DNA of 64,000 nt from Thermoplasmatota archaeon (lineage in GTDB: Archaea; Thermoplasmatota; Poseidoniia; Poseidoniales; Poseidoniaceae), in assembly GCA_036019775.1 (NCBI GenBank), contig JAYXXD010000001.1:3202-67201 (forward strand), read 5' to 3'. The position numbers and the translations under genes are program-made. Below, piece after piece: positions 1 to 64,000 of the stretch (the stretch's first letter is position 1; each line of letters starts with the position of its first letter). The notes under the pieces are model-generated. The model was not told where the DNA came from and made no database searches. It saw only the letters and a program-made list of their open reading frames with translations.

Positions 1-11
1 TACTCTGGGAT

Positions 12-269
12 TTGCTTCTAGGATTGCATATCATTTCTTTACTGGTTCCGAAACGGTATGCAATAACCTCGACCCATCTTTTTGCTGATGGACAACGTTA
101 CGAGTGGGGGCGGCTCGTACTCCCTAAACGTCAACCAAAACATCGCATCATGTTGTTGAGGAAAGGGTGGGGCCCATTTGGACCACTCCCTCTGGGTGGT
201 GATCGTGGTGATCTTGATATTGCAGCTGAGAAAATCATCGAAATTCTTCACCCAGACCAAGAGGAATGA
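12..269 (+). CDS. 3' end of a gene that begins upstream of the window (in-frame open to position 1); unknown function
   Basis: ORF track frame is open back to the window start; no ATG, only a TTG at 12; stop TGA at 267-269; no recognisable motif. Confidence 0.3.
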   Translation: MLLGLHIISLLVPKRYAITSTHLFADGQRYEWGRLVLPKRQPKHRIMLLRKGWGPFGPLPLGGDRGDLDIAAEKIIEILHPDQEE

Positions 270-309
270 GGAGAGGTATGGCTAAGTGATTCCTTGCCGT
301 GTTTGCATC

Positions 310-750
310 ATGGAATGGGCGCGTAGCGGAGATGATGTGGTTGTCGTCCTAGAACCGGGCGAAGAGATTCATGCTTCTTTACGTCAACTTGCAGATGAAC
401 TTGGAATTGATGGAGCAATGATCACAAGTGGAATTGGTCGAACGATGAATTCAACATTTGGTTACATGGATGAAACGTTCACCTATCATCGGCGAACCCT
501 TGAACAACCTGCAGAGCTCGTCACGCTTCAGGGTAATCTGGCTCGACATCAAGATGGATCGGCATTCACTCATCTTCACGCAACGTTTGCAGACGATGAT
601 TTTGTAACTCAATCGGGGCACATGTTCGAAGCAACGGTATTTGTTGTAGCTGAAATCCACATGCGCATCATGTCGAAGGTGGTGATGACTCGCTGCCCGA
701 TGGTTGATGGAGAGTTTGTTGAATTAAAACTGAAAAATCATGAACCTTAA
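310..750 (+). CDS. PPC (DUF296) domain DNA-binding protein
   Basis: ~147 aa; composition and length typical of the PCC/DUF296 fold (VVVLEPGEEIHASL...ATFADDDFVTQSGHMFEATV); ATG at 310 preferred over GTG at 286; stop TAA immediately abuts the ligA ATG. Confidence 0.55.
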   Translation: MEWARSGDDVVVVLEPGEEIHASLRQLADELGIDGAMITSGIGRTMNSTFGYMDETFTYHRRTLEQPAELVTLQGNLARHQDGSAFTHLHATFADDDFVTQSGHMFEATVFVVAEIHMRIMSKVVMTRCPMVDGEFVELKLKNHEP

Positions 751-2895
751 ATGGGTTCAACTTGGTGGTTAAACATGGCTCATGATGGCGAAGAATATAC
801 TTCCAAACAGAGCCGCGTAGCTTGGTTGGCGGAACAAATCGCATATCATTCAGATTTGTATTACAACCAAGCAAGGACTGAGATTTCAGATGCTGAATTT
901 GATGCACTTTGGGATGAACTCAAGCAAGCCAATCCCGAGCATCCACAATTACAACGGGTTGGGGCGGAAATCGATCCAGGGACTGTTAAAGTCGATCATA
1001 TGTTTCCAATGCGTTCTCTAAACAAAGGAACAGATGACGGGGACATTGCTCATTTTGTGAGGGAATCTTCCCTTGAATCAACACGATTCATTTCTCAACC
1101 AAAACTCGACGGGTCAGCACTTTCACTTGAATACAGAAAAGGGCGCTTAGTTCGCGCAGCAACTCGCGGTAGTGGCGATAGGGGTGAAGACGTCACCAAG
1201 AATGCTCGGAAGGTCGAGAACGTACCACATACACTCGGTACAGAGGTCGATGTTCACATCCGTGGCGAGGTCGTGATGAGAAAGTCTGTGTTTGAAGAAA
1301 AGTATCGGAAGATTTCCCCAAATCCACGAAATCTCGCGGCAGGGGCACTTCGTCAGAAAAAAGCAGATGGAAAAGCAGAAGCAAGTGACTTGGTGTTTTT
1401 GGCATACGATGCCAAATTTCCGAACGAATCGCACCGACATCCAGATTCGCAAGCGCCACCCAATGACTCATTTGACAGCCGAATTCTTGAATGGTTGAGC
1501 AAAGTTGCAGGCGTTGAGCCAGCACCTTGGGTTGTTCATGATTCAGATACTGAAGCGACCTCTATTGCTTCTCTGTGTAATGAAACACAAACTTGGAGTG
1601 GAAAGCGAGAGGCGTATAGTTTTGAAATCGATGGGCTCGTCTTCAAAGTTGATGACCTGGAAAAGCGAGAGTTACTTGGTATGACAGCACATCACCCCCG
1701 CTGGGCTTTAGCTTGGAAGTTTCCTCCCGAGGAGGCAGACTCGGTCCTTCTCGATGTTGACTGGCAGACAGGCCGAACGGGTACGATTACACCTGTTGCG
1801 CGCATCGCACCTCAACGCGTAGGTGGCGTAACTGTGGAAAACACCACCTTGCATAACCTTGGAGAGGTTGAACGATTGGGTATTCAAATTGGCGATAAAG
1901 TTCGCATAGTGCGTCGTGGAGATGTAATTCCGAAGATTGAAGCGAGCCTTGGTCCAGCAACACAGCACGATCTCGATGGTCGGGTGCATGCGGATGGAGA
2001 ACCATTCCATAGTGAGTTGCCACAACGTCGGGCAATTACACCTCCGAATGTATGCCCTTCTTGCGAGGGGCCAGTTGAAATTGAAGGGGCATTCCTTCGC
2101 TGCACAGACGTTCAATGTACGGCACGACTGGGTCGAAGCCTCCTCTATTATTGCAGAGCATTAGAAATGGATGGAATCGGAGAGAAACTTGTCGAGCAAC
2201 TGATCGATGAAGGCCTCGTATCGAGTATTGCTGACTTGTATCGACTCGATATTCGCATGTTACTCTCACTTGATCGAATGGGGCAAAAGTCAGCAGAGAA
2301 AGTTCTCAATGAAATCAACAAGAGTCGTTCAATGACCTTCTCGAAGTACCTTAGTGCACTTGGTTTGCCAGGCATAGGTCCAGAACTTGCGACGGCAATC
2401 TCCAACCATTTCAAAGATCCAGATCAACTCCTAGGTTGGGCTAGAGAAAGCCTCGATGACGAATCAAGAATATCCGAATTGACAAGGATTGATGGAGTCG
2501 GTGAAATCGTTGCGCTCCAATTGCGAAATGGAGTACACCTTCGAAAGGCATTCATTACCGACCTTCTCTCTTTCTTGACAATCCAGCAAGAAGAGTTCGT
2601 AGACGCCGGAGGGCCACTCGAGGGTATGACCTTCTGTGTAACAGGTACACTTTCAGAATCGAGGAAGAGTATTCAAGCCCGAATCAAGGCTGGTGGCGGA
2701 AAGGTTGTAAGCAGCGTTTCTGGGAATTTATCCGTACTTGTGGCTGGAGAGAACGCAGGGTCTAAACTTGCGAAGGCGGAAAAACTGAATGTCCAAGTTT
2801 GGGATGAGAAAACTTTGCTACAACGATTGTCAGAAACGACTCTTTCCCCTGAAAACAAATCGTCTGCGACCCAACCAACACTGTTTGATTATTGA
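751..2895 (+). CDS. ligA: NAD-dependent DNA ligase (LigA family) with C-terminal BRCT-like region
   Basis: Adenylation motif KLDG in ISQPKLDGSALSLEYRKGRLVRAATRGSGDRGEDVT; N-terminal Ia-domain signature YHSDLYYNQARTEISDAEFD; zinc-finger cysteines CPSCEG...C..C; 714 aa. Confidence 0.9.
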   Translation: MGSTWWLNMAHDGEEYTSKQSRVAWLAEQIAYHSDLYYNQARTEISDAEFDALWDELKQANPEHPQLQRVGAEIDPGTVKVDHMFPMRSLNKGTDDGDIAHFVRESSLESTRFISQPKLDGSALSLEYRKGRLVRAATRGSGDRGEDVTKNARKVENVPHTLGTEVDVHIRGEVVMRKSVFEEKYRKISPNPRNLAAGALRQKKADGKAEASDLVFLAYDAKFPNESHRHPDSQAPPNDSFDSRILEWLSKVAGVEPAPWVVHDSDTEATSIASLCNETQTWSGKREAYSFEIDGLVFKVDDLEKRELLGMTAHHPRWALAWKFPPEEADSVLLDVDWQTGRTGTITPVARIAPQRVGGVTVENTTLHNLGEVERLGIQIGDKVRIVRRGDVIPKIEASLGPATQHDLDGRVHADGEPFHSELPQRRAITPPNVCPSCEGPVEIEGAFLRCTDVQCTARLGRSLLYYCRALEMDGIGEKLVEQLIDEGLVSSIADLYRLDIRMLLSLDRMGQKSAEKVLNEINKSRSMTFSKYLSALGLPGIGPELATAISNHFKDPDQLLGWARESLDDESRISELTRIDGVGEIVALQLRNGVHLRKAFITDLLSFLTIQQEEFVDAGGPLEGMTFCVTGTLSESRKSIQARIKAGGGKVVSSVSGNLSVLVAGENAGSKLAKAEKLNVQVWDEKTLLQRLSETTLSPENKSSATQPTLFDY

Positions 2896-2952
2896 GAAAT
2901 TTTCTGTCGCAAAGAACGAACATTCTTAACGAGTACGGTCTACTTTTTCTCT

Positions 2953-5463
2953 ATGCAACTCAAAGCCGTTCTCCTTTCTGCTGTTGTTGCAATGGTCCTA
3001 CTCACACCTGTAATCGAAGCGAATTCAAGTGGTAAGCACTTCTCCTCAGTAGGCTGCGGCTGTCATGGAGGAAGCAGCCCTTCTGTTGCTATTTCTGAGA
3101 ATTTCCCATCGAGTTACACTGCTGGCCAAACATATTCAATTCAAGTTTCAGTATCTGGAGGTGTATCAGGTACACATGGGGGTTTCAATGTTGAAGTTGA
3201 CAAAGGATCACTTTCGACAGGAGGGAACTCGGGCGTCAAAGTAAGTGGCAAATCGATAACGCACTCGAACAAGGCGAATCGAGCATGGACTTTCGATTGG
3301 ACTGCTCCACCTTCTGGAAGCGGAACAGTATCGGTTGGAATAGCTGGATTGACAGCGAATGGCGCAAACGGAGATAATGGTGATGCTTGGTCCACCAAAT
3401 CCGTAACCATCACAGAAACGATTGTCGTATCCAACACTCCACCAACTGCATCTGATGTTCAAATTTCACCATCCAGTGCAACATCAAGCGATGACATTAC
3501 GCTCACCTACACATTTTCCGACCAAGACAGTGGTGATACTGAATCAGGGACGACAATCCATTGGTCATTCAATGGGACACATCAACCACAGTTTGACGGT
3601 ATGATGACAATTTCGAGTACATTTACCTCCAAAGGAGACAACTGGCAAGCATCGGTCACACCGAGTGATGGAGAAGACTTCGGCGCAACCGAGACTTCAA
3701 ACACAATCACGGTGTTGAACTCCCTTCCTACGATTTCTTCGGCCGCCATATCTCCATTGAATCCAACGTCGAACGATGACCTAATTGCGTCAAAAAGCGG
3801 TGATGTGGACAATGATGAAGATGCGCTTACTTTCGAGTATCGCTGGTATCTAAACGGCATTTTGCAAGACGGCTTGGATGATATTTCAGTCGTACCCTCG
3901 TTAGCGACACGGGCTGGCGATAGTTGGGAAGTCGAAGTCCGTGCTCATGATGGGGATGGCCACTCCTCATGGGTTCGTTCAAATCCCGTTTCCATTGTGG
4001 GAGATGAGTCAAACAATGCTCCAACGGTAGATAGTATCACGGTCTCACCTGCCAATCCGAAAACTCTTGACACACTTGTGGCCTTCTCCACCTCTTCCGA
4101 TGCAGATATGGATTCTATTGTTAACACACAATACCGATGGTTGAAAAACGATGTCTTGACCTTAATTACAACATCAACACTTGATTCAACGATGACGGCG
4201 AAAGGCGATCTTTGGGTAGTCGAAGTGCGAGTAAATGACGGCACGGAATGGTCAAATTGGACATCATCGCCAAATATCGAAATACTGAACTCTGCTCCTG
4301 TATTGGAATCAGCAAATATCAGCATTTCAGAAGCAACTACCAATCAAAATGTGACCGTGATGGCAACGATGAGCGACGTTGATGGAGACCAACAAACGAT
4401 GAGCGTAACATGGTACCTTGAGGGTGAAATACAACTGGAGTACAACAATCAAGCAACGCTTCCATCTTCTGCCACAAACAAAGGCGATTCGTGGACTGCT
4501 GTCGTACAAGCAAATGATGGTGAAGCAATGAGTTCTCAAAGCGAAACGCTTTCTGTGATCATACTTAACTCAGAACCACTTCTTTCTGTATCTCTTGATA
4601 ATGCAACTTCTCAAGACGACCTTTCCGTTCAGACAACTATCGCTGACATTGACGGTGATACCACTGAAGTTTCATCGATTACGTGGTTCAGAAATGGATT
4701 TAGAGAAAGCTCACTTGATGATGCAACAAACGTTCCGTCTTCGTATCTCGGTCCAGGTCAAATATGGAGTGTCGAAGTTGTTGTCACAGATGGGACGTCG
4801 ACAGTTAATTCAACAGCTACTATCGTTGTAGAAAATACACCTCCTCTTGCGAGGATTTCTGTACAGACAGATGCGCTTTATGCTGGTGAGCGAGTAATTC
4901 TATCAGGAATAACCTCAACCGATTCAGACAATTCCATTATCCGTTATCAATGGATTTGGATGAATGGAGCGTCCTCTGGAGATGAGACGTCGTTCCTGAT
5001 GCCAGCAAGCGGAACCGTTGAGGTATTTCTCACAGTTACCGATGAATCTGGAGCAACGAATTCAACCTCTATCACGATTGAACCCATCTCAGCTTTGTCT
5101 TGTCCAAATCTTACTCGAACGGTATCTGGTACCAACGTTCAACTCGATTGGACCTGGACATCCTCTGCTCCAGCATCGTTTGAAATTTCTCGAAATGGTG
5201 TGATCATCGGTATGACAAATGAGACAACCTTTAGTGACTCTCCAAATTTAGGTGGTAGTTCAAACTATGAGATCCAAACAATGCTCGGCGATCGGATTCT
5301 CGAATCTCCGTGTCAGTCCCCTTCAGTAAACGTCGATATTGATTCATTGACAATTGAGGTTGAGCAGGGGCCATCTTCCTTTGCAGGTCTAGGTTTGGGT
5401 TCAGTCTACATCATTATCGGAATCCTGTTATTTGGTGCGGCTCTATTTGGTAGAGGGGATTGA
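2953..5463 (+). CDS. Secreted surface protein with five tandem ~97-aa Ig/cadherin-like repeats and a C-terminal TM anchor
   Basis: Signal peptide MQLKAVLLSAVVAMVLLTPVIEA; CGCHGG motif near N-terminus; repeated D-rich modules (..DxDGD..W..NG..GDxWxVEV..DG..); C-terminal hydrophobic IIIGILLFGAALFG. Confidence 0.75.
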   Translation: MQLKAVLLSAVVAMVLLTPVIEANSSGKHFSSVGCGCHGGSSPSVAISENFPSSYTAGQTYSIQVSVSGGVSGTHGGFNVEVDKGSLSTGGNSGVKVSGKSITHSNKANRAWTFDWTAPPSGSGTVSVGIAGLTANGANGDNGDAWSTKSVTITETIVVSNTPPTASDVQISPSSATSSDDITLTYTFSDQDSGDTESGTTIHWSFNGTHQPQFDGMMTISSTFTSKGDNWQASVTPSDGEDFGATETSNTITVLNSLPTISSAAISPLNPTSNDDLIASKSGDVDNDEDALTFEYRWYLNGILQDGLDDISVVPSLATRAGDSWEVEVRAHDGDGHSSWVRSNPVSIVGDESNNAPTVDSITVSPANPKTLDTLVAFSTSSDADMDSIVNTQYRWLKNDVLTLITTSTLDSTMTAKGDLWVVEVRVNDGTEWSNWTSSPNIEILNSAPVLESANISISEATTNQNVTVMATMSDVDGDQQTMSVTWYLEGEIQLEYNNQATLPSSATNKGDSWTAVVQANDGEAMSSQSETLSVIILNSEPLLSVSLDNATSQDDLSVQTTIADIDGDTTEVSSITWFRNGFRESSLDDATNVPSSYLGPGQIWSVEVVVTDGTSTVNSTATIVVENTPPLARISVQTDALYAGERVILSGITSTDSDNSIIRYQWIWMNGASSGDETSFLMPASGTVEVFLTVTDESGATNSTSITIEPISALSCPNLTRTVSGTNVQLDWTWTSSAPASFEISRNGVIIGMTNETTFSDSPNLGGSSNYEIQTMLGDRILESPCQSPSVNVDIDSLTIEVEQGPSSFAGLGLGSVYIIIGILLFGAALFGRGD
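3420..4860 (+). repeat. Five tandem, diverged ~290-nt coding repeats (each ~97 aa) inside the surface-protein gene
   Basis: Protein-level periodicity: TPPTASD..., ISSAAISPLNPTSNDD..., ITVSPANPKTLD..., ANISISEATTNQN..., ATSQDDLSVQT..., each ending in a ..GDxWxVxV..DG..S module. Confidence 0.5.
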
Positions 5464-5465
5464 TT

Positions 5466-6422
5466 ATGAAACAGAAATTAATTCTCATACTTGCATTGTT
5501 ACTTATTATTCCGCTTCACGCTAGCGGGAATCCCGGTGGAGTCGGCAACGGGTTGGAAAACATGCAGTGCGGGGGAGCTTGTCACGGCGATGCCAATCAG
5601 AACGCTACGTCGAATTTACAACTCAATTTACAACCTTCTGGAACTGTTTGGGTTGGTCAACCTACTGAAATTACTGTCCAGATTTCAGGATTTGACACAT
5701 CACATGATGTTGATCAAATCGGAATTTTCCTTCTTTCCTCGACCAATGCTAACGGCGATATCCCAACAACCGATGGCTGGAGCATACTTTCCGATGGAAT
5801 GGGTGGCTCAAACAATTACATCGAGTTTGCACCCCCCGAATCGAACGTTCTTTCCCATTCCTGGATCCTTCGTGCCGATGAGATAGGAAAGAAATTGCTC
5901 TACGTATCGGTGCACCATGGGGACAATTCAGGAAACGATGCTGGAAGCCCCTTTTTTGGCGTTTCTGAAGCATTCGAAATTTCAGTTGAACCCATCCCTG
6001 AAAATCTACAAAGAATCAGTCCAGAATACGACCCACCGACATCAAGAGAGGTAGGTGAATCAACGACGTTGTGTCTCAAAACAATTGCAGCAAATAACGT
6101 TGTTATTGAATGGCGGGAGCCATCCGGAGAGTCGTATCAACTTGAGACCACACAAAACAACGGTTGCTGGGCCGCTGACCTACCGTCTGCATTAACCGCT
6201 TCCACAATCGAATGGAGAGCCATCCTAGATGGTGAAGGGCCACAACAAACTACACCCTGGTTCTCTCTTTCAAGTGTTGATCCAACGTGGGAAGCAGATG
6301 AAACAGCGCTGTTACTCCAATCGATTGCTCACGTGGTTCTCTTCTTTGGCTTGGTCATCCTCGTCCGAAAACCGAAACATCGAGAGGATGGGTTCAAAGA
6401 TTACATGGAGGAGAACATATGA
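5466..6422 (+). CDS. Secreted protein with N-terminal CGGACH (CX3CH) motif and C-terminal TM anchor
   Basis: ATG at 5466 follows the TTG at 5460; signal peptide MKQKLILILALLLIIPLHASG; motif MQCGGACHGD; C-terminal hydrophobic LLLQSIAHVVLFFGLVILV then basic RKPKHR. Confidence 0.65.
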   Translation: MKQKLILILALLLIIPLHASGNPGGVGNGLENMQCGGACHGDANQNATSNLQLNLQPSGTVWVGQPTEITVQISGFDTSHDVDQIGIFLLSSTNANGDIPTTDGWSILSDGMGGSNNYIEFAPPESNVLSHSWILRADEIGKKLLYVSVHHGDNSGNDAGSPFFGVSEAFEISVEPIPENLQRISPEYDPPTSREVGESTTLCLKTIAANNVVIEWREPSGESYQLETTQNNGCWAADLPSALTASTIEWRAILDGEGPQQTTPWFSLSSVDPTWEADETALLLQSIAHVVLFFGLVILVRKPKHREDGFKDYMEENI

Positions 6423-6970
6423 TTGAATCTGCCACGTTTCATGTGATAACGACAGAACTCGTTGTCGGGTCGTTTGCACTTGCAGGTTTATGTTTTGTCT
6501 TGCATTCGATTTTGTCGATTCAAAATAAAAACAGTCAATACCTTGCGATGATGGATTCAACGGCACATATGGCCTTATTGTTTGGCCTACTCGCATTACC
6601 GTTCGCAATATCTTCAGGCCTAGGATCGTCGCCAAGTGGAGCCCACACCTCTCCTCTTCTTGCCAACAAAATGTTACTTTCAACAGCAGGAGGAGGACTT
6701 GCTTTAGGCGTTTTATTCACGCGTTGGAAAATGGGTGGTGACATAAATTCGCACCACATTCACAATGCGTTTGGTTCCATTTCAACAGGTTGCATGCTCC
6801 TTACTGCATCGCTTGGAGGGACCTATACAAGGGCTGATTCACTCACAGAATTTTTGCCCTTCGTCAAAGAAACTACACTCCTACTTCCAGCATGGATGAG
6901 CATCCTCGTAATTCTGGTCATACTTGCTGCGTTAATTGTGCGACAGACATCAACCGTAAAGCATGGATGA
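6419..6970 (+). CDS. Integral membrane protein (4-5 predicted TM), unknown function
   Basis: ATGA overlap with the preceding stop; hydrophobic segments throughout the 183 aa. Confidence 0.5.
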   Translation: MIESATFHVITTELVVGSFALAGLCFVLHSILSIQNKNSQYLAMMDSTAHMALLFGLLALPFAISSGLGSSPSGAHTSPLLANKMLLSTAGGGLALGVLFTRWKMGGDINSHHIHNAFGSISTGCMLLTASLGGTYTRADSLTEFLPFVKETTLLLPAWMSILVILVILAALIVRQTSTVKHG

Positions 6971-7771
6971 CGGTGAAGGCGCCTCAGTAGGAGCTGCTTG
7001 GCTGAGCAGTGATTTTAGTTGTTCCTCAAGCAATTGCGCCTCTTCAAGTAGAGGTTGATCATCAAGATGTGTTGTTGGTAAAATAGCATTGAGTTTCTTG
7101 ACCAATGCAGCCGCAGCTCTCGCATCAGGGAATCGAGGGTCAGCCTCGACCATAACGCTCATGACATCGATGGCTCTTCTGCGAGCCTCACTGAGCAGAA
7201 CACCGTTGATACCGCGAATGACACCGCTGGTCAAGAGAGGCATCTCCATCTCTTTCAGCATATCACATACGTGGTCTGTTGCTCCAATGCCGAGCAAATC
7301 AATTCCATCTGTATCCTCATAATCAACAGTTGGCTCTTCGATACCTGAATTTCCACCAAGACCTTCCTTGGAAAAGGCATCGACCAAAATACCCATGCGA
7401 ATTTTCGAACCCTTTGACCAATCATACAAAGCCCATACAATATCGTGAACCAATGGGCTTGGAATAACAAGTTCGCTCATAAGCAAGATGATTTTATCAC
7501 ATCCTTCAATACTGCATTCAGGCTTCCCTGCATACGCTCGAATGATTGGCATTGGTTTCCCATCAGTGACCAGTGTCAATGGTGGTAGACGAGAGTCAAC
7601 AACTCCTCCAACAAATTCAAGATCCAGATTATCGATTAAATAATGCCCGACAACGCTTGATACCATTCCAACACTTGGAAAACAAGTAATGACAAGCGCA
7701 CCTTCGGTAATCACGTCTGCTCTAATTTTGACAAGGGTCCCTTCCATGACCACAACTTTGCAAGGAAGCAT
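6950..7771 (-). CDS. PAC2-family protein (proteasome assembly chaperone-like, COG1938)
   Basis: 273 aa; N-terminal GALVITCFPSVGMVSSVVGHYLID pattern typical of archaeal PAC2 proteins; paralogue at 23936-24685. Confidence 0.7.
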   Translation of the reverse strand: MLPCKVVVMEGTLVKIRADVITEGALVITCFPSVGMVSSVVGHYLIDNLDLEFVGGVVDSRLPPLTLVTDGKPMPIIRAYAGKPECSIEGCDKIILLMSELVIPSPLVHDIVWALYDWSKGSKIRMGILVDAFSKEGLGGNSGIEEPTVDYEDTDGIDLLGIGATDHVCDMLKEMEMPLLTSGVIRGINGVLLSEARRRAIDVMSVMVEADPRFPDARAAAALVKKLNAILPTTHLDDQPLLEEAQLLEEQLKSLLSQAAPTEAPSPSSMLYG

Positions 7772-7827
7772 TCAACACTTTCGGCTTCAAGCGTAGGTTT
7801 CATGTCCATCAAGGACCGGCATTGACC

Positions 7828-8982
7828 ATGGTCGAACAACGCATGCACAGCCTCTCGCCTTCTGCGTGGAATCGATACGAGACATGTCCCCGGATGTATT
7901 GGCTGAGCCGACAAGGCCTGCCCAAAAAGACTGGAATGGCTGCATCATTAGGAACTGCAGTTCATGCATCAATCGAAGATTTGCTGCAAATCGATCTCTC
8001 AGGACGTGAACCTGCAGAATCAAATTGGATTCGCTTCGAAGCAGATAAGTTGCTCAGGAATCGATGGGAAGAGGAAAAGCAAATTTTTCATGACACGCCA
8101 CGTCATCCAAACTGGAAAGAAGAGAAATACAAGGAAGCCCAAAAACAACAGAAGGGAGCAATCAATATGCTTCTCGATCATGTCGGAGTCCAGGGTTTGT
8201 CACATGAGCGAATTACTATCGCTTTATGGAAGAAAATACAATCGCTTGTGATCGCAGTCGAGGGCGAATTGGTGACAAAGGATGGCCGCTTGATGGGACG
8301 ATTGGATCTTCTACTCGCACATGTTGATGAATCTGGAAGCCTTACTGGCTGGCTTGTTGCTGATTTGAAGACCGGAAAACCACCACAAGGCAAACTCAAG
8401 CCTGAAGTCAATCGACAATTGAGGATGTATCGAGACATCCTTTTGTCAAATAATGAGAAAGCACCTCCAGTACAAGCACAGGGTTGGTATACAGATACAT
8501 CTTCAAAATGGGATGCAATTGGGGAAAACGTACTCGAGGCTGCATATGAGGCATGGAATGCCACGAAGCCAAGCGATACCCCTCTAAAGCCAACGCCAGG
8601 ACAGTCCTCTTGTGGAGGGTTTTGCGATTGGAAAGCTTGGTGCCCACATTGGTGGAATTGGCGGCATGAAAACAAAACGCTCCATAAGGGCGACTTTTCA
8701 GACGGGGTCGTGATTTTGCAACAGTATGACCAACAACGTTCAACAGCAATTGTTGAAGAATGCATACCGGAAAATGAGTTTGGCGGCGTTAAACCAACGG
8801 GGCAAATACGCAACGTCACCTTCGATGGACGAGGCAAAGAAGCCATCGAGAGTTTACTGGATGAGGGACATCAAGGGCCAATTTTCCTCGGGAGCGCAAT
8901 GATGAATCGTGAAGTTTGGCGTGTAGGACCGTGGTGCGATGTCTTACCATGGGCCCCTATTCTAGACTCAGGTAAGTCTTGA
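7828..8982 (+). CDS. Cas4/RecB-like PD-(D/E)XK nuclease with Fe-S cysteine cluster and an extra ~120-aa C-terminal domain
   Basis: Motifs CPRMYWL (first Cys), HASIEDLL, GRLDLLLAHVDE, ADLKTGK (D-x-K), QLRMY (QxxxY), CGGFCDWKAWCP; ATG at 7828 follows the TTG at 7822. Confidence 0.75.
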   Translation: MVEQRMHSLSPSAWNRYETCPRMYWLSRQGLPKKTGMAASLGTAVHASIEDLLQIDLSGREPAESNWIRFEADKLLRNRWEEEKQIFHDTPRHPNWKEEKYKEAQKQQKGAINMLLDHVGVQGLSHERITIALWKKIQSLVIAVEGELVTKDGRLMGRLDLLLAHVDESGSLTGWLVADLKTGKPPQGKLKPEVNRQLRMYRDILLSNNEKAPPVQAQGWYTDTSSKWDAIGENVLEAAYEAWNATKPSDTPLKPTPGQSSCGGFCDWKAWCPHWWNWRHENKTLHKGDFSDGVVILQQYDQQRSTAIVEECIPENEFGGVKPTGQIRNVTFDGRGKEAIESLLDEGHQGPIFLGSAMMNREVWRVGPWCDVLPWAPILDSGKS

Positions 8983-9772
8983 TTTCTTCAACGGCATGGT
9001 CGTCCTCAATACCATTTGGAGAGAGCAACCATTGAAGATAACGAGGATCGATTCCGGTTAATTCTTCCAGATGCCGTCCACGGTGGCGGCCAACTGCAAG
9101 AACCATGTGATCCCCGTCCCGGCGTACCATCCCATTCGGATCAACAACTTCCAAGTCATCGAGTTGTGGGCCGAGATCAGATTGAGCCTTAGCAGTTGAA
9201 CCAGTTGCACACCACTGTTCAACCTCTTCCAATGATTTACGAAAGTAACTTGGATGATCCAACCCCAATTTCCATAGAAGCAACAAGGATGCAGCAGCAT
9301 CTGCGGATGCCGTGTGGGCATTTTCTAAGGAAATGCCATGGCGATTGCACTGTGCTCCAAGGCGATGAGGTCGAGGTAATTTGAGTCTACGAACCATTTC
9401 GAGTGTATCGAGAACTGCCTTCGGTTCTGGAGGCAGAGCTCCGATTCGTAAGTATTCATTTCGTAACATCGCAAGGTCGAATTGGCGAACATTGTGGCCA
9501 ATGAGGACACAACCCTCGATTAACTCAGCAACACGATCTGCAATTTCTGCAAAATCAGGTTCTCCACGAACATCAGCATCCGATATCCCATGAATTCGCT
9601 GTGAGTCGTAAGGAATAGGTCGACGTGGATTGACCAATTGGTCATAGGAAATTTCTGAACCATCTGCATCAGAACCAATGAGGGCCAATTGAACTATTCG
9701 ATCTTTGGAGGTACTGATGCCTGTAGTTTCTAAATCGAAAGCGAGAACCCGTTCGCCTTCAAGCAGCTCCAT
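8957..9772 (-). CDS. DEDDh 3'-5' exonuclease (DnaQ/epsilon-like) fused to a DUF3820-like C-terminal domain
   Basis: Exo I LAFDLETTG, Exo II VLIGHNVRQFD, Exo III HTASADAAA; C-terminal GRHRGRHLEELTGIDPRYLQWLL resembles DUF3820; ATG at 9772 preferred over TTG at 9784. Confidence 0.75.
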   Translation of the reverse strand: MELLEGERVLAFDLETTGISTSKDRIVQLALIGSDADGSEISYDQLVNPRRPIPYDSQRIHGISDADVRGEPDFAEIADRVAELIEGCVLIGHNVRQFDLAMLRNEYLRIGALPPEPKAVLDTLEMVRRLKLPRPHRLGAQCNRHGISLENAHTASADAAASLLLLWKLGLDHPSYFRKSLEEVEQWCATGSTAKAQSDLGPQLDDLEVVDPNGMVRRDGDHMVLAVGRHRGRHLEELTGIDPRYLQWLLSPNGIEDDHAVEEIKTYLSLE

Positions 9773-9874
9773 GAAAACCCCCAATAAGATGCAATTGAAG
9801 AACTATCTCCTAAGCCACGTTGTTGACAGAATTGCTTCACTCAGTTTAATGAATGTCCCTTGATACGGAAGGGT

Positions 9875-10255
9875 ATGGGTTTCTTCCGACGCCTTTTTTC
9901 CAATCGCAAATCAACAACTGAAATGGAAGAGAATTCGGAAGATGATATGCTTTCTACACTCAAGGAGCAATATCAACGAGATATTGAACAAGATGTTTCA
10001 GCTATTGAATCGGTATTGGATTCCGATGAGGAACAACCAGAAATTGTTGAAGCTTTACCCGCTCCAGATTATGATAGCGAAAGAACTACGGTTGAAGAGG
10101 CGCTTCTTGACACAGAAATGGAAAATTTTTCCGAAAAAAATGTTATCGAACATAACTCGATTGAGGGCATTGGAAACCATCTGAAATCTGCAAGTATCGT
10201 TGGTGATATCCCATCAGAGGTATCCTTTGACCCGCCAAGCGAGACAACGCCCTGA
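9875..10255 (+). CDS. Small highly acidic, low-complexity (probably disordered) protein
   Basis: E/D/S-rich, 126 aa from ATG 9875; no motif. Confidence 0.4.
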   Translation: MGFFRRLFSNRKSTTEMEENSEDDMLSTLKEQYQRDIEQDVSAIESVLDSDEEQPEIVEALPAPDYDSERTTVEEALLDTEMENFSEKNVIEHNSIEGIGNHLKSASIVGDIPSEVSFDPPSETTP

Positions 10256-10318
10256 ATCGGTCAAATTTTACTCAGCACAACAACATGGTTAGATATAGGA
10301 CCGAATTGAGGGGAATTC

Positions 10319-11494
10319 ATGCAAGAGAAACTACTGCGGGCACGTGGCTTGTTTCTTGCTGCTGTTATGGTAACATTTTCACTTGCTGGATGTCTAGAGG
10401 CGTTGGATACAACGACCAAACCGCGAGCAACGCTTGAAGTGTATCCTCTTCTCATCCAAGAAGGTGAAATGGTCACGTTTGATGCACGGGAATCCGATGC
10501 TATAGAGGGAATAATCACCGCATATCGCTGGGATTTTGGTGATGGAGAGACCTCTGAAACCGTCACCGGTTTCACCTCACATATTTACGATATTTTTGGC
10601 GTTTATACCATTTCGCTTGAAGTCGAAAACGACCAAGGAGGAATCGACGAAGCATTTACTATCGTAACTGTCAATGGTGCTCCAACAATAGAACTCAACT
10701 ATCCCGATAATCCCCGAGCAGGTGACGCAGTACTCCTCGACGGTTCTTCCTCCAGCGATCCTGAGTCGGCTGAATTGTCCTTCCAATGGGATTTGGACTG
10801 GGGTGTGGATTCTGATGGAGATGGTGATGGCAGAAATGACATCGATTCCACTGATCCACAAACTCTCCTCCCAACTAATACGAGCGGGATTTACACCGGT
10901 TCATTGACCATCGATGACGGCCAAGGAGGAGTTGTTACAGAAGTGTTTGAAATTAATGTTTCAGCAAGACAATTCAACATCCAATGGAAGGAACGCGTCA
11001 TTGAAAAATCGTGGTCAGAATACCTCGATGAAGGAGATGAGTGGACAGAAGAAATCCTTCCCGGACAACAAGGAAGAATCCTTTCATTTGAAGCCACATT
11101 AGAACTCGAAGATGATATCATCCAGCCCTATGATAATTTTTCACTCATCATTTCAATACCAGAAGATGGTTTCAATGAGGAAGCTGAAACCGAGGGCGGT
11201 AACGTTACCCAATCCGAAAATGCGAAAGCGACAATAACAGCAAATGACCTCAATTCCAAAGGCCTCGATGAAGTCATTGAAGCTGACTCTGAAGCGGTCG
11301 TACTTCGGAAGATTCTTGGCCAGCCCGGCCAAAACTTTGGACAGGATTCTTGGAGGTTATTCGTCAAAGCATTACAGACAAATCCTGATTCGACAATAGA
11401 ATTTCTTCCTGACCCAGATCCAGGTAACGATTGGACTCTAACACTTCGAATAGTGATTCATGAACCAATCATTACTGAAATTTCATTTGAGTAA
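10319..11494 (+). CDS. Lipobox-containing secreted protein with PKD-like domains
   Basis: Signal peptide plus LAGC lipobox; PKD-like YRWDFGDGETSE...YTISLEVEND and a second copy LSFQWDLDWGVDSDGDGDG. Confidence 0.65.
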   Translation: MQEKLLRARGLFLAAVMVTFSLAGCLEALDTTTKPRATLEVYPLLIQEGEMVTFDARESDAIEGIITAYRWDFGDGETSETVTGFTSHIYDIFGVYTISLEVENDQGGIDEAFTIVTVNGAPTIELNYPDNPRAGDAVLLDGSSSSDPESAELSFQWDLDWGVDSDGDGDGRNDIDSTDPQTLLPTNTSGIYTGSLTIDDGQGGVVTEVFEINVSARQFNIQWKERVIEKSWSEYLDEGDEWTEEILPGQQGRILSFEATLELEDDIIQPYDNFSLIISIPEDGFNEEAETEGGNVTQSENAKATITANDLNSKGLDEVIEADSEAVVLRKILGQPGQNFGQDSWRLFVKALQTNPDSTIEFLPDPDPGNDWTLTLRIVIHEPIITEISFE

Positions 11495-11526
11495 GTCAAG
11501 ACGAAAAGGGTTTCAATGGTCAATGT

Positions 11527-11898
11527 ATGGGAGGGTTGAGTGGCATGGTTGAATCCGTTGAAATCAGTCGAGTCAATATCAGAGACACCCTCTCTGTTGA
11601 TCTTTCAGTATGGATGAATCACCCAGATGATATGGATTTCAGGCCATCGCTTTCTTGCAAGGATAAGATGTTCACCATCTCCTCCATCACTTCTGGAAAA
11701 GCACTCGCTAGTGTCGAATTGGATGATGAGCAAATGCAAGCCCTTGAAGCATCACTAACCGCTGAACTCCGAGTCAAATTCCAAGTCCATGGCATGCACG
11801 GCCGCTTGAACAAGATCGCTCCAATTATTGCGGATGGAAAAGCCAAGAAACTGGCTACTGCCAACTGGAAGACCGTTCAACCGGTCACAATGGAATAG
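11527..11898 (+). CDS. Hypothetical protein (123 aa)
   Basis: Clean ATG ORF; stop followed immediately by the GGGAATTCCC palindrome. Confidence 0.45.
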   Translation: MGGLSGMVESVEISRVNIRDTLSVDLSVWMNHPDDMDFRPSLSCKDKMFTISSITSGKALASVELDDEQMQALEASLTAELRVKFQVHGMHGRLNKIAPIIADGKAKKLATANWKTVQPVTME

Positions 11899-11947
11899 GG
11901 AATTCCCCCATTTGTTTCATAAGCGTAAACGCAAACATTTGCGTTTA
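11898..11947. promoter_or_regulatory. Intergenic region with a 10-bp perfect palindrome (GGGAATTCCC) and a 10-nt inverted repeat TAAACGCAAA-CA-TTTGCGTTTA abutting the next start codon
   Basis: Read directly from the sequence at ~11898-11907 and ~11926-11947. Confidence 0.45.
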
Positions 11948-12237
11948 TGTCCCCAAGAAGACTGGGCAAAGGTTCCCAGAAAAAGGCACGCTTTGAACGA
12001 CTGAAAGAAGAAATCATGCGGTTTGTGACAACAAACCCAGGGTGCTCAGCCCAATCGATTGTTGCGAATTTGTCCCATGATCGAACGATGCGAAATCATG
12101 GGCTGACTCCTCGAAAAGTTGGTTTCTTTATTCCAAGACATCTTGCAGATCGATTGACATGGTGGCAAGATCATCGTGCTGGACGCCGGGTGTACGGGTG
12201 TCTTCAAGCAAAAGATATTGGTTCAAAAAAAATTTGA
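11947..12237 (+). CDS. Small basic protein, possible winged-helix DNA-binding regulator
   Basis: 96 aa, K/R-rich; ATG overlapped by the upstream inverted repeat. Confidence 0.4.
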   Translation: MSPRRLGKGSQKKARFERLKEEIMRFVTTNPGCSAQSIVANLSHDRTMRNHGLTPRKVGFFIPRHLADRLTWWQDHRAGRRVYGCLQAKDIGSKKI

Positions 12238-12279
12238 TATTGCAATTCAATTAAATAACCATCGTTTGTATCATAATTT

Positions 12280-13125
12280 ATGCTTACAGGGACATCTTGG
12301 TACATTCTTTGGGTAGGATTTTGTTTTGCCGCTGCGGGTATCCTGGTTAACTTATTTATCAAAGACTTGTACAAAAAGAAGGACGACCACCAACTCTTTT
12401 CAAAGAACAATTTGGTGCTCCAGTTGTACATGATTATCGTATCGCTTTTTTTGGTTTTATTCGTTTTGAATTTATTAGGAGTCGCATTAGTTCTAATTCT
12501 TGAGCGAGGAGTAAGTGAAGGTTTTTTCATTCCTGCAGGGGAATGGGATCTCTCAATCTCAGAAAGTATAGTTTCAATATCATGTTGCGTTATTCTTGCT
12601 GCAATTTATTCATTGTCCGTTAGGGATGTTTTCACTATAAGCTCCAGAATAAGCCAAGTTAAATCATCGTTTTATCAAAACCAGTCCGCCAATAGAACAG
12701 GAATTGATTTGGAAGCAGCCGACCAAAACTCTCGAGAATCAACAGAATCTACTGGCCCGGTTACGTTAGATGACATTATCTCAGCCTTAGAATTTCAATT
12801 GAAACATGCCCGGCAAGATGCAGAAAATGCCAAGTCTGAGTTGCAAGAAACCCGTAAAAAAGTAGCTAGCTTGGAGGTTGAAATTGGACAAAAAGAAATT
12901 GAAATAAACAAGATATTGGCATCAAAATCGAATCTTGATCGGGTATTAGATGAACAAGACATTGGAGGAGATAGCTCGGGTAGAAAATCTCTTTCGATAC
13001 AGGATTCAGTCGTAGTTGGAGATACAATCTTTGGTGGGATAAAAATAGACAAATTGATTCTAAATGATGCTCAAGCCATTGCCGAAGCAATCATCCAACA
13101 CGATTGGGATAAAAGATCAGATTAG
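12280..13125 (+). CDS. Membrane protein (N-terminal TM helices) with a C-terminal coiled-coil region
   Basis: Hydrophobic N-terminal half; heptad-like charged segment LKHARQDAENAKSELQETRKKVASLEVEIGQKEIEINK. Confidence 0.5.
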   Translation: MLTGTSWYILWVGFCFAAAGILVNLFIKDLYKKKDDHQLFSKNNLVLQLYMIIVSLFLVLFVLNLLGVALVLILERGVSEGFFIPAGEWDLSISESIVSISCCVILAAIYSLSVRDVFTISSRISQVKSSFYQNQSANRTGIDLEAADQNSRESTESTGPVTLDDIISALEFQLKHARQDAENAKSELQETRKKVASLEVEIGQKEIEINKILASKSNLDRVLDEQDIGGDSSGRKSLSIQDSVVVGDTIFGGIKIDKLILNDAQAIAEAIIQHDWDKRSD

Positions 13126-13199
13126 ATGCGGCTCCGCAATTTTCACATGGCATGGTAGTGGAATCACACCAAGCATGTGGATATTTCGAATCTCGACAA

Positions 13200-13481
13200 T
13201 CATTCAGTTGCGACTGCTTCCCTTTCCTCACGCTTCTTACGATTTTGTCGCTTCTTGTACCATGGATAGATTGGCCACTTTGCTAAACCAGTCCACATGA
13301 CCAAGAATACAAAGGTGGTTGAAACGAACTTGTCTGTTTCTGCAGACCATGCAGTATCCATCCATCCGTACTCAACGTATGCAATTCTTGAATGATAAAC
13401 TACCAACATAATTCCTGCCAGCAAGTGTACATATCTCCAAATCTTGTTCCAATTTCGTGCCATTACCGTTGAATTATTCAT
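13200..13481 (-). CDS. Small membrane protein (2 TM), start uncertain
   Basis: ORF track start 13514 is a TTG; the first ATG gives MNNSTVMARNW...; hydrophobic helices present. Confidence 0.3.
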   Translation of the reverse strand: MNNSTVMARNWNKIWRYVHLLAGIMLVVYHSRIAYVEYGWMDTAWSAETDKFVSTTFVFLVMWTGLAKWPIYPWYKKRQNRKKREEREAVATE

Positions 13482-13542
13482 TTCAGTATATTTTGTTTCC
13501 TGCTGTAATTTCAATTTGCGATTTGGTTATAAAAATTCAAAC

Positions 13543-15708
13543 TTAATCGGAGAGCCTTTTTGCCATCTCTCGCCGAGTTTCTTCAGGATCGATGAACATA
13601 GCTCCGAAGATGACAACCGTTTCAAGCAATGCCGCGATAAAAAACAGCGTTGAATAATCAAATCTTGCAGCTAGGGGGGCCGTTAATTGGTACCCTATGA
13701 TTGCTGAGAGATTCATCATCGCCATGTATCCAGTGAATTGAGTCCCTCCAACCTCAGCCCATGTAATTCGCATCATGAGGGAATAAATATTGATCGATAC
13801 CATGGCCCAAACAAACGTCTGCAGGCTCCATACAGTCATCATAAACAGTCCATTGCTCCATAGAGATTCATTTATTCCCCAAATGACGGTAATGAGAGCG
13901 GTTGAAAACGCCGCACCGATGATGATTGCTTTGCCTCCAAACTGTTTTCCTAACTGGCCTCCAACCATGTAACCTAGCATTGTAACGATGAGAATTACGC
14001 CACCTTTGGTGGCATTGAATTGCTCCTCAGTCCATCCTAATTCTCGGACGAAAAGTAGAGGAAGAATAGGTATGAGGAAGTACGAGAGTGAGATAATCAA
14101 ACTCAATAAAACACCGAGTTGCGCTGAGCGAAACGAGAAGGCAATTTTGATATTGTCGAAAATGTCTTTGAAATTCTTTTGCTCAATCGCTTCCTGTTCA
14201 ACGATATTTTCAGAAGACTCACTCCATGGAAACAATTTCTCTCCAGGCCGTTCTGTCATGAATAATGGGACCAGCATGATGGCAACGAGGATTGGAATTT
14301 GCAGCACAATCGCTCCCTTTATTCCAACAAATCCGATGATGGTTCCCAAACCCGCCCCACCAATGATTCCTCCAACTGCTTTCGAAGTGAACATGTAACT
14401 GTTGACTTTCTCAAATTCGTGCGGTTCAAGGATATCGACAGCAAGCGCGTCAGTACTAACATCTTGTAGAGCAGTAAAGATGTTGTAAACGAGGAACATA
14501 ACTCCAACGAGCGTCACATTTGAGGACATGTTTGGGATCAACAACATAGAACTGAGAACAACAATCATTCCTGTTTGGGCGATTAAAATCCACGGTCTTC
14601 GCTTACCCATTTCTGGGAACTGATAGCGATCGATAATTGGACCCCATAGGAATTTTACCGACCAAGGGAGCGTTCCAAGCGTGAGCAAGAAAGCGAGTTG
14701 ACCCGCTGCTACACCTTCAACGGCCAAATAGGTCACGAAGGTCACTGTAATGAAACCCCATGGTATGCCCTGTGCAACATAAAGGGCACAGAGGGTCAAC
14801 ACTCGAGCACGATAACTTTCAACCAATGTCTTCCCTTCTTCGGCCGAAGATTGAGATTCATCAATGACTTCATCATCCTCGAGGATTACAGTGAGATGAT
14901 ACCGTTCTTTCTTAGTGAAAAGATAACCGACCAAAATGAGCATTCCGATAAACCAAGGGGAAAAAACGATGATGGAAATCGAACCGTTTCCAACTGCCAA
15001 GGAAGAAACATCATCACTTCCAATCAAATCAAGGTCGATGACCAATAGTGATATTGAGCTTGCAACATTCTCACCATTATCTGTGTGCGTGCAACTTCCT
15101 CCATCATAAGCGGCTGCTTCAACCATAATTTTGAAACTGTACGTTCCGAAGACGACTTCACCAAGATCGATTTGATTGAGAATTTCAGACTTTGACATTC
15201 CGGAGATGTTTTCCATCTCCAGTAAGGATTGGTTATGCCAAGTCAAGTTGAGAATGTGAGATCCTGGGTTGGAATCACTTTCTGTAAGTGTCCATGAATT
15301 TTTTGTTACAGTTCCGTAAATCACATCTGGAACATTATCTTCTAAACCCGTACAGAAACCAAAATTGGCAGATTCATCTTCATTAGGATAGTCAAGCACC
15401 ATTGAAATTCCAACAATAATTCCCCCAGCATTCTGAATTTCTTGTTCAACATCGTTCGATGTTAAATCCCAAACAACTTCTTCACCATCCGAATAATACT
15501 CGGACTTCGTTTCGAGTAAAATTTCAGTCCATTGAACATCAACCGAATACGTACCTGCTGCCGAATCAGTTTCGTTTCCACTAATGCAACCAGATAAAGG
15601 CAGAGCAAGTAAGGTGACAAGGATGAATGTCACCATGCGCTGCATGACTGGACCGTTTCCATCGCTTGTTTTGAATATTCGGGATTTCTGAACCGACGAC
15701 CTCATCAA
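13543..15708 (-). CDS. MFS permease (AmpG/PAT/folate-biopterin-transporter-like clade) fused to an N-terminal ~230-aa lipobox-anchored extracytoplasmic domain
   Basis: Motifs LWGPIIDRY and GKRRPWILIAQ typical of the AmpG/FBT clade; 12+ TM; N-terminal MQRMVTFILVTLLALPLSGC lipobox-type signal. Confidence 0.7.
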   Translation of the reverse strand: MMRSSVQKSRIFKTSDGNGPVMQRMVTFILVTLLALPLSGCISGNETDSAAGTYSVDVQWTEILLETKSEYYSDGEEVVWDLTSNDVEQEIQNAGGIIVGISMVLDYPNEDESANFGFCTGLEDNVPDVIYGTVTKNSWTLTESDSNPGSHILNLTWHNQSLLEMENISGMSKSEILNQIDLGEVVFGTYSFKIMVEAAAYDGGSCTHTDNGENVASSISLLVIDLDLIGSDDVSSLAVGNGSISIIVFSPWFIGMLILVGYLFTKKERYHLTVILEDDEVIDESQSSAEEGKTLVESYRARVLTLCALYVAQGIPWGFITVTFVTYLAVEGVAAGQLAFLLTLGTLPWSVKFLWGPIIDRYQFPEMGKRRPWILIAQTGMIVVLSSMLLIPNMSSNVTLVGVMFLVYNIFTALQDVSTDALAVDILEPHEFEKVNSYMFTSKAVGGIIGGAGLGTIIGFVGIKGAIVLQIPILVAIMLVPLFMTERPGEKLFPWSESSENIVEQEAIEQKNFKDIFDNIKIAFSFRSAQLGVLLSLIISLSYFLIPILPLLFVRELGWTEEQFNATKGGVILIVTMLGYMVGGQLGKQFGGKAIIIGAAFSTALITVIWGINESLWSNGLFMMTVWSLQTFVWAMVSINIYSLMMRITWAEVGGTQFTGYMAMMNLSAIIGYQLTAPLAARFDYSTLFFIAALLETVVIFGAMFIDPEETRREMAKRLSD

Positions 15709-15723
15709 TCGATTTCTCGTCGG

Positions 15724-16401
15724 GTGAGCATGGACGACCCATCGAAGGTTGCAGCATACTTCGATCTCGATGGCACATTACTCAACGCTTCTAGCGAGAA
15801 GACGTTGACAGGCGTTCTTGCAAAAAGGCGGCCTTGGAGAATTCCACATGCAACAGTTGCATGGATTTTTGGTGCGGCAATTGGCCTTCTCACAGGAAAG
15901 GCCCCTTACGACGCTTTACGAAACCGTGGACATCTTTCGTTTGCATCTTGGCGCATTCTTGAACAGTACTCAGAAGAAATAGCAACATCCATGCTCAAAT
16001 CAAAAATATCTGAAGGTGCTTGGGAGCGGCTCGAATGGCATCGCCGACAAGGACATCGTTTGGTTCTCGTTACAGCAACTGTTGCTCCGATGGCGGAAGC
16101 GATGGCACGCGTTCTCAACATGGATGAAGTGTATGGTTGTGGGCCTGAAACGCGTTCAGGATGGCTATCAGGATCCGAACGAGGATGGTCCGTGCCTCGT
16201 CGAAAAGGAAAGGTGCCTATAGTTGAGCAAGATGCGAGGATGAATGGCCATGATCTGACAAAGTGTTTCGGATACGGCAACACTCTTGCGGATTCGTGGT
16301 TTATGCGAATATGCGGCCATGCTATCGCTGTAAACCCAGAAGGGCCACTGCAAAAATTCGCAGAGGAGCGAGAATGGGAAATAGTTCATTGGCCCTCCTA
16401 A
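15724..16401 (+). CDS. HAD-superfamily hydrolase, subfamily IB (phosphoserine-phosphatase-like)
   Basis: Motif I YFDLDGTLL; Rossmannoid core; 225 aa. Confidence 0.7.
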   Translation: MSMDDPSKVAAYFDLDGTLLNASSEKTLTGVLAKRRPWRIPHATVAWIFGAAIGLLTGKAPYDALRNRGHLSFASWRILEQYSEEIATSMLKSKISEGAWERLEWHRRQGHRLVLVTATVAPMAEAMARVLNMDEVYGCGPETRSGWLSGSERGWSVPRRKGKVPIVEQDARMNGHDLTKCFGYGNTLADSWFMRICGHAIAVNPEGPLQKFAEEREWEIVHWPS

Positions 16402-16431
16402 GTTCAAATACCCTCGAATTCCGAATTCTTC

Positions 16432-17322
16432 ATGAGCGATGAATTTCTCCTAGCAGATGAAGAAGAGGTTGAGCACCCTTCCCCCTCAACCGAATATCAA
16501 AAAAAGAAATTAAAGCAATTTCAAGGAAGAATCGATTCAGGATTCACTGCAATGCAGACCTCTCTCGATTATCTGATGAAGACTATTGAAAAGAATCCAG
16601 AGAGAATCATTTTCGATGCAGAGAACATCATTGTACTCGGTAATCTTGCAACCTACTCAATTCCGCTTGATTCCGTTCTTTCACGACTCAAAAACCCATT
16701 TGCTGGAGGGAGTGGGCTTCAAGCAACAAAAACAACAAGAAAGGGCGAGTTAAAGGGGAAGGAGGCAACGGTATGTATTCAACCGGATTACAAAAATGTC
16801 TCAGATCTTCCCGGTTGCGATGTTTTGGATTCTTACTTCTTGATGCTTCTAAATGATGACAAATTTATCCTTCAGCCTGCACATGGCCCTCTACGAAGAG
16901 CGATGCTTCAATTGTATGGGCTTTCCACGAGCCCAGCTTCCTCGATCGTAAAATCATGGGTTGAATCCACAACTGGCGCAGTAATGAAGCCCGAAGAATC
17001 TGCTGCGGAGATTAAAGGAACTGATGGTTGGAAATGGCGAGTTTCCGATGCCAACCCGTTGGTGAGCGGATTCACGATATGGTTCAAGAAAAAGAACCAA
17101 AGAAAATGGACCAAGGTGGTCGATGATTCATCCGATTTTGAGTATTGTTACCACTATGATGATGTTTTGTCTGTGCTCGAATTGCTATCCGACTCTCCTC
17201 GAGTGCTCATTCACGACGAGCCTTATGCATCCGATGAGTATTTTATGCTGCAGGTCGCAAAACATCATCCCCCTGTCGCAAAGAGGGTGGAAAGAGATCG
17301 TGCTCAGCAGGCAGCATCATGA
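16432..17322 (+). CDS. Hypothetical protein (296 aa)
   Basis: Clean ORF with acidic N-terminus; no recognisable family. Confidence 0.5.
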   Translation: MSDEFLLADEEEVEHPSPSTEYQKKKLKQFQGRIDSGFTAMQTSLDYLMKTIEKNPERIIFDAENIIVLGNLATYSIPLDSVLSRLKNPFAGGSGLQATKTTRKGELKGKEATVCIQPDYKNVSDLPGCDVLDSYFLMLLNDDKFILQPAHGPLRRAMLQLYGLSTSPASSIVKSWVESTTGAVMKPEESAAEIKGTDGWKWRVSDANPLVSGFTIWFKKKNQRKWTKVVDDSSDFEYCYHYDDVLSVLELLSDSPRVLIHDEPYASDEYFMLQVAKHHPPVAKRVERDRAQQAAS

Positions 17323-17324
17323 TT

Positions 17325-17401
17325 TGGCGGCCCCTCCGCGATTCGAACACGGGTCTCAACCTCCGCAGGGTCGAAGGATATCCAAACTACCCCAAGGGGC
17401 C
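17325..17401 (-). tRNA. tRNA-Arg (anticodon GCG) with encoded CCA
   Basis: Hand-folded: 7-bp acceptor stem GGCCCCT/AGGGGCC; T-loop TTCGAAT with stem CCGTG/CGCGG; anticodon stem CGACC/GGTTG with loop CTGCGGA; discriminator G plus CCA; the GCG anticodon is archaeal-style. Confidence 0.8.
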
Positions 17402-17499
17402 GGGGTATTTGCTCCACCTGCCAAGTTGATATAAGCACAACGGCATAGAAACCGATGGCTCGTACAAGAGTTCATACTGCTTCTACCTATACGTAGGTC

Positions 17500-17916
17500 A
17501 TGGCAGTTCGAATTGAGCGAGGTGTTGATTTCCCAATGGTGGACCTCGCAAACATCGCTTATTACCCGAGGATTTTTGACCTTGCTCACCGTTTCTTCGA
17601 GGACGCATGGATGGACATCTGTAATATTCGGTATGCTGATTTGATCCTCGTACGAAAAACTGGCTTTCCCGTTGTTCACGTTGAATCCGAATTTCATCTC
17701 CCATTACGTTATGGTGATCAAATCACTGCTACAATTTGGATTGATGCAATCGGTGAATCGTCGTGCACATGGTGCTATGAGTTCCACAATCAACATGGCC
17801 AATTATTGTGGACATCATCTCAGGTTACAGTTTGTGTGGAGATGGAGTCAATGAAACGAAGAACGATTCCAGATGATTTGCGATTAGGGCTAGAATCATG
17901 TAAGAGGGATGATTGA
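17500..17916 (+). CDS. 4HBT-fold acyl-CoA thioesterase (YbgC/FcoT-like)
   Basis: 138 aa; hot-dog fold signature ...YYPRIFDLAHRFFED...VVHVESEFHLPLRYGDQI... Confidence 0.7.
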   Translation: MAVRIERGVDFPMVDLANIAYYPRIFDLAHRFFEDAWMDICNIRYADLILVRKTGFPVVHVESEFHLPLRYGDQITATIWIDAIGESSCTWCYEFHNQHGQLLWTSSQVTVCVEMESMKRRTIPDDLRLGLESCKRDD

Positions 17917-18514
17917 GATGATGAATTCAGAAGTTCCAGATATGTTTGCGGTACGCCCCGACCGCAAAGGTCCAAAGACGGTAGCGATTCTGCTCTTACT
18001 TGGTGGAATTTTCTTCGCAATTCTAGGTTATGCAGATTTGTCAAATCATAGGTCAGAAACTCTTTCAGATAGCCAAATTGAAACACTGATTAACGTACCC
18101 AACGAGCAGGGAGAGAATCTTACCATCGACCAATTCCAAGAGTTTCACAAGGAGGTAAATCACCAAAATGGATACCTTGTTCGGGGGATTTCACTATCAT
18201 TTGGTGCAGCATTTATCGTTACAGGAAGTATATTTCTTTACTTGATGAAACCAATTGGGGGTAAGCTGGCTTTGCTAGGTGCCGGAATCACGTTCATTGG
18301 AGGAATCTTGGGAAATATCATCATTCATGATGCAGCACAACTTCATCTGAATCAGTCTATGCTCATTCAAACGTATGAGATCACAGGTTATTTGTGCGGT
18401 GTTTGTACATTCTTATGTGGGGCTTTGGCCTTGCTCCCATTAATCAACGCGAGGGCGAAACTGGCTTTTGATGAGGCAAGAAATGTTGAAATCATTTATG
18501 ATGAATCAGAATGA
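17909..18514 (+). CDS. Membrane protein (4 TM), unknown function
   Basis: ATG overlaps the upstream gene's end; hydrophobic helices. Confidence 0.5.
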   Translation: MIEMMNSEVPDMFAVRPDRKGPKTVAILLLLGGIFFAILGYADLSNHRSETLSDSQIETLINVPNEQGENLTIDQFQEFHKEVNHQNGYLVRGISLSFGAAFIVTGSIFLYLMKPIGGKLALLGAGITFIGGILGNIIIHDAAQLHLNQSMLIQTYEITGYLCGVCTFLCGALALLPLINARAKLAFDEARNVEIIYDESE

Positions 18515-18954
18515 TTGTCTGGACGAGGCCATTTCTTTGCTAATGCTTTTTCCAAATCTTCATTCAATATAGCATTCCACCAATCACTCCCCTGCCATAT
18601 GGCATACTTGCCACGTATCCCGCGTAAGTCAGCTCCCTCCAACTTACAATTTCGAAAAGTCGACAGATTACAACGGGCTTTTCTTAAATCGGCTCCTCTG
18701 AAATCCGCTCCATCAAATGCAGATTTCATCAGGTCCGCTTCGACCATTGATGCACGCCGGAAATCACATTCAGAGAAGTCGCCTTCCGTTAGGTCTGCTT
18801 CGTCGAGAATCGCTCTCCGGAATGTTGATCCACGGTGCCGACCTTTCCTGAAAATTCCCTTTGCATGATTCTGATAGGAGCAATCGAGAACCTCTGCTTC
18901 TGTCGAATCCGGATCGTCCCGGGGGTCACCTGCCCCGCCACCAGACATTACCAT
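18496..18954 (-). CDS. Pentapeptide-repeat protein
   Basis: Repeats ADLTEGDFSECDFRRASMVEADLMKSAFDGADFRGADLRKARCNLSTFRNCKLEGADLRG; internal ATG (MVMSGG) removes the overlap with the upstream ORF. Confidence 0.7.
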   Translation of the reverse strand: MVMSGGGAGDPRDDPDSTEAEVLDCSYQNHAKGIFRKGRHRGSTFRRAILDEADLTEGDFSECDFRRASMVEADLMKSAFDGADFRGADLRKARCNLSTFRNCKLEGADLRGIRGKYAIWQGSDWWNAILNEDLEKALAKKWPRPDNHSDSS

Positions 18955-18961
18955 AAGGCGC

Positions 18962-19462
18962 TCAGGATGTTGATTGTTTATCGAGATGTGCCCTTCCAGC
19001 ATCTGTGAGTTGAGCAAATCTGTTTTTTTCTCCGAATTCAAGAGGGACCATAAGTAGACCTCGTTCTTTGAGTCTGTTGAGATACAGACTGAGGTTGCCT
19101 GGTGGTTCTATGCCAGCATCAGAAAACAACTGATTCACAACTCTTGGAGGGCTGTCTGATATTTTTTCAACATCGCGAAGATAATGAATTGCTGCTAATA
19201 CCTGATCTGGTTTCTTTGTCAATGAGCAGCTTTCCACAAGCGTGCTAAATGCCGATCCACGTTCAGGCAATCCATAATCGCGAGCAGCATCTATTGCAGC
19301 GTCAATCGCTGCATCTCGAGCATCTCGTAGACGTTCCAACACAATCGACCATGTATCTTCGCGACGCATTTGAATAAGGCGAGCGTCGATTTCAACTGCT
19401 GCGCCACTCAAGTCAATTTCTATATCACCTGCGGTGATTGCTATCTTTGACTGTATTGTCAT
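18962..19462 (-). CDS. Hypothetical protein with C-terminal winged-helix-like segment (MarR/PadR-like)
   Basis: 166 aa; C-terminal SLYLNRLKERGLLMVPLEFGEKNRFAQLTDAGRAHL. Confidence 0.45.
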   Translation of the reverse strand: MTIQSKIAITAGDIEIDLSGAAVEIDARLIQMRREDTWSIVLERLRDARDAAIDAAIDAARDYGLPERGSAFSTLVESCSLTKKPDQVLAAIHYLRDVEKISDSPPRVVNQLFSDAGIEPPGNLSLYLNRLKERGLLMVPLEFGEKNRFAQLTDAGRAHLDKQSTS

Positions 19463-19600
19463 GGTAAACGCTCTCGGTAAGATACCTTCATTGATAATGT
19501 TTGTATGTTGGCCAGCGAAGTTTATGTTGGCGACTTCTCCATATCGATGTCATTGATTTCAAGTATGTGTTTGCAGTGAGGAAATCGAGGGGGCGCAAAA

Positions 19601-22600
19601 GTGACGTCGATTTTAAAATCAAAAAAAGCAGTTCTGATATCGTTGTTACTCATCATACCACTGGTACTTGCTCCACAATCACTAGCGAACAATACAACCG
19701 AAGTAAACACGTTCACAGGAGGCGCCCAATCTCTAACAATACAGTCCGATGGCTCAAATACATCGAACGATTTACAACTTGAGTTAACGAGAAATGTTAC
19801 CTACCAAGACGCATCGTTTATTGTAAAATTTGAAAATCCTTCTCAGAGTCCAGGTAGTGTATTCGTCAACAATAGTTTCGGTGATAAGATTTGGGAGTTT
19901 AGCTCTCCTGAGTATGGGGGCCTTGGTTCTCAAAACTCATTCGAATCTGGATATACCTACGATATAGCTATGTTGAATAACAACTCAACAATTTCTACTC
20001 CGATTTTACTACCAACGAATGCAGGACTCCAATCCAGTTCTGTCAATGTGACGTTTACACCACAAATAGACGGACATTATGTTCCCGTAGGATCTGTAAC
20101 ACAGATGGAACTTGGTAATTCAAACAACGACAATATGTCTGACGCATTTGTTCTTTCAACAGATAACTCAACTACTGGCGTAAACACAGGATTTGCCGTG
20201 ATTGAAAGTAGCAACACAAATCACAATTACTCGCTTACGAACTGGACGCCTACTTGCTCGACTTCTGAAGTTATGCGAATTGCTGATTTGAATAACGATT
20301 CGTATGATGATGTCGTAACGTTTCAAATAATGAACAATACGATATGCATCCATTATTACAACCCAACCAACTTAACTTATGACCCTGAAATTCTTGTTAA
20401 TTTAACAACTGATCCAATGGACCTTCAAATTGCAGATTTAAATTTAGACGGAAAACCAGACCTTGTGAGCATCCATGGGCCAGCACAAAACGGCAGCGTA
20501 TCGTTATCGCTGCAAATTACTTCCTCAATGTTTGTCGAAGCGTCGAATTTACCGATTTATGAGTGGAATTCGAACCAAAACCGAGCTAATATGCGTTCCC
20601 TGAAGGTTGGAAACTTCTTTTCCCCTCTTCAAAATCAAACCTATTTGTTGGTAATAGATGACAATGATGATGCAACATTGGTCTATTATGATAGTCAATC
20701 TAAGGCCCTTATGAGCAACATGACGCAATACAGGAACATGAGTTCCGAATCTGTAGGGGGCGATATTGATGCGGATGGAGATATTGATTTTATTTCTCCT
20801 TACATGAGTGAATCGAGCATACATCTGAACAACGGGACCGGTTGGATTGAAACGAAAAGTAATCAGGTTATCGAAACTAGAAATGCGACAATTGCAGATC
20901 ACAATAACGATGGTATTGCCTCACTTTTCTTCCCGAATCCAATGGTAAGTGACGGTAATCCGGCTACGATTGAAGGGGTTATCCAGTTCAATGATTTCCA
21001 CAACTCAGGTATTCTCGCTACGAACCCAAGTCCGTTGCAACCATATTCCCAGCCATCCGACGTCTTGTTCTCTGATCTCAACAATGACAAAGTCATGGAA
21101 CAGTTTGTACTTGCAGGCGAGAGCTCTCAAGGCGTCTTCATAGGAGCGTGGCATAATCTCTCAATCGATGCAGATCTTGACGGTAGCAATGACTTGTCGG
21201 TGGAAGGGTACTCGAGCTCAACAATACAACACCTTGGGGTATTGACACTTTCAGATTCTAATGATTTAATTAAAACATCATTCGAGTATTCTCTTCCTCC
21301 TAATCCGAGTATAACCGATGGATACGATATAGAAATGCAAGGTTATTCCATCATGTTGTCAAGCAATTCAATTGGAATCGCAAATGTTTCAGATTTGGAG
21401 ATAAATTATGATATCGAATTTTTAGTAACCAACAATCCTGGATTAGTTGGCTCGTTAACCAATTCTCTAAATTTAGAGATGGAAGCGGGTATTGGCCAAT
21501 TTAACGTCACTTTACCTGTGGAAACAAGCCAACCCGGCTCCTTCGAAGTCGTGGATTTGAGTTTAATCTCTACCCCTGGCGCACCGAACATAACTCTACC
21601 CCCCGATCCAGCGCTAACAAGCACTGTAACTCTGGATAATGTAAAAATTGAATGGCAACCAATTTCTGAGTTTGGGCCAAATTTAGTTGAGTTCCTGATT
21701 TACAAATCCACCTCAGTAGAATCAATTGACTATTCGACTCCTGAAGAAATTGTTGTTAATCAAAATTATTTTGTTGACGAATCCATATCACCAGGATCAA
21801 CGTACGTTTACGTCTTACGCTCAATCCATCTTTATGGCGTAGCTAGTAATTTCTCGTCACCAATTGAAGTCTATGTGCCCTATCCATCGCCTCCAACTCC
21901 AGTTACAAATGTACAATTAATCGATCTTGACCTATCTACTCAATCCTCTCCTCTGAAAGTTTCATGGGAAGAAAACACTGATCTGCATTTGGTTTCAGAA
22001 TACAAAATCTATGTTGCAAAATCGAGTTTTTCTCCGTTAAATTCCGAATCCGAAATCCTAGCTACTGAAAATTACACAATCGATGGCGTTTCGTTCCAAC
22101 CAGTTGCTACAGTCCCAAGTTCAGTTTTGGAATATGAAATCGATCAAACGAGTTCTAAATTGAGCGAGGGAGTAGTCTTACCGTCTGAACCAATTCAGGA
22201 TGGAATACAATATTGGGTCGCAGTCGCAGCGGTGGACGGTTATGGAAATGCTACCGGCCCCTTGCCTTTTGCTGGGCCAACAACTCCATTCAATAATACG
22301 TACATCAATAGTCAGTTGGAAATTATAATTGAATCAGGGCCTGCAGAATCAGAAAATCACATTCTTGAGTCAACCAGTCCAATGAAAATTACTCTACATG
22401 CATACTATTTGGATGGCAACGGCGCAATTACAGCAATTGAAAATGCTGACCTTGAACTTAACTTGACCTATGGCGAGGAACAATATCTGCTCAGTGGAGA
22501 AAGTGATTCATCGGGGCAATGGATTGCCATCGATGTGGAAAACTTACACGATTCGGCGATTCCACAAAGCTTACTCAATTTCTCAACTAATCTGACCGGT

Positions 22601-23743
22601 ATAGTAAACATTCAGGCTTCTATGAATGCGATTGAGATTATCGATACCCAACCCTATGCTTCTGTGAATGCGGTTGAATCAATCTCCACCGGGATGTTTG
22701 TTGAACTTGTTGGTCCACAATCTCCGGTCGATGTTGATGCAAATGCAGCAATTGACGTTAACATATCGTTGAACGCCCTCGACTCTTCCAGTCCCGCTCA
22801 TCAGGCTTCACTTGAAGGAACAACAATTTCATGGAAGGCGTTCAACAATAATTCACAAGAACCATTGTCAACAGGCTCAGAAACAATAGATTCAGGAAAA
22901 ATTCGAATTGCATCCACATTTGAAGACATTAGCCGAATTGAATTTTCAGTCGATTCTGAGCAACGAATTTTCTTTGGTACGACTGAAATAACCCTCATAC
23001 TTAATCCATATTCTGTTCCAAATCAGAACAATGAAACGAATCAAAACGAAACGGAATGGGTTCCTACGAGCATACAGCCTGTTGAAATCGAATGCGAGGT
23101 GCCAACGTTGCTTACGAATCAACCATCCTCAGATGACCCAATCGAATGCAATATTAAAAACCCGAATCCGTTTTCAGTCAAGGTTGAAATTTTCGTAAAG
23201 GAATCTCCGCCGTTGTTTAAGTCGCCTGGCGTTGTGACAATCGAAGCAAATGGAACAGTTCCGGTATCGTTCGATCCAAAATACGACGAACCGCTCTGGG
23301 ACCGTCAAGATGATGCAAACGTTGAGAAAGAATTCACCATTCGAACACTCACAAGTGCAACGGTTTATGAGTTGAGCGTATCCAAGGAAGATATCGTTGT
23401 TTGGATAGCAGATATTTTTGTAACGACTGAACCGACTTCAGATGGAGAAGAACAAAGCTCTTCAGATGCAGTTCTATGGGGAGGAATTGGAGCAGGGGCA
23501 ATCATTCTTCTGATTGTCGGACTTGTTCTTTACCGTCGTGCATCTGCAGATTTTGAGGATGAATCCTTCTATCAAGAAGATGAAATTATGCTTGAAGAAA
23601 ATGATGAACCCGTTGAAATACCAACAGGAAAACCGCTCGATGAATTTGAAGACGTGGTTATTTCAGAACAACCAGAAAAGAAAGAACGTCCAAGCGATTC
23701 TCTTATTTCAGAGGTCGAGAACTTGGGAGACGAAATCATTTAA
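19601..23743 (+). CDS. Giant (1380 aa) secreted surface protein: FG-GAP/VCBS-like beta-propeller repeats, FN3/Ig-like domains, C-terminal TM anchor and acidic cytoplasmic tail
   Basis: GTG start with a GAGGGGG SD-like motif 9 nt upstream; signal peptide; FG-GAP-type repeats IADLNNDSYDDVV, IADLNLDGKPDLV, GGDIDADGDIDFI, ATIADHNNDGIASL, LFSDLNNDKVMEQ; TM GIGAGAIILLIVGLVLY; tail E/D-rich. Confidence 0.8.
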   Translation: MTSILKSKKAVLISLLLIIPLVLAPQSLANNTTEVNTFTGGAQSLTIQSDGSNTSNDLQLELTRNVTYQDASFIVKFENPSQSPGSVFVNNSFGDKIWEFSSPEYGGLGSQNSFESGYTYDIAMLNNNSTISTPILLPTNAGLQSSSVNVTFTPQIDGHYVPVGSVTQMELGNSNNDNMSDAFVLSTDNSTTGVNTGFAVIESSNTNHNYSLTNWTPTCSTSEVMRIADLNNDSYDDVVTFQIMNNTICIHYYNPTNLTYDPEILVNLTTDPMDLQIADLNLDGKPDLVSIHGPAQNGSVSLSLQITSSMFVEASNLPIYEWNSNQNRANMRSLKVGNFFSPLQNQTYLLVIDDNDDATLVYYDSQSKALMSNMTQYRNMSSESVGGDIDADGDIDFISPYMSESSIHLNNGTGWIETKSNQVIETRNATIADHNNDGIASLFFPNPMVSDGNPATIEGVIQFNDFHNSGILATNPSPLQPYSQPSDVLFSDLNNDKVMEQFVLAGESSQGVFIGAWHNLSIDADLDGSNDLSVEGYSSSTIQHLGVLTLSDSNDLIKTSFEYSLPPNPSITDGYDIEMQGYSIMLSSNSIGIANVSDLEINYDIEFLVTNNPGLVGSLTNSLNLEMEAGIGQFNVTLPVETSQPGSFEVVDLSLISTPGAPNITLPPDPALTSTVTLDNVKIEWQPISEFGPNLVEFLIYKSTSVESIDYSTPEEIVVNQNYFVDESISPGSTYVYVLRSIHLYGVASNFSSPIEVYVPYPSPPTPVTNVQLIDLDLSTQSSPLKVSWEENTDLHLVSEYKIYVAKSSFSPLNSESEILATENYTIDGVSFQPVATVPSSVLEYEIDQTSSKLSEGVVLPSEPIQDGIQYWVAVAAVDGYGNATGPLPFAGPTTPFNNTYINSQLEIIIESGPAESENHILESTSPMKITLHAYYLDGNGAITAIENADLELNLTYGEEQYLLSGESDSSGQWIAIDVENLHDSAIPQSLLNFSTNLTGIVNIQASMNAIEIIDTQPYASVNAVESISTGMFVELVGPQSPVDVDANAAIDVNISLNALDSSSPAHQASLEGTTISWKAFNNNSQEPLSTGSETIDSGKIRIASTFEDISRIEFSVDSEQRIFFGTTEITLILNPYSVPNQNNETNQNETEWVPTSIQPVEIECEVPTLLTNQPSSDDPIECNIKNPNPFSVKVEIFVKESPPLFKSPGVVTIEANGTVPVSFDPKYDEPLWDRQDDANVEKEFTIRTLTSATVYELSVSKEDIVVWIADIFVTTEPTSDGEEQSSSDAVLWGGIGAGAIILLIVGLVLYRRASADFEDESFYQEDEIMLEENDEPVEIPTGKPLDEFEDVVISEQPEKKERPSDSLISEVENLGDEII

Positions 23744-23935
23744 TAATATCCTGGAGAGGAAGATCCTGAAAACGATGACGACATCTCAGTGGATGAATTT
23801 GGAACGGAATGGTATGAAGATGAAGTTGGGACTTGGTGGTTCCGCGAAGCCGGAGAACAAGACTGGTCCGAATACAATGAATGATCGCCGAGATATTTTT
23901 CAAACACTATACGACCAGCGATATGGGGTGTGAGC

Positions 23936-24685
23936 ATGAAGCAACAATTCGAGACGTATGACCTCGTTCTTCGTTCGGGAGTTGACCCGGCCACGAGTGG
24001 TGTCGCAATATGTGGATTCACCACAGCTGGAATGGTGGGAGTTATTGCGACATCCCACATCATCGAATCGCTCAATCTCACGCAGCTTGGAACAGTCATG
24101 GATGAGAATTTTCCAGCAGTTGCTTTAATTCAGAATGAAATTCCTCGCCACCCGGTCCGTGTCTATCAGGGTGATGGTATTGGTGTTTTTACCGCAGAAA
24201 TTCAATTTGATAAAGAACAAGATATCGCTTTTGGCTCAACAGTCCTCGAATGGTTCAATGCAGGCGGTTTCGATCAATTGATAATTATCGATGGTATTCT
24301 GAAGCCAGAAAAACAGATTCAGGGTGAAGGCTTGTTTGCTGTCGGAGCCAATGATGTTGCACGTGCTCGCCTAAAATCCCTCGATTTGCAAACGATTCAA
24401 CGAGGGGTTGTTTCAGGAATTACAGGATTTTTGCTGAGTGAAGGCGATCGCCTCAATCTCGACATCACCGCTTTACTCTCTGAGGCGAGCCCGATGTATC
24501 CGGATGTTCGAGCGGCTGCTGTTGCTATCGAAGCAATCACAGAGATGACGGGCAAAGAAATTCCACTCTCAAAGATGCTCGAAAATGCCCGTAGTATCGA
24601 GCAATCGGTTCAAGAAATCATTGAAAGCGCTACGCCGCTTTTGCCCTCGCCAGATGAAGATTTAAACGACCCATCATTCGGTTGA
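23936..24685 (+). CDS. PAC2-family protein (second paralogue)
   Basis: GVAICGFTTAGMVGVIATSHIIESL pattern parallels the 6950-7771 protein; ATG at 23936 after GTG 23930. Confidence 0.7.
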   Translation: MKQQFETYDLVLRSGVDPATSGVAICGFTTAGMVGVIATSHIIESLNLTQLGTVMDENFPAVALIQNEIPRHPVRVYQGDGIGVFTAEIQFDKEQDIAFGSTVLEWFNAGGFDQLIIIDGILKPEKQIQGEGLFAVGANDVARARLKSLDLQTIQRGVVSGITGFLLSEGDRLNLDITALLSEASPMYPDVRAAAVAIEAITEMTGKEIPLSKMLENARSIEQSVQEIIESATPLLPSPDEDLNDPSFG

Positions 24686-26065
24686 TTGGAATGATTGAAC
24701 AAATTCGATGACAGTTTCAAACGGTGCCAACGTTGCTATGAATGGGCGTAAATCAGGTATTCGAGCGGTCAAATGTCCAGCTTCATTGAGAGCGCCAATA
24801 AGCCGTTCCATGGTCGGAAGGGAGCCTACATTTGCCAGGCGTGGAAGTTCATCAAAGGGCAACAACAAGTGTTCGCGAGACAACAATGGTGCTGCTTGCG
24901 CAATGTGGCGAACAGAACGACGAATTTCTCGTTCTGCGTAGAGTTGGTCCTCATCTGTCCATTTGAGACCAAGATCCATTCCCCTCTGAAGATCTGCAGC
25001 CGTAGCCAAACATGTCTCAACAGCATGTTCTTCTGTCAGTCGCAAGCAAACTTCTTCGTTCCATAGAGGGCCAATCCACATCGGCCCACTCGATCGTTCA
25101 AGTTCTTCCGAAGTCGGATGATTTGTGAACTTATACGGCTTGCCTTCGGTTCGTACTCGCCATCCCATGAAGTCTCGAGTTCGGTCAGCGTTCTGCTTGC
25201 TCTTTCGAACCAGTACCGAAACTCGAACATGATGTCCATCGAACAACGCCAAAATCGGTTCAATGGCCCTATCGAGCTGAGCCGCTCTAGTTGCAATCGT
25301 TCCGAGCAGAACGCGAACAGCATCATCATGAGCGTACAAATCGACGATGCCTCTGTGGCCATAGCGACGCATCCCTGATGATGCGGATGATCCTGTTAAT
25401 GCAGCAGTGTCTGTCGCCGTTACCTCAAGGACGCCAACTCTTCCAAGGGCCTGAAGAGCGCTATCGATGAAGGTGATGGGAGAACCGAATGGGTCTACAT
25501 CAATCCATTGAAATGAACCTTGAACCATGGCCATTCGAGCATCGTAATGCTGGAACTTGATTCCATTCTTCCCGATGAAATGAGGTTTTTCTTGTTCATC
25601 GTCAATGTGAGATGTATGCGAAACCACCTCGTCGGAATCGATGGAAGTCAAGGCCCAGTCAAGTGCATTTTTGTCGAGATCATTTGCAGTAATGTGAAGT
25701 TTTGATTGAAGGTTCATTTCAATCTCATTTCGCCACCGCCGAACACGGATTCCAGTCGCACACAAGGCGTCGAGGGCTCGGATTGGGCGGTCACCATTGA
25801 CCCACCCATGTTGCAAAGCATCTTGCAGCAGCAGCACAGAACGTGTCCGAGCGGGCGCCATAGCTGGATTCATGAAACCCGAACCTGACTTTGCTGCAGG
25901 ACCTCTTGGCATGTGTGAAGGACGAGACTGGTCGCTCTTGAGATGGACAAAAGTTCGTCCCTCACACCACAAATGGCCTGGCCAGCCTTGAGGAGATTCC
26001 TGGCCGGTGAACGATTCGCCCATGTTAGGTCGAAATGATTCCTCTTCTTGACCGCACCGCTTCAA
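24674..26065 (-). CDS. trm1: tRNA (guanine26-N2)-dimethyltransferase Trm1
   Basis: FMNPAMAPARTRSVLLL (FYNP-type) and ALDALCATGIRVRRW motifs; 463 aa; true start may be at an internal ATG. Confidence 0.8.
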   Translation of the reverse strand: MKRCGQEEESFRPNMGESFTGQESPQGWPGHLWCEGRTFVHLKSDQSRPSHMPRGPAAKSGSGFMNPAMAPARTRSVLLLQDALQHGWVNGDRPIRALDALCATGIRVRRWRNEIEMNLQSKLHITANDLDKNALDWALTSIDSDEVVSHTSHIDDEQEKPHFIGKNGIKFQHYDARMAMVQGSFQWIDVDPFGSPITFIDSALQALGRVGVLEVTATDTAALTGSSASSGMRRYGHRGIVDLYAHDDAVRVLLGTIATRAAQLDRAIEPILALFDGHHVRVSVLVRKSKQNADRTRDFMGWRVRTEGKPYKFTNHPTSEELERSSGPMWIGPLWNEEVCLRLTEEHAVETCLATAADLQRGMDLGLKWTDEDQLYAEREIRRSVRHIAQAAPLLSREHLLLPFDELPRLANVGSLPTMERLIGALNEAGHLTARIPDLRPFIATLAPFETVIEFVQSFQSTE

Positions 26066-27159
26066 TAATGATCAAAGAAAATTTCTGAATTTGAATGTGT
26101 GACTCTATGTCCATTGTCATGAACATAACCGATAATGGCTGCCTCTGGCTCGTGTTGTTGAATGAAGGAAAGGATGGAGCCTGCTTGGTCCTTTACAACT
26201 GCAAGAACCATACCTAGGCCCATATTGAACGTTCGATGCATTTCCAAATCTGTGACGTTTCCTTGGGACTGGAGCCAAGAGAATTCAGGAGGAATTGCCA
26301 TCGGTGTTTCGATGTGCCAACCAAGATCATCGTGCAAACGAAGCAAATTGGACAAACCGCCGCCAGTGATGTGAGCAATTCCATGAACTGCATGGACCGA
26401 TTTTTGTGAGGACTGAAGATGGTTGAGTAATGCGATGACGGGAGAACAATAGATTTTGGTCGGAATGAGAAGAACTTCTGCTAACGTGGGATTATCTGAT
26501 AATTCCCGGCCATTAAAATCAGCATTGAATGGACAAGGATCCGTGTAAGTTGGACCAATACGATCGATGATGTTTCGAACCAGTGAGAATCCGTTTGAAT
26601 GGATGCCTGATGATGGCAGCCCAATGAGCACATCTCCTGGTCCCAATCGTTCTCCGGTAATTGCTGAATCCTTCTTGAGGAAACCGAGCGCTGTACCTGA
26701 AAGGTCAAGCTCGGTTACAATCCCTGGAAGTGATGCCGTCTCCCCACCTGCGAGCGTGACGTTCGCTAATTCACATGCTTTTGCGAGAGACGCACCAACT
26801 GCGGCATGAACCACTGGGTCCGGTTTGGGAACGGCAATATAATCGACAAATGCAATAGGTTCAGCCCCTACGCACAACAAGTCGTTGACATTCATTGCCA
26901 TGCAGTCAATCCCAACGCTATCCCAATTGTTTACTGCTGTTGCAATCTGAAGTTTACTTCCAACTCCATCGGTCGCCATAGCCAAGAGATAATCTCCGAA
27001 TTCAATCAACCCACCAAAACCGCCAGGCAAATCAACTGGCGCTCCAGGGGTTCCGGGTTTACGCGTTGAGCGTTGTAGTGAACCGATGAGCGAGGCAACA
27101 GCAGCACCTTCAAGATCGATATCAACACCGCTTGAGGCATAATCCATGGGGTCGCTCAT
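26062..27159 (-). CDS. purM: Phosphoribosylformylglycinamidine cyclo-ligase (AIR synthetase, PurM family)
   Basis: DYASSGVDIDLEGAAV..GGFGGLIEF...AMATDGVGSKLQIA; start taken at MSDPMDY to avoid overlap with the esterase gene. Confidence 0.75.
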   Translation of the reverse strand: MSDPMDYASSGVDIDLEGAAVASLIGSLQRSTRKPGTPGAPVDLPGGFGGLIEFGDYLLAMATDGVGSKLQIATAVNNWDSVGIDCMAMNVNDLLCVGAEPIAFVDYIAVPKPDPVVHAAVGASLAKACELANVTLAGGETASLPGIVTELDLSGTALGFLKKDSAITGERLGPGDVLIGLPSSGIHSNGFSLVRNIIDRIGPTYTDPCPFNADFNGRELSDNPTLAEVLLIPTKIYCSPVIALLNHLQSSQKSVHAVHGIAHITGGGLSNLLRLHDDLGWHIETPMAIPPEFSWLQSQGNVTDLEMHRTFNMGLGMVLAVVKDQAGSILSFIQQHEPEAAIIGYVHDNGHRVTHSNSEIFFDHY

Positions 27160-27181
27160 ACAATTACCAAAGCAAGACAAT

Positions 27182-27709
27182 TCATGAATCAATCGTCTCG
27201 CCAATCAACAATCGAGCAGCGCTAATTATCTGTTTGTGGGATTCCGCAAGCCTGTGTCCGTCATTGACCTTGTGAAATGCAATGATTTCTTGTCCAGATC
27301 GTTCAGCATACTCGATGCTGCATTCGATAGGAACTATATCGTCATCAATGCCATGAATGATGACAGTCTTCAGTCCCTTAGGGGCAACGAGCACAGTGTC
27401 ATCCTCGATAGGGGGCTCACTAAGATGCAGTGCCGGTGCGCATAGAAGGAGTCCACGAAACGCTTCATTCATTCTCATCACAACGATCGATGCAGCCAGC
27501 CCACCATAGCTCGAACCCGCAAGCACCGGTTTCGCCTCTCGATGTTCTTCGCATACCCGTTGAAGCAAATCCACGCGGTCCGCAAGCGCCATTCCTTGGA
27601 AGTCAGGGGCAAGGACTTCAAATCCAGCTTCCCGAAGAGAGCGAATTTTACTCCCGTTTGGCGAACCTTCCATTCCATGAGCGAAGATAATCATGCCAAA
27701 TCCTCGCAT
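27182..27709 (-). CDS. Small alpha/beta-hydrolase (esterase, YqiA-like)
   Basis: GSSYGG nucleophile elbow; Asp and His later in sequence; 175 aa. Confidence 0.6.
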   Translation of the reverse strand: MRGFGMIIFAHGMEGSPNGSKIRSLREAGFEVLAPDFQGMALADRVDLLQRVCEEHREAKPVLAGSSYGGLAASIVVMRMNEAFRGLLLCAPALHLSEPPIEDDTVLVAPKGLKTVIIHGIDDDIVPIECSIEYAERSGQEIIAFHKVNDGHRLAESHKQIISAARLLIGETIDS

Positions 27710-27882
27710 CAGCCCAATATGAACTTATTGAGGCTGGCGTTTTTCCACTCCCTGTCAAATTTTGTGTAAATGCGGGCATGAAGACATCATTTTCTCCAGT
27801 GGAAATCAGGGGGAGCAGAAGTTGTAATGGAACCATTAAGAACGGTAGCCTTCCATAAGTAACTCCTTGGCGTGGTGCAACG

Positions 27883-29997
27883 ATGATTCAAGACTTTGAT
27901 TTAACAGCACGATGGTCAACGCTCCTTCATGCACATTTCACTGAGGATGTCCACAACATTGCTCAACTTTGGCCAGATGTTCAAAGTCTTGAAGTTTCAT
28001 ATCGAACCATAGAAGGGTTCGACCCTACATTTGCTCAGAGCATCTTGGAACAACCCGATCTTCACGGCGACGCATCGAACCGAGCATTGCGGGAACTACT
28101 TGCTGACGTTGGTTATGGAACCATCAACCCGTGGGTACGTATTGTCCATCTCCCCAGCGACCAAGTACGCACTGTCTCACAACTTCGCTCAGATGATATT
28201 GGTCTGATGATTTCGATTGATGCGGTGGTCACAAAAATTTCAGGTGTTCGTCCAAGAATGTATTCTGCTACATTCAAGTGCGTTGCTTGTGAGCACCTAA
28301 CTACGATTCAGCAACCAAATGAACAGGAATTAATCAATCCGATGGAATGTTCGCAAATCGATGGCGGATGCGGTTTGACAAATCGCCAAACACGATTCCA
28401 ATTGCTGCAAGAACGTTCAACGTTAACGAACTCTCAGTTTATTGAACTTCAAGAGCTACCCGAACAGGTCCGTGGAGGAGTTCAACCCGAACGTATCTCC
28501 TGCATCGCAGAACACGACCTCACCGGAAAAGTCAATCCAGGCGACCGAGTCAAAGCAAACGGCGTCTTGTTCATCCGTTCACAACGAAAGTTTGGCAAAG
28601 ATACTCCAGTGTTTGACATTTTCATGCGTGTTCAGTCTCTTGAACGACAGAACCTCGCTCTCGAAGAAATTGTTGTAAGCGATGAGGAAGAAGCAGAGAT
28701 TCGAGCATTTGCTGCCAATCAAGATGTGTACAAGCGCATCTCTGAATCCATAGCACCATCGATTTTTGGTATGGATAAAATCAAAGAAACTTTGATGTTA
28801 CAATTGTTTGGAGGCGTTGCACGCCTCAACCCCGATGGGACAAGAAACCGTGGAGATATTCACATTCTCCTTATGGGCGATCCCGGTGTTGCAAAATCAC
28901 AACTTCTTGCCTACATGGGGAACATTTCACCTCGTGGTCGATTCACTTCTGGTATGTCTGCCTCCGCTGCTGGTTTAACTGCAGCTGCTGTGCAAGATGC
29001 AAGTGCTGATGGTCGATGGACTTTGGAAGCGGGGGCTCTTGTTCTTGCAGACCAAGGCCTTGCTGCGATTGACGAATTCGACAAGATGAACCAAGCCGAC
29101 AGATCGAGCATGCACGAGGCAATGGAGCAGCAGACTATTTCGATTTCAAAAGCAGGAATCAATGCTAGTCTTCGGACTCGTTGTGCGGTTTTGGCTGCTG
29201 CTAACCCGAAGGCAGGTCGATTCCAACCCGTTTCGGAGGTTCCATTCACTGGACAAATCAATCTCGCTCCACCGCTCATTTCACGTTTCGATGTCATTTG
29301 GCTGTTGACCGACGAGCCTTCGGAAGATAAGGATGCCAAGATTGCTGGACATATTGTCGACAATCGGTTGTCTGGAACGAGTGAATTACTGGTGAATGAA
29401 GGGTCAAGGCCCGACCCTAGAAAGCTGAGTTCTGTAATGACAAAACCAAGCCATACCGACGGGCACCTCCACAGAGAGTTCATCCGAAAGTACGTTGCTT
29501 ATGCAAAGAGAACCGTTCATCCAAATCTAAACGAAGAGGCAAAAAAACACATCATCAGTTATTACGTTACAACACGAAAGCAATCAGGTGAGTTCCAAGA
29601 TTCAGTTGCAATCACAGCACGTGCTCTTGAGGCGCTCGCCCGCCTTGCCGAGGCTAGTGCCCGAATTCGCTTGTCGGAAATTGCGACGATTGAGGATGCC
29701 GAGCGAGCAGTTCGTTTGACCAAGACTTGGAGATACGATCTCATGGGTGAGAACTTCGATGAGACTGCCATTGCCTCGAATCAGAAAGGGAAGGCTCGGC
29801 ATGCGGAACGAACAATTCTCGACATCGTGGACCGTTTGTCCTCCAATGGTGAAGGATTCGCACAACTCGTCGATGTTCTCAATGAGGCAGAGCGCCTTGA
29901 TATCACTCGAGATAAAGCAGAAGAAGTCATTGATAAACTCAATCAAAATGGTCGATTGATGCGTCCAACGGGTTACGATACACTTCAAATTGTTTAG
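27883..29997 (+). CDS. mcm: MCM replicative helicase
   Basis: Walker A ILLMGDPGVAKSQLL, Walker B/arginine finger AAIDEFDKM...SRFD; N-terminal zinc motif CVACEH...C..C; 704 aa, no intein. Confidence 0.9.
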   Translation: MIQDFDLTARWSTLLHAHFTEDVHNIAQLWPDVQSLEVSYRTIEGFDPTFAQSILEQPDLHGDASNRALRELLADVGYGTINPWVRIVHLPSDQVRTVSQLRSDDIGLMISIDAVVTKISGVRPRMYSATFKCVACEHLTTIQQPNEQELINPMECSQIDGGCGLTNRQTRFQLLQERSTLTNSQFIELQELPEQVRGGVQPERISCIAEHDLTGKVNPGDRVKANGVLFIRSQRKFGKDTPVFDIFMRVQSLERQNLALEEIVVSDEEEAEIRAFAANQDVYKRISESIAPSIFGMDKIKETLMLQLFGGVARLNPDGTRNRGDIHILLMGDPGVAKSQLLAYMGNISPRGRFTSGMSASAAGLTAAAVQDASADGRWTLEAGALVLADQGLAAIDEFDKMNQADRSSMHEAMEQQTISISKAGINASLRTRCAVLAAANPKAGRFQPVSEVPFTGQINLAPPLISRFDVIWLLTDEPSEDKDAKIAGHIVDNRLSGTSELLVNEGSRPDPRKLSSVMTKPSHTDGHLHREFIRKYVAYAKRTVHPNLNEEAKKHIISYYVTTRKQSGEFQDSVAITARALEALARLAEASARIRLSEIATIEDAERAVRLTKTWRYDLMGENFDETAIASNQKGKARHAERTILDIVDRLSSNGEGFAQLVDVLNEAERLDITRDKAEEVIDKLNQNGRLMRPTGYDTLQIV

Positions 29998-30041
29998 ATG
30001 TGAAGCAATCATCTCTTGAAGGGGAAATGTGTGGGAAGCCC

Positions 30042-32069
30042 ATGGCAGGTGATGGTCATCAGGAACCTGAAGGTGATGTCACTGATGCCTCAACCTTCGA
30101 TACAGAACAATTAGGATTCATGTGTGGTATCGAAGTCCACCAGCAACTTGCCACTGGAAAACTCCATTCGCGTCAACCGTCAATGCTCTTTGATGTGACC
30201 ATCGATACCGTTCCAAGCGACTGGCCACGTTACGCTCGAAAACTTCGATTGGCCAGTGGAGAAGGTGGTAAAGTCGATGTTGCAGCTCGTTTTGAGAAGC
30301 GACGAAACCGTTCCTTTGTTTACATACAGTCGCCCAATTCGGGACTGATTGAGTTGGATGAAAGTCCACCGCTTTCGCATGATTCTGAGGCTCTCGATGT
30401 GGCGCTCACAGTCTCAGCGATGCTTGGAGCAAAACCGGTTGGAGCGGTTCAAACGATGAGAAAGACGGTCGTAGATGGTTCGAACACAAGTGGCTTCCAA
30501 CGCACTTCTCTGATTTCAACCGATGGCACACTCAAGACTGATACAGGCGATGTTGGCATCGATGTTCTCTGCTTGGAAGAAGACAGTGCACGCAAACTTG
30601 ACACCATCCCTACAGATCACGGTGAACAAGTCATCTACAATCTCGATCGTCTCGGCGTACCGTTGATTGAGATTGCAACATCACCAGATATTCAAACTCC
30701 AGAACATGCCAAAGAGACGGCTATGGCTCTCGGCCGAACACTTCGAGACACCCGGCGTGTCCGTCGTGGTCTCGGTTCCATTCGCCAAGATTTGAACGTC
30801 AGTGTCGCTTGTGGCGATCGCGTGGAAATCAAAGGCTGTCAAGACCTTGGATGGATTCCGCGAATCGTTCGATTGGAGATGGTTCGACAGGTCCACATGT
30901 ATCGTCTTGCCAACGAACTCCGTTCGTCTCTTGGATTGCCACAACTTCCACCAAATCGTGATTTAGATGATTCTGACATGGAATCTGACGTCGTGGAAGC
31001 AGTTGCCAAACACATTCCCTTGGAGTATACAGATGTTACAGCCGCATTTACATCCTGTGAAAGCAGAATGGTTACTGAGGGTCTTACTGAGGGATACACA
31101 ATGCTGGCGCTTCCATTGAAAGGATTTGCTGGGAAGATCGGTTCGAAAATCCTAGACGTTGATGGAGCACAACTCCCTCGTTTGGGACGAGAATTAGCAG
31201 GAGCAGCGAAACTAGCTGGCGTTCGTGGTGTTTTCCACTCAGACGAACTTCCCGCCTATGGCATTGAAGAAGAGCATGTAGAATCAGTTCGAAAGCAACT
31301 TGAACTTAAATCAAATGATGCGTTTGTCCTCTGTCTCGCACCATCGTGGCAAGCACGTCTTGCACTCGAATCGGTTGGTCGTCGAGCAAGACTTGCTTTT
31401 CATCGCATCCCTCAAGAGGTCCGAAACGTCGTTGTCAAGAAAGGGGCTCCAGAAGACGGAACAACCACGCCAATGCGCCCTCTTCCAGGTGGTGCGCGAA
31501 TGTACCCTGAAACGGATGTTCCAACCATTTCTATCGACAGCGGGCATTGGCGACGTATTTCCGAGAATTTACCGATGCGGCAAGATGAACGAAAGCAACG
31601 CCTTGCTCAGACGGATCTCTCCGAAGATCAATCCAAGCAACTTCTATCACGTGAATTGGATGATGCTTTCTTTGATTATCATGAATCCAAGAGCAAGGCT
31701 TGGGGAACTTTACTCCTCGAACATGAAACCGTTCACCCCTCGGTCCTTTCTCAAATTCTTTCGGTTCGCGAGTCAGGAGGTTTAACTCGAGAGGGGATTG
31801 AGCAGGTAGTCGAACAATTTGCTCATGTCAAGCACGTCTCGGTACAAGAAATCGAAGCCTTTGCCGATGAAAACGACCTTGTTCCTGCTGATGTGGGCAA
31901 TTTAGAATCAATTGTCGAAGGTATCGTTCTAGAACGTATTGATTTCGTTAAAGAACGAGGAATGGGCGCAATGGGACCTCTCATGGGTGTTGTCATGGGG
32001 GCCTGTCCTGGAGTTGATGGGAAAGAGGTTAGCTCAGTACTTCGGACAATGATTCAGAGGCATTCATGA
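30042..32069 (+). CDS. gatE: Glutamyl-tRNA(Gln) amidotransferase subunit E (GatE)
   Basis: GFMCGIEVHQQLATGKLHS N-terminal signature and GatB/E-like C-terminal domain; ATG 30042 chosen over GTG 30000; TAG-ATG-GTG junction with mcm. Confidence 0.85.
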   Translation: MAGDGHQEPEGDVTDASTFDTEQLGFMCGIEVHQQLATGKLHSRQPSMLFDVTIDTVPSDWPRYARKLRLASGEGGKVDVAARFEKRRNRSFVYIQSPNSGLIELDESPPLSHDSEALDVALTVSAMLGAKPVGAVQTMRKTVVDGSNTSGFQRTSLISTDGTLKTDTGDVGIDVLCLEEDSARKLDTIPTDHGEQVIYNLDRLGVPLIEIATSPDIQTPEHAKETAMALGRTLRDTRRVRRGLGSIRQDLNVSVACGDRVEIKGCQDLGWIPRIVRLEMVRQVHMYRLANELRSSLGLPQLPPNRDLDDSDMESDVVEAVAKHIPLEYTDVTAAFTSCESRMVTEGLTEGYTMLALPLKGFAGKIGSKILDVDGAQLPRLGRELAGAAKLAGVRGVFHSDELPAYGIEEEHVESVRKQLELKSNDAFVLCLAPSWQARLALESVGRRARLAFHRIPQEVRNVVVKKGAPEDGTTTPMRPLPGGARMYPETDVPTISIDSGHWRRISENLPMRQDERKQRLAQTDLSEDQSKQLLSRELDDAFFDYHESKSKAWGTLLLEHETVHPSVLSQILSVRESGGLTREGIEQVVEQFAHVKHVSVQEIEAFADENDLVPADVGNLESIVEGIVLERIDFVKERGMGAMGPLMGVVMGACPGVDGKEVSSVLRTMIQRHS

Positions 32070-33688
32070 TGCGTATTGCGGCAACCCTTGTTCTTGTATT
32101 ACTCATCTTGCCTATGGTCCAAGCCTCTTCTGAATCATCATGGACGCATGAGTTTGAATCGGGCTACATATCAACTCAACCCATTGTAGTGGATGACACT
32201 GTTTTCGTACGAACCTCAGGATTCTGGACCGGCGAAGAGCGTCCAATTGTTGCAGCATTTGAATTAGAATCTGGAAATGAGATATGGAACTATTCGTCAC
32301 AAACATCACTTCAGCATGACATGACGCCCCTCATGTTTGTAGAGGGAGGTTCAGGAGCCTGTGGCGAATGGGGGTCTCTCCTCTTGGTTGGTTGGGCGGA
32401 TGGAAGAATCACTGCACACTCTCCAACAAATGGCTCAATTGTTTGGCAAAATCAAACCGAAGTCGAACTTATTGGTATCACTGGAAAGATGGCATTGGAA
32501 GGAGACAGAGTCATCGTCCCAACACGGACAGGCCTCTCGAGTTTTTGTCTTGAAGATGGTTTTGAACTGATGGATATTGATACTGGGAACGTTGGTTGGA
32601 GAAATGGTGTAACAATCACCGAGAGTGGGTATGTGTATGGGGATGAATTTGGTTATCTTCACGAGATTGATCGAGATGGAACGATTTCAAGCATATTCCT
32701 TGGTGAAGGAAAAATAAGACATGCTCCATTGGATACTCGACATGGTTTGTTTGTTCATCTTCAAACGTCTCAAGGTTCAACAATGTATCTGAATGGTTCA
32801 GTCATAGCAAATGTGGGAGCATCTCCAGCAATGCCGTTAATACACAACAATCGCATTTATGTTGCAACCAGTAATGAATGGATGTCTCTTCTCTGCGACG
32901 AACAATCATGTACAATCGATTCAATTGAACCGTTTTCGTCGAATGGCGAATTGGCCTTACGAATCATTGATTCCGATGTTGAAATTTGGGCCCCATCCAA
33001 TACCCCTAATGGCGGCTGGGGCGTCTTTAACGAAACATCATTGATCCGAACGGAAACGACCTTCTTTGATACGTATGGGACTGCTGCACCAGGATTCGGC
33101 CAAGGAGTAGTCGTGTTGGGCAATGACGCGGGGATTCTCTCCGTAAGTTATCAAATTCCGAACGAGTCATCACCAGAAGATTCTCAAATCGACATTGCTG
33201 GGATACTACATTACCTGTTTATTCTCGTGTTCTTTGTCCTCACCTGCTCTTATTTTGCTTTACACGATTGGCAACAGTTTGCCAAGATTGGATCTGCTTT
33301 TCTTCTCATCTTGGCTATCGCAATCGTTCCAGAACTATCGGTGAAACTCGCAGAACAAACAGCACTCGAACAGGATGTGGAATGGGATAGTTCGTGGCCA
33401 GATGAATGGAAAGGGACACAAGTCATCGTGTTCGAAATTGATGGAGAGGAGCATGTTATAGGTGGCCTGGAAACACAAAATACGGTATTGGATCTAACGG
33501 TTCTAGCTTGTGATTATTTAGGAATTTCAAATGAAATTGAGCAACAGTATCTTGGCGCCTATCTTGTTTCGTTCAATGGAAGCATGGGTGATGGTTGGGA
33601 GTTCACCGTCGATGGTAATCGGGTCCCAGTGGGAATGACTGAAGCTGAACTCAACGATGACTCAATCGTCGAATGGCGACCAGTTTGA
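32066..33688 (+). CDS. Secreted PQQ-like beta-propeller protein with 2 TM segments and a C-terminal DUF4430-like (transcobalamin-like) domain
   Basis: Signal peptide; propeller repeats; TM ILHYLFILVFFVLTCSYFAL / SAFLLILAIAIV; C-terminal GDGWEFTVDGNRVPVGMTEAELNDDSIVEWRP matches the W.Y.VNG.....GA..Y.L.DGD.I.W hallmark of DUF4430. Confidence 0.6.
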   Translation: MMRIAATLVLVLLILPMVQASSESSWTHEFESGYISTQPIVVDDTVFVRTSGFWTGEERPIVAAFELESGNEIWNYSSQTSLQHDMTPLMFVEGGSGACGEWGSLLLVGWADGRITAHSPTNGSIVWQNQTEVELIGITGKMALEGDRVIVPTRTGLSSFCLEDGFELMDIDTGNVGWRNGVTITESGYVYGDEFGYLHEIDRDGTISSIFLGEGKIRHAPLDTRHGLFVHLQTSQGSTMYLNGSVIANVGASPAMPLIHNNRIYVATSNEWMSLLCDEQSCTIDSIEPFSSNGELALRIIDSDVEIWAPSNTPNGGWGVFNETSLIRTETTFFDTYGTAAPGFGQGVVVLGNDAGILSVSYQIPNESSPEDSQIDIAGILHYLFILVFFVLTCSYFALHDWQQFAKIGSAFLLILAIAIVPELSVKLAEQTALEQDVEWDSSWPDEWKGTQVIVFEIDGEEHVIGGLETQNTVLDLTVLACDYLGISNEIEQQYLGAYLVSFNGSMGDGWEFTVDGNRVPVGMTEAELNDDSIVEWRPV

Positions 33689-34386
33689 GCGGTAACACTC
33701 AAGGCTCACCGCTAAGTGGGCAGGTTATGTTGAGCGCAATAGGCACCCATGGGCCTGCTGTCTCACCGATTGCGATGGGAATGTTGAATGCAGCATTCTT
33801 CGCAATCGCAGTTTGGTTGTTGGTGAAACCACAACAGAAATCTGAAACATGGATGTGGCCACTTTTTCTTTTTGTCGGACTTGCTTCAATCTCTCGGATT
33901 GCGTTGAGTTTTATTCCAAATGTTATGCCTGTCACCATCATGGCAGTTCTTGTCGGTTCCAAGTTTGGTGTTCAACGCGGTGTTTCTTTTGCAATACTCG
34001 TTACCCTAATGAGCAATGCAGTGCTTGGGCATGGATGGTGGAGTTTCTTCCAAATAATTGGTTGGGGTTCAGTTGCAGCCATGGCATCGATGATGAGCGT
34101 CCACGACGCTGAAGGAAGACTTTCGATGAATCGACTCGCTTTCGCATCGTTATGGAGCGTTCCAATCTTCAGCATCATCGTTTCTATTTCGATTATTGAT
34201 TCGGGCATGTCGGTGATTGAATTCGGTCTTTACATCGCCAATGGATTGCTTTACGATTTACTTCATTTCCTCGGTAACGTCTTCTTTGCCATGTGGTTTG
34301 GGCAATGGTTTGAACGCCTACTTTCAATGAACCAACCACAAAACCATCTCACCCAACAGGAGAAGGAGCATGTCAGCACTATCTGA
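33673..34386 (+). CDS. Polytopic membrane protein, possible ECF-transporter S component
   Basis: ~6 TM, ~200-230 aa, 16-nt overlap with upstream gene; assignment by size, topology and context only. Confidence 0.4.
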   Translation: MATSLSGNTQGSPLSGQVMLSAIGTHGPAVSPIAMGMLNAAFFAIAVWLLVKPQQKSETWMWPLFLFVGLASISRIALSFIPNVMPVTIMAVLVGSKFGVQRGVSFAILVTLMSNAVLGHGWWSFFQIIGWGSVAAMASMMSVHDAEGRLSMNRLAFASLWSVPIFSIIVSISIIDSGMSVIEFGLYIANGLLYDLLHFLGNVFFAMWFGQWFERLLSMNQPQNHLTQQEKEHVSTI

Positions 34387-34741
34387 TCCACCCACGATGG
34401 CATTCCTTTGTCGAGCGGATCTCCAACTTTCATCTGGGAAACTTGCCGTCCAATGTGCACATGCTGCCGTAGGTTCCCTACAGCTGGCGAAGAAAACGCA
34501 CTCAAGAATGGTTCAACGTTGGACAGAATCTTCCTCGCGAAAAGTATGTCTTTCGGTCGAAGATGAAGAAGAGTTGGAGTACTATCTTGAACGTGTACAA
34601 GAAGCATCCCTTCCTTTTGCACTCATCAAAGATGCTGGATTAACCGAAGTCGCTCCCGGAACAGTAACCGTGCTTGGTGTAGGCCCTGGGCCGCGTCATA
34701 CTATGGATTCTTTGTTTAGCAATCTCAGGGCATATGAATGA
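34370..34741 (+). CDS. Peptidyl-tRNA hydrolase Pth2-family paralogue (divergent)
   Basis: LSSGKLAVQCAHAAVGS vs canonical MGKGKxAAQVxHAA; GGAGAAGGAG SD-like motif upstream; non-canonical C-terminus. Confidence 0.7.
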   Translation: MSALSDPPTMAFLCRADLQLSSGKLAVQCAHAAVGSLQLAKKTHSRMVQRWTESSSRKVCLSVEDEEELEYYLERVQEASLPFALIKDAGLTEVAPGTVTVLGVGPGPRHTMDSLFSNLRAYE

Positions 34742-34750
34742 GGTCATACA

Positions 34751-35170
34751 ATGGGTTTTCGAAGTTTTCTTCATCGTATAACAGCTCCAAAATTTGAGCG
34801 TTATGTCCACCGTAATCAATCACTAAAAATGGTGTTCATTATCAATCATGAATTGAAAATGGGGAAGGGGAAAGTTGCTGCACAGGTCGGTCATGCTGCC
34901 GTTAAAGCGACACTCAAATCGGGTGAACTTCATCCAGAACTTCTCGATGCATGGCTTTCAACAGGACAGAAGAAAATATGCCTAAAAGCAGATAATGCAC
35001 ATCATATTGAACAGATTGAAAGACAATCAAAAGAACTTAAAATTCTAACGTCAAAAATACATGATGCTGGCCACACACAGATTCCAGCAGGCTCTCTAAC
35101 AGTCCTTGCTTTGGGGCCAGATGAAGATGAGAAACTGAATCTTTTGACGGGAGAATTGAAACTTCTCTAA
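34751..35170 (+). CDS. pth2: Peptidyl-tRNA hydrolase Pth2 (canonical archaeal type)
   Basis: [17 protein letters not shown]...ICLKADN...[15 protein letters not shown]...TGELKLL. Confidence 0.8.
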
Positions 35171-35208
35171 GTCGATTCCTTGAACATGGGAAACAAGGTG
35201 GAGCAACC

Positions 35209-36255
35209 ATGCGAGAGATTAGTTCCAATCGAATTGACTTGCGTTCAGATACGGTCACCCAACCAACTATTCCTATGCGCGAGGCCATGGCTAAAGCAGA
35301 AGTTGGGGACGACGTTCTCGGTGATGATCCTACCGTTCAACAACTCGAATCCATGGTTGCCGAATTGTGCGGAAAGGATGCAGGTTTGTTCGTACCATCA
35401 GGAACCATGTCGAATGCTGTTGCGCTCAAAACACATACCGTGCCAGGAGACGAGATTGTCACCGAGCGTTACAGTCACATCTACCTCTATGAGGGAGGCG
35501 GGTATGCTGCACTTTGTGGCTCAAGCATCGCTCTCCCTGAAGGACAAAATGGACTCTTGACACCAGATCTTGTTGAACAATCCATCCGAAAGCAGAGAGG
35601 TTCACAATCACATTATCCAGATGGTAGTCTTGTTTGTGTCGAAAACACGGCAAATCGAGGCGGGGGGACGTGCTATGAACAGACTGTTCTCGATGAAATA
35701 GCAGAAATATCCAAAGCGAAAAATTGCGGAACACACATTGATGGGGCTCGTATTTTCAACGCCTCAGTTGCTACTAAAACTCCACTCCATAGAATGACTC
35801 GTGATTATGATTCAGTCTCAATATGTCTTTCGAAAGGCCTTGGTGCACCTGTAGGTTCAGTCCTTGTTGGTTCCGAAGAATTCATCGAAGAAGCGCACCG
35901 ATGGCGGAAAATGTTTGGTGGGGGTATGCGCCAATCTGGAATCCTTGCAGCAGCAGGAATTTATGCACTTGAGAACAATATCCAGCGAATGGAGGAAGAC
36001 CATCGCCGCGCAAGAACAATTGCAAAAGCCATTGATGAAATGGATCATGTCTCAGTCGATTTCGACGCAGTTCAAACCAATATGGTATACTTTTCAGCAG
36101 CAGAGTATTCAGCAGCAGAAGTTTCTCAAAAGATGGCCCAATCAGGTATTGATATGTTTGACATTTCACCAACACATTGTCGAATTGTAACGCATCTACA
36201 TATTTCTGATGACGATGTACAGCATGTGATAGAAGCGCTATCATCCCTCAGTTGA
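35209..36255 (+). CDS. ltaE: Low-specificity L-threonine aldolase (PLP-dependent)
   Basis: [12 protein letters not shown]...MSNAVALK (PLP lysine region)...; 348 aa; AGGTGGA SD-like upstream. Confidence 0.8.
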
Positions 36256-36287
36256 AACTTTTTAACACCTCGACTGACAAAACTCCC

Positions 36288-38513
36288 ATGATTGGGGAAG
36301 CCTGTGGCATCTGCCAAAACGAATTGAATGAAACGAATTGCTCGATTTGCATCCGCTGTGTTGAAATCACAGAGGAGAGTAAATGGGCTCCATCTCTTTC
36401 ACCAGAAGTTCACCAACGAATGGTCGATGTCTTGGGGGGGCCAGCTCGATCCTTGCGACAACGATGGGAAAATCTTCAACGATTTATGGATCACACTCCC
36501 GATGTTGATTGGGCGCGACTGAGCAATCCTGAGCTCGATCCTGTCCGATATTCTCCTTTCCCAGAGGAAGAAGAACGTATCTTTGTTGAAAAACTCGAGA
36601 AGCTGAGTGGTTATTCTGGTTTTGAAAAAGAACGATTGGAGGAAGGATTTGTCATGTGGGACGGAACGCATCTTTCTTTCATCGATGGAAAGATGTGGAT
36701 TGACGGCCGTTCCCATGAGGCTAGAATACCAACAGAGCAGTACCTTCTTCTTTTGACAAATTCAGAACAACGTAAAGGGTGGGATCTCATCAAGATTTTC
36801 CTTGCCGTAAGTGGATTGTACCAAACGATTGACTTGAATGGCAGACCTCAGCGGTATATGTATCGATTTCAAAGACTTCTTGGTCAGACTCAGCGAGAAA
36901 TACTCACACCGTTTGATACATTTGTACAATCCTCATTTCTCCTGGATCAAAACGAACGAAGAAAAAAGAAAACGAACGATTTTGCAGAAGGAAGCTGGTC
37001 GTACGATCTGATGAATCGGTTGTCAGGCCGTCGTCCTCGACAGAGACTGAAGTTTGCACGACGTTTTATTCGAACTCAAGAGAATAGGAATCTTCCTGCA
37101 TCAAAATTACCCTGGGTTCAACGTTGGGAACAAATGGTGACGAATGTTGAACTGTCCAATGTTCGTTATCCATTTATGGTGAATTCTAAAGGTATACTTT
37201 GCCTTCGAACATTGACAAAAAATGGAAGTGTTCGAATGGCACCTATTCCATTTTTACCAGGGCTTTTAGCAGGCCTCATTTCGTGGGGTTCTTCCCCTCA
37301 TGCATCGAGAGAAGGAGAGTGGTTAGTAGCGACACAAATGAATTGGACGGCACCATACAACAATGCAGAAACTGCTGATGAGCCATTTCGTCGGTCCATG
37401 CAATTTTTACGCGGAGTCCTCAAACAATTCCCTGAAGATACTTGGGTTCATCGAGATCGGTTACTCGTGCGAGGGATGCTCGGACATTTCTATGAGATTC
37501 GGATTGCACGAGGGTCACATAACGCTCCATTCAAGATCCATGGTGTTGGAAAGAAAACAACACAACGACATTCAATCTGTATCCATACTGGAAAATATCA
37601 TCGCGATATCCCAATTGGGGATACAATCGCTATCGTTGTGCTTTCTCTTCTTTCTGATGTAACAACTGCAGAACGAGTGAATAGTTTACAGATGCATCTC
37701 ATGACGCAGCCACCAATCGGCTTTCCACAAAAAGAGGCAGGCATGAACCCACAAACGTTCTATCAATCAAATGGCAATAAGTTCCATTTCCCTCTCCACC
37801 CGTTCTTATTTCGAGAAAATGAAGAAAGAGAACTCATTGACCTCGATTCTCTGGAATTGATGAATGATAAAGCCATTTTTGATGACTGGAAATTGAGACC
37901 ACTCCGTGAAAAGCAATTTGATCAGCCGGGGCACCTCAACCCTGATCTTGATTTCGATGATGAGGACAGAATTTTGGAAGGACATTTCTTTGAGTATCGG
38001 CGCCAAAGACCAATTTTTCAGAACATTCAACCAAACATCATCGACGTTCAAAATCCTCCCTTTCAATTTGAGGATGAGAGGCAACAACCTCGCGACGATC
38101 AATTTCATCGATGGTATCGTACGATGCCATTGGTTTGGGAAGCACTCTCCTTGCAACCTATTGGTCACCAAGTAGAGTTAGGTGGAGTGCGTGGATTGTT
38201 TCGGATGCAGGGATGTCGGTTGCGAATGACCATCCGTTCAGCACAAGAAGAGGATGCTGTTCAGCGTATTCTTGAAATCTTAGGTTACAGGCATGCTCGA
38301 TATCGTCAGTTGAATCAGGTCTACATAAGAAGGGATTTTCCAATCGCAGATCCGAGACATGCATTGCGAGAACTCATGGAACCTCTCACTGAAGAATTTG
38401 GTTTTGCAAATATTGACGACTATGTTTTGCGCTTTATTGAAGTCGGTCGTCCACCAGATCGCATGCCAGAAGTTGATGCACGCCTCCATGCGAATATGGT
38501 TGATTTCTACTGA
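36288..38513 (+). CDS. Large hypothetical protein with N-terminal treble-clef-like zinc finger (CGICQ..x9..CSICIRC)
   Basis: ATG 36288 after TTG 36252; ~740 aa; no recognisable catalytic motif. Confidence 0.5.
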   Translation: MIGEACGICQNELNETNCSICIRCVEITEESKWAPSLSPEVHQRMVDVLGGPARSLRQRWENLQRFMDHTPDVDWARLSNPELDPVRYSPFPEEEERIFVEKLEKLSGYSGFEKERLEEGFVMWDGTHLSFIDGKMWIDGRSHEARIPTEQYLLLLTNSEQRKGWDLIKIFLAVSGLYQTIDLNGRPQRYMYRFQRLLGQTQREILTPFDTFVQSSFLLDQNERRKKKTNDFAEGSWSYDLMNRLSGRRPRQRLKFARRFIRTQENRNLPASKLPWVQRWEQMVTNVELSNVRYPFMVNSKGILCLRTLTKNGSVRMAPIPFLPGLLAGLISWGSSPHASREGEWLVATQMNWTAPYNNAETADEPFRRSMQFLRGVLKQFPEDTWVHRDRLLVRGMLGHFYEIRIARGSHNAPFKIHGVGKKTTQRHSICIHTGKYHRDIPIGDTIAIVVLSLLSDVTTAERVNSLQMHLMTQPPIGFPQKEAGMNPQTFYQSNGNKFHFPLHPFLFRENEERELIDLDSLELMNDKAIFDDWKLRPLREKQFDQPGHLNPDLDFDDEDRILEGHFFEYRRQRPIFQNIQPNIIDVQNPPFQFEDERQQPRDDQFHRWYRTMPLVWEALSLQPIGHQVELGGVRGLFRMQGCRLRMTIRSAQEEDAVQRILEILGYRHARYRQLNQVYIRRDFPIADPRHALRELMEPLTEEFGFANIDDYVLRFIEVGRPPDRMPEVDARLHANMVDFY

Positions 38514-39406
38514 TCGTGTCGTCGTAAGGCAACGGCAAGAAGGGCAAGTATGGTCAAAGGCATGGATAGGAACGGTGTATTCTCCGTGTCAGATTCTGGT
38601 TGCGTATCACCTTGCTCTTCTGGCTTTTCGATGTATTCATGGAACATGATGTGAACTTCAAGATCATCATCATCGTATGCATCAGCATAGGTGATTTGTT
38701 TGGTTCCTGTACTTAGTCCGACATCTGTAACAGTCCCCACATCGATGATTTCACGTACAATGTGATGATAGTAAATCTGGTTGTTTGTACCATCTGGATA
38801 GTAGGCGACCGTTTCGACCATCCATACGCTGACGTTGTAAACAGCGTCGTTTGATTGATTGATGCTCCAAACTACGGTTCCTGAGTTTTCTCCAGCAGGT
38901 GTCCATGCCATTGTAACCAAGCCTTCACCAAGATTTCGTGGTTGTGTTGCCAAGTCAGCGAAGTCAGACTCTAGTGAATCACCGACTGGATTACTGCCTC
39001 GAAGGGCATATTTACCATTAATACCGGCAACGGGGGGCTTGAATTCAGGTGCATATATATCGTATCTGTCTCTAAAGCGTGCATCTACATTTTCGTTACC
39101 TAGTGGGTCTTGAGTCTCGTAGATGTTTCGATGAACGGCATAAATCTCCATACTGATATTCTCTGCCACAGTTTCGAGAGCATCACCAACCTTGACGCAA
39201 TTTCCGCACCATGTAGCCGTATAATCTTCCGCAATTGCAGGTAGATCCTCGAGCGTACTGTTGGCAACTATCGTTTGATTCGCCATACCATGAAGCCCGC
39301 CGAAAAGAACACCCGTTTCGAGTTCTCTAATCTCAGCAGCATTTGCCGTAGGGATAATCGATACCATGAGTAAAGCCAAAAGACTAGCAACAATTGTTCT
39401 AGACAT
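38507..39406 (-). CDS. Secreted thioredoxin-fold protein (WCGNC active site) with C-terminal hydrophobic anchor
   Basis: Signal peptide MSRTIVASLLALLMVSIIPTANA (start 39406); TATWCGNCVKV; C-terminal LSMPLTILALLAVALRR. Confidence 0.65.
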   Translation of the reverse strand: MSRTIVASLLALLMVSIIPTANAAEIRELETGVLFGGLHGMANQTIVANSTLEDLPAIAEDYTATWCGNCVKVGDALETVAENISMEIYAVHRNIYETQDPLGNENVDARFRDRYDIYAPEFKPPVAGINGKYALRGSNPVGDSLESDFADLATQPRNLGEGLVTMAWTPAGENSGTVVWSINQSNDAVYNVSVWMVETVAYYPDGTNNQIYYHHIVREIIDVGTVTDVGLSTGTKQITYADAYDDDDLEVHIMFHEYIEKPEEQGDTQPESDTENTPFLSMPLTILALLAVALRRHDQ

Positions 39407-39453
39407 GTGTAGAGGTACCAACCTCTCCTTAATGATATAATCCATTTTATGCC

Positions 39454-40629
39454 TCAGAATACCTTCTGAAGGACACCATAGTCGACAATCTCGCCGGAAG
39501 CTACTTTCTTCAAGAGGGCCTTTAACCGGTTCTTGATGGTGTTGCGACATCGGCCAATAGCATGGGCAATGTTCTCAAGCCGTCCTTGTTCCACTTCAAA
39601 GGCTTCACAAGACTTTTGGAAAAGAATAGCGCACAAGACTCGAGCTTCGATGTTCTCCTGTGAGAATGGTGAATCGCTAAGCGTTGGTTCACCAAGTCGA
39701 AACAATCGTTGGTTAAAATCATCCATAATCTTTGACTTCAATGCATCATCAAGCCCATCGAGAAGCAACTTAAGGCGGAGTTTTGTGTTTTGAATCTCCG
39801 TATTTCGCAACTCATGGTGAACTGTTCTTCGGTCAGAACGTTGTTCGATGAGCTTTGCCTTCTCACAGAGATTAAGATACTTCATGACGACTTTGGCAGC
39901 GTCAACAACTTGTTTGAGCGTTAGGCCAGTACCCTCAACCATCTGTGGCCAATCAATGTTGATTTTGCCTGTTCGCTCTTGGTGGGCTCGCAGACATGCA
40001 AGTGCAAGCAAACGTTCGTTATTTTTCGTACTGCCGCCTCGTGTCTTTTTTCGACATACAGAGTTCTTTGGAAGGATAATTTCATCTTCCTTTGCAATCT
40101 TTTTTATCGCATTGGACTTTGCTCCATTAAGTGGAACAGTTGCCAGTGTTATGACCTTTTTCGCTTTCATTGCGTTGTCTTTTCCTGCCAAATCTTTCGC
40201 CGCATTCATTGTGGCTTGCGCCATCGGATGCATGTCCTTGATGCCTTGGTTGTTCAGGTTACTGAGAATCTTCCATTTGCCTTTTGCTTCTCCAGGTTTG
40301 CCGATGTATGAGCCAAGCCCATTCCCTTTCACACCAGTCTTAATTTTCGACTCATCTTTGGTTGGGGTATTGAAACCATGTTCACCCCACATTGTTCCTG
40401 CATTATCGTTTTCTGTCATCGATGCATGATCGACGACAACGAGACCACAATCATTGCAAACCACCTCGCCTCGGTTGATGTCCATATTCAAGTCATAGCT
40501 TCCACATTCTTCACACTTTTCCGTCAATTTTCTTCCTCCTTGTTCAGTTTTGTTCCAACATGAATCATTATCAACCCTCTTTGTGCTGTTGAGTTCGAAG
40601 GGAAGAAAGACACGCTGGAGTATAGACAT
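39454..40629 (-). CDS. tfb: Transcription initiation factor TFB (TFIIB homologue) with a ~90-aa Lys-rich insertion
   Basis: N-terminal Zn ribbon CEECGSYDL..x..CNDCG; two cyclin-fold repeats; C-terminal helix region. Confidence 0.85.
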   Translation of the reverse strand: MSILQRVFLPFELNSTKRVDNDSCWNKTEQGGRKLTEKCEECGSYDLNMDINRGEVVCNDCGLVVVDHASMTENDNAGTMWGEHGFNTPTKDESKIKTGVKGNGLGSYIGKPGEAKGKWKILSNLNNQGIKDMHPMAQATMNAAKDLAGKDNAMKAKKVITLATVPLNGAKSNAIKKIAKEDEIILPKNSVCRKKTRGGSTKNNERLLALACLRAHQERTGKINIDWPQMVEGTGLTLKQVVDAAKVVMKYLNLCEKAKLIEQRSDRRTVHHELRNTEIQNTKLRLKLLLDGLDDALKSKIMDDFNQRLFRLGEPTLSDSPFSQENIEARVLCAILFQKSCEAFEVEQGRLENIAHAIGRCRNTIKNRLKALLKKVASGEIVDYGVLQKVF

Positions 40630-40776
40630 GCCCTCGATTCTATTTAAACCTGTGTAATCATGATGTAATTATTGCTAAACATGAACAATTCATGTTACAA
40701 ATTCAATTATCCGACATCGCGAAATTATCTATGACACATTTGCATCGAATTAGAAAAATAACAAACTCGCGTACGT
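40630..40776. promoter_or_regulatory. AT-rich divergent promoter region between tfb and the AddB-like gene, containing a 17-bp palindrome ACATGAACAATTCATGT (~40679-40695)
   Basis: Read from sequence; TTTAAA and AATAATTA TATA-like elements present. Confidence 0.4.
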
Positions 40777-43700
40777 TTGCTTTTATACCGTCGTCTTCTA
40801 TGTTACGAAGCGGGGGATATTTTAGTGAACATCACGTTTGAAGCATGTCCTCCAGAGAACATCGTCCCCTCATGGTTAATTGCTAATATTGCAAGCGGAC
40901 GAGACGATATACTCGTGATTTATCCGAATGAAAGTACGCGTTCAAACTCGATTCAATCCATACTCCAAAAAACAGGGACAGTTGATTCGAGTAGACACAC
41001 AACTCTCCAGCGACTTACCAAAGCGTTAGCAATTGATTTTCGCCTCCCAGTTCTGATCCCTAAATCATCAATTGGTCTTGTTCAAGTTCATGAAAAGCTG
41101 GTCACAGAGGCGTTGAATCATCGCTTCCCTCGTCTTCATCCAGACCCGACTCGGCCTTGGACGATTTCAAAATCTGAGAGGTTACTCAAACTTCATTCGT
41201 ATGCCACCAATCATCGTATTCTTTCGAAATGGGAGGAAGATCCAGGTGCTCGTGAGGCAGAACGTATTCTTTCCACATTCAGAAAAAACGACCTTCTCCA
41301 TGAACATCATGTCTTAGATCGACTTTCTAGAGATTTATTGGATGCAGAAATCTTAGGACCGTATACAATTAGTACAATCAAAGGCATTGTGTTGTTGAAC
41401 CACCCTCCAGACTTCACTGAAACCGAGAAGCGATTTTTCAAAGCATTGTCAACACGATGCCCAATTCACCATGTATGCGTTACAGGTTCCTTCCGTCTTG
41501 GATACCATGGGGCTTACATTGATGATGAAATCAAGGCCATTGAGGATATAGCAGACTTGCCTTCGTGGGTACCACAACATCAGATTTACACTTCAAAACA
41601 AAATGATTACGCGACAAATGGCGTTCATGTACTCAGCTTTGATCAAGCCACATTGGTGATGGATGCAGCGATTTCAGCTCTACAACTATACAAGAGTCAC
41701 ACGGGAGGGCGCGTTTTACTCGTGGACGCAAATAGACATAGGCATATTGAATGGGTTCGTCGATTGAATCGAATCGGAATAACATGTAATATTCATCGCG
41801 ATGTAGTAGGGAGCACATCGGCTGTTCAAGCGATTCTTCGATTCCTGTCGATTTCGAATGGCCAAGATGCTTGGTCTGCAACGAAGTTGTTCGACATCAT
41901 TCAATCACAGGCATTCCCGATGCTGGAGAACCTTTTTTCAGAACTTGAACACCCAATAAACAAAGATTGGCGACCTAGACCTCATTTGGATGTGATTGAA
42001 AATCTTGGACGAAGTTTTCATGTTCTTGGTGGAAAAGGAGCCCTTCAACGTTGGCTAGGTTCACTATCTGTCGCAAAACCCTATTCAACGGAAGCCTTTC
42101 GCCAAGAACAAGAGTTGCGGAAACTTGAGGAGACACAATGGTGGTTCCAATGTCTTGCAGTTTCTTGGTCAGCACTCCTGAGCGAACAAGAACGGAAGAC
42201 CCTCACAACTGAATTGATTGGAACATCAACTAAAACATCACTTCCTTTGCCGCAACCGAGTAAGTCGCCTAGAGATATTCTTTCATTGATGCTTTCATCT
42301 TGCGACTGGGAGCGCTTGTTTAGGCGGACTCAAAGATATGATGCCTCAGTAGGCGCAATCCAAGTTTGGGTCCAAACCATCGATGCGATGCTTCAGTATG
42401 AAACGAGCATCGATTTTGTTGACCTTTGCCGCCTTGCCTCTGAAGAAACCGAAATACCTGCTCATCGGATTGAACACCCCGACGTACTCGTTCGCACTCC
42501 TCTTCAGGCATACGGAGTCGAAGCAGATATCACAATGTTCGTCGGTCTTGATGCCGAATCGTGGTCGATGAAAGCAGAGCGAATTCCTTGGATTGATGAT
42601 TCAGTTCGAATTCAGCTAGGCTTGACTGATGGTGATCTCCCCATCCGTCGTGCCCGCCATGTGTTCAAATCATTACTTAATTCCAGCCAACAGGCGATAC
42701 TTTTTGAAACGGAACATGATGAATCAACAGGAAATTCGACACCAATTGCTGAGTATCTTTCAAAAATAGAATTGGATGGTAAATTGACAGCATTGAGACA
42801 ACCTCCGGCCTTTATTCAGCCATCAATATCTGATGGCGCAGGATGGACAACGATAACAAGAGATGACGGAAATGTCGTTACTTATCGAAGGTCAGCATTA
42901 TCCATCAACGGAAGAGAGGTATCCCTCGATTACGCGGAAAATACTCTTCGAAATAACAAACAAAAGGCAGGCCTTGAACTCAAAGCACACCGCCAACCAA
43001 TTTCAGATGTCCAATCACCGAATTCAATTGCTGCACGTTATGAGCGAGAAATTCATCTCGATCGATTTCGCCGCCAACCAAAATTCGAATCCATAGAGAA
43101 TGGAAGTTTCATGAATTGGTCGATAAGAAACAACCTGCTGACGACGACGAATATCATCATTCAGCCTACCGTTTCTCAAGCAAAGATTGCCGGGGGCAGG
43201 ACAACTAATCTCTACCCACACCTTGGTTACAAAAGGAATAGAATTTCAAGTGGCCCTTCTATCGATCCACGGCCACTTCCACCTCCACAATTCGATTCTG
43301 TGAGTTTGAATGCAATCCTTACAACTCAGACTAGAGAAAACAAATTGAGAATTTGGTCAACGAGTCGATTGAATCCTTGGTTTATTTGTCCTCGCCAAGC
43401 ATGGGCTGAGCAAACGTTGCAAGTTACCGAATCTTCTCCAGAACTTTCTGAAGATATTGCGCCTTTGACGAAAGGAACGTTGGTTCATTCCATTGAGGAA
43501 CATCTAATGACGATGCTTGGAATTGAGGTTGGTGGTCTACCGCTTTCAGCAGGTGTGCCATTGCACCTTGGCGTTCCGCTTTCTGAACAAGAAATATGGG
43601 AAAGTGTACTTGGCCGACTATCTGAACTCGCTCCGTGGCTTTCAAGGACCAATGCTGTTTCTGTACATCGTTGTAACGATCTAATTGGATGCACTCCAGA

Positions 43701-44496
43701 TAATTGGAATGCTTGGATTGATGGGAGCCAAAAATTGCCAATTAGTGGACGATTAGGACGCCTTCTTTCTGCAGACTTGAGTCTTACATCTGCCGCTCCG
43801 ATTGCAAGCGAGTGGGCGCTTCAGCATCAGGATGAACACCATGTTGAAATTCAAGGATACAACGATTTGATGGAAACGGCTTCAATCAATATACGTGGCA
43901 GAATTGACAGAGTCGATGAAAATGTTTTCCCAACAGAGGATATTGCGCAATTGCGTGAAAATGGACTCTTTGCAGAGGATGCTAAAGAGATTCCACTCTT
44001 CTTTGATGGTACGGAGCCGCCTGCAAAACGCTTCATCATCATCCGGGATATCAAAACGATTGAAGGGCCAAAACCCGGACGAGCGGGAGCACGGCATACC
44101 TCTGGGCTGTTCAACGAAATTCAACTTGCTATGTATGCACGTGCTTGGGAAATTGCCCATCCGGGTGATCGCGTCGTTGGGGTTGGAATTTCAGAGGTTG
44201 GCGACGATACCGAGCATTTTGTTGAGTTGGACCCAAGTTTTGAACCATTTACCTCAGCTCTCAATCTTGGGACGCCGACTTCATATTCAATCAACCATTT
44301 TCGTCTTCCAAATGAGAATGCAAGTCCGCAGACGAATAGTTTTCGTGCATGGATGAATTCCCGAATCACAGCTGCATTGAGAGCGGCTGAAGCAAGTGAA
44401 TTGGGTTGGAATCATCCGACGCCAGGGCCACATTGCTCCTATTGCTCTCTTTCGAGTGCATGTCCTTCAGCATCAATAGGAGGTGAATTGAAGTGA
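40777..44496 (+). CDS. AddB/RexB-like subunit: degenerate helicase-like N-terminal region plus C-terminal RecB-family PD-(D/E)XK nuclease with Fe-S cluster
   Basis: C-terminal motifs FICPRQAW (Cys 1), LVHSIEEHL, GRIDRVDE, IIRDIKT (D-x-K), QLAMY, HCSYCSLSSAC (C-x2-C-x5-C); no Walker A; start TTG 40777 or GTG 40825. Confidence 0.7.
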   Translation: MLLYRRLLCYEAGDILVNITFEACPPENIVPSWLIANIASGRDDILVIYPNESTRSNSIQSILQKTGTVDSSRHTTLQRLTKALAIDFRLPVLIPKSSIGLVQVHEKLVTEALNHRFPRLHPDPTRPWTISKSERLLKLHSYATNHRILSKWEEDPGAREAERILSTFRKNDLLHEHHVLDRLSRDLLDAEILGPYTISTIKGIVLLNHPPDFTETEKRFFKALSTRCPIHHVCVTGSFRLGYHGAYIDDEIKAIEDIADLPSWVPQHQIYTSKQNDYATNGVHVLSFDQATLVMDAAISALQLYKSHTGGRVLLVDANRHRHIEWVRRLNRIGITCNIHRDVVGSTSAVQAILRFLSISNGQDAWSATKLFDIIQSQAFPMLENLFSELEHPINKDWRPRPHLDVIENLGRSFHVLGGKGALQRWLGSLSVAKPYSTEAFRQEQELRKLEETQWWFQCLAVSWSALLSEQERKTLTTELIGTSTKTSLPLPQPSKSPRDILSLMLSSCDWERLFRRTQRYDASVGAIQVWVQTIDAMLQYETSIDFVDLCRLASEETEIPAHRIEHPDVLVRTPLQAYGVEADITMFVGLDAESWSMKAERIPWIDDSVRIQLGLTDGDLPIRRARHVFKSLLNSSQQAILFETEHDESTGNSTPIAEYLSKIELDGKLTALRQPPAFIQPSISDGAGWTTITRDDGNVVTYRRSALSINGREVSLDYAENTLRNNKQKAGLELKAHRQPISDVQSPNSIAARYEREIHLDRFRRQPKFESIENGSFMNWSIRNNLLTTTNIIIQPTVSQAKIAGGRTTNLYPHLGYKRNRISSGPSIDPRPLPPPQFDSVSLNAILTTQTRENKLRIWSTSRLNPWFICPRQAWAEQTLQVTESSPELSEDIAPLTKGTLVHSIEEHLMTMLGIEVGGLPLSAGVPLHLGVPLSEQEIWESVLGRLSELAPWLSRTNAVSVHRCNDLIGCTPDNWNAWIDGSQKLPISGRLGRLLSADLSLTSAAPIASEWALQHQDEHHVEIQGYNDLMETASINIRGRIDRVDENVFPTEDIAQLRENGLFAEDAKEIPLFFDGTEPPAKRFIIIRDIKTIEGPKPGRAGARHTSGLFNEIQLAMYARAWEIAHPGDRVVGVGISEVGDDTEHFVELDPSFEPFTSALNLGTPTSYSINHFRLPNENASPQTNSFRAWMNSRITAALRAAEASELGWNHPTPGPHCSYCSLSSACPSASIGGELK

Positions 44497-47400
44497 TCTC
44501 CTTCAATCGAAGCCAGCGATTGGGCCTGAATTTGGATCAACATATTGCTTTGGATGCAGGTGCAGGTACGGGAAAAACAACCGTTATGGCAGAACGGTAT
44601 GTTCAGCATCTCCTGTCTGCTGAGCAACGTGCCACGTATGTACTTCCGCCTCCGATCCGACAAGAACAATTTGGGTCAGGAAAGGTCTTGGCAGCAAAGC
44701 GTGATCGAACTTCCGTGAAAGATTGGAAAGGTCTCTTGCCACAAGAGATTGTCGCGATTACATTCACTCGAAAAGCCGCTTCGGAACTACGCTCCCGTAT
44801 ACGTAAACGGATACAATCTCTGCGTGCCAACCCTGTCAATGATGATGATCGAATGGGCGTTCATGACCCTCGACTACGTCATCAGGGCGATGTTTCGATG
44901 CTGATGTCATTGCTTGAGGCTGCACCAATTTCAACAATTGATGCATTTCTTTCAGAAATTTTGGCGCCGCATATTGATTTAGTTGCCATACATTTGAGTA
45001 GAGAACAATTGCCTGAAGAAAAAGCCCCTCTTCTACGTAACCAAGCCCTCAATTCTGCATGGAGAATTCGGAATTCTCAAGACGCTATCGAGGCAGGCAT
45101 GTATCAATCTGCGGATGAGTTCATTTCTGCTCGAAACAGGTTGGCAATCCGGCTCGGGGGACAACAGAGTGCTCAAACAGTTTTAGCAGGCCTTCTCGAG
45201 TCGTCCCTTTTTGTTGAGGAATCAAGACGTCGTCTTCGTTCACGTTCTATCAGTGCGAACCTACCTTGGGATGGCCATTCACCTCCAGATTACCGTTTGG
45301 TTGAAGATATGATTTTACAGGAATGTCAACACTTGGTCGATCCAGTGGTAGAGGATGTTTATGCCATTCTAAATGAATGGATTGATGTCTTCCTTCAGTA
45401 CCATTCTATATTTGTTGCACCGGCACAAATTGAAACAACCAGTACTCGTTTCAATCAACTCGTAGATTTAGCAAGAGGAGCATTACCAGATGCGCCGATT
45501 GAACGGCTCCAATGGTTGTACCAAGTCGTATCCTCGGCCACATCGATTACTCAGTTGAACGAGGCCAAACCTACTGTTTTGAAAGGAGGAAACTTTCCGC
45601 GCAGCAATTCACTTTCCGGTTGGCCAGCGGGGTTGATGACCTGGTCTTCAGTTCTCAAAAGAAAGGATGAGAAATCTCTGAAAGGCCAGATTTCAAGTGC
45701 TGCTTCTGATGCCGCACAACGGCTGCAAGACCGCATTCATGACCCTTCAGATGGTCGGTTGGTTTTCATGCTCTCGAAGGTGGCCTATTGCCTCAATCCG
45801 TCTCGTCGGTTCGCGTATAGAGATGCCAACGAACGCTATGATCGTCAACAACTTGGTCTCAAATTAAGTCAAGAAGCCCCCCTGGCGGGCATGAGAGTTT
45901 CGAAAGAACTCCAAGTAGAGGTTTTGAATGATCTTTACATCGTACATTCGGGTTGCCAAGATTTGCTTCGTCACCTGAAGTCTCAGGAAGAGGCCCATGA
46001 TTTTGATGATGTGCAAGTTATGGTAGGAGATCTGCTTCTGGTCCGCTGCCCAGCAATCGTTCGTCATTGGTATCCTCCTGAGGCTGTCCAAGCCTTAGAT
46101 GACCTTGGAGAAGAACCCTGGTCCGATGAACACATTCGAAAGGCCCTCACAATTATGCAAAGTGATGAGGCAAAATATCTGGATTTGCAACGAAGGTATG
46201 CACTTCTGAAGCAGATTCGCGCTCGGTATCGAGCATTCATTATCGACGAATATCAAGATACAAACCCTGAACATGCACGTCTCCTTTCTCGTCTATGGGG
46301 CCGTCGCGAAGGCATATCCGATGAACATCCAGCGCCATCTGGACCGTGGGACCCAACCATTTGCATCGTCGGGGATATGAAGCAGAGCATCTATCGTTTC
46401 AGACAGGCAGAGGTCACGGTTATGCGCCGAATGGTTGCAGCCATCCGTGTTGCGAATAGTCTCGAAAATAATGAGTCAAGACTGGAGGCCTTCACCCAAC
46501 AAGGATTTGGTAGAGATCCCCGACCAATCGGCGCAGGGGGAGAATTGGGCTCTTTCATTCGGGCATCGGATTATTCCCGTGAGGAACAATCATCGTCATG
46601 GGATTACGTTTCTTTCGGGAGAGATGATGCTGGGATGGCACTCGAAGACTCAACCAGACAAGAACGAGCAGAGGGTCATATTCAACTTCGAACAAATTTC
46701 CGTACTGCTCCTGCTTTGCTCCAAACTCTCAACAACATGTTTGAAGACACTTTTGACTCAAGACATCATCAATTCCCTGGAGATTTTCATGCGACTGCGC
46801 AACCACTTGACGCCGGCCGAGAAACCTCTCTTGAAGGGGCGATTGAATGGCTCTTGCCCACACAAAACAATACTGGAGAGTTGCCATTGAATCTGATGGA
46901 AGGATACAACCTCTACGATGCAAGAAATGCAAACCTTCGCCACCTTGAACATGAACTGATTGCTTCGAGGTTGGATACATTAGTTCGAGGATTACCGACG
47001 CGAATTTGGTCTGCAGAAAATGCAGAGTACATCGAGATAGAGGCTGAAGAGAAGATTTCTCCTGAAGACGTGATGATTCTTGTACATTCACGGAAGCACA
47101 TCCCAGATCTTGTTGCGCGTCTTCAATCGCGAGGACTACCGGTTATGGCCGATAAGCAAGGCGAATTGCTTAAACAACCCGTCGTTCAACCATTGATGGC
47201 TGTTCTGGAACTACTTGCCAAGCCAAATTCAAGGCATGCTGCACATTCCTTACTACGTTCCTCGATTGTTGGTGCTTCATCCATTCAAATTGAAGAAATA
47301 TTCCAATTGACCGATGTGGAAGACTATTGGGTTCATTCGGCAGAATATTTTGCTTCAGCAGCGCAAGGACCCCTTCTTCTTGCACTTGCTCAATTGGCTC

Positions 47401-49466
47401 AAAATGGTGCAGTTTACGACTTATTCGATGCAGTATTGGATTACAGCGATTTGCTTATTGCGTTCCCCGACGAAGCTGAGCGTCAAGTGGCTGAGATGTG
47501 GTGCGCATTGGTTCATAAGATTGGGTCTGAAACCGGCCATGAACCCGCGGCAATACTTGAACAAATGAAGGCATATGCAACACTTGGAAATAAGGGGCCA
47601 CAAGCCAGTTCATCACCAACCAGTGGCGCAATTCAAATAATGACAATTCACGGTGCGAAGGGACTCCAAGCACCTGTTGTTATTGTAACAGGATTGTTCG
47701 AAGCAGGGCGGAGAAGTTCAAGCATAGAAGCACAGAACAATATTTTGATCACACCCGATGTTATTGCTGGAAGAATCCAGCCATGGAAGTCAAAAGATAA
47801 ACCAGCGGATGCTCTCTGGATGCTAGCAGAACAAATGAACAAGGCACAGAATCAAGCCGAGTTACGACGTCAGTTCTACGTAGCGTTAACTCGCGTCAAA
47901 GATCGTCTCATTTTTGTTGGATCTCCGAACACTCCCTGTACAATTGGTGAGAATTCGATGGTGACCATGAAAATCAATTCGAAAGGAAACAATATGGGTG
48001 ATTTGATGTTGGATGGATTCCGATATATGGGGCACTGCTCTGGAAATCAGCAAGTATGGAGTCTTGAAGGAGATGTGCAAGGTGAACACTTGGAAGAATA
48101 CGGAGAACAAGTGTTGGAATTCAACCCCATCAGTATTTTCCATGCTAGCGGCTTCATGTCAGGTTCCCTTCAACGACTTCGAATGTATCATCATCCTGAC
48201 TGTTTTTCAATCCAAACGCCAACTTCAGCCTTATCGAATTGGTTGGCTATTGAAGAACAACTTTGCGAGCCTGTTGACGCGGTCCAATCGGACCAATACA
48301 TCGTACATCAATCACCAACTCTCAGAATGACAGCACATGGATTGGATACTGCAAATTCATGCCGTCGCAGATATTGGTTATCGCATGTGAAGGGTTGGCA
48401 AAGTGAACCGTTCAATATCGGAAAAAATTCGAGTTCAGCCATTGATGAAGAGGAGCAAAAGGATCGTTCAAATGGAGAGGATTTGGAAAATATGGTAATT
48501 GGTTGGCCTTCAGCAACATCATTTGGTTCGATGTTTCACAGACTTGTTGAGATTGGTTTAGCTAATCCAGCAAGAATAAAATCGAAGAACAGTGAACTTG
48601 GTCCAGTTTGGCTCAATGCTCAGAAAAATCAACTGCTTTCAGACAAAGAAATCGATGATGCAACACAGTCACAGCCGGAATGGCATCGACTGTCAAAAGA
48701 AGAGCAACAGAAAACTCGATCAAGAATCGTTCAACTTGCAACATTGCTTACAAATGGATCCTTAGGAAGGATGGTTGATGGCGAAGAAATCAATGATTGC
48801 AACATTGAAGGGTTACGCACTGAAGCATCCTTCTATTTTGATTATGAAGTCGACTTCGAAGGCCTTGTTCGGTTGCCACTTACCCAACTGAATGAACCGT
48901 ATGTAACACGAATCGATACCGTCAAAATACTCTTCGAGGGCCAAGCAGATCTCGCATTGGCAGGTGTTCAAGGAGATAAACCATGGTTGCAGGTTGTCGA
49001 TTTGAAAACTTCCGGTGCACGCACGGAACGTCTCGAAGAACATGCATTGTATGAGTCATTGAATGAACCGTATTCTTTTGAACCTCAAAACGATGCTGAG
49101 TATGAGATGTTACGTAATCATCGACTTCAACTGACTCTGTATTCTCTTGTTTTTCGACGCCAAGAAGATCGAAAACCAACTGATAAGCGAAGAGAAGTAC
49201 GTCCACCGGCTTTGCTAATCGCAAGCACTGGTCGTTTTGTTCAAATGCCTGAGAATATGTACGAGGAAGCTGAGAATGAATTGCTTGACCTGCTTCAATG
49301 GGTGGCGAATTTGACCGCGAATCCGAATGGCACCACCGAGCCAAAACGCCTTCCGATGGAATTCATTGATACCTGCAAGAAATGTCCATTCTTCAAGGGC
49401 GATGTTCGAATGTGTGGTCCACAAGGAATGGAATTAGGCATCAACGGTGACCTTTCTTTCCAATGA
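44493..49466 (+). CDS. AddA/RecB-like UvrD-family SF1 helicase with C-terminal PD-(D/E)XK nuclease (1657 aa)
   Basis: Motif I LDAGAGTGKT, Ia TFTRKAASEL, III FIIDEYQDT, IV GDMKQSIYRFRQAE, IVa NFRTAP, V TIHGAKGLQAPVV, VI YVALTRVKDRL; nuclease GSMFHRLVE, EGQADLAL, VVDLKTSG, LTLYSL; GTGA overlap with the upstream gene. Confidence 0.85.
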   Translation: MISFNRSQRLGLNLDQHIALDAGAGTGKTTVMAERYVQHLLSAEQRATYVLPPPIRQEQFGSGKVLAAKRDRTSVKDWKGLLPQEIVAITFTRKAASELRSRIRKRIQSLRANPVNDDDRMGVHDPRLRHQGDVSMLMSLLEAAPISTIDAFLSEILAPHIDLVAIHLSREQLPEEKAPLLRNQALNSAWRIRNSQDAIEAGMYQSADEFISARNRLAIRLGGQQSAQTVLAGLLESSLFVEESRRRLRSRSISANLPWDGHSPPDYRLVEDMILQECQHLVDPVVEDVYAILNEWIDVFLQYHSIFVAPAQIETTSTRFNQLVDLARGALPDAPIERLQWLYQVVSSATSITQLNEAKPTVLKGGNFPRSNSLSGWPAGLMTWSSVLKRKDEKSLKGQISSAASDAAQRLQDRIHDPSDGRLVFMLSKVAYCLNPSRRFAYRDANERYDRQQLGLKLSQEAPLAGMRVSKELQVEVLNDLYIVHSGCQDLLRHLKSQEEAHDFDDVQVMVGDLLLVRCPAIVRHWYPPEAVQALDDLGEEPWSDEHIRKALTIMQSDEAKYLDLQRRYALLKQIRARYRAFIIDEYQDTNPEHARLLSRLWGRREGISDEHPAPSGPWDPTICIVGDMKQSIYRFRQAEVTVMRRMVAAIRVANSLENNESRLEAFTQQGFGRDPRPIGAGGELGSFIRASDYSREEQSSSWDYVSFGRDDAGMALEDSTRQERAEGHIQLRTNFRTAPALLQTLNNMFEDTFDSRHHQFPGDFHATAQPLDAGRETSLEGAIEWLLPTQNNTGELPLNLMEGYNLYDARNANLRHLEHELIASRLDTLVRGLPTRIWSAENAEYIEIEAEEKISPEDVMILVHSRKHIPDLVARLQSRGLPVMADKQGELLKQPVVQPLMAVLELLAKPNSRHAAHSLLRSSIVGASSIQIEEIFQLTDVEDYWVHSAEYFASAAQGPLLLALAQLAQNGAVYDLFDAVLDYSDLLIAFPDEAERQVAEMWCALVHKIGSETGHEPAAILEQMKAYATLGNKGPQASSSPTSGAIQIMTIHGAKGLQAPVVIVTGLFEAGRRSSSIEAQNNILITPDVIAGRIQPWKSKDKPADALWMLAEQMNKAQNQAELRRQFYVALTRVKDRLIFVGSPNTPCTIGENSMVTMKINSKGNNMGDLMLDGFRYMGHCSGNQQVWSLEGDVQGEHLEEYGEQVLEFNPISIFHASGFMSGSLQRLRMYHHPDCFSIQTPTSALSNWLAIEEQLCEPVDAVQSDQYIVHQSPTLRMTAHGLDTANSCRRRYWLSHVKGWQSEPFNIGKNSSSAIDEEEQKDRSNGEDLENMVIGWPSATSFGSMFHRLVEIGLANPARIKSKNSELGPVWLNAQKNQLLSDKEIDDATQSQPEWHRLSKEEQQKTRSRIVQLATLLTNGSLGRMVDGEEINDCNIEGLRTEASFYFDYEVDFEGLVRLPLTQLNEPYVTRIDTVKILFEGQADLALAGVQGDKPWLQVVDLKTSGARTERLEEHALYESLNEPYSFEPQNDAEYEMLRNHRLQLTLYSLVFRRQEDRKPTDKRREVRPPALLIASTGRFVQMPENMYEEAENELLDLLQWVANLTANPNGTTEPKRLPMEFIDTCKKCPFFKGDVRMCGPQGMELGINGDLSFQ

Positions 49467-50121
49467 TGGCCAAAGTACCTGGCTGGCCTGATGATTGATT
49501 GGCTCGCCATGCCTGTACTTCACAAAAACCAACATGATTCCACATTTCTATCCATTCCTTTTCTGAGAATGTGGACATATGGACATCGAGTGCTTCAGGC
49601 CAGCCCAGACTTTCTTCATTTTCTGAATAATGATCAATTCCAATCACTGCCCAACCACCTTCAGCCAACCAATCGTCGTGAATGGATTGTAACATTTGAT
49701 GAGGTTCGTGGAGATAATAAATAAATTCCATTGAATGGATAAGATTGTATTGTTGAGGTGGCTGTGTATCAGGAAATACAGCAAGATGATAACCATGTTT
49801 AGAATCAATATTTTTTGCCTTCTCAATCATGTGCGGAGCGCCATCAAAACCATCAGCTTGGGTGCAATTTTCAAGTTCACCAACGATTCGAACAACCCAA
49901 CCATTTCCACATCCTAAGTCTGCGAATGAAAATAAATCATTTTCTTGATTCATCTTTTGGAAAGCAACCTCCAACATTTCTTTGACAGCAGGGCTATGTC
50001 CACGTTCCATACCTTCGTCTTTGCCTCTGTGTGCCCAATCGTTGAAGACATCTGTTGCCTGCTTCATGACCCGACGAAGGCATTCGTCGAAAAAAGGCAT
50101 CGAAAGCAACATCATCCTCAT
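49441..50121 (-). CDS. Class I SAM-dependent methyltransferase
   Basis: Motif I FADLGCGNGWVV; 226 aa; 26-nt convergent overlap with the AddA-like 3' end. Confidence 0.65.
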   Translation of the reverse strand: MRMMLLSMPFFDECLRRVMKQATDVFNDWAHRGKDEGMERGHSPAVKEMLEVAFQKMNQENDLFSFADLGCGNGWVVRIVGELENCTQADGFDGAPHMIEKAKNIDSKHGYHLAVFPDTQPPQQYNLIHSMEFIYYLHEPHQMLQSIHDDWLAEGGWAVIGIDHYSENEESLGWPEALDVHMSTFSEKEWIEMWNHVGFCEVQAWRANQSSGQPGTLAIIGKKGHR

Positions 50122-50137
50122 TCGTATCGGTTGTTGT

Positions 50138-51097
50138 ATGAGCCTAACTTCTCAATCGATTGACGATGTTCTCTATCCGAAAATTGAACCATACTCAACA
50201 GGCATGCTTGCAGTATCAGAGCGTCATACAATCGCTTGGGAATGTGCAGGCAATCCTGACGGTATCCCAGTCATTGTCATCCACGGTGGCCCAGGAGGAG
50301 GAAGCCAACCATCCTATCGTCAGTATTTCGATCCGCAAAAGTGGAACATCATTCAGTTCGACCAGCGAGGATGTGGCAAGTCAACACCCTATGCAGATCT
50401 TGAAGAGAATACAACCATGCACTTGGTTTCCGATATTGAGGCTCTACGAGAACACTTTGGTATTGAAACGTGGCATGTCTTTGGAGGTTCTTGGGGATCA
50501 ACGCTTTCACTCATTTACGGAATATCTCATCCAGACCGCATCCAATCATTCATTCTTCGAGGCATCTTCATGTGTAGAACTTCTGAATTGCATTGGTTCT
50601 ATCAAGATGGAGCCAGCCATGTCTTTCCAGACGCTTTTGAACCGTACCAGCAACACATCCCTCTGGATGAGCAATCGACTCTCATTCCAGCCTATTACAA
50701 GCGCCTGACGAGTGAAGATGTTGAAGTTCGACGGGCTGCAGCAAAGGAATGGACGCGTTGGGAGATGGCGACAAGTCGACTGTTCCCTGACCCAGAATAC
50801 CTCGAAAAGGCGGAAGATCTTGATTTCGCAGTTGCTTTTGCTCGTATTGAATGTCATTATTTTATCAATGGAATTTTCGTAGAAGATTCCTACATTCTCA
50901 ACAATACGGAGGCAATAGAAAATATTCCAACAATCATTGTACAGGGTCGCTATGACATGGTCTGTCCTGCGAAAAGTGCATGGGAATTGCATAAGCAGCT
51001 TCCCAAATCAACACTCCACATGATTCCTGATGCAGGCCATTCGATGGGCGAGGTTCCAATTGCGAGAGCTTTGGTTGAGGCTACTGATTCAGTGTAA
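50138..51097 (+). CDS. pip: Prolyl aminopeptidase (proline iminopeptidase, S33 alpha/beta hydrolase)
   Basis: HGGPGGG, QRGCGKS, GGSWGSTL (GxSxG); ATG 50138 (MSLTSQ) preferred over upstream alt start; divergent from the MTase by ~17 nt. Confidence 0.8.
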   Translation: MSLTSQSIDDVLYPKIEPYSTGMLAVSERHTIAWECAGNPDGIPVIVIHGGPGGGSQPSYRQYFDPQKWNIIQFDQRGCGKSTPYADLEENTTMHLVSDIEALREHFGIETWHVFGGSWGSTLSLIYGISHPDRIQSFILRGIFMCRTSELHWFYQDGASHVFPDAFEPYQQHIPLDEQSTLIPAYYKRLTSEDVEVRRAAAKEWTRWEMATSRLFPDPEYLEKAEDLDFAVAFARIECHYFINGIFVEDSYILNNTEAIENIPTIIVQGRYDMVCPAKSAWELHKQLPKSTLHMIPDAGHSMGEVPIARALVEATDSV

Positions 51098-51447
51098 GAA
51101 GTACGCTTCTTAGACTGAGCGATATAAATGAGTCAATAAGGGAGAAGGATGACCTATTACTATGGCCAAACCCCGTCGAGTGGTAGGTTGCTTCAATCCC
51201 AAGCAGGCTTATGTCTTCTGATTATGCTTCTATAATTGATTTTCTTCAGAAGGGAAAAGTTCGTTGAGGTTGAGAAATCCGATGTAGAAAGATCCAGCCG
51301 CTGGCTATTCCCACGCGGACCAAAAAAGAAATTTTAGTCGCCCGCCGATTGTACAGATGAGAAGCGAGTTATCGTTCTCAACGAAGCGTCGTCTTCATAG
51401 GGTAAAGGCGACTGGGTTGAAACGGAGGCATTCCTCCGGGTGAAAAA

Positions 51448-52245
51448 ATGAGTGAAGAAGGAACCATCACCCCTGAAGTTCAAATCGGACAACTCGAAGA
51501 GGCTCTTGCGACTGAAACTGATCGGTTGAAGAAACTCTTTGCAGCTTATGAAACTCAAGAAAAGGAACTCGTTGATGCACGTGCAGAAATTGAAGTTCTT
51601 GAGAAAGAAATTATCGACAAAGAGATTGAGCGAGAAGCTCAAGAATCACTCATCGCCGAGAAGGATTTTCGAATTCGTGAACTTGAAATGAAGGCAACCA
51701 AGGCTGACAAGCGTGTCGAGCATTTGGAACCTGCTCTCCAAACTATGGAAGAAAAGTATTCACGTGAGAAGGATCGACTTGGCAAAGTCTTCGGTATTGC
51801 TGAAGAACTTGATAACGACCTCAAACTCGCTGTGTCAGAAATGAAAGCACGAGATGATTGGTATGTTGCCCACATGACCCTGTTTGAGGATTTGAACAAG
51901 GCGATTAAGGAACGTTACGAAATGATTGAGAGTGCTGTTGAAGCCGAGCGCCAATCTCAACACATGTCTCGTGCCTTCACAGAGCGCATGGATGAGATGG
52001 TCGAAGCGCGAGCAGCAGAAATGACCGTTGAAGAAGCAGAATCCCTCATTGAAGAGGAATCTGCAACAGATTCAGAAGCGGCTGAAGAACCCGTGCCTGA
52101 GGAAACATCATCCGAAGAAACAGAAGAAAATGAAACCCCACCCGAGGAAGTTTCTCCTGAAGCCGAATCGAAAGAAGAGGAACAGGCTGAAGCATCGGAG
52201 GAAGATACCTGGAATTCCGATGTCGACCCTTGGTCTGACAATTGA
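51448..52245 (+). CDS. Coiled-coil protein with strongly acidic low-complexity C-terminus
   Basis: Heptad-rich N-terminal 200 aa; E/S/T-rich tail; GGAGGcattCCTCC hairpin just upstream of the ATG. Confidence 0.5.
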   Translation: MSEEGTITPEVQIGQLEEALATETDRLKKLFAAYETQEKELVDARAEIEVLEKEIIDKEIEREAQESLIAEKDFRIRELEMKATKADKRVEHLEPALQTMEEKYSREKDRLGKVFGIAEELDNDLKLAVSEMKARDDWYVAHMTLFEDLNKAIKERYEMIESAVEAERQSQHMSRAFTERMDEMVEARAAEMTVEEAESLIEEESATDSEAAEEPVPEETSSEETEENETPPEEVSPEAESKEEEQAEASEEDTWNSDVDPWSDN

Positions 52246-52256
52246 GGTGAATCTCC

Positions 52257-53111
52257 GTGGCAGGTCTCGCCCGAGGCGGGCATGCACCAGTTGCAACGTT
52301 CGCCATTGCAGGAATTGCGATTCTCATCGGGGGAATCTATCTCGATACGCTCAATGGCCTCATGCCATTTCTTGGTGTTCTTTGCCTTATGATTGCAGTC
52401 TTCTTTGCGAATTTTTGGAGAGACCCTGATCGCCCAATTCCGAAAGAGGCTGGTCTATTGGTTTCTCCAGCTGATGGCCACGTGATGTTCGTACGACGTG
52501 AACGTGCTACAGGACGCCGTCCTTCAAAATCCGAACGAGAACTTGGCGGTATTGAGCATGATGAATTCACAGGTGATTGGTATCCTGAACCATGTGAAAA
52601 TCCAACGTCTTTCGAAACAGAACAACGCTTCGTCCCTGTAGACGGGAAGGAATTGGAAACAGATGTTTGGCGAATTGCTATCTTCATGTCTCCTCTTGAT
52701 GTCCATGTCAATCGCGCACCACGCGCTTCAAAAATCATAATGATGGAACACCGAACTGGAAAAGGACGACGACGTGGACCATTCGCACCTGCGTATCGAA
52801 AAGAAAGCGAGTATAATGAACGAGTTCGCACAGTCTTTGAATCGAACGATGGGGAACGAATTGAAGTTACCCAGATATCAGGAGCACTTGCACGTACAAT
52901 AGTCCCTTGGAAAGGAATCGGTGACGAATTACGGCGAGGTGAACGATACGGTATGATTCGACTTGGTAGTCGAGTCGATGTTCGAGTTCCTGCAGCGTTT
53001 TATCAGCCCCGAGTTATCTCTGCAGAAGCAAAACACCCTCAACACCCTAAGGGACAATTCATTAGAGCAGGCGCAGATATTATCTTCAAAAGAATTCTTG
53101 AAGAGGAATAA
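52257..53111 (+). CDS. Phosphatidylserine (archaetidylserine) decarboxylase-like proenzyme, short form with N-terminal TM segments
   Basis: FMSPLDVHVNRAP (PSD motif FxSPxDYHR-like) and LGS autocleavage-type motif (MIRLGSRVDV); GTG start. Confidence 0.6.
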   Translation: MAGLARGGHAPVATFAIAGIAILIGGIYLDTLNGLMPFLGVLCLMIAVFFANFWRDPDRPIPKEAGLLVSPADGHVMFVRRERATGRRPSKSERELGGIEHDEFTGDWYPEPCENPTSFETEQRFVPVDGKELETDVWRIAIFMSPLDVHVNRAPRASKIIMMEHRTGKGRRRGPFAPAYRKESEYNERVRTVFESNDGERIEVTQISGALARTIVPWKGIGDELRRGERYGMIRLGSRVDVRVPAAFYQPRVISAEAKHPQHPKGQFIRAGADIIFKRILEEE

Positions 53112-53124
53112 GTGAGGTGTGAAT

Positions 53125-54291
53125 ATGGCATTCGAGAAAGGACTGACCATCCTGGGCAATGAGTCAAAGAGTCTCAAGATCCATGACCTCGTGAAAGCGC
53201 CAGCGAATACACCGTGGGCCAAGGAGCGTCAACATTCCTGGGATGCCTCATTCCCTGCAACAGTGTACTCAACGCCAGAGATGACAAGAGACGGCGAACC
53301 GTGTACTGCTGTAACTGTTATTCTTCGAACCAAAGGTTGCCACTGGTGGTGGTCATCCGGATGTACCTTTTGTGGCTACTTTAATGATACACGTGATGAC
53401 GTAAATAGCGAGGACCTCCATGCGCAATGGCAGCATGCAAAAGAGAAGTTTAGCAATTTCGAAAATCATGCAATGGTCAAGGTTTACACTTCTGGATCTT
53501 TACTCGAAGATCGAGAAATTCCAGTTGATTTCCAAGAAACCGTTCTCCGTGATTGCTTTGAAATGAAAAAAGAACTCATCGTTGAAAGCCGAACCGAACA
53601 ACTTACGGAAGAGAAATTAGCATGGGCTACATCCATTAATCCAAATTTCACCGTCGCTATCGGTCTCGAAGCATATGATGATGAAGTACTAAGGTTCCAC
53701 GTGAATAAAGGATTTTCAGTTGCTTCGTGGGACCGAGCGGTTGAAAAATTAAACAAATTCAATCTTCGGGTAAAGACATATTTGATGTTCAAGCCCCCAT
53801 TCATGAGCGAAGCTGATGCGCTTGATCATTGCATTAAATGGATTGAAGCCGTCGCTGAGCAAAGCGATGAAATCTCCATTAATCCAATGAACATTCAACG
53901 CGGAACCGTCATCGATCGCCTTCATCGACACCGAGAGTATCGGCCCCCTTGGTTGTGGTCCCTGGTAGAACTCATCCAACAGAGCCATCATATCGTGCAT
54001 CCTGATGGTGGAACAAATGCAGATAGTGGACAAATTTCGCGTTTGATTATTCATCCAACAGCAGGAGGGAAAATCCGAGGTTCACATAACTGTGGTGAAT
54101 GTGATGCAGAAGTCGTAGCCGCAATTGAGCGATATGCTGTATCCGGCTCTTTGGAGGAGTTCCAAGGTCTTGATTGTACCTGCAAAAGCCGTTGGAATCA
54201 AGAACTCAGAAATGACCGTTCAATTCCAGTCCCACTGGGAACCTCTATGCCTCGACGCGGCTCAATCACTGAAATTCTTCGCTCACCATAA
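53125..54291 (+). CDS. Fe-S enzyme, radical-SAM-like with non-canonical CX7CX2C motif (archaeal COG1244-like)
   Basis: GCHWWWSSGCTFCGY cysteine triad; TIM-barrel-like length (~390 aa); second Cys pair CGEC near C-terminus. Confidence 0.5.
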   Translation: MAFEKGLTILGNESKSLKIHDLVKAPANTPWAKERQHSWDASFPATVYSTPEMTRDGEPCTAVTVILRTKGCHWWWSSGCTFCGYFNDTRDDVNSEDLHAQWQHAKEKFSNFENHAMVKVYTSGSLLEDREIPVDFQETVLRDCFEMKKELIVESRTEQLTEEKLAWATSINPNFTVAIGLEAYDDEVLRFHVNKGFSVASWDRAVEKLNKFNLRVKTYLMFKPPFMSEADALDHCIKWIEAVAEQSDEISINPMNIQRGTVIDRLHRHREYRPPWLWSLVELIQQSHHIVHPDGGTNADSGQISRLIIHPTAGGKIRGSHNCGECDAEVVAAIERYAVSGSLEEFQGLDCTCKSRWNQELRNDRSIPVPLGTSMPRRGSITEILRSP

Positions 54292-54392
54292 TGGACGCGA
54301 TTAACGATGTCGTTCAATGGCGCTCTTGGTGAATGTTTATCACCGCGCTTTGAGTCGCAGGCATGTCCATCTTAGGCACGTGAGGGCTCATA

Positions 54393-54665
54393 ATGTCGAA
54401 CAGCACCGAACTCCCCGATGCAGTTATTGGAACTGCAGAACCATCATCCAGCCGTATCATTCTCGTATTGCTTTCAGTTGTAACTGTCGGCATGTTTGGA
54501 TTGTTTAGCACAATCTTTGGGTGGGACAACATTCCTGTCGCTGGAGATATTGTTCCATTAATGTCAAATCTCGGAGGTTCTGGAATTTGGTATTACTTAC
54601 TCGGATTTATAATCGGACTTGGTGCGATTGTATCGACACTAGCAGGCGAGGTCCTTGCAGATTGA
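54393..54665 (+). CDS. Small 2-TM membrane protein
   Basis: 90 aa, two hydrophobic helices. Confidence 0.4.
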   Translation: MSNSTELPDAVIGTAEPSSSRIILVLLSVVTVGMFGLFSTIFGWDNIPVAGDIVPLMSNLGGSGIWYYLLGFIIGLGAIVSTLAGEVLAD

Positions 54666-54675
54666 GGTGATATGA

Positions 54676-56637
54676 ATGGATGCAGTATTCATTGCTCTTG
54701 CCTTCTTTTTTACTGTTGTTGGATTTGCAACATTTTACGTTCAGCGTGGAATAGGAAATATGGCAGATCCGATGCGCCAGTTCGGACTGTTCCTCCTCAA
54801 CAAAGCGCCCGCAGGTATTGTTGACCTTTTCAGTGATGGGAAAGGCAGCGGTTCCAAAACGTGGATGAATTTTGGAATGATTTGGCTCACTTTTGCTGCC
54901 ATTGGAACATTCCTTGCTCTTTGGCATGATTATGATGCAACAGCATTGGATTCACTTGCAAGCATTGGTTGGGAATACGACGATGGGAGTTCATTGAACG
55001 CATTTGTTGATATCACGCTCATGACAGGCCTCATGTCGATTCTAATTGGCGGCGGACTTGTTGCAGCAGCACGAGCAGGAGCAGGTCGACTTGCTAGTGA
55101 AGCAAATGCGAGTCTCACCGCACTTCTGTTCTCGGTTTTGACAATCTCTTCGATGCTTCTTCCTACAATTCTTGGCCTTATTTTCGATTTATCAGCAGCA
55201 AATGATGCATTCATCAAAGACCTCTTTCTGAATGCTCTTCGTTCATTCATCATCATTGCTGTAATGATCAACGTTCTCATTACAGTTGGCCAACGAAAAG
55301 GAGAGGTTGTTTCAGCGAGCAATTGGTTCCTGTTCATGGCGCTTGCTTCGTTTATTTTCGGTTCACAATTCCGCTTCTTTGGAGAACTCGCAGATTCTAC
55401 TCAAACCGTTTGGCTCGGTGAGAGAATGTCTCAGTCTTGGACACTTATCGCACTTCTATTCGCTGTGGCTTATCACGTTGTTCCACGAGCCGCAAGTCGT
55501 CCAATTTGGTCGGATTCAATGACAAAAGCGAGCCTTCTTCTCCTCTTTTTCACATTACCACCGTTTTTGTTATCTTCAGCAGATGCTGGAACGCTGCTTG
55601 AGAATATCGGAGCCATCTTGATGACGCTTGCACTACTTCCAATTTTGGCTGGTTCTGTGAACATTATCATGACTTCATTGAGCAATGCGACTGGTGTTGT
55701 CTCACGACCGGGTGCACTAGCCGCAACCATCGCAATGGTCTTTTTCCCACTGTACGCCCTTGGAGGATACTTCACTTCACTTGATGTTTTCATAGGGCTA
55801 GGAGCTCTAAACGATATGGCTGAGACAGTTGATATCGGATTCATGTGGACTGTTGGTGGTTTGATGGCTGTTGCTTGTGTTGCTGAATCTTACCCTCTTG
55901 CAGGAGATCGACAACTTTCCTCGCCTTCATCTGCATCGCTGTCGACGATGTTGATTGCTTTCGGTGGGGTTACCTCTACGGTTGCAAAATTGATGGGAGA
56001 CTTCACAGAAAAAGCACTTCTTGATTCTGGAAGCGAAGATGTCGTCATGACAGATGGTGGTTTCAGCCTTACCGCTGCTGTTTTGTTTTACTTTGGATCA
56101 ATTGGTATTATACTCTTGTTCCTCAATCTCATCCGCACTTCAATTGGTGGCGTAAAAGTCGATACATCTGTTTCAACGACATCAGACATCTCTCGTTATT
56201 CGATGCAACCTGGTGAATCCTCAATTCGCAAGCTATTGCAACGTGGAGTGGGCGTGGATACAATTCTCGTTGTTGGAGCAGATGTCGAAGACGAAGGCGG
56301 AATGACAATCATCGATGTATCGTCAACATTGCACGATGACGAAATTGATGAATTCCCAGTCGAAAAGAACGAGCTGGAAATGTTATCCGATTATCTGGCA
56401 AAGAAAGACATCAGTATTTTCGAATTCTTCCGGTCAATAGACCTTGACGACTCTGGCCTCATTGATGGATATGAACTTCAGCAAGCACTGCGGAATGCAG
56501 AAATTGCAGATTTACCTCCATGGGATATCGCCAAGTTGATGGAATTTGTTGATATTGATGGCGACGGACGAGTAAATCTTCCAGAGCTTGATATTGCAAT
56601 TGCACGTGTTCGTTCAGGCGTATCTGAAGAAGAGTGA
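54676..56637 (+). CDS. Polytopic membrane protein (~12 TM) with C-terminal pair of canonical EF-hand Ca2+-binding loops
   Basis: EF loops DLDDSGLIDGYE and DIDGDGRVNLPE (DxDxDGxIxxxE consensus) at ~56440-56590; hydrophobic helices throughout. Confidence 0.65.
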   Translation: MDAVFIALAFFFTVVGFATFYVQRGIGNMADPMRQFGLFLLNKAPAGIVDLFSDGKGSGSKTWMNFGMIWLTFAAIGTFLALWHDYDATALDSLASIGWEYDDGSSLNAFVDITLMTGLMSILIGGGLVAAARAGAGRLASEANASLTALLFSVLTISSMLLPTILGLIFDLSAANDAFIKDLFLNALRSFIIIAVMINVLITVGQRKGEVVSASNWFLFMALASFIFGSQFRFFGELADSTQTVWLGERMSQSWTLIALLFAVAYHVVPRAASRPIWSDSMTKASLLLLFFTLPPFLLSSADAGTLLENIGAILMTLALLPILAGSVNIIMTSLSNATGVVSRPGALAATIAMVFFPLYALGGYFTSLDVFIGLGALNDMAETVDIGFMWTVGGLMAVACVAESYPLAGDRQLSSPSSASLSTMLIAFGGVTSTVAKLMGDFTEKALLDSGSEDVVMTDGGFSLTAAVLFYFGSIGIILLFLNLIRTSIGGVKVDTSVSTTSDISRYSMQPGESSIRKLLQRGVGVDTILVVGADVEDEGGMTIIDVSSTLHDDEIDEFPVEKNELEMLSDYLAKKDISIFEFFRSIDLDDSGLIDGYELQQALRNAEIADLPPWDIAKLMEFVDIDGDGRVNLPELDIAIARVRSGVSEEE

Positions 56638-57929
56638 GACGAGGCGGTCTAACCGTGCGTGTAGGTTTGGTTGGAAAACCAAATGTTGGAAAGTCAACGT
56701 TCTTCTCAGCATCGACACTCATTCCTGTGGACATTGCGAATTACCCTTTTTGTACGATAGAACCCAATGTCGGGTTTTCTTTCATCCCCAGTCGGCAACC
56801 ATGCCCATGCGGTGATTTACGTGAACGTCTAGAGGAGAGTGGGCGCGCTCAATTTAGTGATGAACGAGGTGGTAGCATATGCACTCCAAGGACAGGTTCT
56901 TGTCATGGTCATCAACGTTATGTTCCCTGTTTGCTTGTTGATGTTGCTGGTCTAGTACCGGGTGCGAATGAAGGCCGTGGGAGAGGGAATGCCTTTCTAT
57001 CAGATTTAGCAGAGTGTGATGCACTAATCCAAGTCATTGATGTTGCTGGTACGACAGATATCGAGGGAAACCCTACCGGATTGAAAGCAACTAAGGAAGA
57101 AGCCATTCAACAGGCTCTTGCAGAGGTAGAATTTCTCACGAATGAGTTGGATGCTTGGATTCTTGGCCTTGTAAAAGACGGTTGGTCCAGAGGTGCTCGG
57201 AGAATACAAGCCGAAGGCGTGAAAGGATTTACACAATTTCTTCAAGAACGTCTATCCGGTTTAGGTGCAACCGAAATAATGTGTCAACGATCTTTTGATA
57301 TGTTTGCACAAAAGCACTCCGACATGACGTCACCATGGGATTGGTCTGATGATGTGTTGATACTTCTCGCCTCGTCTCTGCGTGTAAATTTATTTCCAAT
57401 CTTTGTCGCAGGAAACAAAGCAGATTTAGCACCAGAAGGCGTTGTTGAACACCTTAATGCAATGCTTCCATCATTCACACCTTGTTCCGCTGAAACTGAG
57501 CTTGCACTTCGTCAAGCAGGTAAAGCAGGATTCATTACCTACAAGTTGGGCGACTCATTTTTTGAATTAAATAAAGACCAATCTATGAGTGAAGCACAAC
57601 AGAAGGGTCTCGATGTATTAGCAGAACGTCTGCATAGAATGCAAGGCACTGGAATTCTCAAGTTGCTTGATCAAGTGTTGTTTGATGAACTTGAGCGTAT
57701 TGTGGTTTATCCTGTTCAGGATGAAGCTCAATGGACTGATGGTGAGGGGCATGTTCTTCCCGATGCATTCGTCGTTCCAAATGGAATACAAGCAAAGCAA
57801 GTTGCTTACAAGGTTCATTCAGACCTTGGTGATGGATTCATCAAGGGCGTTGATGCTCGCACACGACGAATTGTTGGTGCTGAACATCAACTTACAGACG
57901 GAGATGTTCTGAGGATCCATTCTAAGTGA
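56634..57929 (+). CDS. ychF: YchF/Ola1-family GTPase with C-terminal TGS-like domain and a Cys-rich insertion
   Basis: G1 GLVGKPNVGKST, ANYPFCTIEPNVG, G3 DVAGLV, NKAD (G4); insertion PCPCGD...C...CHGH; start GTG 56634 or 56655. Confidence 0.8.
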   Translation: MRRGGLTVRVGLVGKPNVGKSTFFSASTLIPVDIANYPFCTIEPNVGFSFIPSRQPCPCGDLRERLEESGRAQFSDERGGSICTPRTGSCHGHQRYVPCLLVDVAGLVPGANEGRGRGNAFLSDLAECDALIQVIDVAGTTDIEGNPTGLKATKEEAIQQALAEVEFLTNELDAWILGLVKDGWSRGARRIQAEGVKGFTQFLQERLSGLGATEIMCQRSFDMFAQKHSDMTSPWDWSDDVLILLASSLRVNLFPIFVAGNKADLAPEGVVEHLNAMLPSFTPCSAETELALRQAGKAGFITYKLGDSFFELNKDQSMSEAQQKGLDVLAERLHRMQGTGILKLLDQVLFDELERIVVYPVQDEAQWTDGEGHVLPDAFVVPNGIQAKQVAYKVHSDLGDGFIKGVDARTRRIVGAEHQLTDGDVLRIHSK

Positions 57930-57933
57930 CAAT

Positions 57934-58320
57934 TCAATGCCCTTTTGGTCGCTCATATTCAGGTGTCAGCCGAGCAAGATTGCTCGAGTATTTTGCTGCA
58001 CCAGTGATAAAGACAACAATCGACGCAAGCGTAAGCAATGTGAGCATGATTAGCATGTACCAGCCCCATGGATCAACACCTCGAATTGTGGTGATGAAAA
58101 TTCCCCACAAAACGGTCAGATAGAGAAATGGACGGTAGCGGCGAGTGACGGTACTCAGTCGGGCCGACTTCAGGGTATCGTCGTAGAGGTTTGCAACCTC
58201 ATCTTTGCTAACATAACCATGCTCGACTCCACAACGAGAGCAAACTTGTGTGTTTGGTCCGTTCCCGTGAATAAAAAATTCACGAGGATAGGTTCCAGAG
58301 CAGAGTCGACAGATTGGCAT
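57934..58320 (-). CDS. Zinc-ribbon (CxxC...CxxC) membrane protein, 2 TM
   Basis: CRLCSG...CSRCG then two hydrophobic helices. Confidence 0.45.
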   Translation of the reverse strand: MPICRLCSGTYPREFFIHGNGPNTQVCSRCGVEHGYVSKDEVANLYDDTLKSARLSTVTRRYRPFLYLTVLWGIFITTIRGVDPWGWYMLIMLTLLTLASIVVFITGAAKYSSNLARLTPEYERPKGH

Positions 58321-58369
58321 CTTGTTCCCTCATTCCAATCCAATAGGTGCCGTCATTTCAACCATGCGC

Positions 58370-60568
58370 TCAAGAATCTAGGAATTTCGAAAGAATGTAA
58401 ACTCCAGACTGGCTTCCAACTGATTCAGGATGAAATTGAATACCAAAAACTGGGACATCGCTTGAATGGAAACCAAGAACCAACGATCCTGTATCATCGG
58501 TTGCATCGAGAGTGAGCTTTGAATTTTCGTGAACATCCGCTGATAAAAATGTCAAGGAATTGTAACGTGTCATCATGACATCACGAAGCCCTTCGAACAT
58601 GTTCTTCTCTTCATGGAGACATTTGACAGGTATGCCATGAACGGGACCTATCGGGCTCGGGACAAGACTCAATCCTGCAACTACTCCAATGGCTTGATGC
58701 CCAAGGCAAATCCCAAGCAGAGGAGGTGTTTCTCCCCTTAGCGATAATCTTGCTAATTCCATCGTAAGAGGGCTATCATTCGGCCATCCAGGGCCTGGTC
58801 CAAGAATAATGTGTGATGGTTGCAGATCATCGAGCAACTGTTGGGCAGAAAAATCTATTTTTTCACGTCCAGAAACAATGTTCACGTGATGCCCTAAGCC
58901 ACATATTTCATGAGCAATGTTGTATGTAAATGAATCCAAATTATCAACGAGTAGGACTGCATTTTTCTTGTATTGTGATGTTTGAATTTGGCAAGAGACC
59001 TGGTGAGTACTCTGGTTCGACTCAAGAGGCAGAGGGTATATTCCCAGCGTTTTTTCAGGACTTGAGCTGAAAGAATCGTTTATCCAGCCACATGAACGTA
59101 GAAGAGCATTGGCTTTCCATTTCGCTTCTGCAACCTCTGATTTTGGATTGGATTCGATGGTAATTCCACCGCCAGCAGAAACTGAAGAGTGCCACACTCC
59201 TTTTCGTCTATGTAGTTCTGCCGTGCGGATGAGAATGTTCCATGATGAGTATCCTGTCAAAGGATCAAACCACCCGATTGAACCGGTCCAAAACGAACGT
59301 GGTTTTCTCTCCAATTCATCAATTGCTGCACAGACTACTGTTCTAGGACATCCCGTAATCGAACCCCCGGGAAATACATTCTCTATGGCATCAAAGAGAT
59401 CGATGTCATCTCGTAACCGTCCCTTTATTCGCGATACGAGATGTTGAACCTCTGAATATGCTTCAACATCAAATCGGTCGACCCAAACCTGATTTGGTTT
59501 CGCAATTCGCCCGATATCGTTTCGCATTAAATCAACCAACATTCGATGCTCAGCACGCTCTTTACGGTCGGAAATCATGTCCTCGCGAAGAAGTAATTCT
59601 TCTGCATCTGACGCACCTCGTGGAGCAGTTCCTTTGATTGGAGCGGTCGTAATGATTCCATTTTCTGTGCAAAGAAGCGATTCAGGTGATGCTGAAACAA
59701 GAGCAAATTCCTCATCTTTCATGTGGAGAAAACCAGAATATGGTGCAGGATTTGATGCAATAGAATGCCGGAAAACATCCCATGGTTCGGATTGAATTTC
59801 ACCTTCCCAAGTGCGTCCATAGTTCAATTGATACAACTGCCCATCGACAATAGCTGATTGAACATCCTTGACTACTTCTTCATGCTCGCCATCAGTACAA
59901 TTAGAACTTGGTAGTTGAGCGAGCAATGTTTCAATTTCATCAAGCTCTTCCTTTACATCGTTAAGACAATTCAACGCACCGCTTCTCCAATTCTCATCTG
60001 TCGATAAAACCAAAAAACAATCACGTTCTTTGTCATATACTATACAACGTTCAATGTGCCATAAAACGCATAATAAATTCCCCTCAGCTGGCGGATATTG
60101 AAGTCTCAGTGGTTGTGTCAATTGCAAGAGATCGTAGGAAAGCCCTCCTGCCCAAAATGGACCACGGAATGGAAGATCTTTAGGACATTCTCCAGAAAAC
60201 GTGGATTCATTTGCCGGGCACATTTCTCTCAGTCCTGTAGCTAATGACGAATGTGAGCTCGTTGAGGATTGAATCCAAATTTTACCGTTCCATTTCTCTT
60301 CTCGGAATGTAAATTGTGGTCTTTCTTCAAGGCGAATATCACCTGAAAGAGGTGAATGTCTTTGCTGCATTGGTAGAGTTTCACTTGAAGGCTGTCGGAT
60401 GGTAACTCGAGTGGTTGAGGGGCCACATAAGAACGAAAAACGGGACAAATGACTCGTAGGTCCTGCTGAAACGAGCATGAATTCATCACTCGTTCCAAAT
60501 GCACCAGCATTTGGGCCAATAAGTCCCCGTTCGATGAGGAGCTGGCGAATAGAGTTCATCGATTTCAT
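58370..60568 (-). CDS. pabBA: Aminodeoxychorismate (or anthranilate) synthase, fused component I (chorismate-binding) and glutamine amidotransferase
   Basis: Chorismate-binding PGGSITGCP...SVSAGGGITIESNP; GATase LLGICLGHQAIG, HPES; start at MKSMNS gives ATGA overlap with pabC. Confidence 0.8.
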   Translation of the reverse strand: MKSMNSIRQLLIERGLIGPNAGAFGTSDEFMLVSAGPTSHLSRFSFLCGPSTTRVTIRQPSSETLPMQQRHSPLSGDIRLEERPQFTFREEKWNGKIWIQSSTSSHSSLATGLREMCPANESTFSGECPKDLPFRGPFWAGGLSYDLLQLTQPLRLQYPPAEGNLLCVLWHIERCIVYDKERDCFLVLSTDENWRSGALNCLNDVKEELDEIETLLAQLPSSNCTDGEHEEVVKDVQSAIVDGQLYQLNYGRTWEGEIQSEPWDVFRHSIASNPAPYSGFLHMKDEEFALVSASPESLLCTENGIITTAPIKGTAPRGASDAEELLLREDMISDRKERAEHRMLVDLMRNDIGRIAKPNQVWVDRFDVEAYSEVQHLVSRIKGRLRDDIDLFDAIENVFPGGSITGCPRTVVCAAIDELERKPRSFWTGSIGWFDPLTGYSSWNILIRTAELHRRKGVWHSSVSAGGGITIESNPKSEVAEAKWKANALLRSCGWINDSFSSSPEKTLGIYPLPLESNQSTHQVSCQIQTSQYKKNAVLLVDNLDSFTYNIAHEICGLGHHVNIVSGREKIDFSAQQLLDDLQPSHIILGPGPGWPNDSPLTMELARLSLRGETPPLLGICLGHQAIGVVAGLSLVPSPIGPVHGIPVKCLHEEKNMFEGLRDVMMTRYNSLTFLSADVHENSKLTLDATDDTGSLVLGFHSSDVPVFGIQFHPESVGSQSGVYILSKFLDS

Positions 60569-61323
60569 TCCCAAACCTCTGTCCAAAGATTTTCGTTCTT
60601 GTACTGTCCATCGAGAATTGAAACACAATGTTCGAAAAGGAATGAACTTTCATTCCCGATCGGATCACCATCGATTGAATCGATTTTTAGTACATTTACT
60701 CCACTTCCGACGGCGATAGCCTCAACGCATCGAGCCACAAGGCGCTCATTGAGAATTCCACGTTGAATGAAAAACCCCTTCATCACCAATTCATCTTCAA
60801 GCAACTCAAAGGTAATTGAATCAACCGAAAGTTCTGAACTACTTCTCCAAATAACACCGTCTTCATCCAAGATAAGAGGTGTACATCTATCGCAATCAAT
60901 AATCGAATAATTGTGAATAAGGAGAGCTAAATCAGCCCCATGACGCTCTGCACGCTCTCGGGCATCACCATATGATTTCCATTCACCATGTTTCGTTCCA
61001 GCTACACGCTTTGGCCAAACTTTACTGGGTACTGTAATGGCGTCCACTTGTTCGTTTTGAATTGAAAATGAGCGATATGAGATGCGGAGTTCGAGAGTAG
61101 AAGTGCATTCAAGCCGAAGGAGACCTTCAGTTAAATCAGGAGGGTTTTTTTGAAGCAAGTCGAGAATTGAATCAAAATCAATTTTCGAAGTATCAATTCT
61201 CAATTTATCGGCATGAAGCCTCAAACGGTTGAGATGATTTTCGAGCAAAAATACGCCTTGGCTTTTTGAAAACCTCATTGTTGTGAATACCGATGACCGA
61301 GGGCCCTGTTTAACCCCGCTCAT
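60565..61323 (-). CDS. pabC: Aminodeoxychorismate lyase-like (fold-type IV PLP enzyme), PabC candidate
   Basis: 252 aa; N-terminal FTTMRF..G.FLLENHLNRL resembles ADC lyase / class IV aminotransferases; operonic with pabBA. Confidence 0.55.
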   Translation of the reverse strand: MSGVKQGPRSSVFTTMRFSKSQGVFLLENHLNRLRLHADKLRIDTSKIDFDSILDLLQKNPPDLTEGLLRLECTSTLELRISYRSFSIQNEQVDAITVPSKVWPKRVAGTKHGEWKSYGDARERAERHGADLALLIHNYSIIDCDRCTPLILDEDGVIWRSSSELSVDSITFELLEDELVMKGFFIQRGILNERLVARCVEAIAVGSGVNVLKIDSIDGDPIGNESSFLFEHCVSILDGQYKNENLWTEVWE

Positions 61324-61362
61324 GCTTAGTCCTCAACGCGCTATGCCTTGAGCATCTCGGTG

Positions 61363-64000
61363 TTACAACAAGTCATCAAGGAATGATGTATCTACTGATG
61401 AGGTTGACTTCTGCTGAGTTTTCCCGATATCGAGGTCGTTCAATAGAGAGTCATCTAGGTTGGTTCGTACAGGACTCATTACTGGCATCTGTGGAACATA
61501 CTGCTCTCTGCCGTTTTCTTGACGTTCAATCCGATCAGCAGCTTGGAAGAGCGTGTCGGTTTGAACTGGTGTTGTAGGTGGAGGAGGAGGCACATTTGAC
61601 TGTGAGGGAGTGTTCCACGAGTCATCGCTGATTCCCCAAGTAGCCGCTTGAATATCCCACTCTTTATCTCGCTGGTTTCGCTTTCCTCTTCCACGGAAGA
61701 TGGCGATAAGAAGCAAGAGCGATATGAGAACAAGCCCTGTTGCTACAAGGTTTGGTGTTGTCAGTAATGACTCAAGACCTTCCTCAGGGCTGTCAGTCAA
61801 CTCATCACTTCCAGCATTCACAGCGGTGATTCGTACAGCATCGACCGTTCTTCGAACTTCATTTTCATCAAAGGTTGTTACAGAAATGAACCAGTCCGAC
61901 GAATTTACAAGGCTTTCAAAAATGGTGCTTGTTATTTTGAACGAATTCAAGGTTTGCGTCTCTCCAACAAGTGTTGCATCGGAAATATCCATGAAATCTT
62001 CTGAACTAATGTGTATCTGGTATCCCTTGACATTCAGGTTATTGGAATGATTCCATGTAACCAAGATATCGCTTTCTTCAACCCATTTGAGCGTAATTCC
62101 GTCGATACTCGGCAAATAATTGCCTGGATCAGTTATTCCATCATCTACCGATTGTGCCGAAACGACCGTTAGATCTGTTTTGAATGAATTTGCAGATGAA
62201 TCAACAGGGACAACTGTAACCCAAGTTTCTTGTCCAGGTAGAACTGGCAGGCCACCTGCTAATTCTGAAATGGTTAGTGGAAGAGCAGGGTCCCGACTGA
62301 GAGTGATAATTGGAGCATTGGGCCCATCTGCTCCAACTCCGACGCTTGTAAAGGACCATGATGCAGCATAGATTGCATATTCGGTTACGTCTCCTGCCGT
62401 AGAGAGTTCGAAATCAAGGTTGAGGGCTGAGCCATCATCCATCGGGCGGTCATAGAGGCTAATATTTCGAAGTCTTGGAGGGGGGTTTGTATCCTCAAAA
62501 TTATTGATTGGTGTTACACTTGCAGATAGCAATGCATCAGTGTAAACATTACCTTGGAGGTCATGAACGGTGACGGTTACAAACAACTCAATTCCAGGTT
62601 GAATCAATTGAGGTGTATCAGATGGCCCAAACTGATTGCTTTGCGTTGAATCACCATAGAGTGCAGTATTCAACGTCAACTCAATCGGGTTTTTCTCTTC
62701 ATCAATCCATTGTTTGTCGATAACGATGCAGCCACAATTACTTGAATCATCACCGTAAGAATTCCATAGATACCCAATATCGTCAACAGGTTTGTCAGCT
62801 GCCCAGACTACGTATTTACTGAAATCTCCAGCATCTGAAATTGACCATACAACATCGATTGCAGTCCCATCATCGTTCGGATGGTCGTAAGCTTGTATGC
62901 TTTCAATTCGTGATGGAGGTATTGCAGAACCGTTTGAATTGTCAAGGGGGGTTGCAGTTACAATCTCAACACCATTGAGGTTGCCATTTAGCCAAGTGTC
63001 GAACGCAACAACTCCGATGTAATATTCCAAATTATTGGATAGAGGTAAATCGCCAATCTGAGATATAACGGTTGAATTTTCATCGCAACTGTTGACAACA
63101 CTTGATTCTGAAAATCCTGCCACAGATGTGGGATCTGTGGTGAAAATTACGTCTGTGATGGCGTATACGACATAAAATGCACAATCATCTTCGGGACTGA
63201 TGTCCCACCCGACAGTAATGCGCCCACCTTCATCATCTGGGGTATCAATAGCCCAAACATTTTCCAATTTAGCGGGCGGTATTCCGTCATCAACGCCTCC
63301 CGTTGGAACAACAGGACCAATGATCGTTGCATTCATTACATCTTCTTGTCCAATCAAATCTACACATGTAAATCCAAGCCAGTACGGCTTTCCAGCCTCC
63401 AAATTAAGGATGGTGGTATTTCCTTCTGATGGCACGACAGAGGATTCAACAGAAAGCCCCAGGATGTTTGTCATAGGTTGAGTGGAGGCATAAATTCGAG
63501 TTTCAAGCAGGTCAAGAGCAGTACATCGCGACCATTCAGTTTCCAAATCACCTGGAACTCCACCTTCCAAAGGTTGAGCAGTTGCCCAATTCGGTGGCAT
63601 TGGAACTTCGTTACTGGTAGTTACTGGGCCAAAGACTTGACTTGGTATTCCGAATCTACCATTATTGTACTCTACAACTACAAGCGCATAATATTCGGTA
63701 CCATCTGAAAGTGGCACTCCGTTTGCAGTCGTAATATCAGCTTTCAATCGACTGTGTATGGACTCGGATTTGTCAATGATTCGACTGGTGAGATCGAAAT
63801 CTGTCGGAAGACCGGTCCAGGGTTGATCACTTACATACACTAAGTAGCGGCTGAAATCCGGATCGTGAACTAACGTCCATTCAACGGTTAGAGCACCACC
63901 GCCATCATCAGGTCTGTCATACATGTCTGAAATCTCAACGGGGGTATCCAATCGAACCCAGTCATATGTTAATCGGACCTCTATTGAACCGTTTGATGGA
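61363..64000 (-). CDS. Large surface protein with repeated FN3-like modules, C-terminal TM anchor and Pro-rich cytoplasmic tail; 5' end lies beyond the window
   Basis: Frame is open to the window edge (track start 63951 is a TTG); repeated YD.P.DDG.A..V.W.....DFS.Y.VY modules; TM LVLISLLLLIAIF; tail PPPPTTP. Confidence 0.75.
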   Translation of the reverse strand, partial: PSNGSIEVRLTYDWVRLDTPVEISDMYDRPDDGGGALTVEWTLVHDPDFSRYLVYVSDQPWTGLPTDFDLTSRIIDKSESIHSRLKADITTANGVPLSDGTEYYALVVVEYNNGRFGIPSQVFGPVTTSNEVPMPPNWATAQPLEGGVPGDLETEWSRCTALDLLETRIYASTQPMTNILGLSVESSVVPSEGNTTILNLEAGKPYWLGFTCVDLIGQEDVMNATIIGPVVPTGGVDDGIPPAKLENVWAIDTPDDEGGRITVGWDISPEDDCAFYVVYAITDVIFTTDPTSVAGFSESSVVNSCDENSTVISQIGDLPLSNNLEYYIGVVAFDTWLNGNLNGVEIVTATPLDNSNGSAIPPSRIESIQAYDHPNDDGTAIDVVWSISDAGDFSKYVVWAADKPVDDIGYLWNSYGDDSSNCGCIVIDKQWIDEEKNPIELTLNTALYGDSTQSNQFGPSDTPQLIQPGIELFVTVTVHDLQGNVYTDALLSASVTPINNFEDTNPPPRLRNISLYDRPMDDGSALNLDFELSTAGDVTEYAIYAASWSFTSVGVGADGPNAPIITLSRDPALPLTISELAGGLPVLPGQETWVTVVPVDSSANSFKTDLTVVSAQSVDDGITDPGNYLPSIDGITLKWVEESDILVTWNHSNNLNVKGYQIHISSEDFMDISDATLVGETQTLNSFKITSTIFESLVNSSDWFISVTTFDENEVRRTVDAVRITAVNAGSDELTDSPEEGLESLLTTPNLVATGLVLISLLLLIAIFRGRGKRNQRDKEWDIQAATWGISDDSWNTPSQSNVPPPPPTTPVQTDTLFQAADRIERQENGREQYVPQMPVMSPVRTNLDDSLLNDLDIGKTQQKSTSSVDTSFLDDLL

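Follow-up and report, generated by a model that had tools for sequence, protein, structure and literature searches.

Introduction

Few membrane enzymes are as well studied as the heme-copper oxidases (HCOs), whose superfamily is usually defined by six invariant histidines. CcoN of the cbb3 oxidases and NorB of cNOR belong to the same branch of this superfamily, NorB being characterized by the six histidines, by FeB-binding glutamates and by a NorC partner. Several eukaryotic proteins, including the NOX5/DUOX/Rboh NADPH oxidases, TPC1 channels, SCaMC/Aralar carriers and LETM1, combine a polytopic membrane module with a canonical EF-hand pair in the cytosol. In these proteins, for which electron transfer, conduction or transport has been demonstrated, the EF pair is presumed to relay Ca2+ occupancy to the membrane module. 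In general, many EF-hand-bearing membrane proteins are channels, carriers or oxidases. Polytopic enzyme folds can also be conserved and repurposed after losing their catalytic residues, as is the case for iRhoms and Derlins, the inactive rhomboids.

Marine Group II archaea count among the archaea that are most abundant in surface seawater. To our knowledge, calcium signalling in archaea is poorly documented. The literature that we found on HCO pseudoenzymes, and on EF-hands and cbb3 oxidases in Poseidoniales/Marine Group II, contains no description of the protein family considered here, nor of any conserved, redox-partner-less pseudoenzyme branch of the HCO superfamily. Meheust et al. 2022 (PMC9258230) noted Poseidoniales-specific modules with calcium-binding domains and, separately, a family of Halobacteria that is a remote relative of HCO subunit I.

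Here we analyse a gene in a 64,000-nucleotide stretch of DNA from a member of the Poseidoniaceae (the window, in the following). We consider it highly probable that its product is a ligand-less HCO homologue with a cytoplasmic EF-hand pair and a non-redox function, and we refer to it as a pseudo-oxidase.

The pseudo-oxidase locus

The features of the locus are collected in Table 1. The gene is present in the list of open reading frames at exactly the coordinates given there, with ATG as its start codon. In Poseidoniales lineages it is usually flanked by RaSEA and by a YchF-related GTPase, in the conserved order archaetidylserine decarboxylase (PSD), RaSEA, small ORF, pseudo-oxidase, GTPase. 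PSD, RaSEA, the GTPase and ribosomal proteins make up a housekeeping block that is syntenic throughout the order.

Table 1. Features of the pseudo-oxidase locus, with positions in the window.
Feature	Position	Strand	Basis or remarks
Two-TM small protein, 90 aa; conserved partner gene directly upstream	54393..54665	+	ORF list; homologues in relatives
Shine-Dalgarno-like GAGGTGA	54664..54670	+	Overlaps the small-ORF stop codon; 5 nt separate it from ATG 54676; direct sequence reading
Pseudo-oxidase gene, 653 aa; predicted ligand-less HCO subunit I homologue with C-terminal EF-hand pair	54676..56637	+	
Family-specific N-terminal extension, residues 1-57: TM helix TM0 and cytoplasmic segment	54676..54846	+	Modelled helices 3-24 and 30-42
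12-TM core, residues 58-491; predicted HCO subunit I/CcoN homologue, metal ligands replaced	54847..56148	+	Foldseek, hhalign, core-profile search
Cytoplasmic post-TM12 motif, residues 504-534, DISRYSMQPGESSIRKLLQRGVGVDTILVVG	56185..56277	+	Family hallmark; conservation
Acidic disordered linker, residues 535-563	56278..56364	+	pLDDT <50 in both models; length varies among relatives
EF-hand pair domain, residues 566-647, predicted cytoplasmic	56371..56616	+	Pfam, calmodulin C-lobe alignment, pLDDT ~80, positive-inside analysis
EF loop 1, DLDDSGLIDGYE	56440..56475	+	D589, D591, S593, G594, E600 invariant
EF loop 2, DIDGDGRVNLPE	56551..56586	+	D626, D628, D630, G631, N634, E637 invariant
Shine-Dalgarno-like GAGGCGG within the 17 nt ahead of the GTPase gene	56641..56647	+	(G/A)GGCGG conserved in close relatives
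YchF-related GTPase (PRK09602 type; G domain, YGR210-like G4 domain, TGS), corrected GTG start	56655..57929	+	

A diverged heme-copper oxidase fold

The membrane part of the protein (residues 1-560) was matched by nothing in Pfam or NCBIfam. In particular, the window protein alone gave no match to Pfam COX1 even at E 0.1, and a profile of eight TM-core sequences gave none among PDB sequences even at E <= 10. The relationship with HCOs emerged only through fold search, exhaustive HMM search and hhalign. Specifically, two independent structure models, built from family-only alignments, were compared with the PDB by Foldseek, and the best match was cbb3 CcoN (E 7e-9 to 1e-8, TMt 0.79); with the second model, the top 45 matches were all HCO subunit I chains. 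The CcoN structures (PDB 3mk7, 5djq, 8smr, 9g6b, 9g83, 6xkw) have the same 12-TM fold, with TMt 0.75-0.79 and an rmsd of ~4 A over ~480 columns, followed by NorB (PDB 3o0r, 4xyd) and qNOR with E 7e-6 to 5e-5 and TMt 0.66-0.74. In a library of 1.84 billion proteins, the core profile found at E 9e-6 a protein (P0227) that matches solved cbb3 oxidases at E 3.6e-81 and is a genuine CcoN. The hhalign comparison of the core with genuine CcoN returned a probability of 96.2% (E 2.5e-9, 375 columns).

The three approaches agree on HCO subunit I, and the core is predicted to be a diverged homologue of this subunit, closest to CcoN of the cbb3 oxidases. Identity with CcoN amounts to only 12-16%, while short motifs are common to both: PR..(x)..SE after TM2, T...R at the end of TM4, W at the start of TM5, (Y)(Y/H)xxP...P.(Y/W)S after TM6 and P..A...N...T in TM8. 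On the cytoplasmic face, the core shares R133, S141/E142, T203, W217, S279, N329, T333 and P407 with genuine CcoN. From the letters alone, the protein had earlier been proposed to be an EF-hand-regulated transporter or channel. This identity found no support and was rejected: Pfam and NCBIfam gave no match to a family of this kind, and the fold matches to MATE and MurJ had probabilities of 0.10-0.23 and a TM-score of ~0.12. What the same reading took as distinctive, the tail, still stands out: the core belongs to a known superfamily, from which EF-hand tails are not known.

Loss of cofactor ligands and redox partners

The six histidine ligands and the cross-linked tyrosine of CcoN are all replaced in the window protein, and the hhalign alignment gives the same result. 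The two axial histidines of the low-spin haem, H60 in TM2 and H347 in TM10, correspond to F110 and I387; among 20 members of the family, histidines occur only at the H347 column, scattered and non-conserved. The proximal histidine of the high-spin haem (H345, TM10) is V385, the column being occupied by V, L, M, I, S or A family-wide. Likewise, the CuB/FeB histidines H207 (TM6), H257 and H258 (TM7) are replaced by R250, S300 and S301, in columns that vary across the family, and the cross-linked tyrosine (Y251 in the C-family) by L294, with L, V, I, F or T at this position in the family. Only two histidines are left in the core, neither of them conserved family-wide: H84, in the extracellular loop between TM1 and TM2, and H267, which lies where TM6 ends on the cytoplasmic side and aligns with the second tyrosine of the 'YYFxP' motif of CcoN. 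They were considered as substitute haem ligands and rejected in view of these positions and of their lack of conservation beyond Poseidoniaceae.

The genes that would provide redox partners are missing from the neighbourhood as well. No gene for CcoO/CcoP, NorC or a CuA subunit II was found within +/-5-6 kb in eight lineages or among the window ORFs scanned, and of the CcoN partners CcoQ, too, has no gene nearby. The pseudo-oxidase has none of the features that distinguish NorB, namely the six histidines, the FeB-binding glutamates and NorC. Because all six histidines and the cross-linked tyrosine are lost and no cytochrome partner genes lie nearby, canonical redox chemistry is excluded, and the protein is predicted to be incapable of canonical O2 or NO reduction.

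Another, independent HCO subunit I homologue without most of the histidine ligands, the ligand-poor CcoN P0219 (GCA_009377435.1), is matched by the same family profile. It differs from the pseudo-oxidase in that it passes Pfam COX1 with 80.9 bits and sits in a ccoNOP-like operon beside Rieske/cytochrome b genes; furthermore, it lacks an EF or SAP tail as well as the post-TM12 motif and a small two-TM partner, and in a neighbour-joining tree it falls outside the Poseidoniales clade.

Topology and additions to the core

The earlier count of about 12 TM helices in a polytopic membrane protein is close to what we find, that is, 13 helices, made up of the 12-TM core and one extra helix at the N-terminus. 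Genuine CcoN has no counterpart of the N-terminal extension that contains this helix, in which G25, F39, K43, A44, D50 and G57 are conserved family-wide. The post-TM12 motif is a further addition with respect to CcoN, as are the EF-hand tail, with or without a SAP domain, and the unrelated 90-aa partner. R518, G524, D528 and T529 of the motif are invariant in 20/20 full-length members, tail-less ones included; in a wider set of 53 sequences G524 and T529 remain invariant, and R518 and D528 are at least 90% conserved. The motif is modelled as a small beta-alpha-beta element with pLDDT 59-74.

Lysines and arginines are unevenly distributed between the two sides of the membrane, with a positive-inside count (K+R) of 14.1 for the even loops and the post-TM12 segment against 2.2 for the odd loops. 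From this bias, which fits the CcoN-type topology assumed for the core, the EF-hands are predicted to be cytoplasmic, and so are both ends of the core, in agreement with CcoN. A cytoplasmic tail is also consistent with the SAP domain that the same tail carries in relatives. The question of the side of the membrane on which the EF-hands lie, raised by the sequence-only reading, is in this way answered by positive-inside analysis in favour of the cytoplasm. The extracellular loops are strongly acidic (~16 D+E vs ~2 K+R) and almost invariant within Poseidoniaceae, with W83-H84-x-Y-D87, W99-x-Y-D102, D370, D386, D442 and E454 as their conserved elements.

A canonical EF-hand pair

The C-terminal tail is a canonical, paired EF-hand domain and is predicted to bind Ca2+. 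The two 12-residue loops, DLDDSGLIDGYE and DIDGDGRVNLPE, follow the canonical pattern, with oxygen ligands at positions 1, 3, 5, 9 and 12 (Glu at 12), Gly at position 6 and a hydrophobic residue at position 8. Aligned with calmodulin, the tail is in register with EF3/EF4, and ligand positions 1, 3, 5, 9 and 12 as well as Gly6 are again canonical. Pfam recognizes the domain above threshold as EF-hand_7 (PF13499; 36.9 bits vs a cut-off of 30, E 4.9e-9, residues 581-638), EF-hand_1 (PF00036; 29.6 vs 25.4) and EF-hand_6 (PF13405; 27.8 vs 25). In the PDB, 268 EF-hand chains match the tail at E <= 0.01, the best one at E 1.1e-11. In both structure models the loops are flanked by helices, and the ligand positions are invariant in 16 relatives, with identity down to 48%. 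Accordingly, the original observation of two textbook EF loops at the C-terminus is borne out, all their acidic ligands being kept. In the search of the whole protein against Pfam and NCBIfam, the EF-hand region also gave a weak match to XopAW, far below its cut-off.

A small partner protein inherited with the pseudo-oxidase

The small two-TM protein encoded directly upstream has no match in Pfam or NCBIfam. In all lineages examined, a homologue of 89-105 aa precedes the oxidase-like gene at a distance of 4-13 nt, and the pairing holds even in relatives with 22-28% identity. Identity of these homologues with the window copy is 30-58%, and P17, P48, I65, W66, G71, G75 and E86 are invariant among them. 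The small protein appears to co-evolve with the pseudo-oxidase, the two being inherited together across Poseidoniales.

Distribution, tail modularity and selection

Homologues of the pseudo-oxidase occur across Poseidoniales, with 578 database matches, and EF-hand domains are present in 119/120 of the matches listed (the best 120 of the 578). The combination of a polytopic core with EF-hands is unusual, as had been claimed from the sequence, and yet not rare within its own lineage. More distant relatives have no EF-hand tail. As a whole, the tail is modular: relatives have EF-hands, EF-hands plus SAP, SAP alone or no tail, while the window genome has one canonical EF pair and its protein no SAP domain by either Pfam or alignment. 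By alignment, 12/21 diverse members carry a SAP/HeH-type domain, which Pfam confirms in 11; the domain occurs on either side of the tree, both in EF-bearing clades and in the EF-less clade. The tree, obtained by neighbour joining and having no support values, is indicative only. The tail-less clade comprises P0145, P0154, P0156, P0158, P0159 and P0168; in tail-less relatives, whose length is 526-564 aa, core, post-TM12 motif and small partner are all retained. The P0140 cluster, related to this clade, has the source name Thalassarchaeaceae.

The gene is under strong purifying selection: dN/dS against close relatives ranges from 0.008 to 0.066 over core, linker and tail, with values of ~0.03-0.04 for the core. 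A decaying pseudogene, or relic of an oxidase, was considered and dismissed in view of the intact ORFs in hundreds of genomes and of dN/dS values of ~0.01-0.07.

Proposed role and alternative explanations

The explanation that we find best overall, to which we would give slightly less than even chances, is that a repurposed pseudo-oxidase acts as a non-redox, Ca2+-responsive platform. A specific mechanism can be proposed somewhat more tentatively. The core and the small subunit would form a docking or signalling platform facing the cytoplasm, and the EF pair, on its flexible acidic linker, would bind cytoplasmic Ca2+ and thereby switch an interaction at the platform, for which it would either fold back on the post-TM12 element or engage a partner. 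A candidate for such a partner is the neighbouring YchF-type GTPase. In SAP-bearing relatives, the tail might additionally contact nucleic acid. This proposal is made because the residues conserved family-wide (K43/D50, R133/E142, S279, N329/T333 and R518/G524/D528/T529) cluster on the cytoplasmic face and include no intramembrane acidic residue. Since the core, the motif and the small subunit persist in tail-less relatives, the EF-hands would have an accessory, regulatory part and would not themselves carry the core function.

The main rival, over which we favour the Ca2+-responsive platform and which we regard as unlikely, is a Ca2+-regulated ion or proton conduit, which transfers the sequence-only proposal to another scaffold. 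The cofactor-free core, together with the small subunit, would conduct H+ or another cation across the membrane and be gated by the cytoplasmic EF pair in response to intracellular Ca2+. The oxidase fold carries built-in hydrophilic pathways, and residues are retained at its cytoplasmic end, namely Y266, S279, N329 and T333, which align with what we take to be the proton-entry (K-analogue) pathway of CcoN, Y266 and S279 presumably corresponding to Y223 and S236 of P. stutzeri CcoN. Moreover, the acidic, near-invariant extracellular loops of Poseidoniaceae (D87, D102, D370, D386, D442, E454) would suit the attraction or binding of cations, so that an outward cation site or conduction path would be as compatible with them as a docking surface, and other EF-hand membrane proteins are often channels, carriers or oxidases. 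Nevertheless, no charged intramembrane residue is conserved family-wide, the former haem-ligand positions are mostly hydrophobic (F, V, I, L, M), which suggests a filled core rather than a pore, and the equivalents of T215, S240 and H243, which we assume to be further K-pathway positions, are not conserved. The channel and transporter families show no similarity, and the SAP domain that relatives carry on the same tail, a module that binds nucleic acid, would be atypical for a channel regulator. The eukaryotic EF-hand proteins differ in several respects: their membrane modules are not homologous to the pseudo-oxidase, which has no cofactor ligands and whose EF pair is C-terminal, attached by a disordered linker and dispensable in some relatives. 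The likeness with iRhoms and Derlins is conceptual, their fold and biology being unrelated.

The presence of a SAP/HeH-type domain in so many diverse members, and the long disordered acidic linker between core and modular tail, would fit a core that has no activity or binding site of its own and just holds the EF (or SAP) tail at the membrane, for instance as a Ca2+-dependent tether of the chromosome or nucleoid; the HeH/LEM tethers of the eukaryotic inner nuclear membrane offer a conceptual parallel. We consider such a passive anchor improbable. A 12-TM core evolving under such constraint, together with a co-evolving second subunit, exceeds what an anchor needs, and the window protein itself is devoid of SAP. 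In addition, the core must have a function without any tail, because the tail-less relatives conserve it along with the motif and the small partner. Far less probable still is a protein that remains active as an unconventional oxidoreductase on O2, NO or another substrate, with haem or metal held by Met, Tyr, Lys, Asp or Glu. The fold is indeed kept, together with many Met, Tyr and Asp residues in Poseidoniaceae (M354, M381, M397, Y266, Y406, Y472, D370, D386), and a JGI fragment in the P0159 cluster has been automatically named 'heme/copper-type cytochrome/quinol oxidase subunit 1'. On the other side, seven of the seven catalytic positions are replaced and, because the replacements vary across lineages, no alternative ligand set is conserved; the family-wide invariants offer no plausible intramembrane metal ligands. 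An electron-donor subunit is lacking nearby, whereas the ligand-poor P0219 keeps FixO and cytochrome c genes, and the failure of the window protein to match COX1 points in the same direction.

Put in the widest terms, the Ca2+-responsive platform, which might serve the adjacent YchF-type GTPase or the nucleoid, or, alternatively, a Ca2+-gated ion path would make the pseudo-oxidase part of an order-wide two-subunit membrane machine, derived from a cbb3/NOR-type subunit devoid of its redox cofactors and controlled by Ca2+ sensing of the EF-hands in the cytoplasm; SAP would connect it with nucleic acid in the many relatives that have this domain. This broad picture is possible, and rather doubtful in its entirety. 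If confirmed, it would represent, as far as the literature found shows, the first HCO pseudoenzyme to have gained a new function, and would give archaeal EF-hand calcium signalling a concrete case that can be put to the test. The existence of an order-wide branch of this kind shows that repurposing of the HCO scaffold is possible, and leads one to ask what an oxidase fold can do when free of cofactors. On a practical level, metabolic reconstructions of Poseidoniales that rely on similarity-based annotation could count pseudo-oxidase genes among the terminal oxidases by mistake. An invariant cytoplasmic EF pair on a conserved membrane complex of a globally abundant lineage, with a tail that is soluble, is also a good entry point for experiments.

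The downstream GTPase gene

The GTPase that is a candidate partner of the EF pair is recognized by NCBIfam NF007171 with 413.9 bits against a cut-off of 387, as well as by Pfam domains. Its gene adjoins the pseudo-oxidase gene in most lineages, while in the P0159 lineage a gene on the opposite strand is inserted between them. Because the whole block has a conserved order and this insertion exists, synteny alone cannot establish a functional link, and the adjacency could reflect inherited gene order.

In the window, the two genes are close and probably co-transcribed, with no overlap. A GTGA overlap had been read from the sequence as coupling them. The four letters are present (56634-56637), as a by-product of the ...GAG-TGA end of the upstream gene. 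In every relative the N-terminus of the GTPase reads M-(R/K)-(I/V)-GLVGKPN, and four of them (L011, L014, L016, L027) have an in-frame stop that separates the upstream GTG from this conserved start. Because of these two observations, we place the start of the GTPase at GTG 56655, 17 nt past the stop codon of the pseudo-oxidase gene. Translational coupling by GTGA is ruled out by the conserved start, by the in-frame stops and by L027, in which the upstream gene ends in TAA. In relatives, the conserved GTPase start is found 13-60 nt downstream.

Architecture of the pseudo-oxidase

The present analysis demonstrates a non-redox descendant of the catalytic subunit of heme-copper oxidases (HCO), here termed the pseudo-oxidase, with a canonical EF-hand pair predicted to be cytoplasmic and with a dedicated small partner. 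The open reading frame (ORF) lies exactly where a sequence-only reading had placed a polytopic membrane protein, and hydropathy together with two AlphaFold models indicates 13 transmembrane (TM) helices and, C-terminal to them, a soluble tail some 160 residues long.

Coordinates of the pseudo-oxidase gene, its product and adjoining features
Feature	Position	Strand	Remarks
Small partner	54393..54665	+	90 aa, two TM; ends 10 nt upstream of pseudo-oxidase gene
GAGGTGA	54664-54670	+	5 nt before pseudo-oxidase ATG
Pseudo-oxidase ORF	54676..56637	+	653 aa, ATG start
N-terminal extension	residues 1-57		family-specific; extra TM helix and cytoplasmic segment
12-TM core	residues 58-491
Family hallmark motif	residues 504-534		G-x3-(S/T)-I-R518-x-L-L-x2-G524-x3-D528-T529
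Disordered acidic linker	residues 535-563
EF-hand pair	residues 566-647
EF loop 1	56440-56475		DLDDSGLIDGYE
EF loop 2	56551-56586		DIDGDGRVNLPE
C-terminus of 653-aa protein			EEE
GTPase start	GTG 56655	+	VRVGLVGKPNVGKST as translated; 17 nt past stop, conserved GAGGCGG in front

In the N-terminal extension, G25, F39, K43, A44, D50 and G57 are conserved within the cytoplasmic segment. The hallmark motif, modelled as a small beta-alpha-beta element (pLDDT 59-74), has R518, G524, D528 and T529 invariant in each of the 20 full-length members compared. A short acidic stretch, EEE or EE, ends many members without the nucleic-acid-binding SAP domain, tail-less ones included, as in the window protein (...SEEE, residues 651-653) and its relatives P0124 (...HEEE), P0145 (...CEEEE), P0159 (...IDEEE) and P0156 (...EEE), and may be a conserved C-terminal recognition motif.

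The membrane core is a homologue of HCO subunit I

Residues 1-560 have no match in Pfam or NCBIfam, and a core profile from eight relatives matched no PDB sequence even at E <= 10. A first structural model, built from family members only (pLDDT 68), found its best structural matches in HCO subunit I chains, led by CcoN of cbb3 oxidases (E about 1e-8, target TM-score 0.79, about 480 aligned columns) and then NorB, ba3, aa3 and bo3. A second model, based on a 53-sequence family-only alignment (pLDDT 80.3, pTM 0.72), gave the same ranking, the top 45 matches all being subunit I chains. An exhaustive HMM search with the core profile against 1.84 billion representative proteins returned only 123, among the weakest of which were P0227 (E 9e-6) and P0240, two genuine CcoNs (Pfam COX1 321 and 245 bits; P0227 matches solved cbb3 oxidases at E 3.6e-81). 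When the family core was aligned with these two by hhalign, the probability was 96.2% (E 2.5e-9, 375 columns). Since fold match, HMM search and hhalign are independent and converge, we assign the membrane part to the HCO superfamily by fold and homology. The sequence-only reading had proposed a transporter or channel, which is unsupported as stated, and had left the family of the TM core to profile comparison, which now places it with subunit I. The motifs common to the family and CcoN are mostly on the cytoplasmic side (R133...S141-E142, T203...R207, W217, Y266-x-x-x-P270...P276-x-W-S279, P322-x-x-A325...N329...T333 and P407).

In CcoN, the 12-TM core begins and ends on the cytoplasmic side. 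The mean K+R content of 53 family members is 14.1 on the even-numbered loops together with the 25 residues that follow TM12, versus 2.2 on the odd-numbered loops, where about 16 D+E are found. This distribution fits a CcoN-type topology and the fact that this tail bears a SAP domain in relatives. From these three indications the EF-hands, whose side of the membrane the sequence-only reading had not settled, are predicted to be cytoplasmic, with the N-terminus outside and a strongly acidic outer face.

Loss of the redox cofactor ligands

Seven CcoN positions were mapped by multiple alignment, namely H60 and H347 (low-spin haem), H345 (high-spin haem), H207, H257 and H258 (CuB) and Y251 (cross-link). 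In the same order, the window protein has F110, I387, V385, R250, S300, S301 and L294. All seven are kept in the two genuine CcoNs and by none of the 20 full-length family members; the substituted residues vary from lineage to lineage and are mostly hydrophobic at the former haem-ligand positions. The hhalign alignment gives the same loss. Independently of any alignment, the window core contains only two histidines, H84 in the extracellular TM1-TM2 loop and H267 at the cytoplasmic end of TM6, where CcoN has the second Tyr of its YYFxP motif, and neither is conserved beyond Poseidoniaceae. Genes for cytochrome c, FixO/CcoO, NorC or a CuA subunit were found neither within 5-6 kb in eight lineages nor among the window ORFs scanned. 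A canonical oxidase is thus ruled out, by the loss of all seven ligand or cross-link residues and by the lack of a redox partner gene within 5-6 kb.

Against close relatives, dN/dS is 0.03-0.04 in the core, 0.01-0.07 in the linker and 0.01-0.02 in the EF tail, values that cover only comparisons with a computable dS and are approximate because synonymous sites are near saturation, but far below 1. A homologue search gave 578 proteins, nearly all full length among the matches listed, and these results together rule out a relic oxidase. Scanning species-representative genomes gave 125 stretches with a confirmed relative, nearly all of the 80 listed being titled Poseidoniales, Poseidoniaceae or with an unspecific archaeal name. 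Two contigs with the archaeal gene (L011, L021) belong to MAGs labelled Salipiger bermudensis and Rhodobiaceae bacterium, probably through mis-binning of Poseidoniales contigs into bacterial MAGs.

A second, unrelated CcoN-like protein, P0219 (L095:5001-6461; NCBI GCA_009377435.1, WHUC01000003.1; Pfam COX1 80.9 bits), is by alignment without the three haem-ligand histidines and CuB H257/H258, and may keep H207 as 'DLHFVG'. Its gene is followed by FixO/CcoO and cytochrome c genes and adjoined by Rieske/cytochrome b genes in a ccoNOP-like operon, whereas the pseudo-oxidase has no redox neighbours. As P0219 is also ligand-poor, Poseidoniales may not be alone in having lost ligands of HCO subunit I.

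The EF-hand tail

Both canonical EF loops quoted in the sequence-only reading are present at the C-terminus. In Pfam, EF-hand_7 matches at 36.9 bits (gathering score 30; E 4.9e-9), with EF-hand_1 and EF-hand_6 likewise above their cut-offs; the tail is in register with calmodulin EF3/EF4, and 268 solved EF-hand chains match at E <= 0.01. Ligand positions (D589, D591, S593, G594, E600 and D626, D628, D630, G631, N634, E637) show no substitution in relatives as distant as 48% identity. Because of this threshold, register and invariance, the loops are, on sequence criteria, more than chance.

As to the distribution of the fusion, EF-hand domains occur in 119 of the best 120 of 578 homologue matches, the exception being a partial sequence. 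These 120 all belong to the Poseidoniaceae-type part of the family; about one fifth of them additionally have a C-terminal SAP domain and some a second EF pair. In a comparison of 21 divergent family sequences (20 full length), 12 have the EF pair, and alignment gives a SAP-like C-terminus for 12, of which Pfam confirms 11. Ten of the SAP-like sequences also have the EF pair, the other two (P0140, whose cluster is named Thalassarchaeaceae by the source, and P0150) having SAP only; seven have no tail domain, six of them full length (526-564 aa). With genuine CcoN as root, a crude NJ tree shows the family as one clade, and an ancestral EF+SAP tail with later losses is suggested by the EF(+SAP) forms lying on both sides of the tail-less clade. 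The window gene is a SAP-less variant, and the tail is accessory, since core, post-TM12 motif and small subunit persist without it. Two proteins of 814-815 aa (P0043/P0044) end in a SAP domain and have an additional EF-hand pair within the linker (four EF-hands in total). In P0151 (857 aa), EF pair and SAP are separated by a long coiled-coil-like insertion; the cytoplasmic tail is evolving fast through domain insertion.

Genomic context

In every lineage examined, even where the large proteins are only 22-28% identical, a homologue of the small partner (89-105 aa) precedes the large gene by 4-13 nt. These homologues co-vary with the large proteins and are 30-58% identical to the small partner in the window: small partner and pseudo-oxidase are an invariant unit. 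The usual neighbours are RaSEA upstream and a PRK09602 YchF-related GTPase downstream. The GTPase link is a lead rather than a finding, because both neighbours sit in a housekeeping gene block syntenic across the order and because a gene on the opposite strand lies between pseudo-oxidase and GTPase in the P0159 lineage.

The sequence-only reading had coupled the two genes by a GTGA overlap. The letters are present, derived from the gene end ...GAA-GAG-TGA, but the overlap is not: the GTPase begins 17 nt downstream, as deduced from the N-terminus M-(R/K)-(I/V)-G-L-V-G-K-P-N of all relatives examined, from an in-frame stop between the upstream GTG and the GTPase start in four close relatives (L011, L014, L016, L027; in L027 the upstream gene ends in TAA) and from gene callers, which place the start 9-63 nt downstream where it directly follows and farther behind the inserted gene in one lineage. 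The two genes are close and probably co-transcribed. Apart from this coupling, the original observation is confirmed.

Possible function and relation to known systems

Beyond structural W/G/P/F, the residues conserved family-wide cluster on the cytoplasmic face (K43, D50; R133, E142; N199, T203; S279; N329, T333; R518, G524, D528, T529), and no intramembrane acidic residue is conserved family-wide. Given these two features and the mostly hydrophobic haem-ligand positions, we tentatively favour a core that would act as a docking or signalling platform facing the cytoplasm, whose interaction might switch when the tethered EF pair binds Ca2+; candidate partners would be the neighbouring GTPase and, in SAP-bearing forms, nucleic acid. 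The main rival, a Ca2+-gated ion or proton path reusing the hydrophilic routes of the oxidase, is favoured by acidic extracellular loops near-invariant within Poseidoniaceae (D87, D102, D370, D386, D442, E454) and seems somewhat unlikely. A passive anchor is rather improbable, given that some relatives have no tail and that the core is strongly constrained, and an unconventional active oxidase, with neither a conserved alternative ligand set nor an electron donor, is very improbable.

Compared with HCO enzymes, the pseudo-oxidase fails every defining feature testable by sequence or context, and none of the genuine oxidases compared has a tail with EF-hands or SAP, a 13th helix at the N-terminus or this small partner; we know of no HCO with any of them. 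The eukaryotic EF-hand-controlled membrane proteins NOX5/Rboh, TPC1 and SCaMC are alike in architecture, and the iRhoms, as membrane pseudoenzymes, in concept, but none is homologous to it. Marine Group II archaea thus have a conserved HCO branch without cofactor ligands, fused to a cytoplasmic module with a predicted Ca2+-sensor role and provided with a new small subunit, a finding surprising for specialists in respiratory enzymes or archaeal signalling. No published description of the family was found in the literature searched. The closest statements come from Meheust et al. 2022 (PMC9258230), who note calcium-binding domains in Poseidoniales-specific protein-family modules and, separately, a distant relationship to HCO subunit I for a family specific to Halobacteria. 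Source annotations read 'hypothetical' or 'EF-hand domain-containing', and a fragment of one relative is auto-named 'heme/copper-type cytochrome/quinol oxidase subunit 1'.

Other genes in the window and in relatives

Upstream of archaetidylserine decarboxylase, a very acidic, coiled-coil-like protein of 265 aa (51448-52245, +) with an E/S/P-rich C-terminal third has no Pfam match; relatives have an unannotated ORF of 238-264 aa at its position. Locus L094 encodes a 226-aa SAP/HeH-domain protein a few genes upstream of the radical-SAM gene. A 128-aa ORF (57934-58320, -), also without a Pfam match, has an N-terminal Cys-rich, zinc-ribbon-like segment (CxxC...CxxC) and two predicted TM helices; an ORF of 128 aa also directly follows the GTPase in all three Poseidoniaceae-type relatives examined. 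Two overlapping, very large genes (40777-44496 and 44493-49466, +; 1239 and 1657 aa), conserved upstream in relatives, encode an AddAB/helicase-nuclease-like pair, with a PD-(D/E)XK nuclease and with UvrD-helicase plus PD-(D/E)XK domains. A NAD-dependent, bacterial LigA-type DNA ligase with BRCT and HhH domains (751-2895, +) is found in this archaeal genome; such ligases are known in some archaeal lineages, and this one is a probable bacterial-type acquisition. Finally, a 1380-aa protein with an FG-GAP repeat (19601-23743, +) and an 836-aa protein with PKD domains (2953-5463, +) are probable large surface proteins, of a kind probably typical of Marine Group II genomes.
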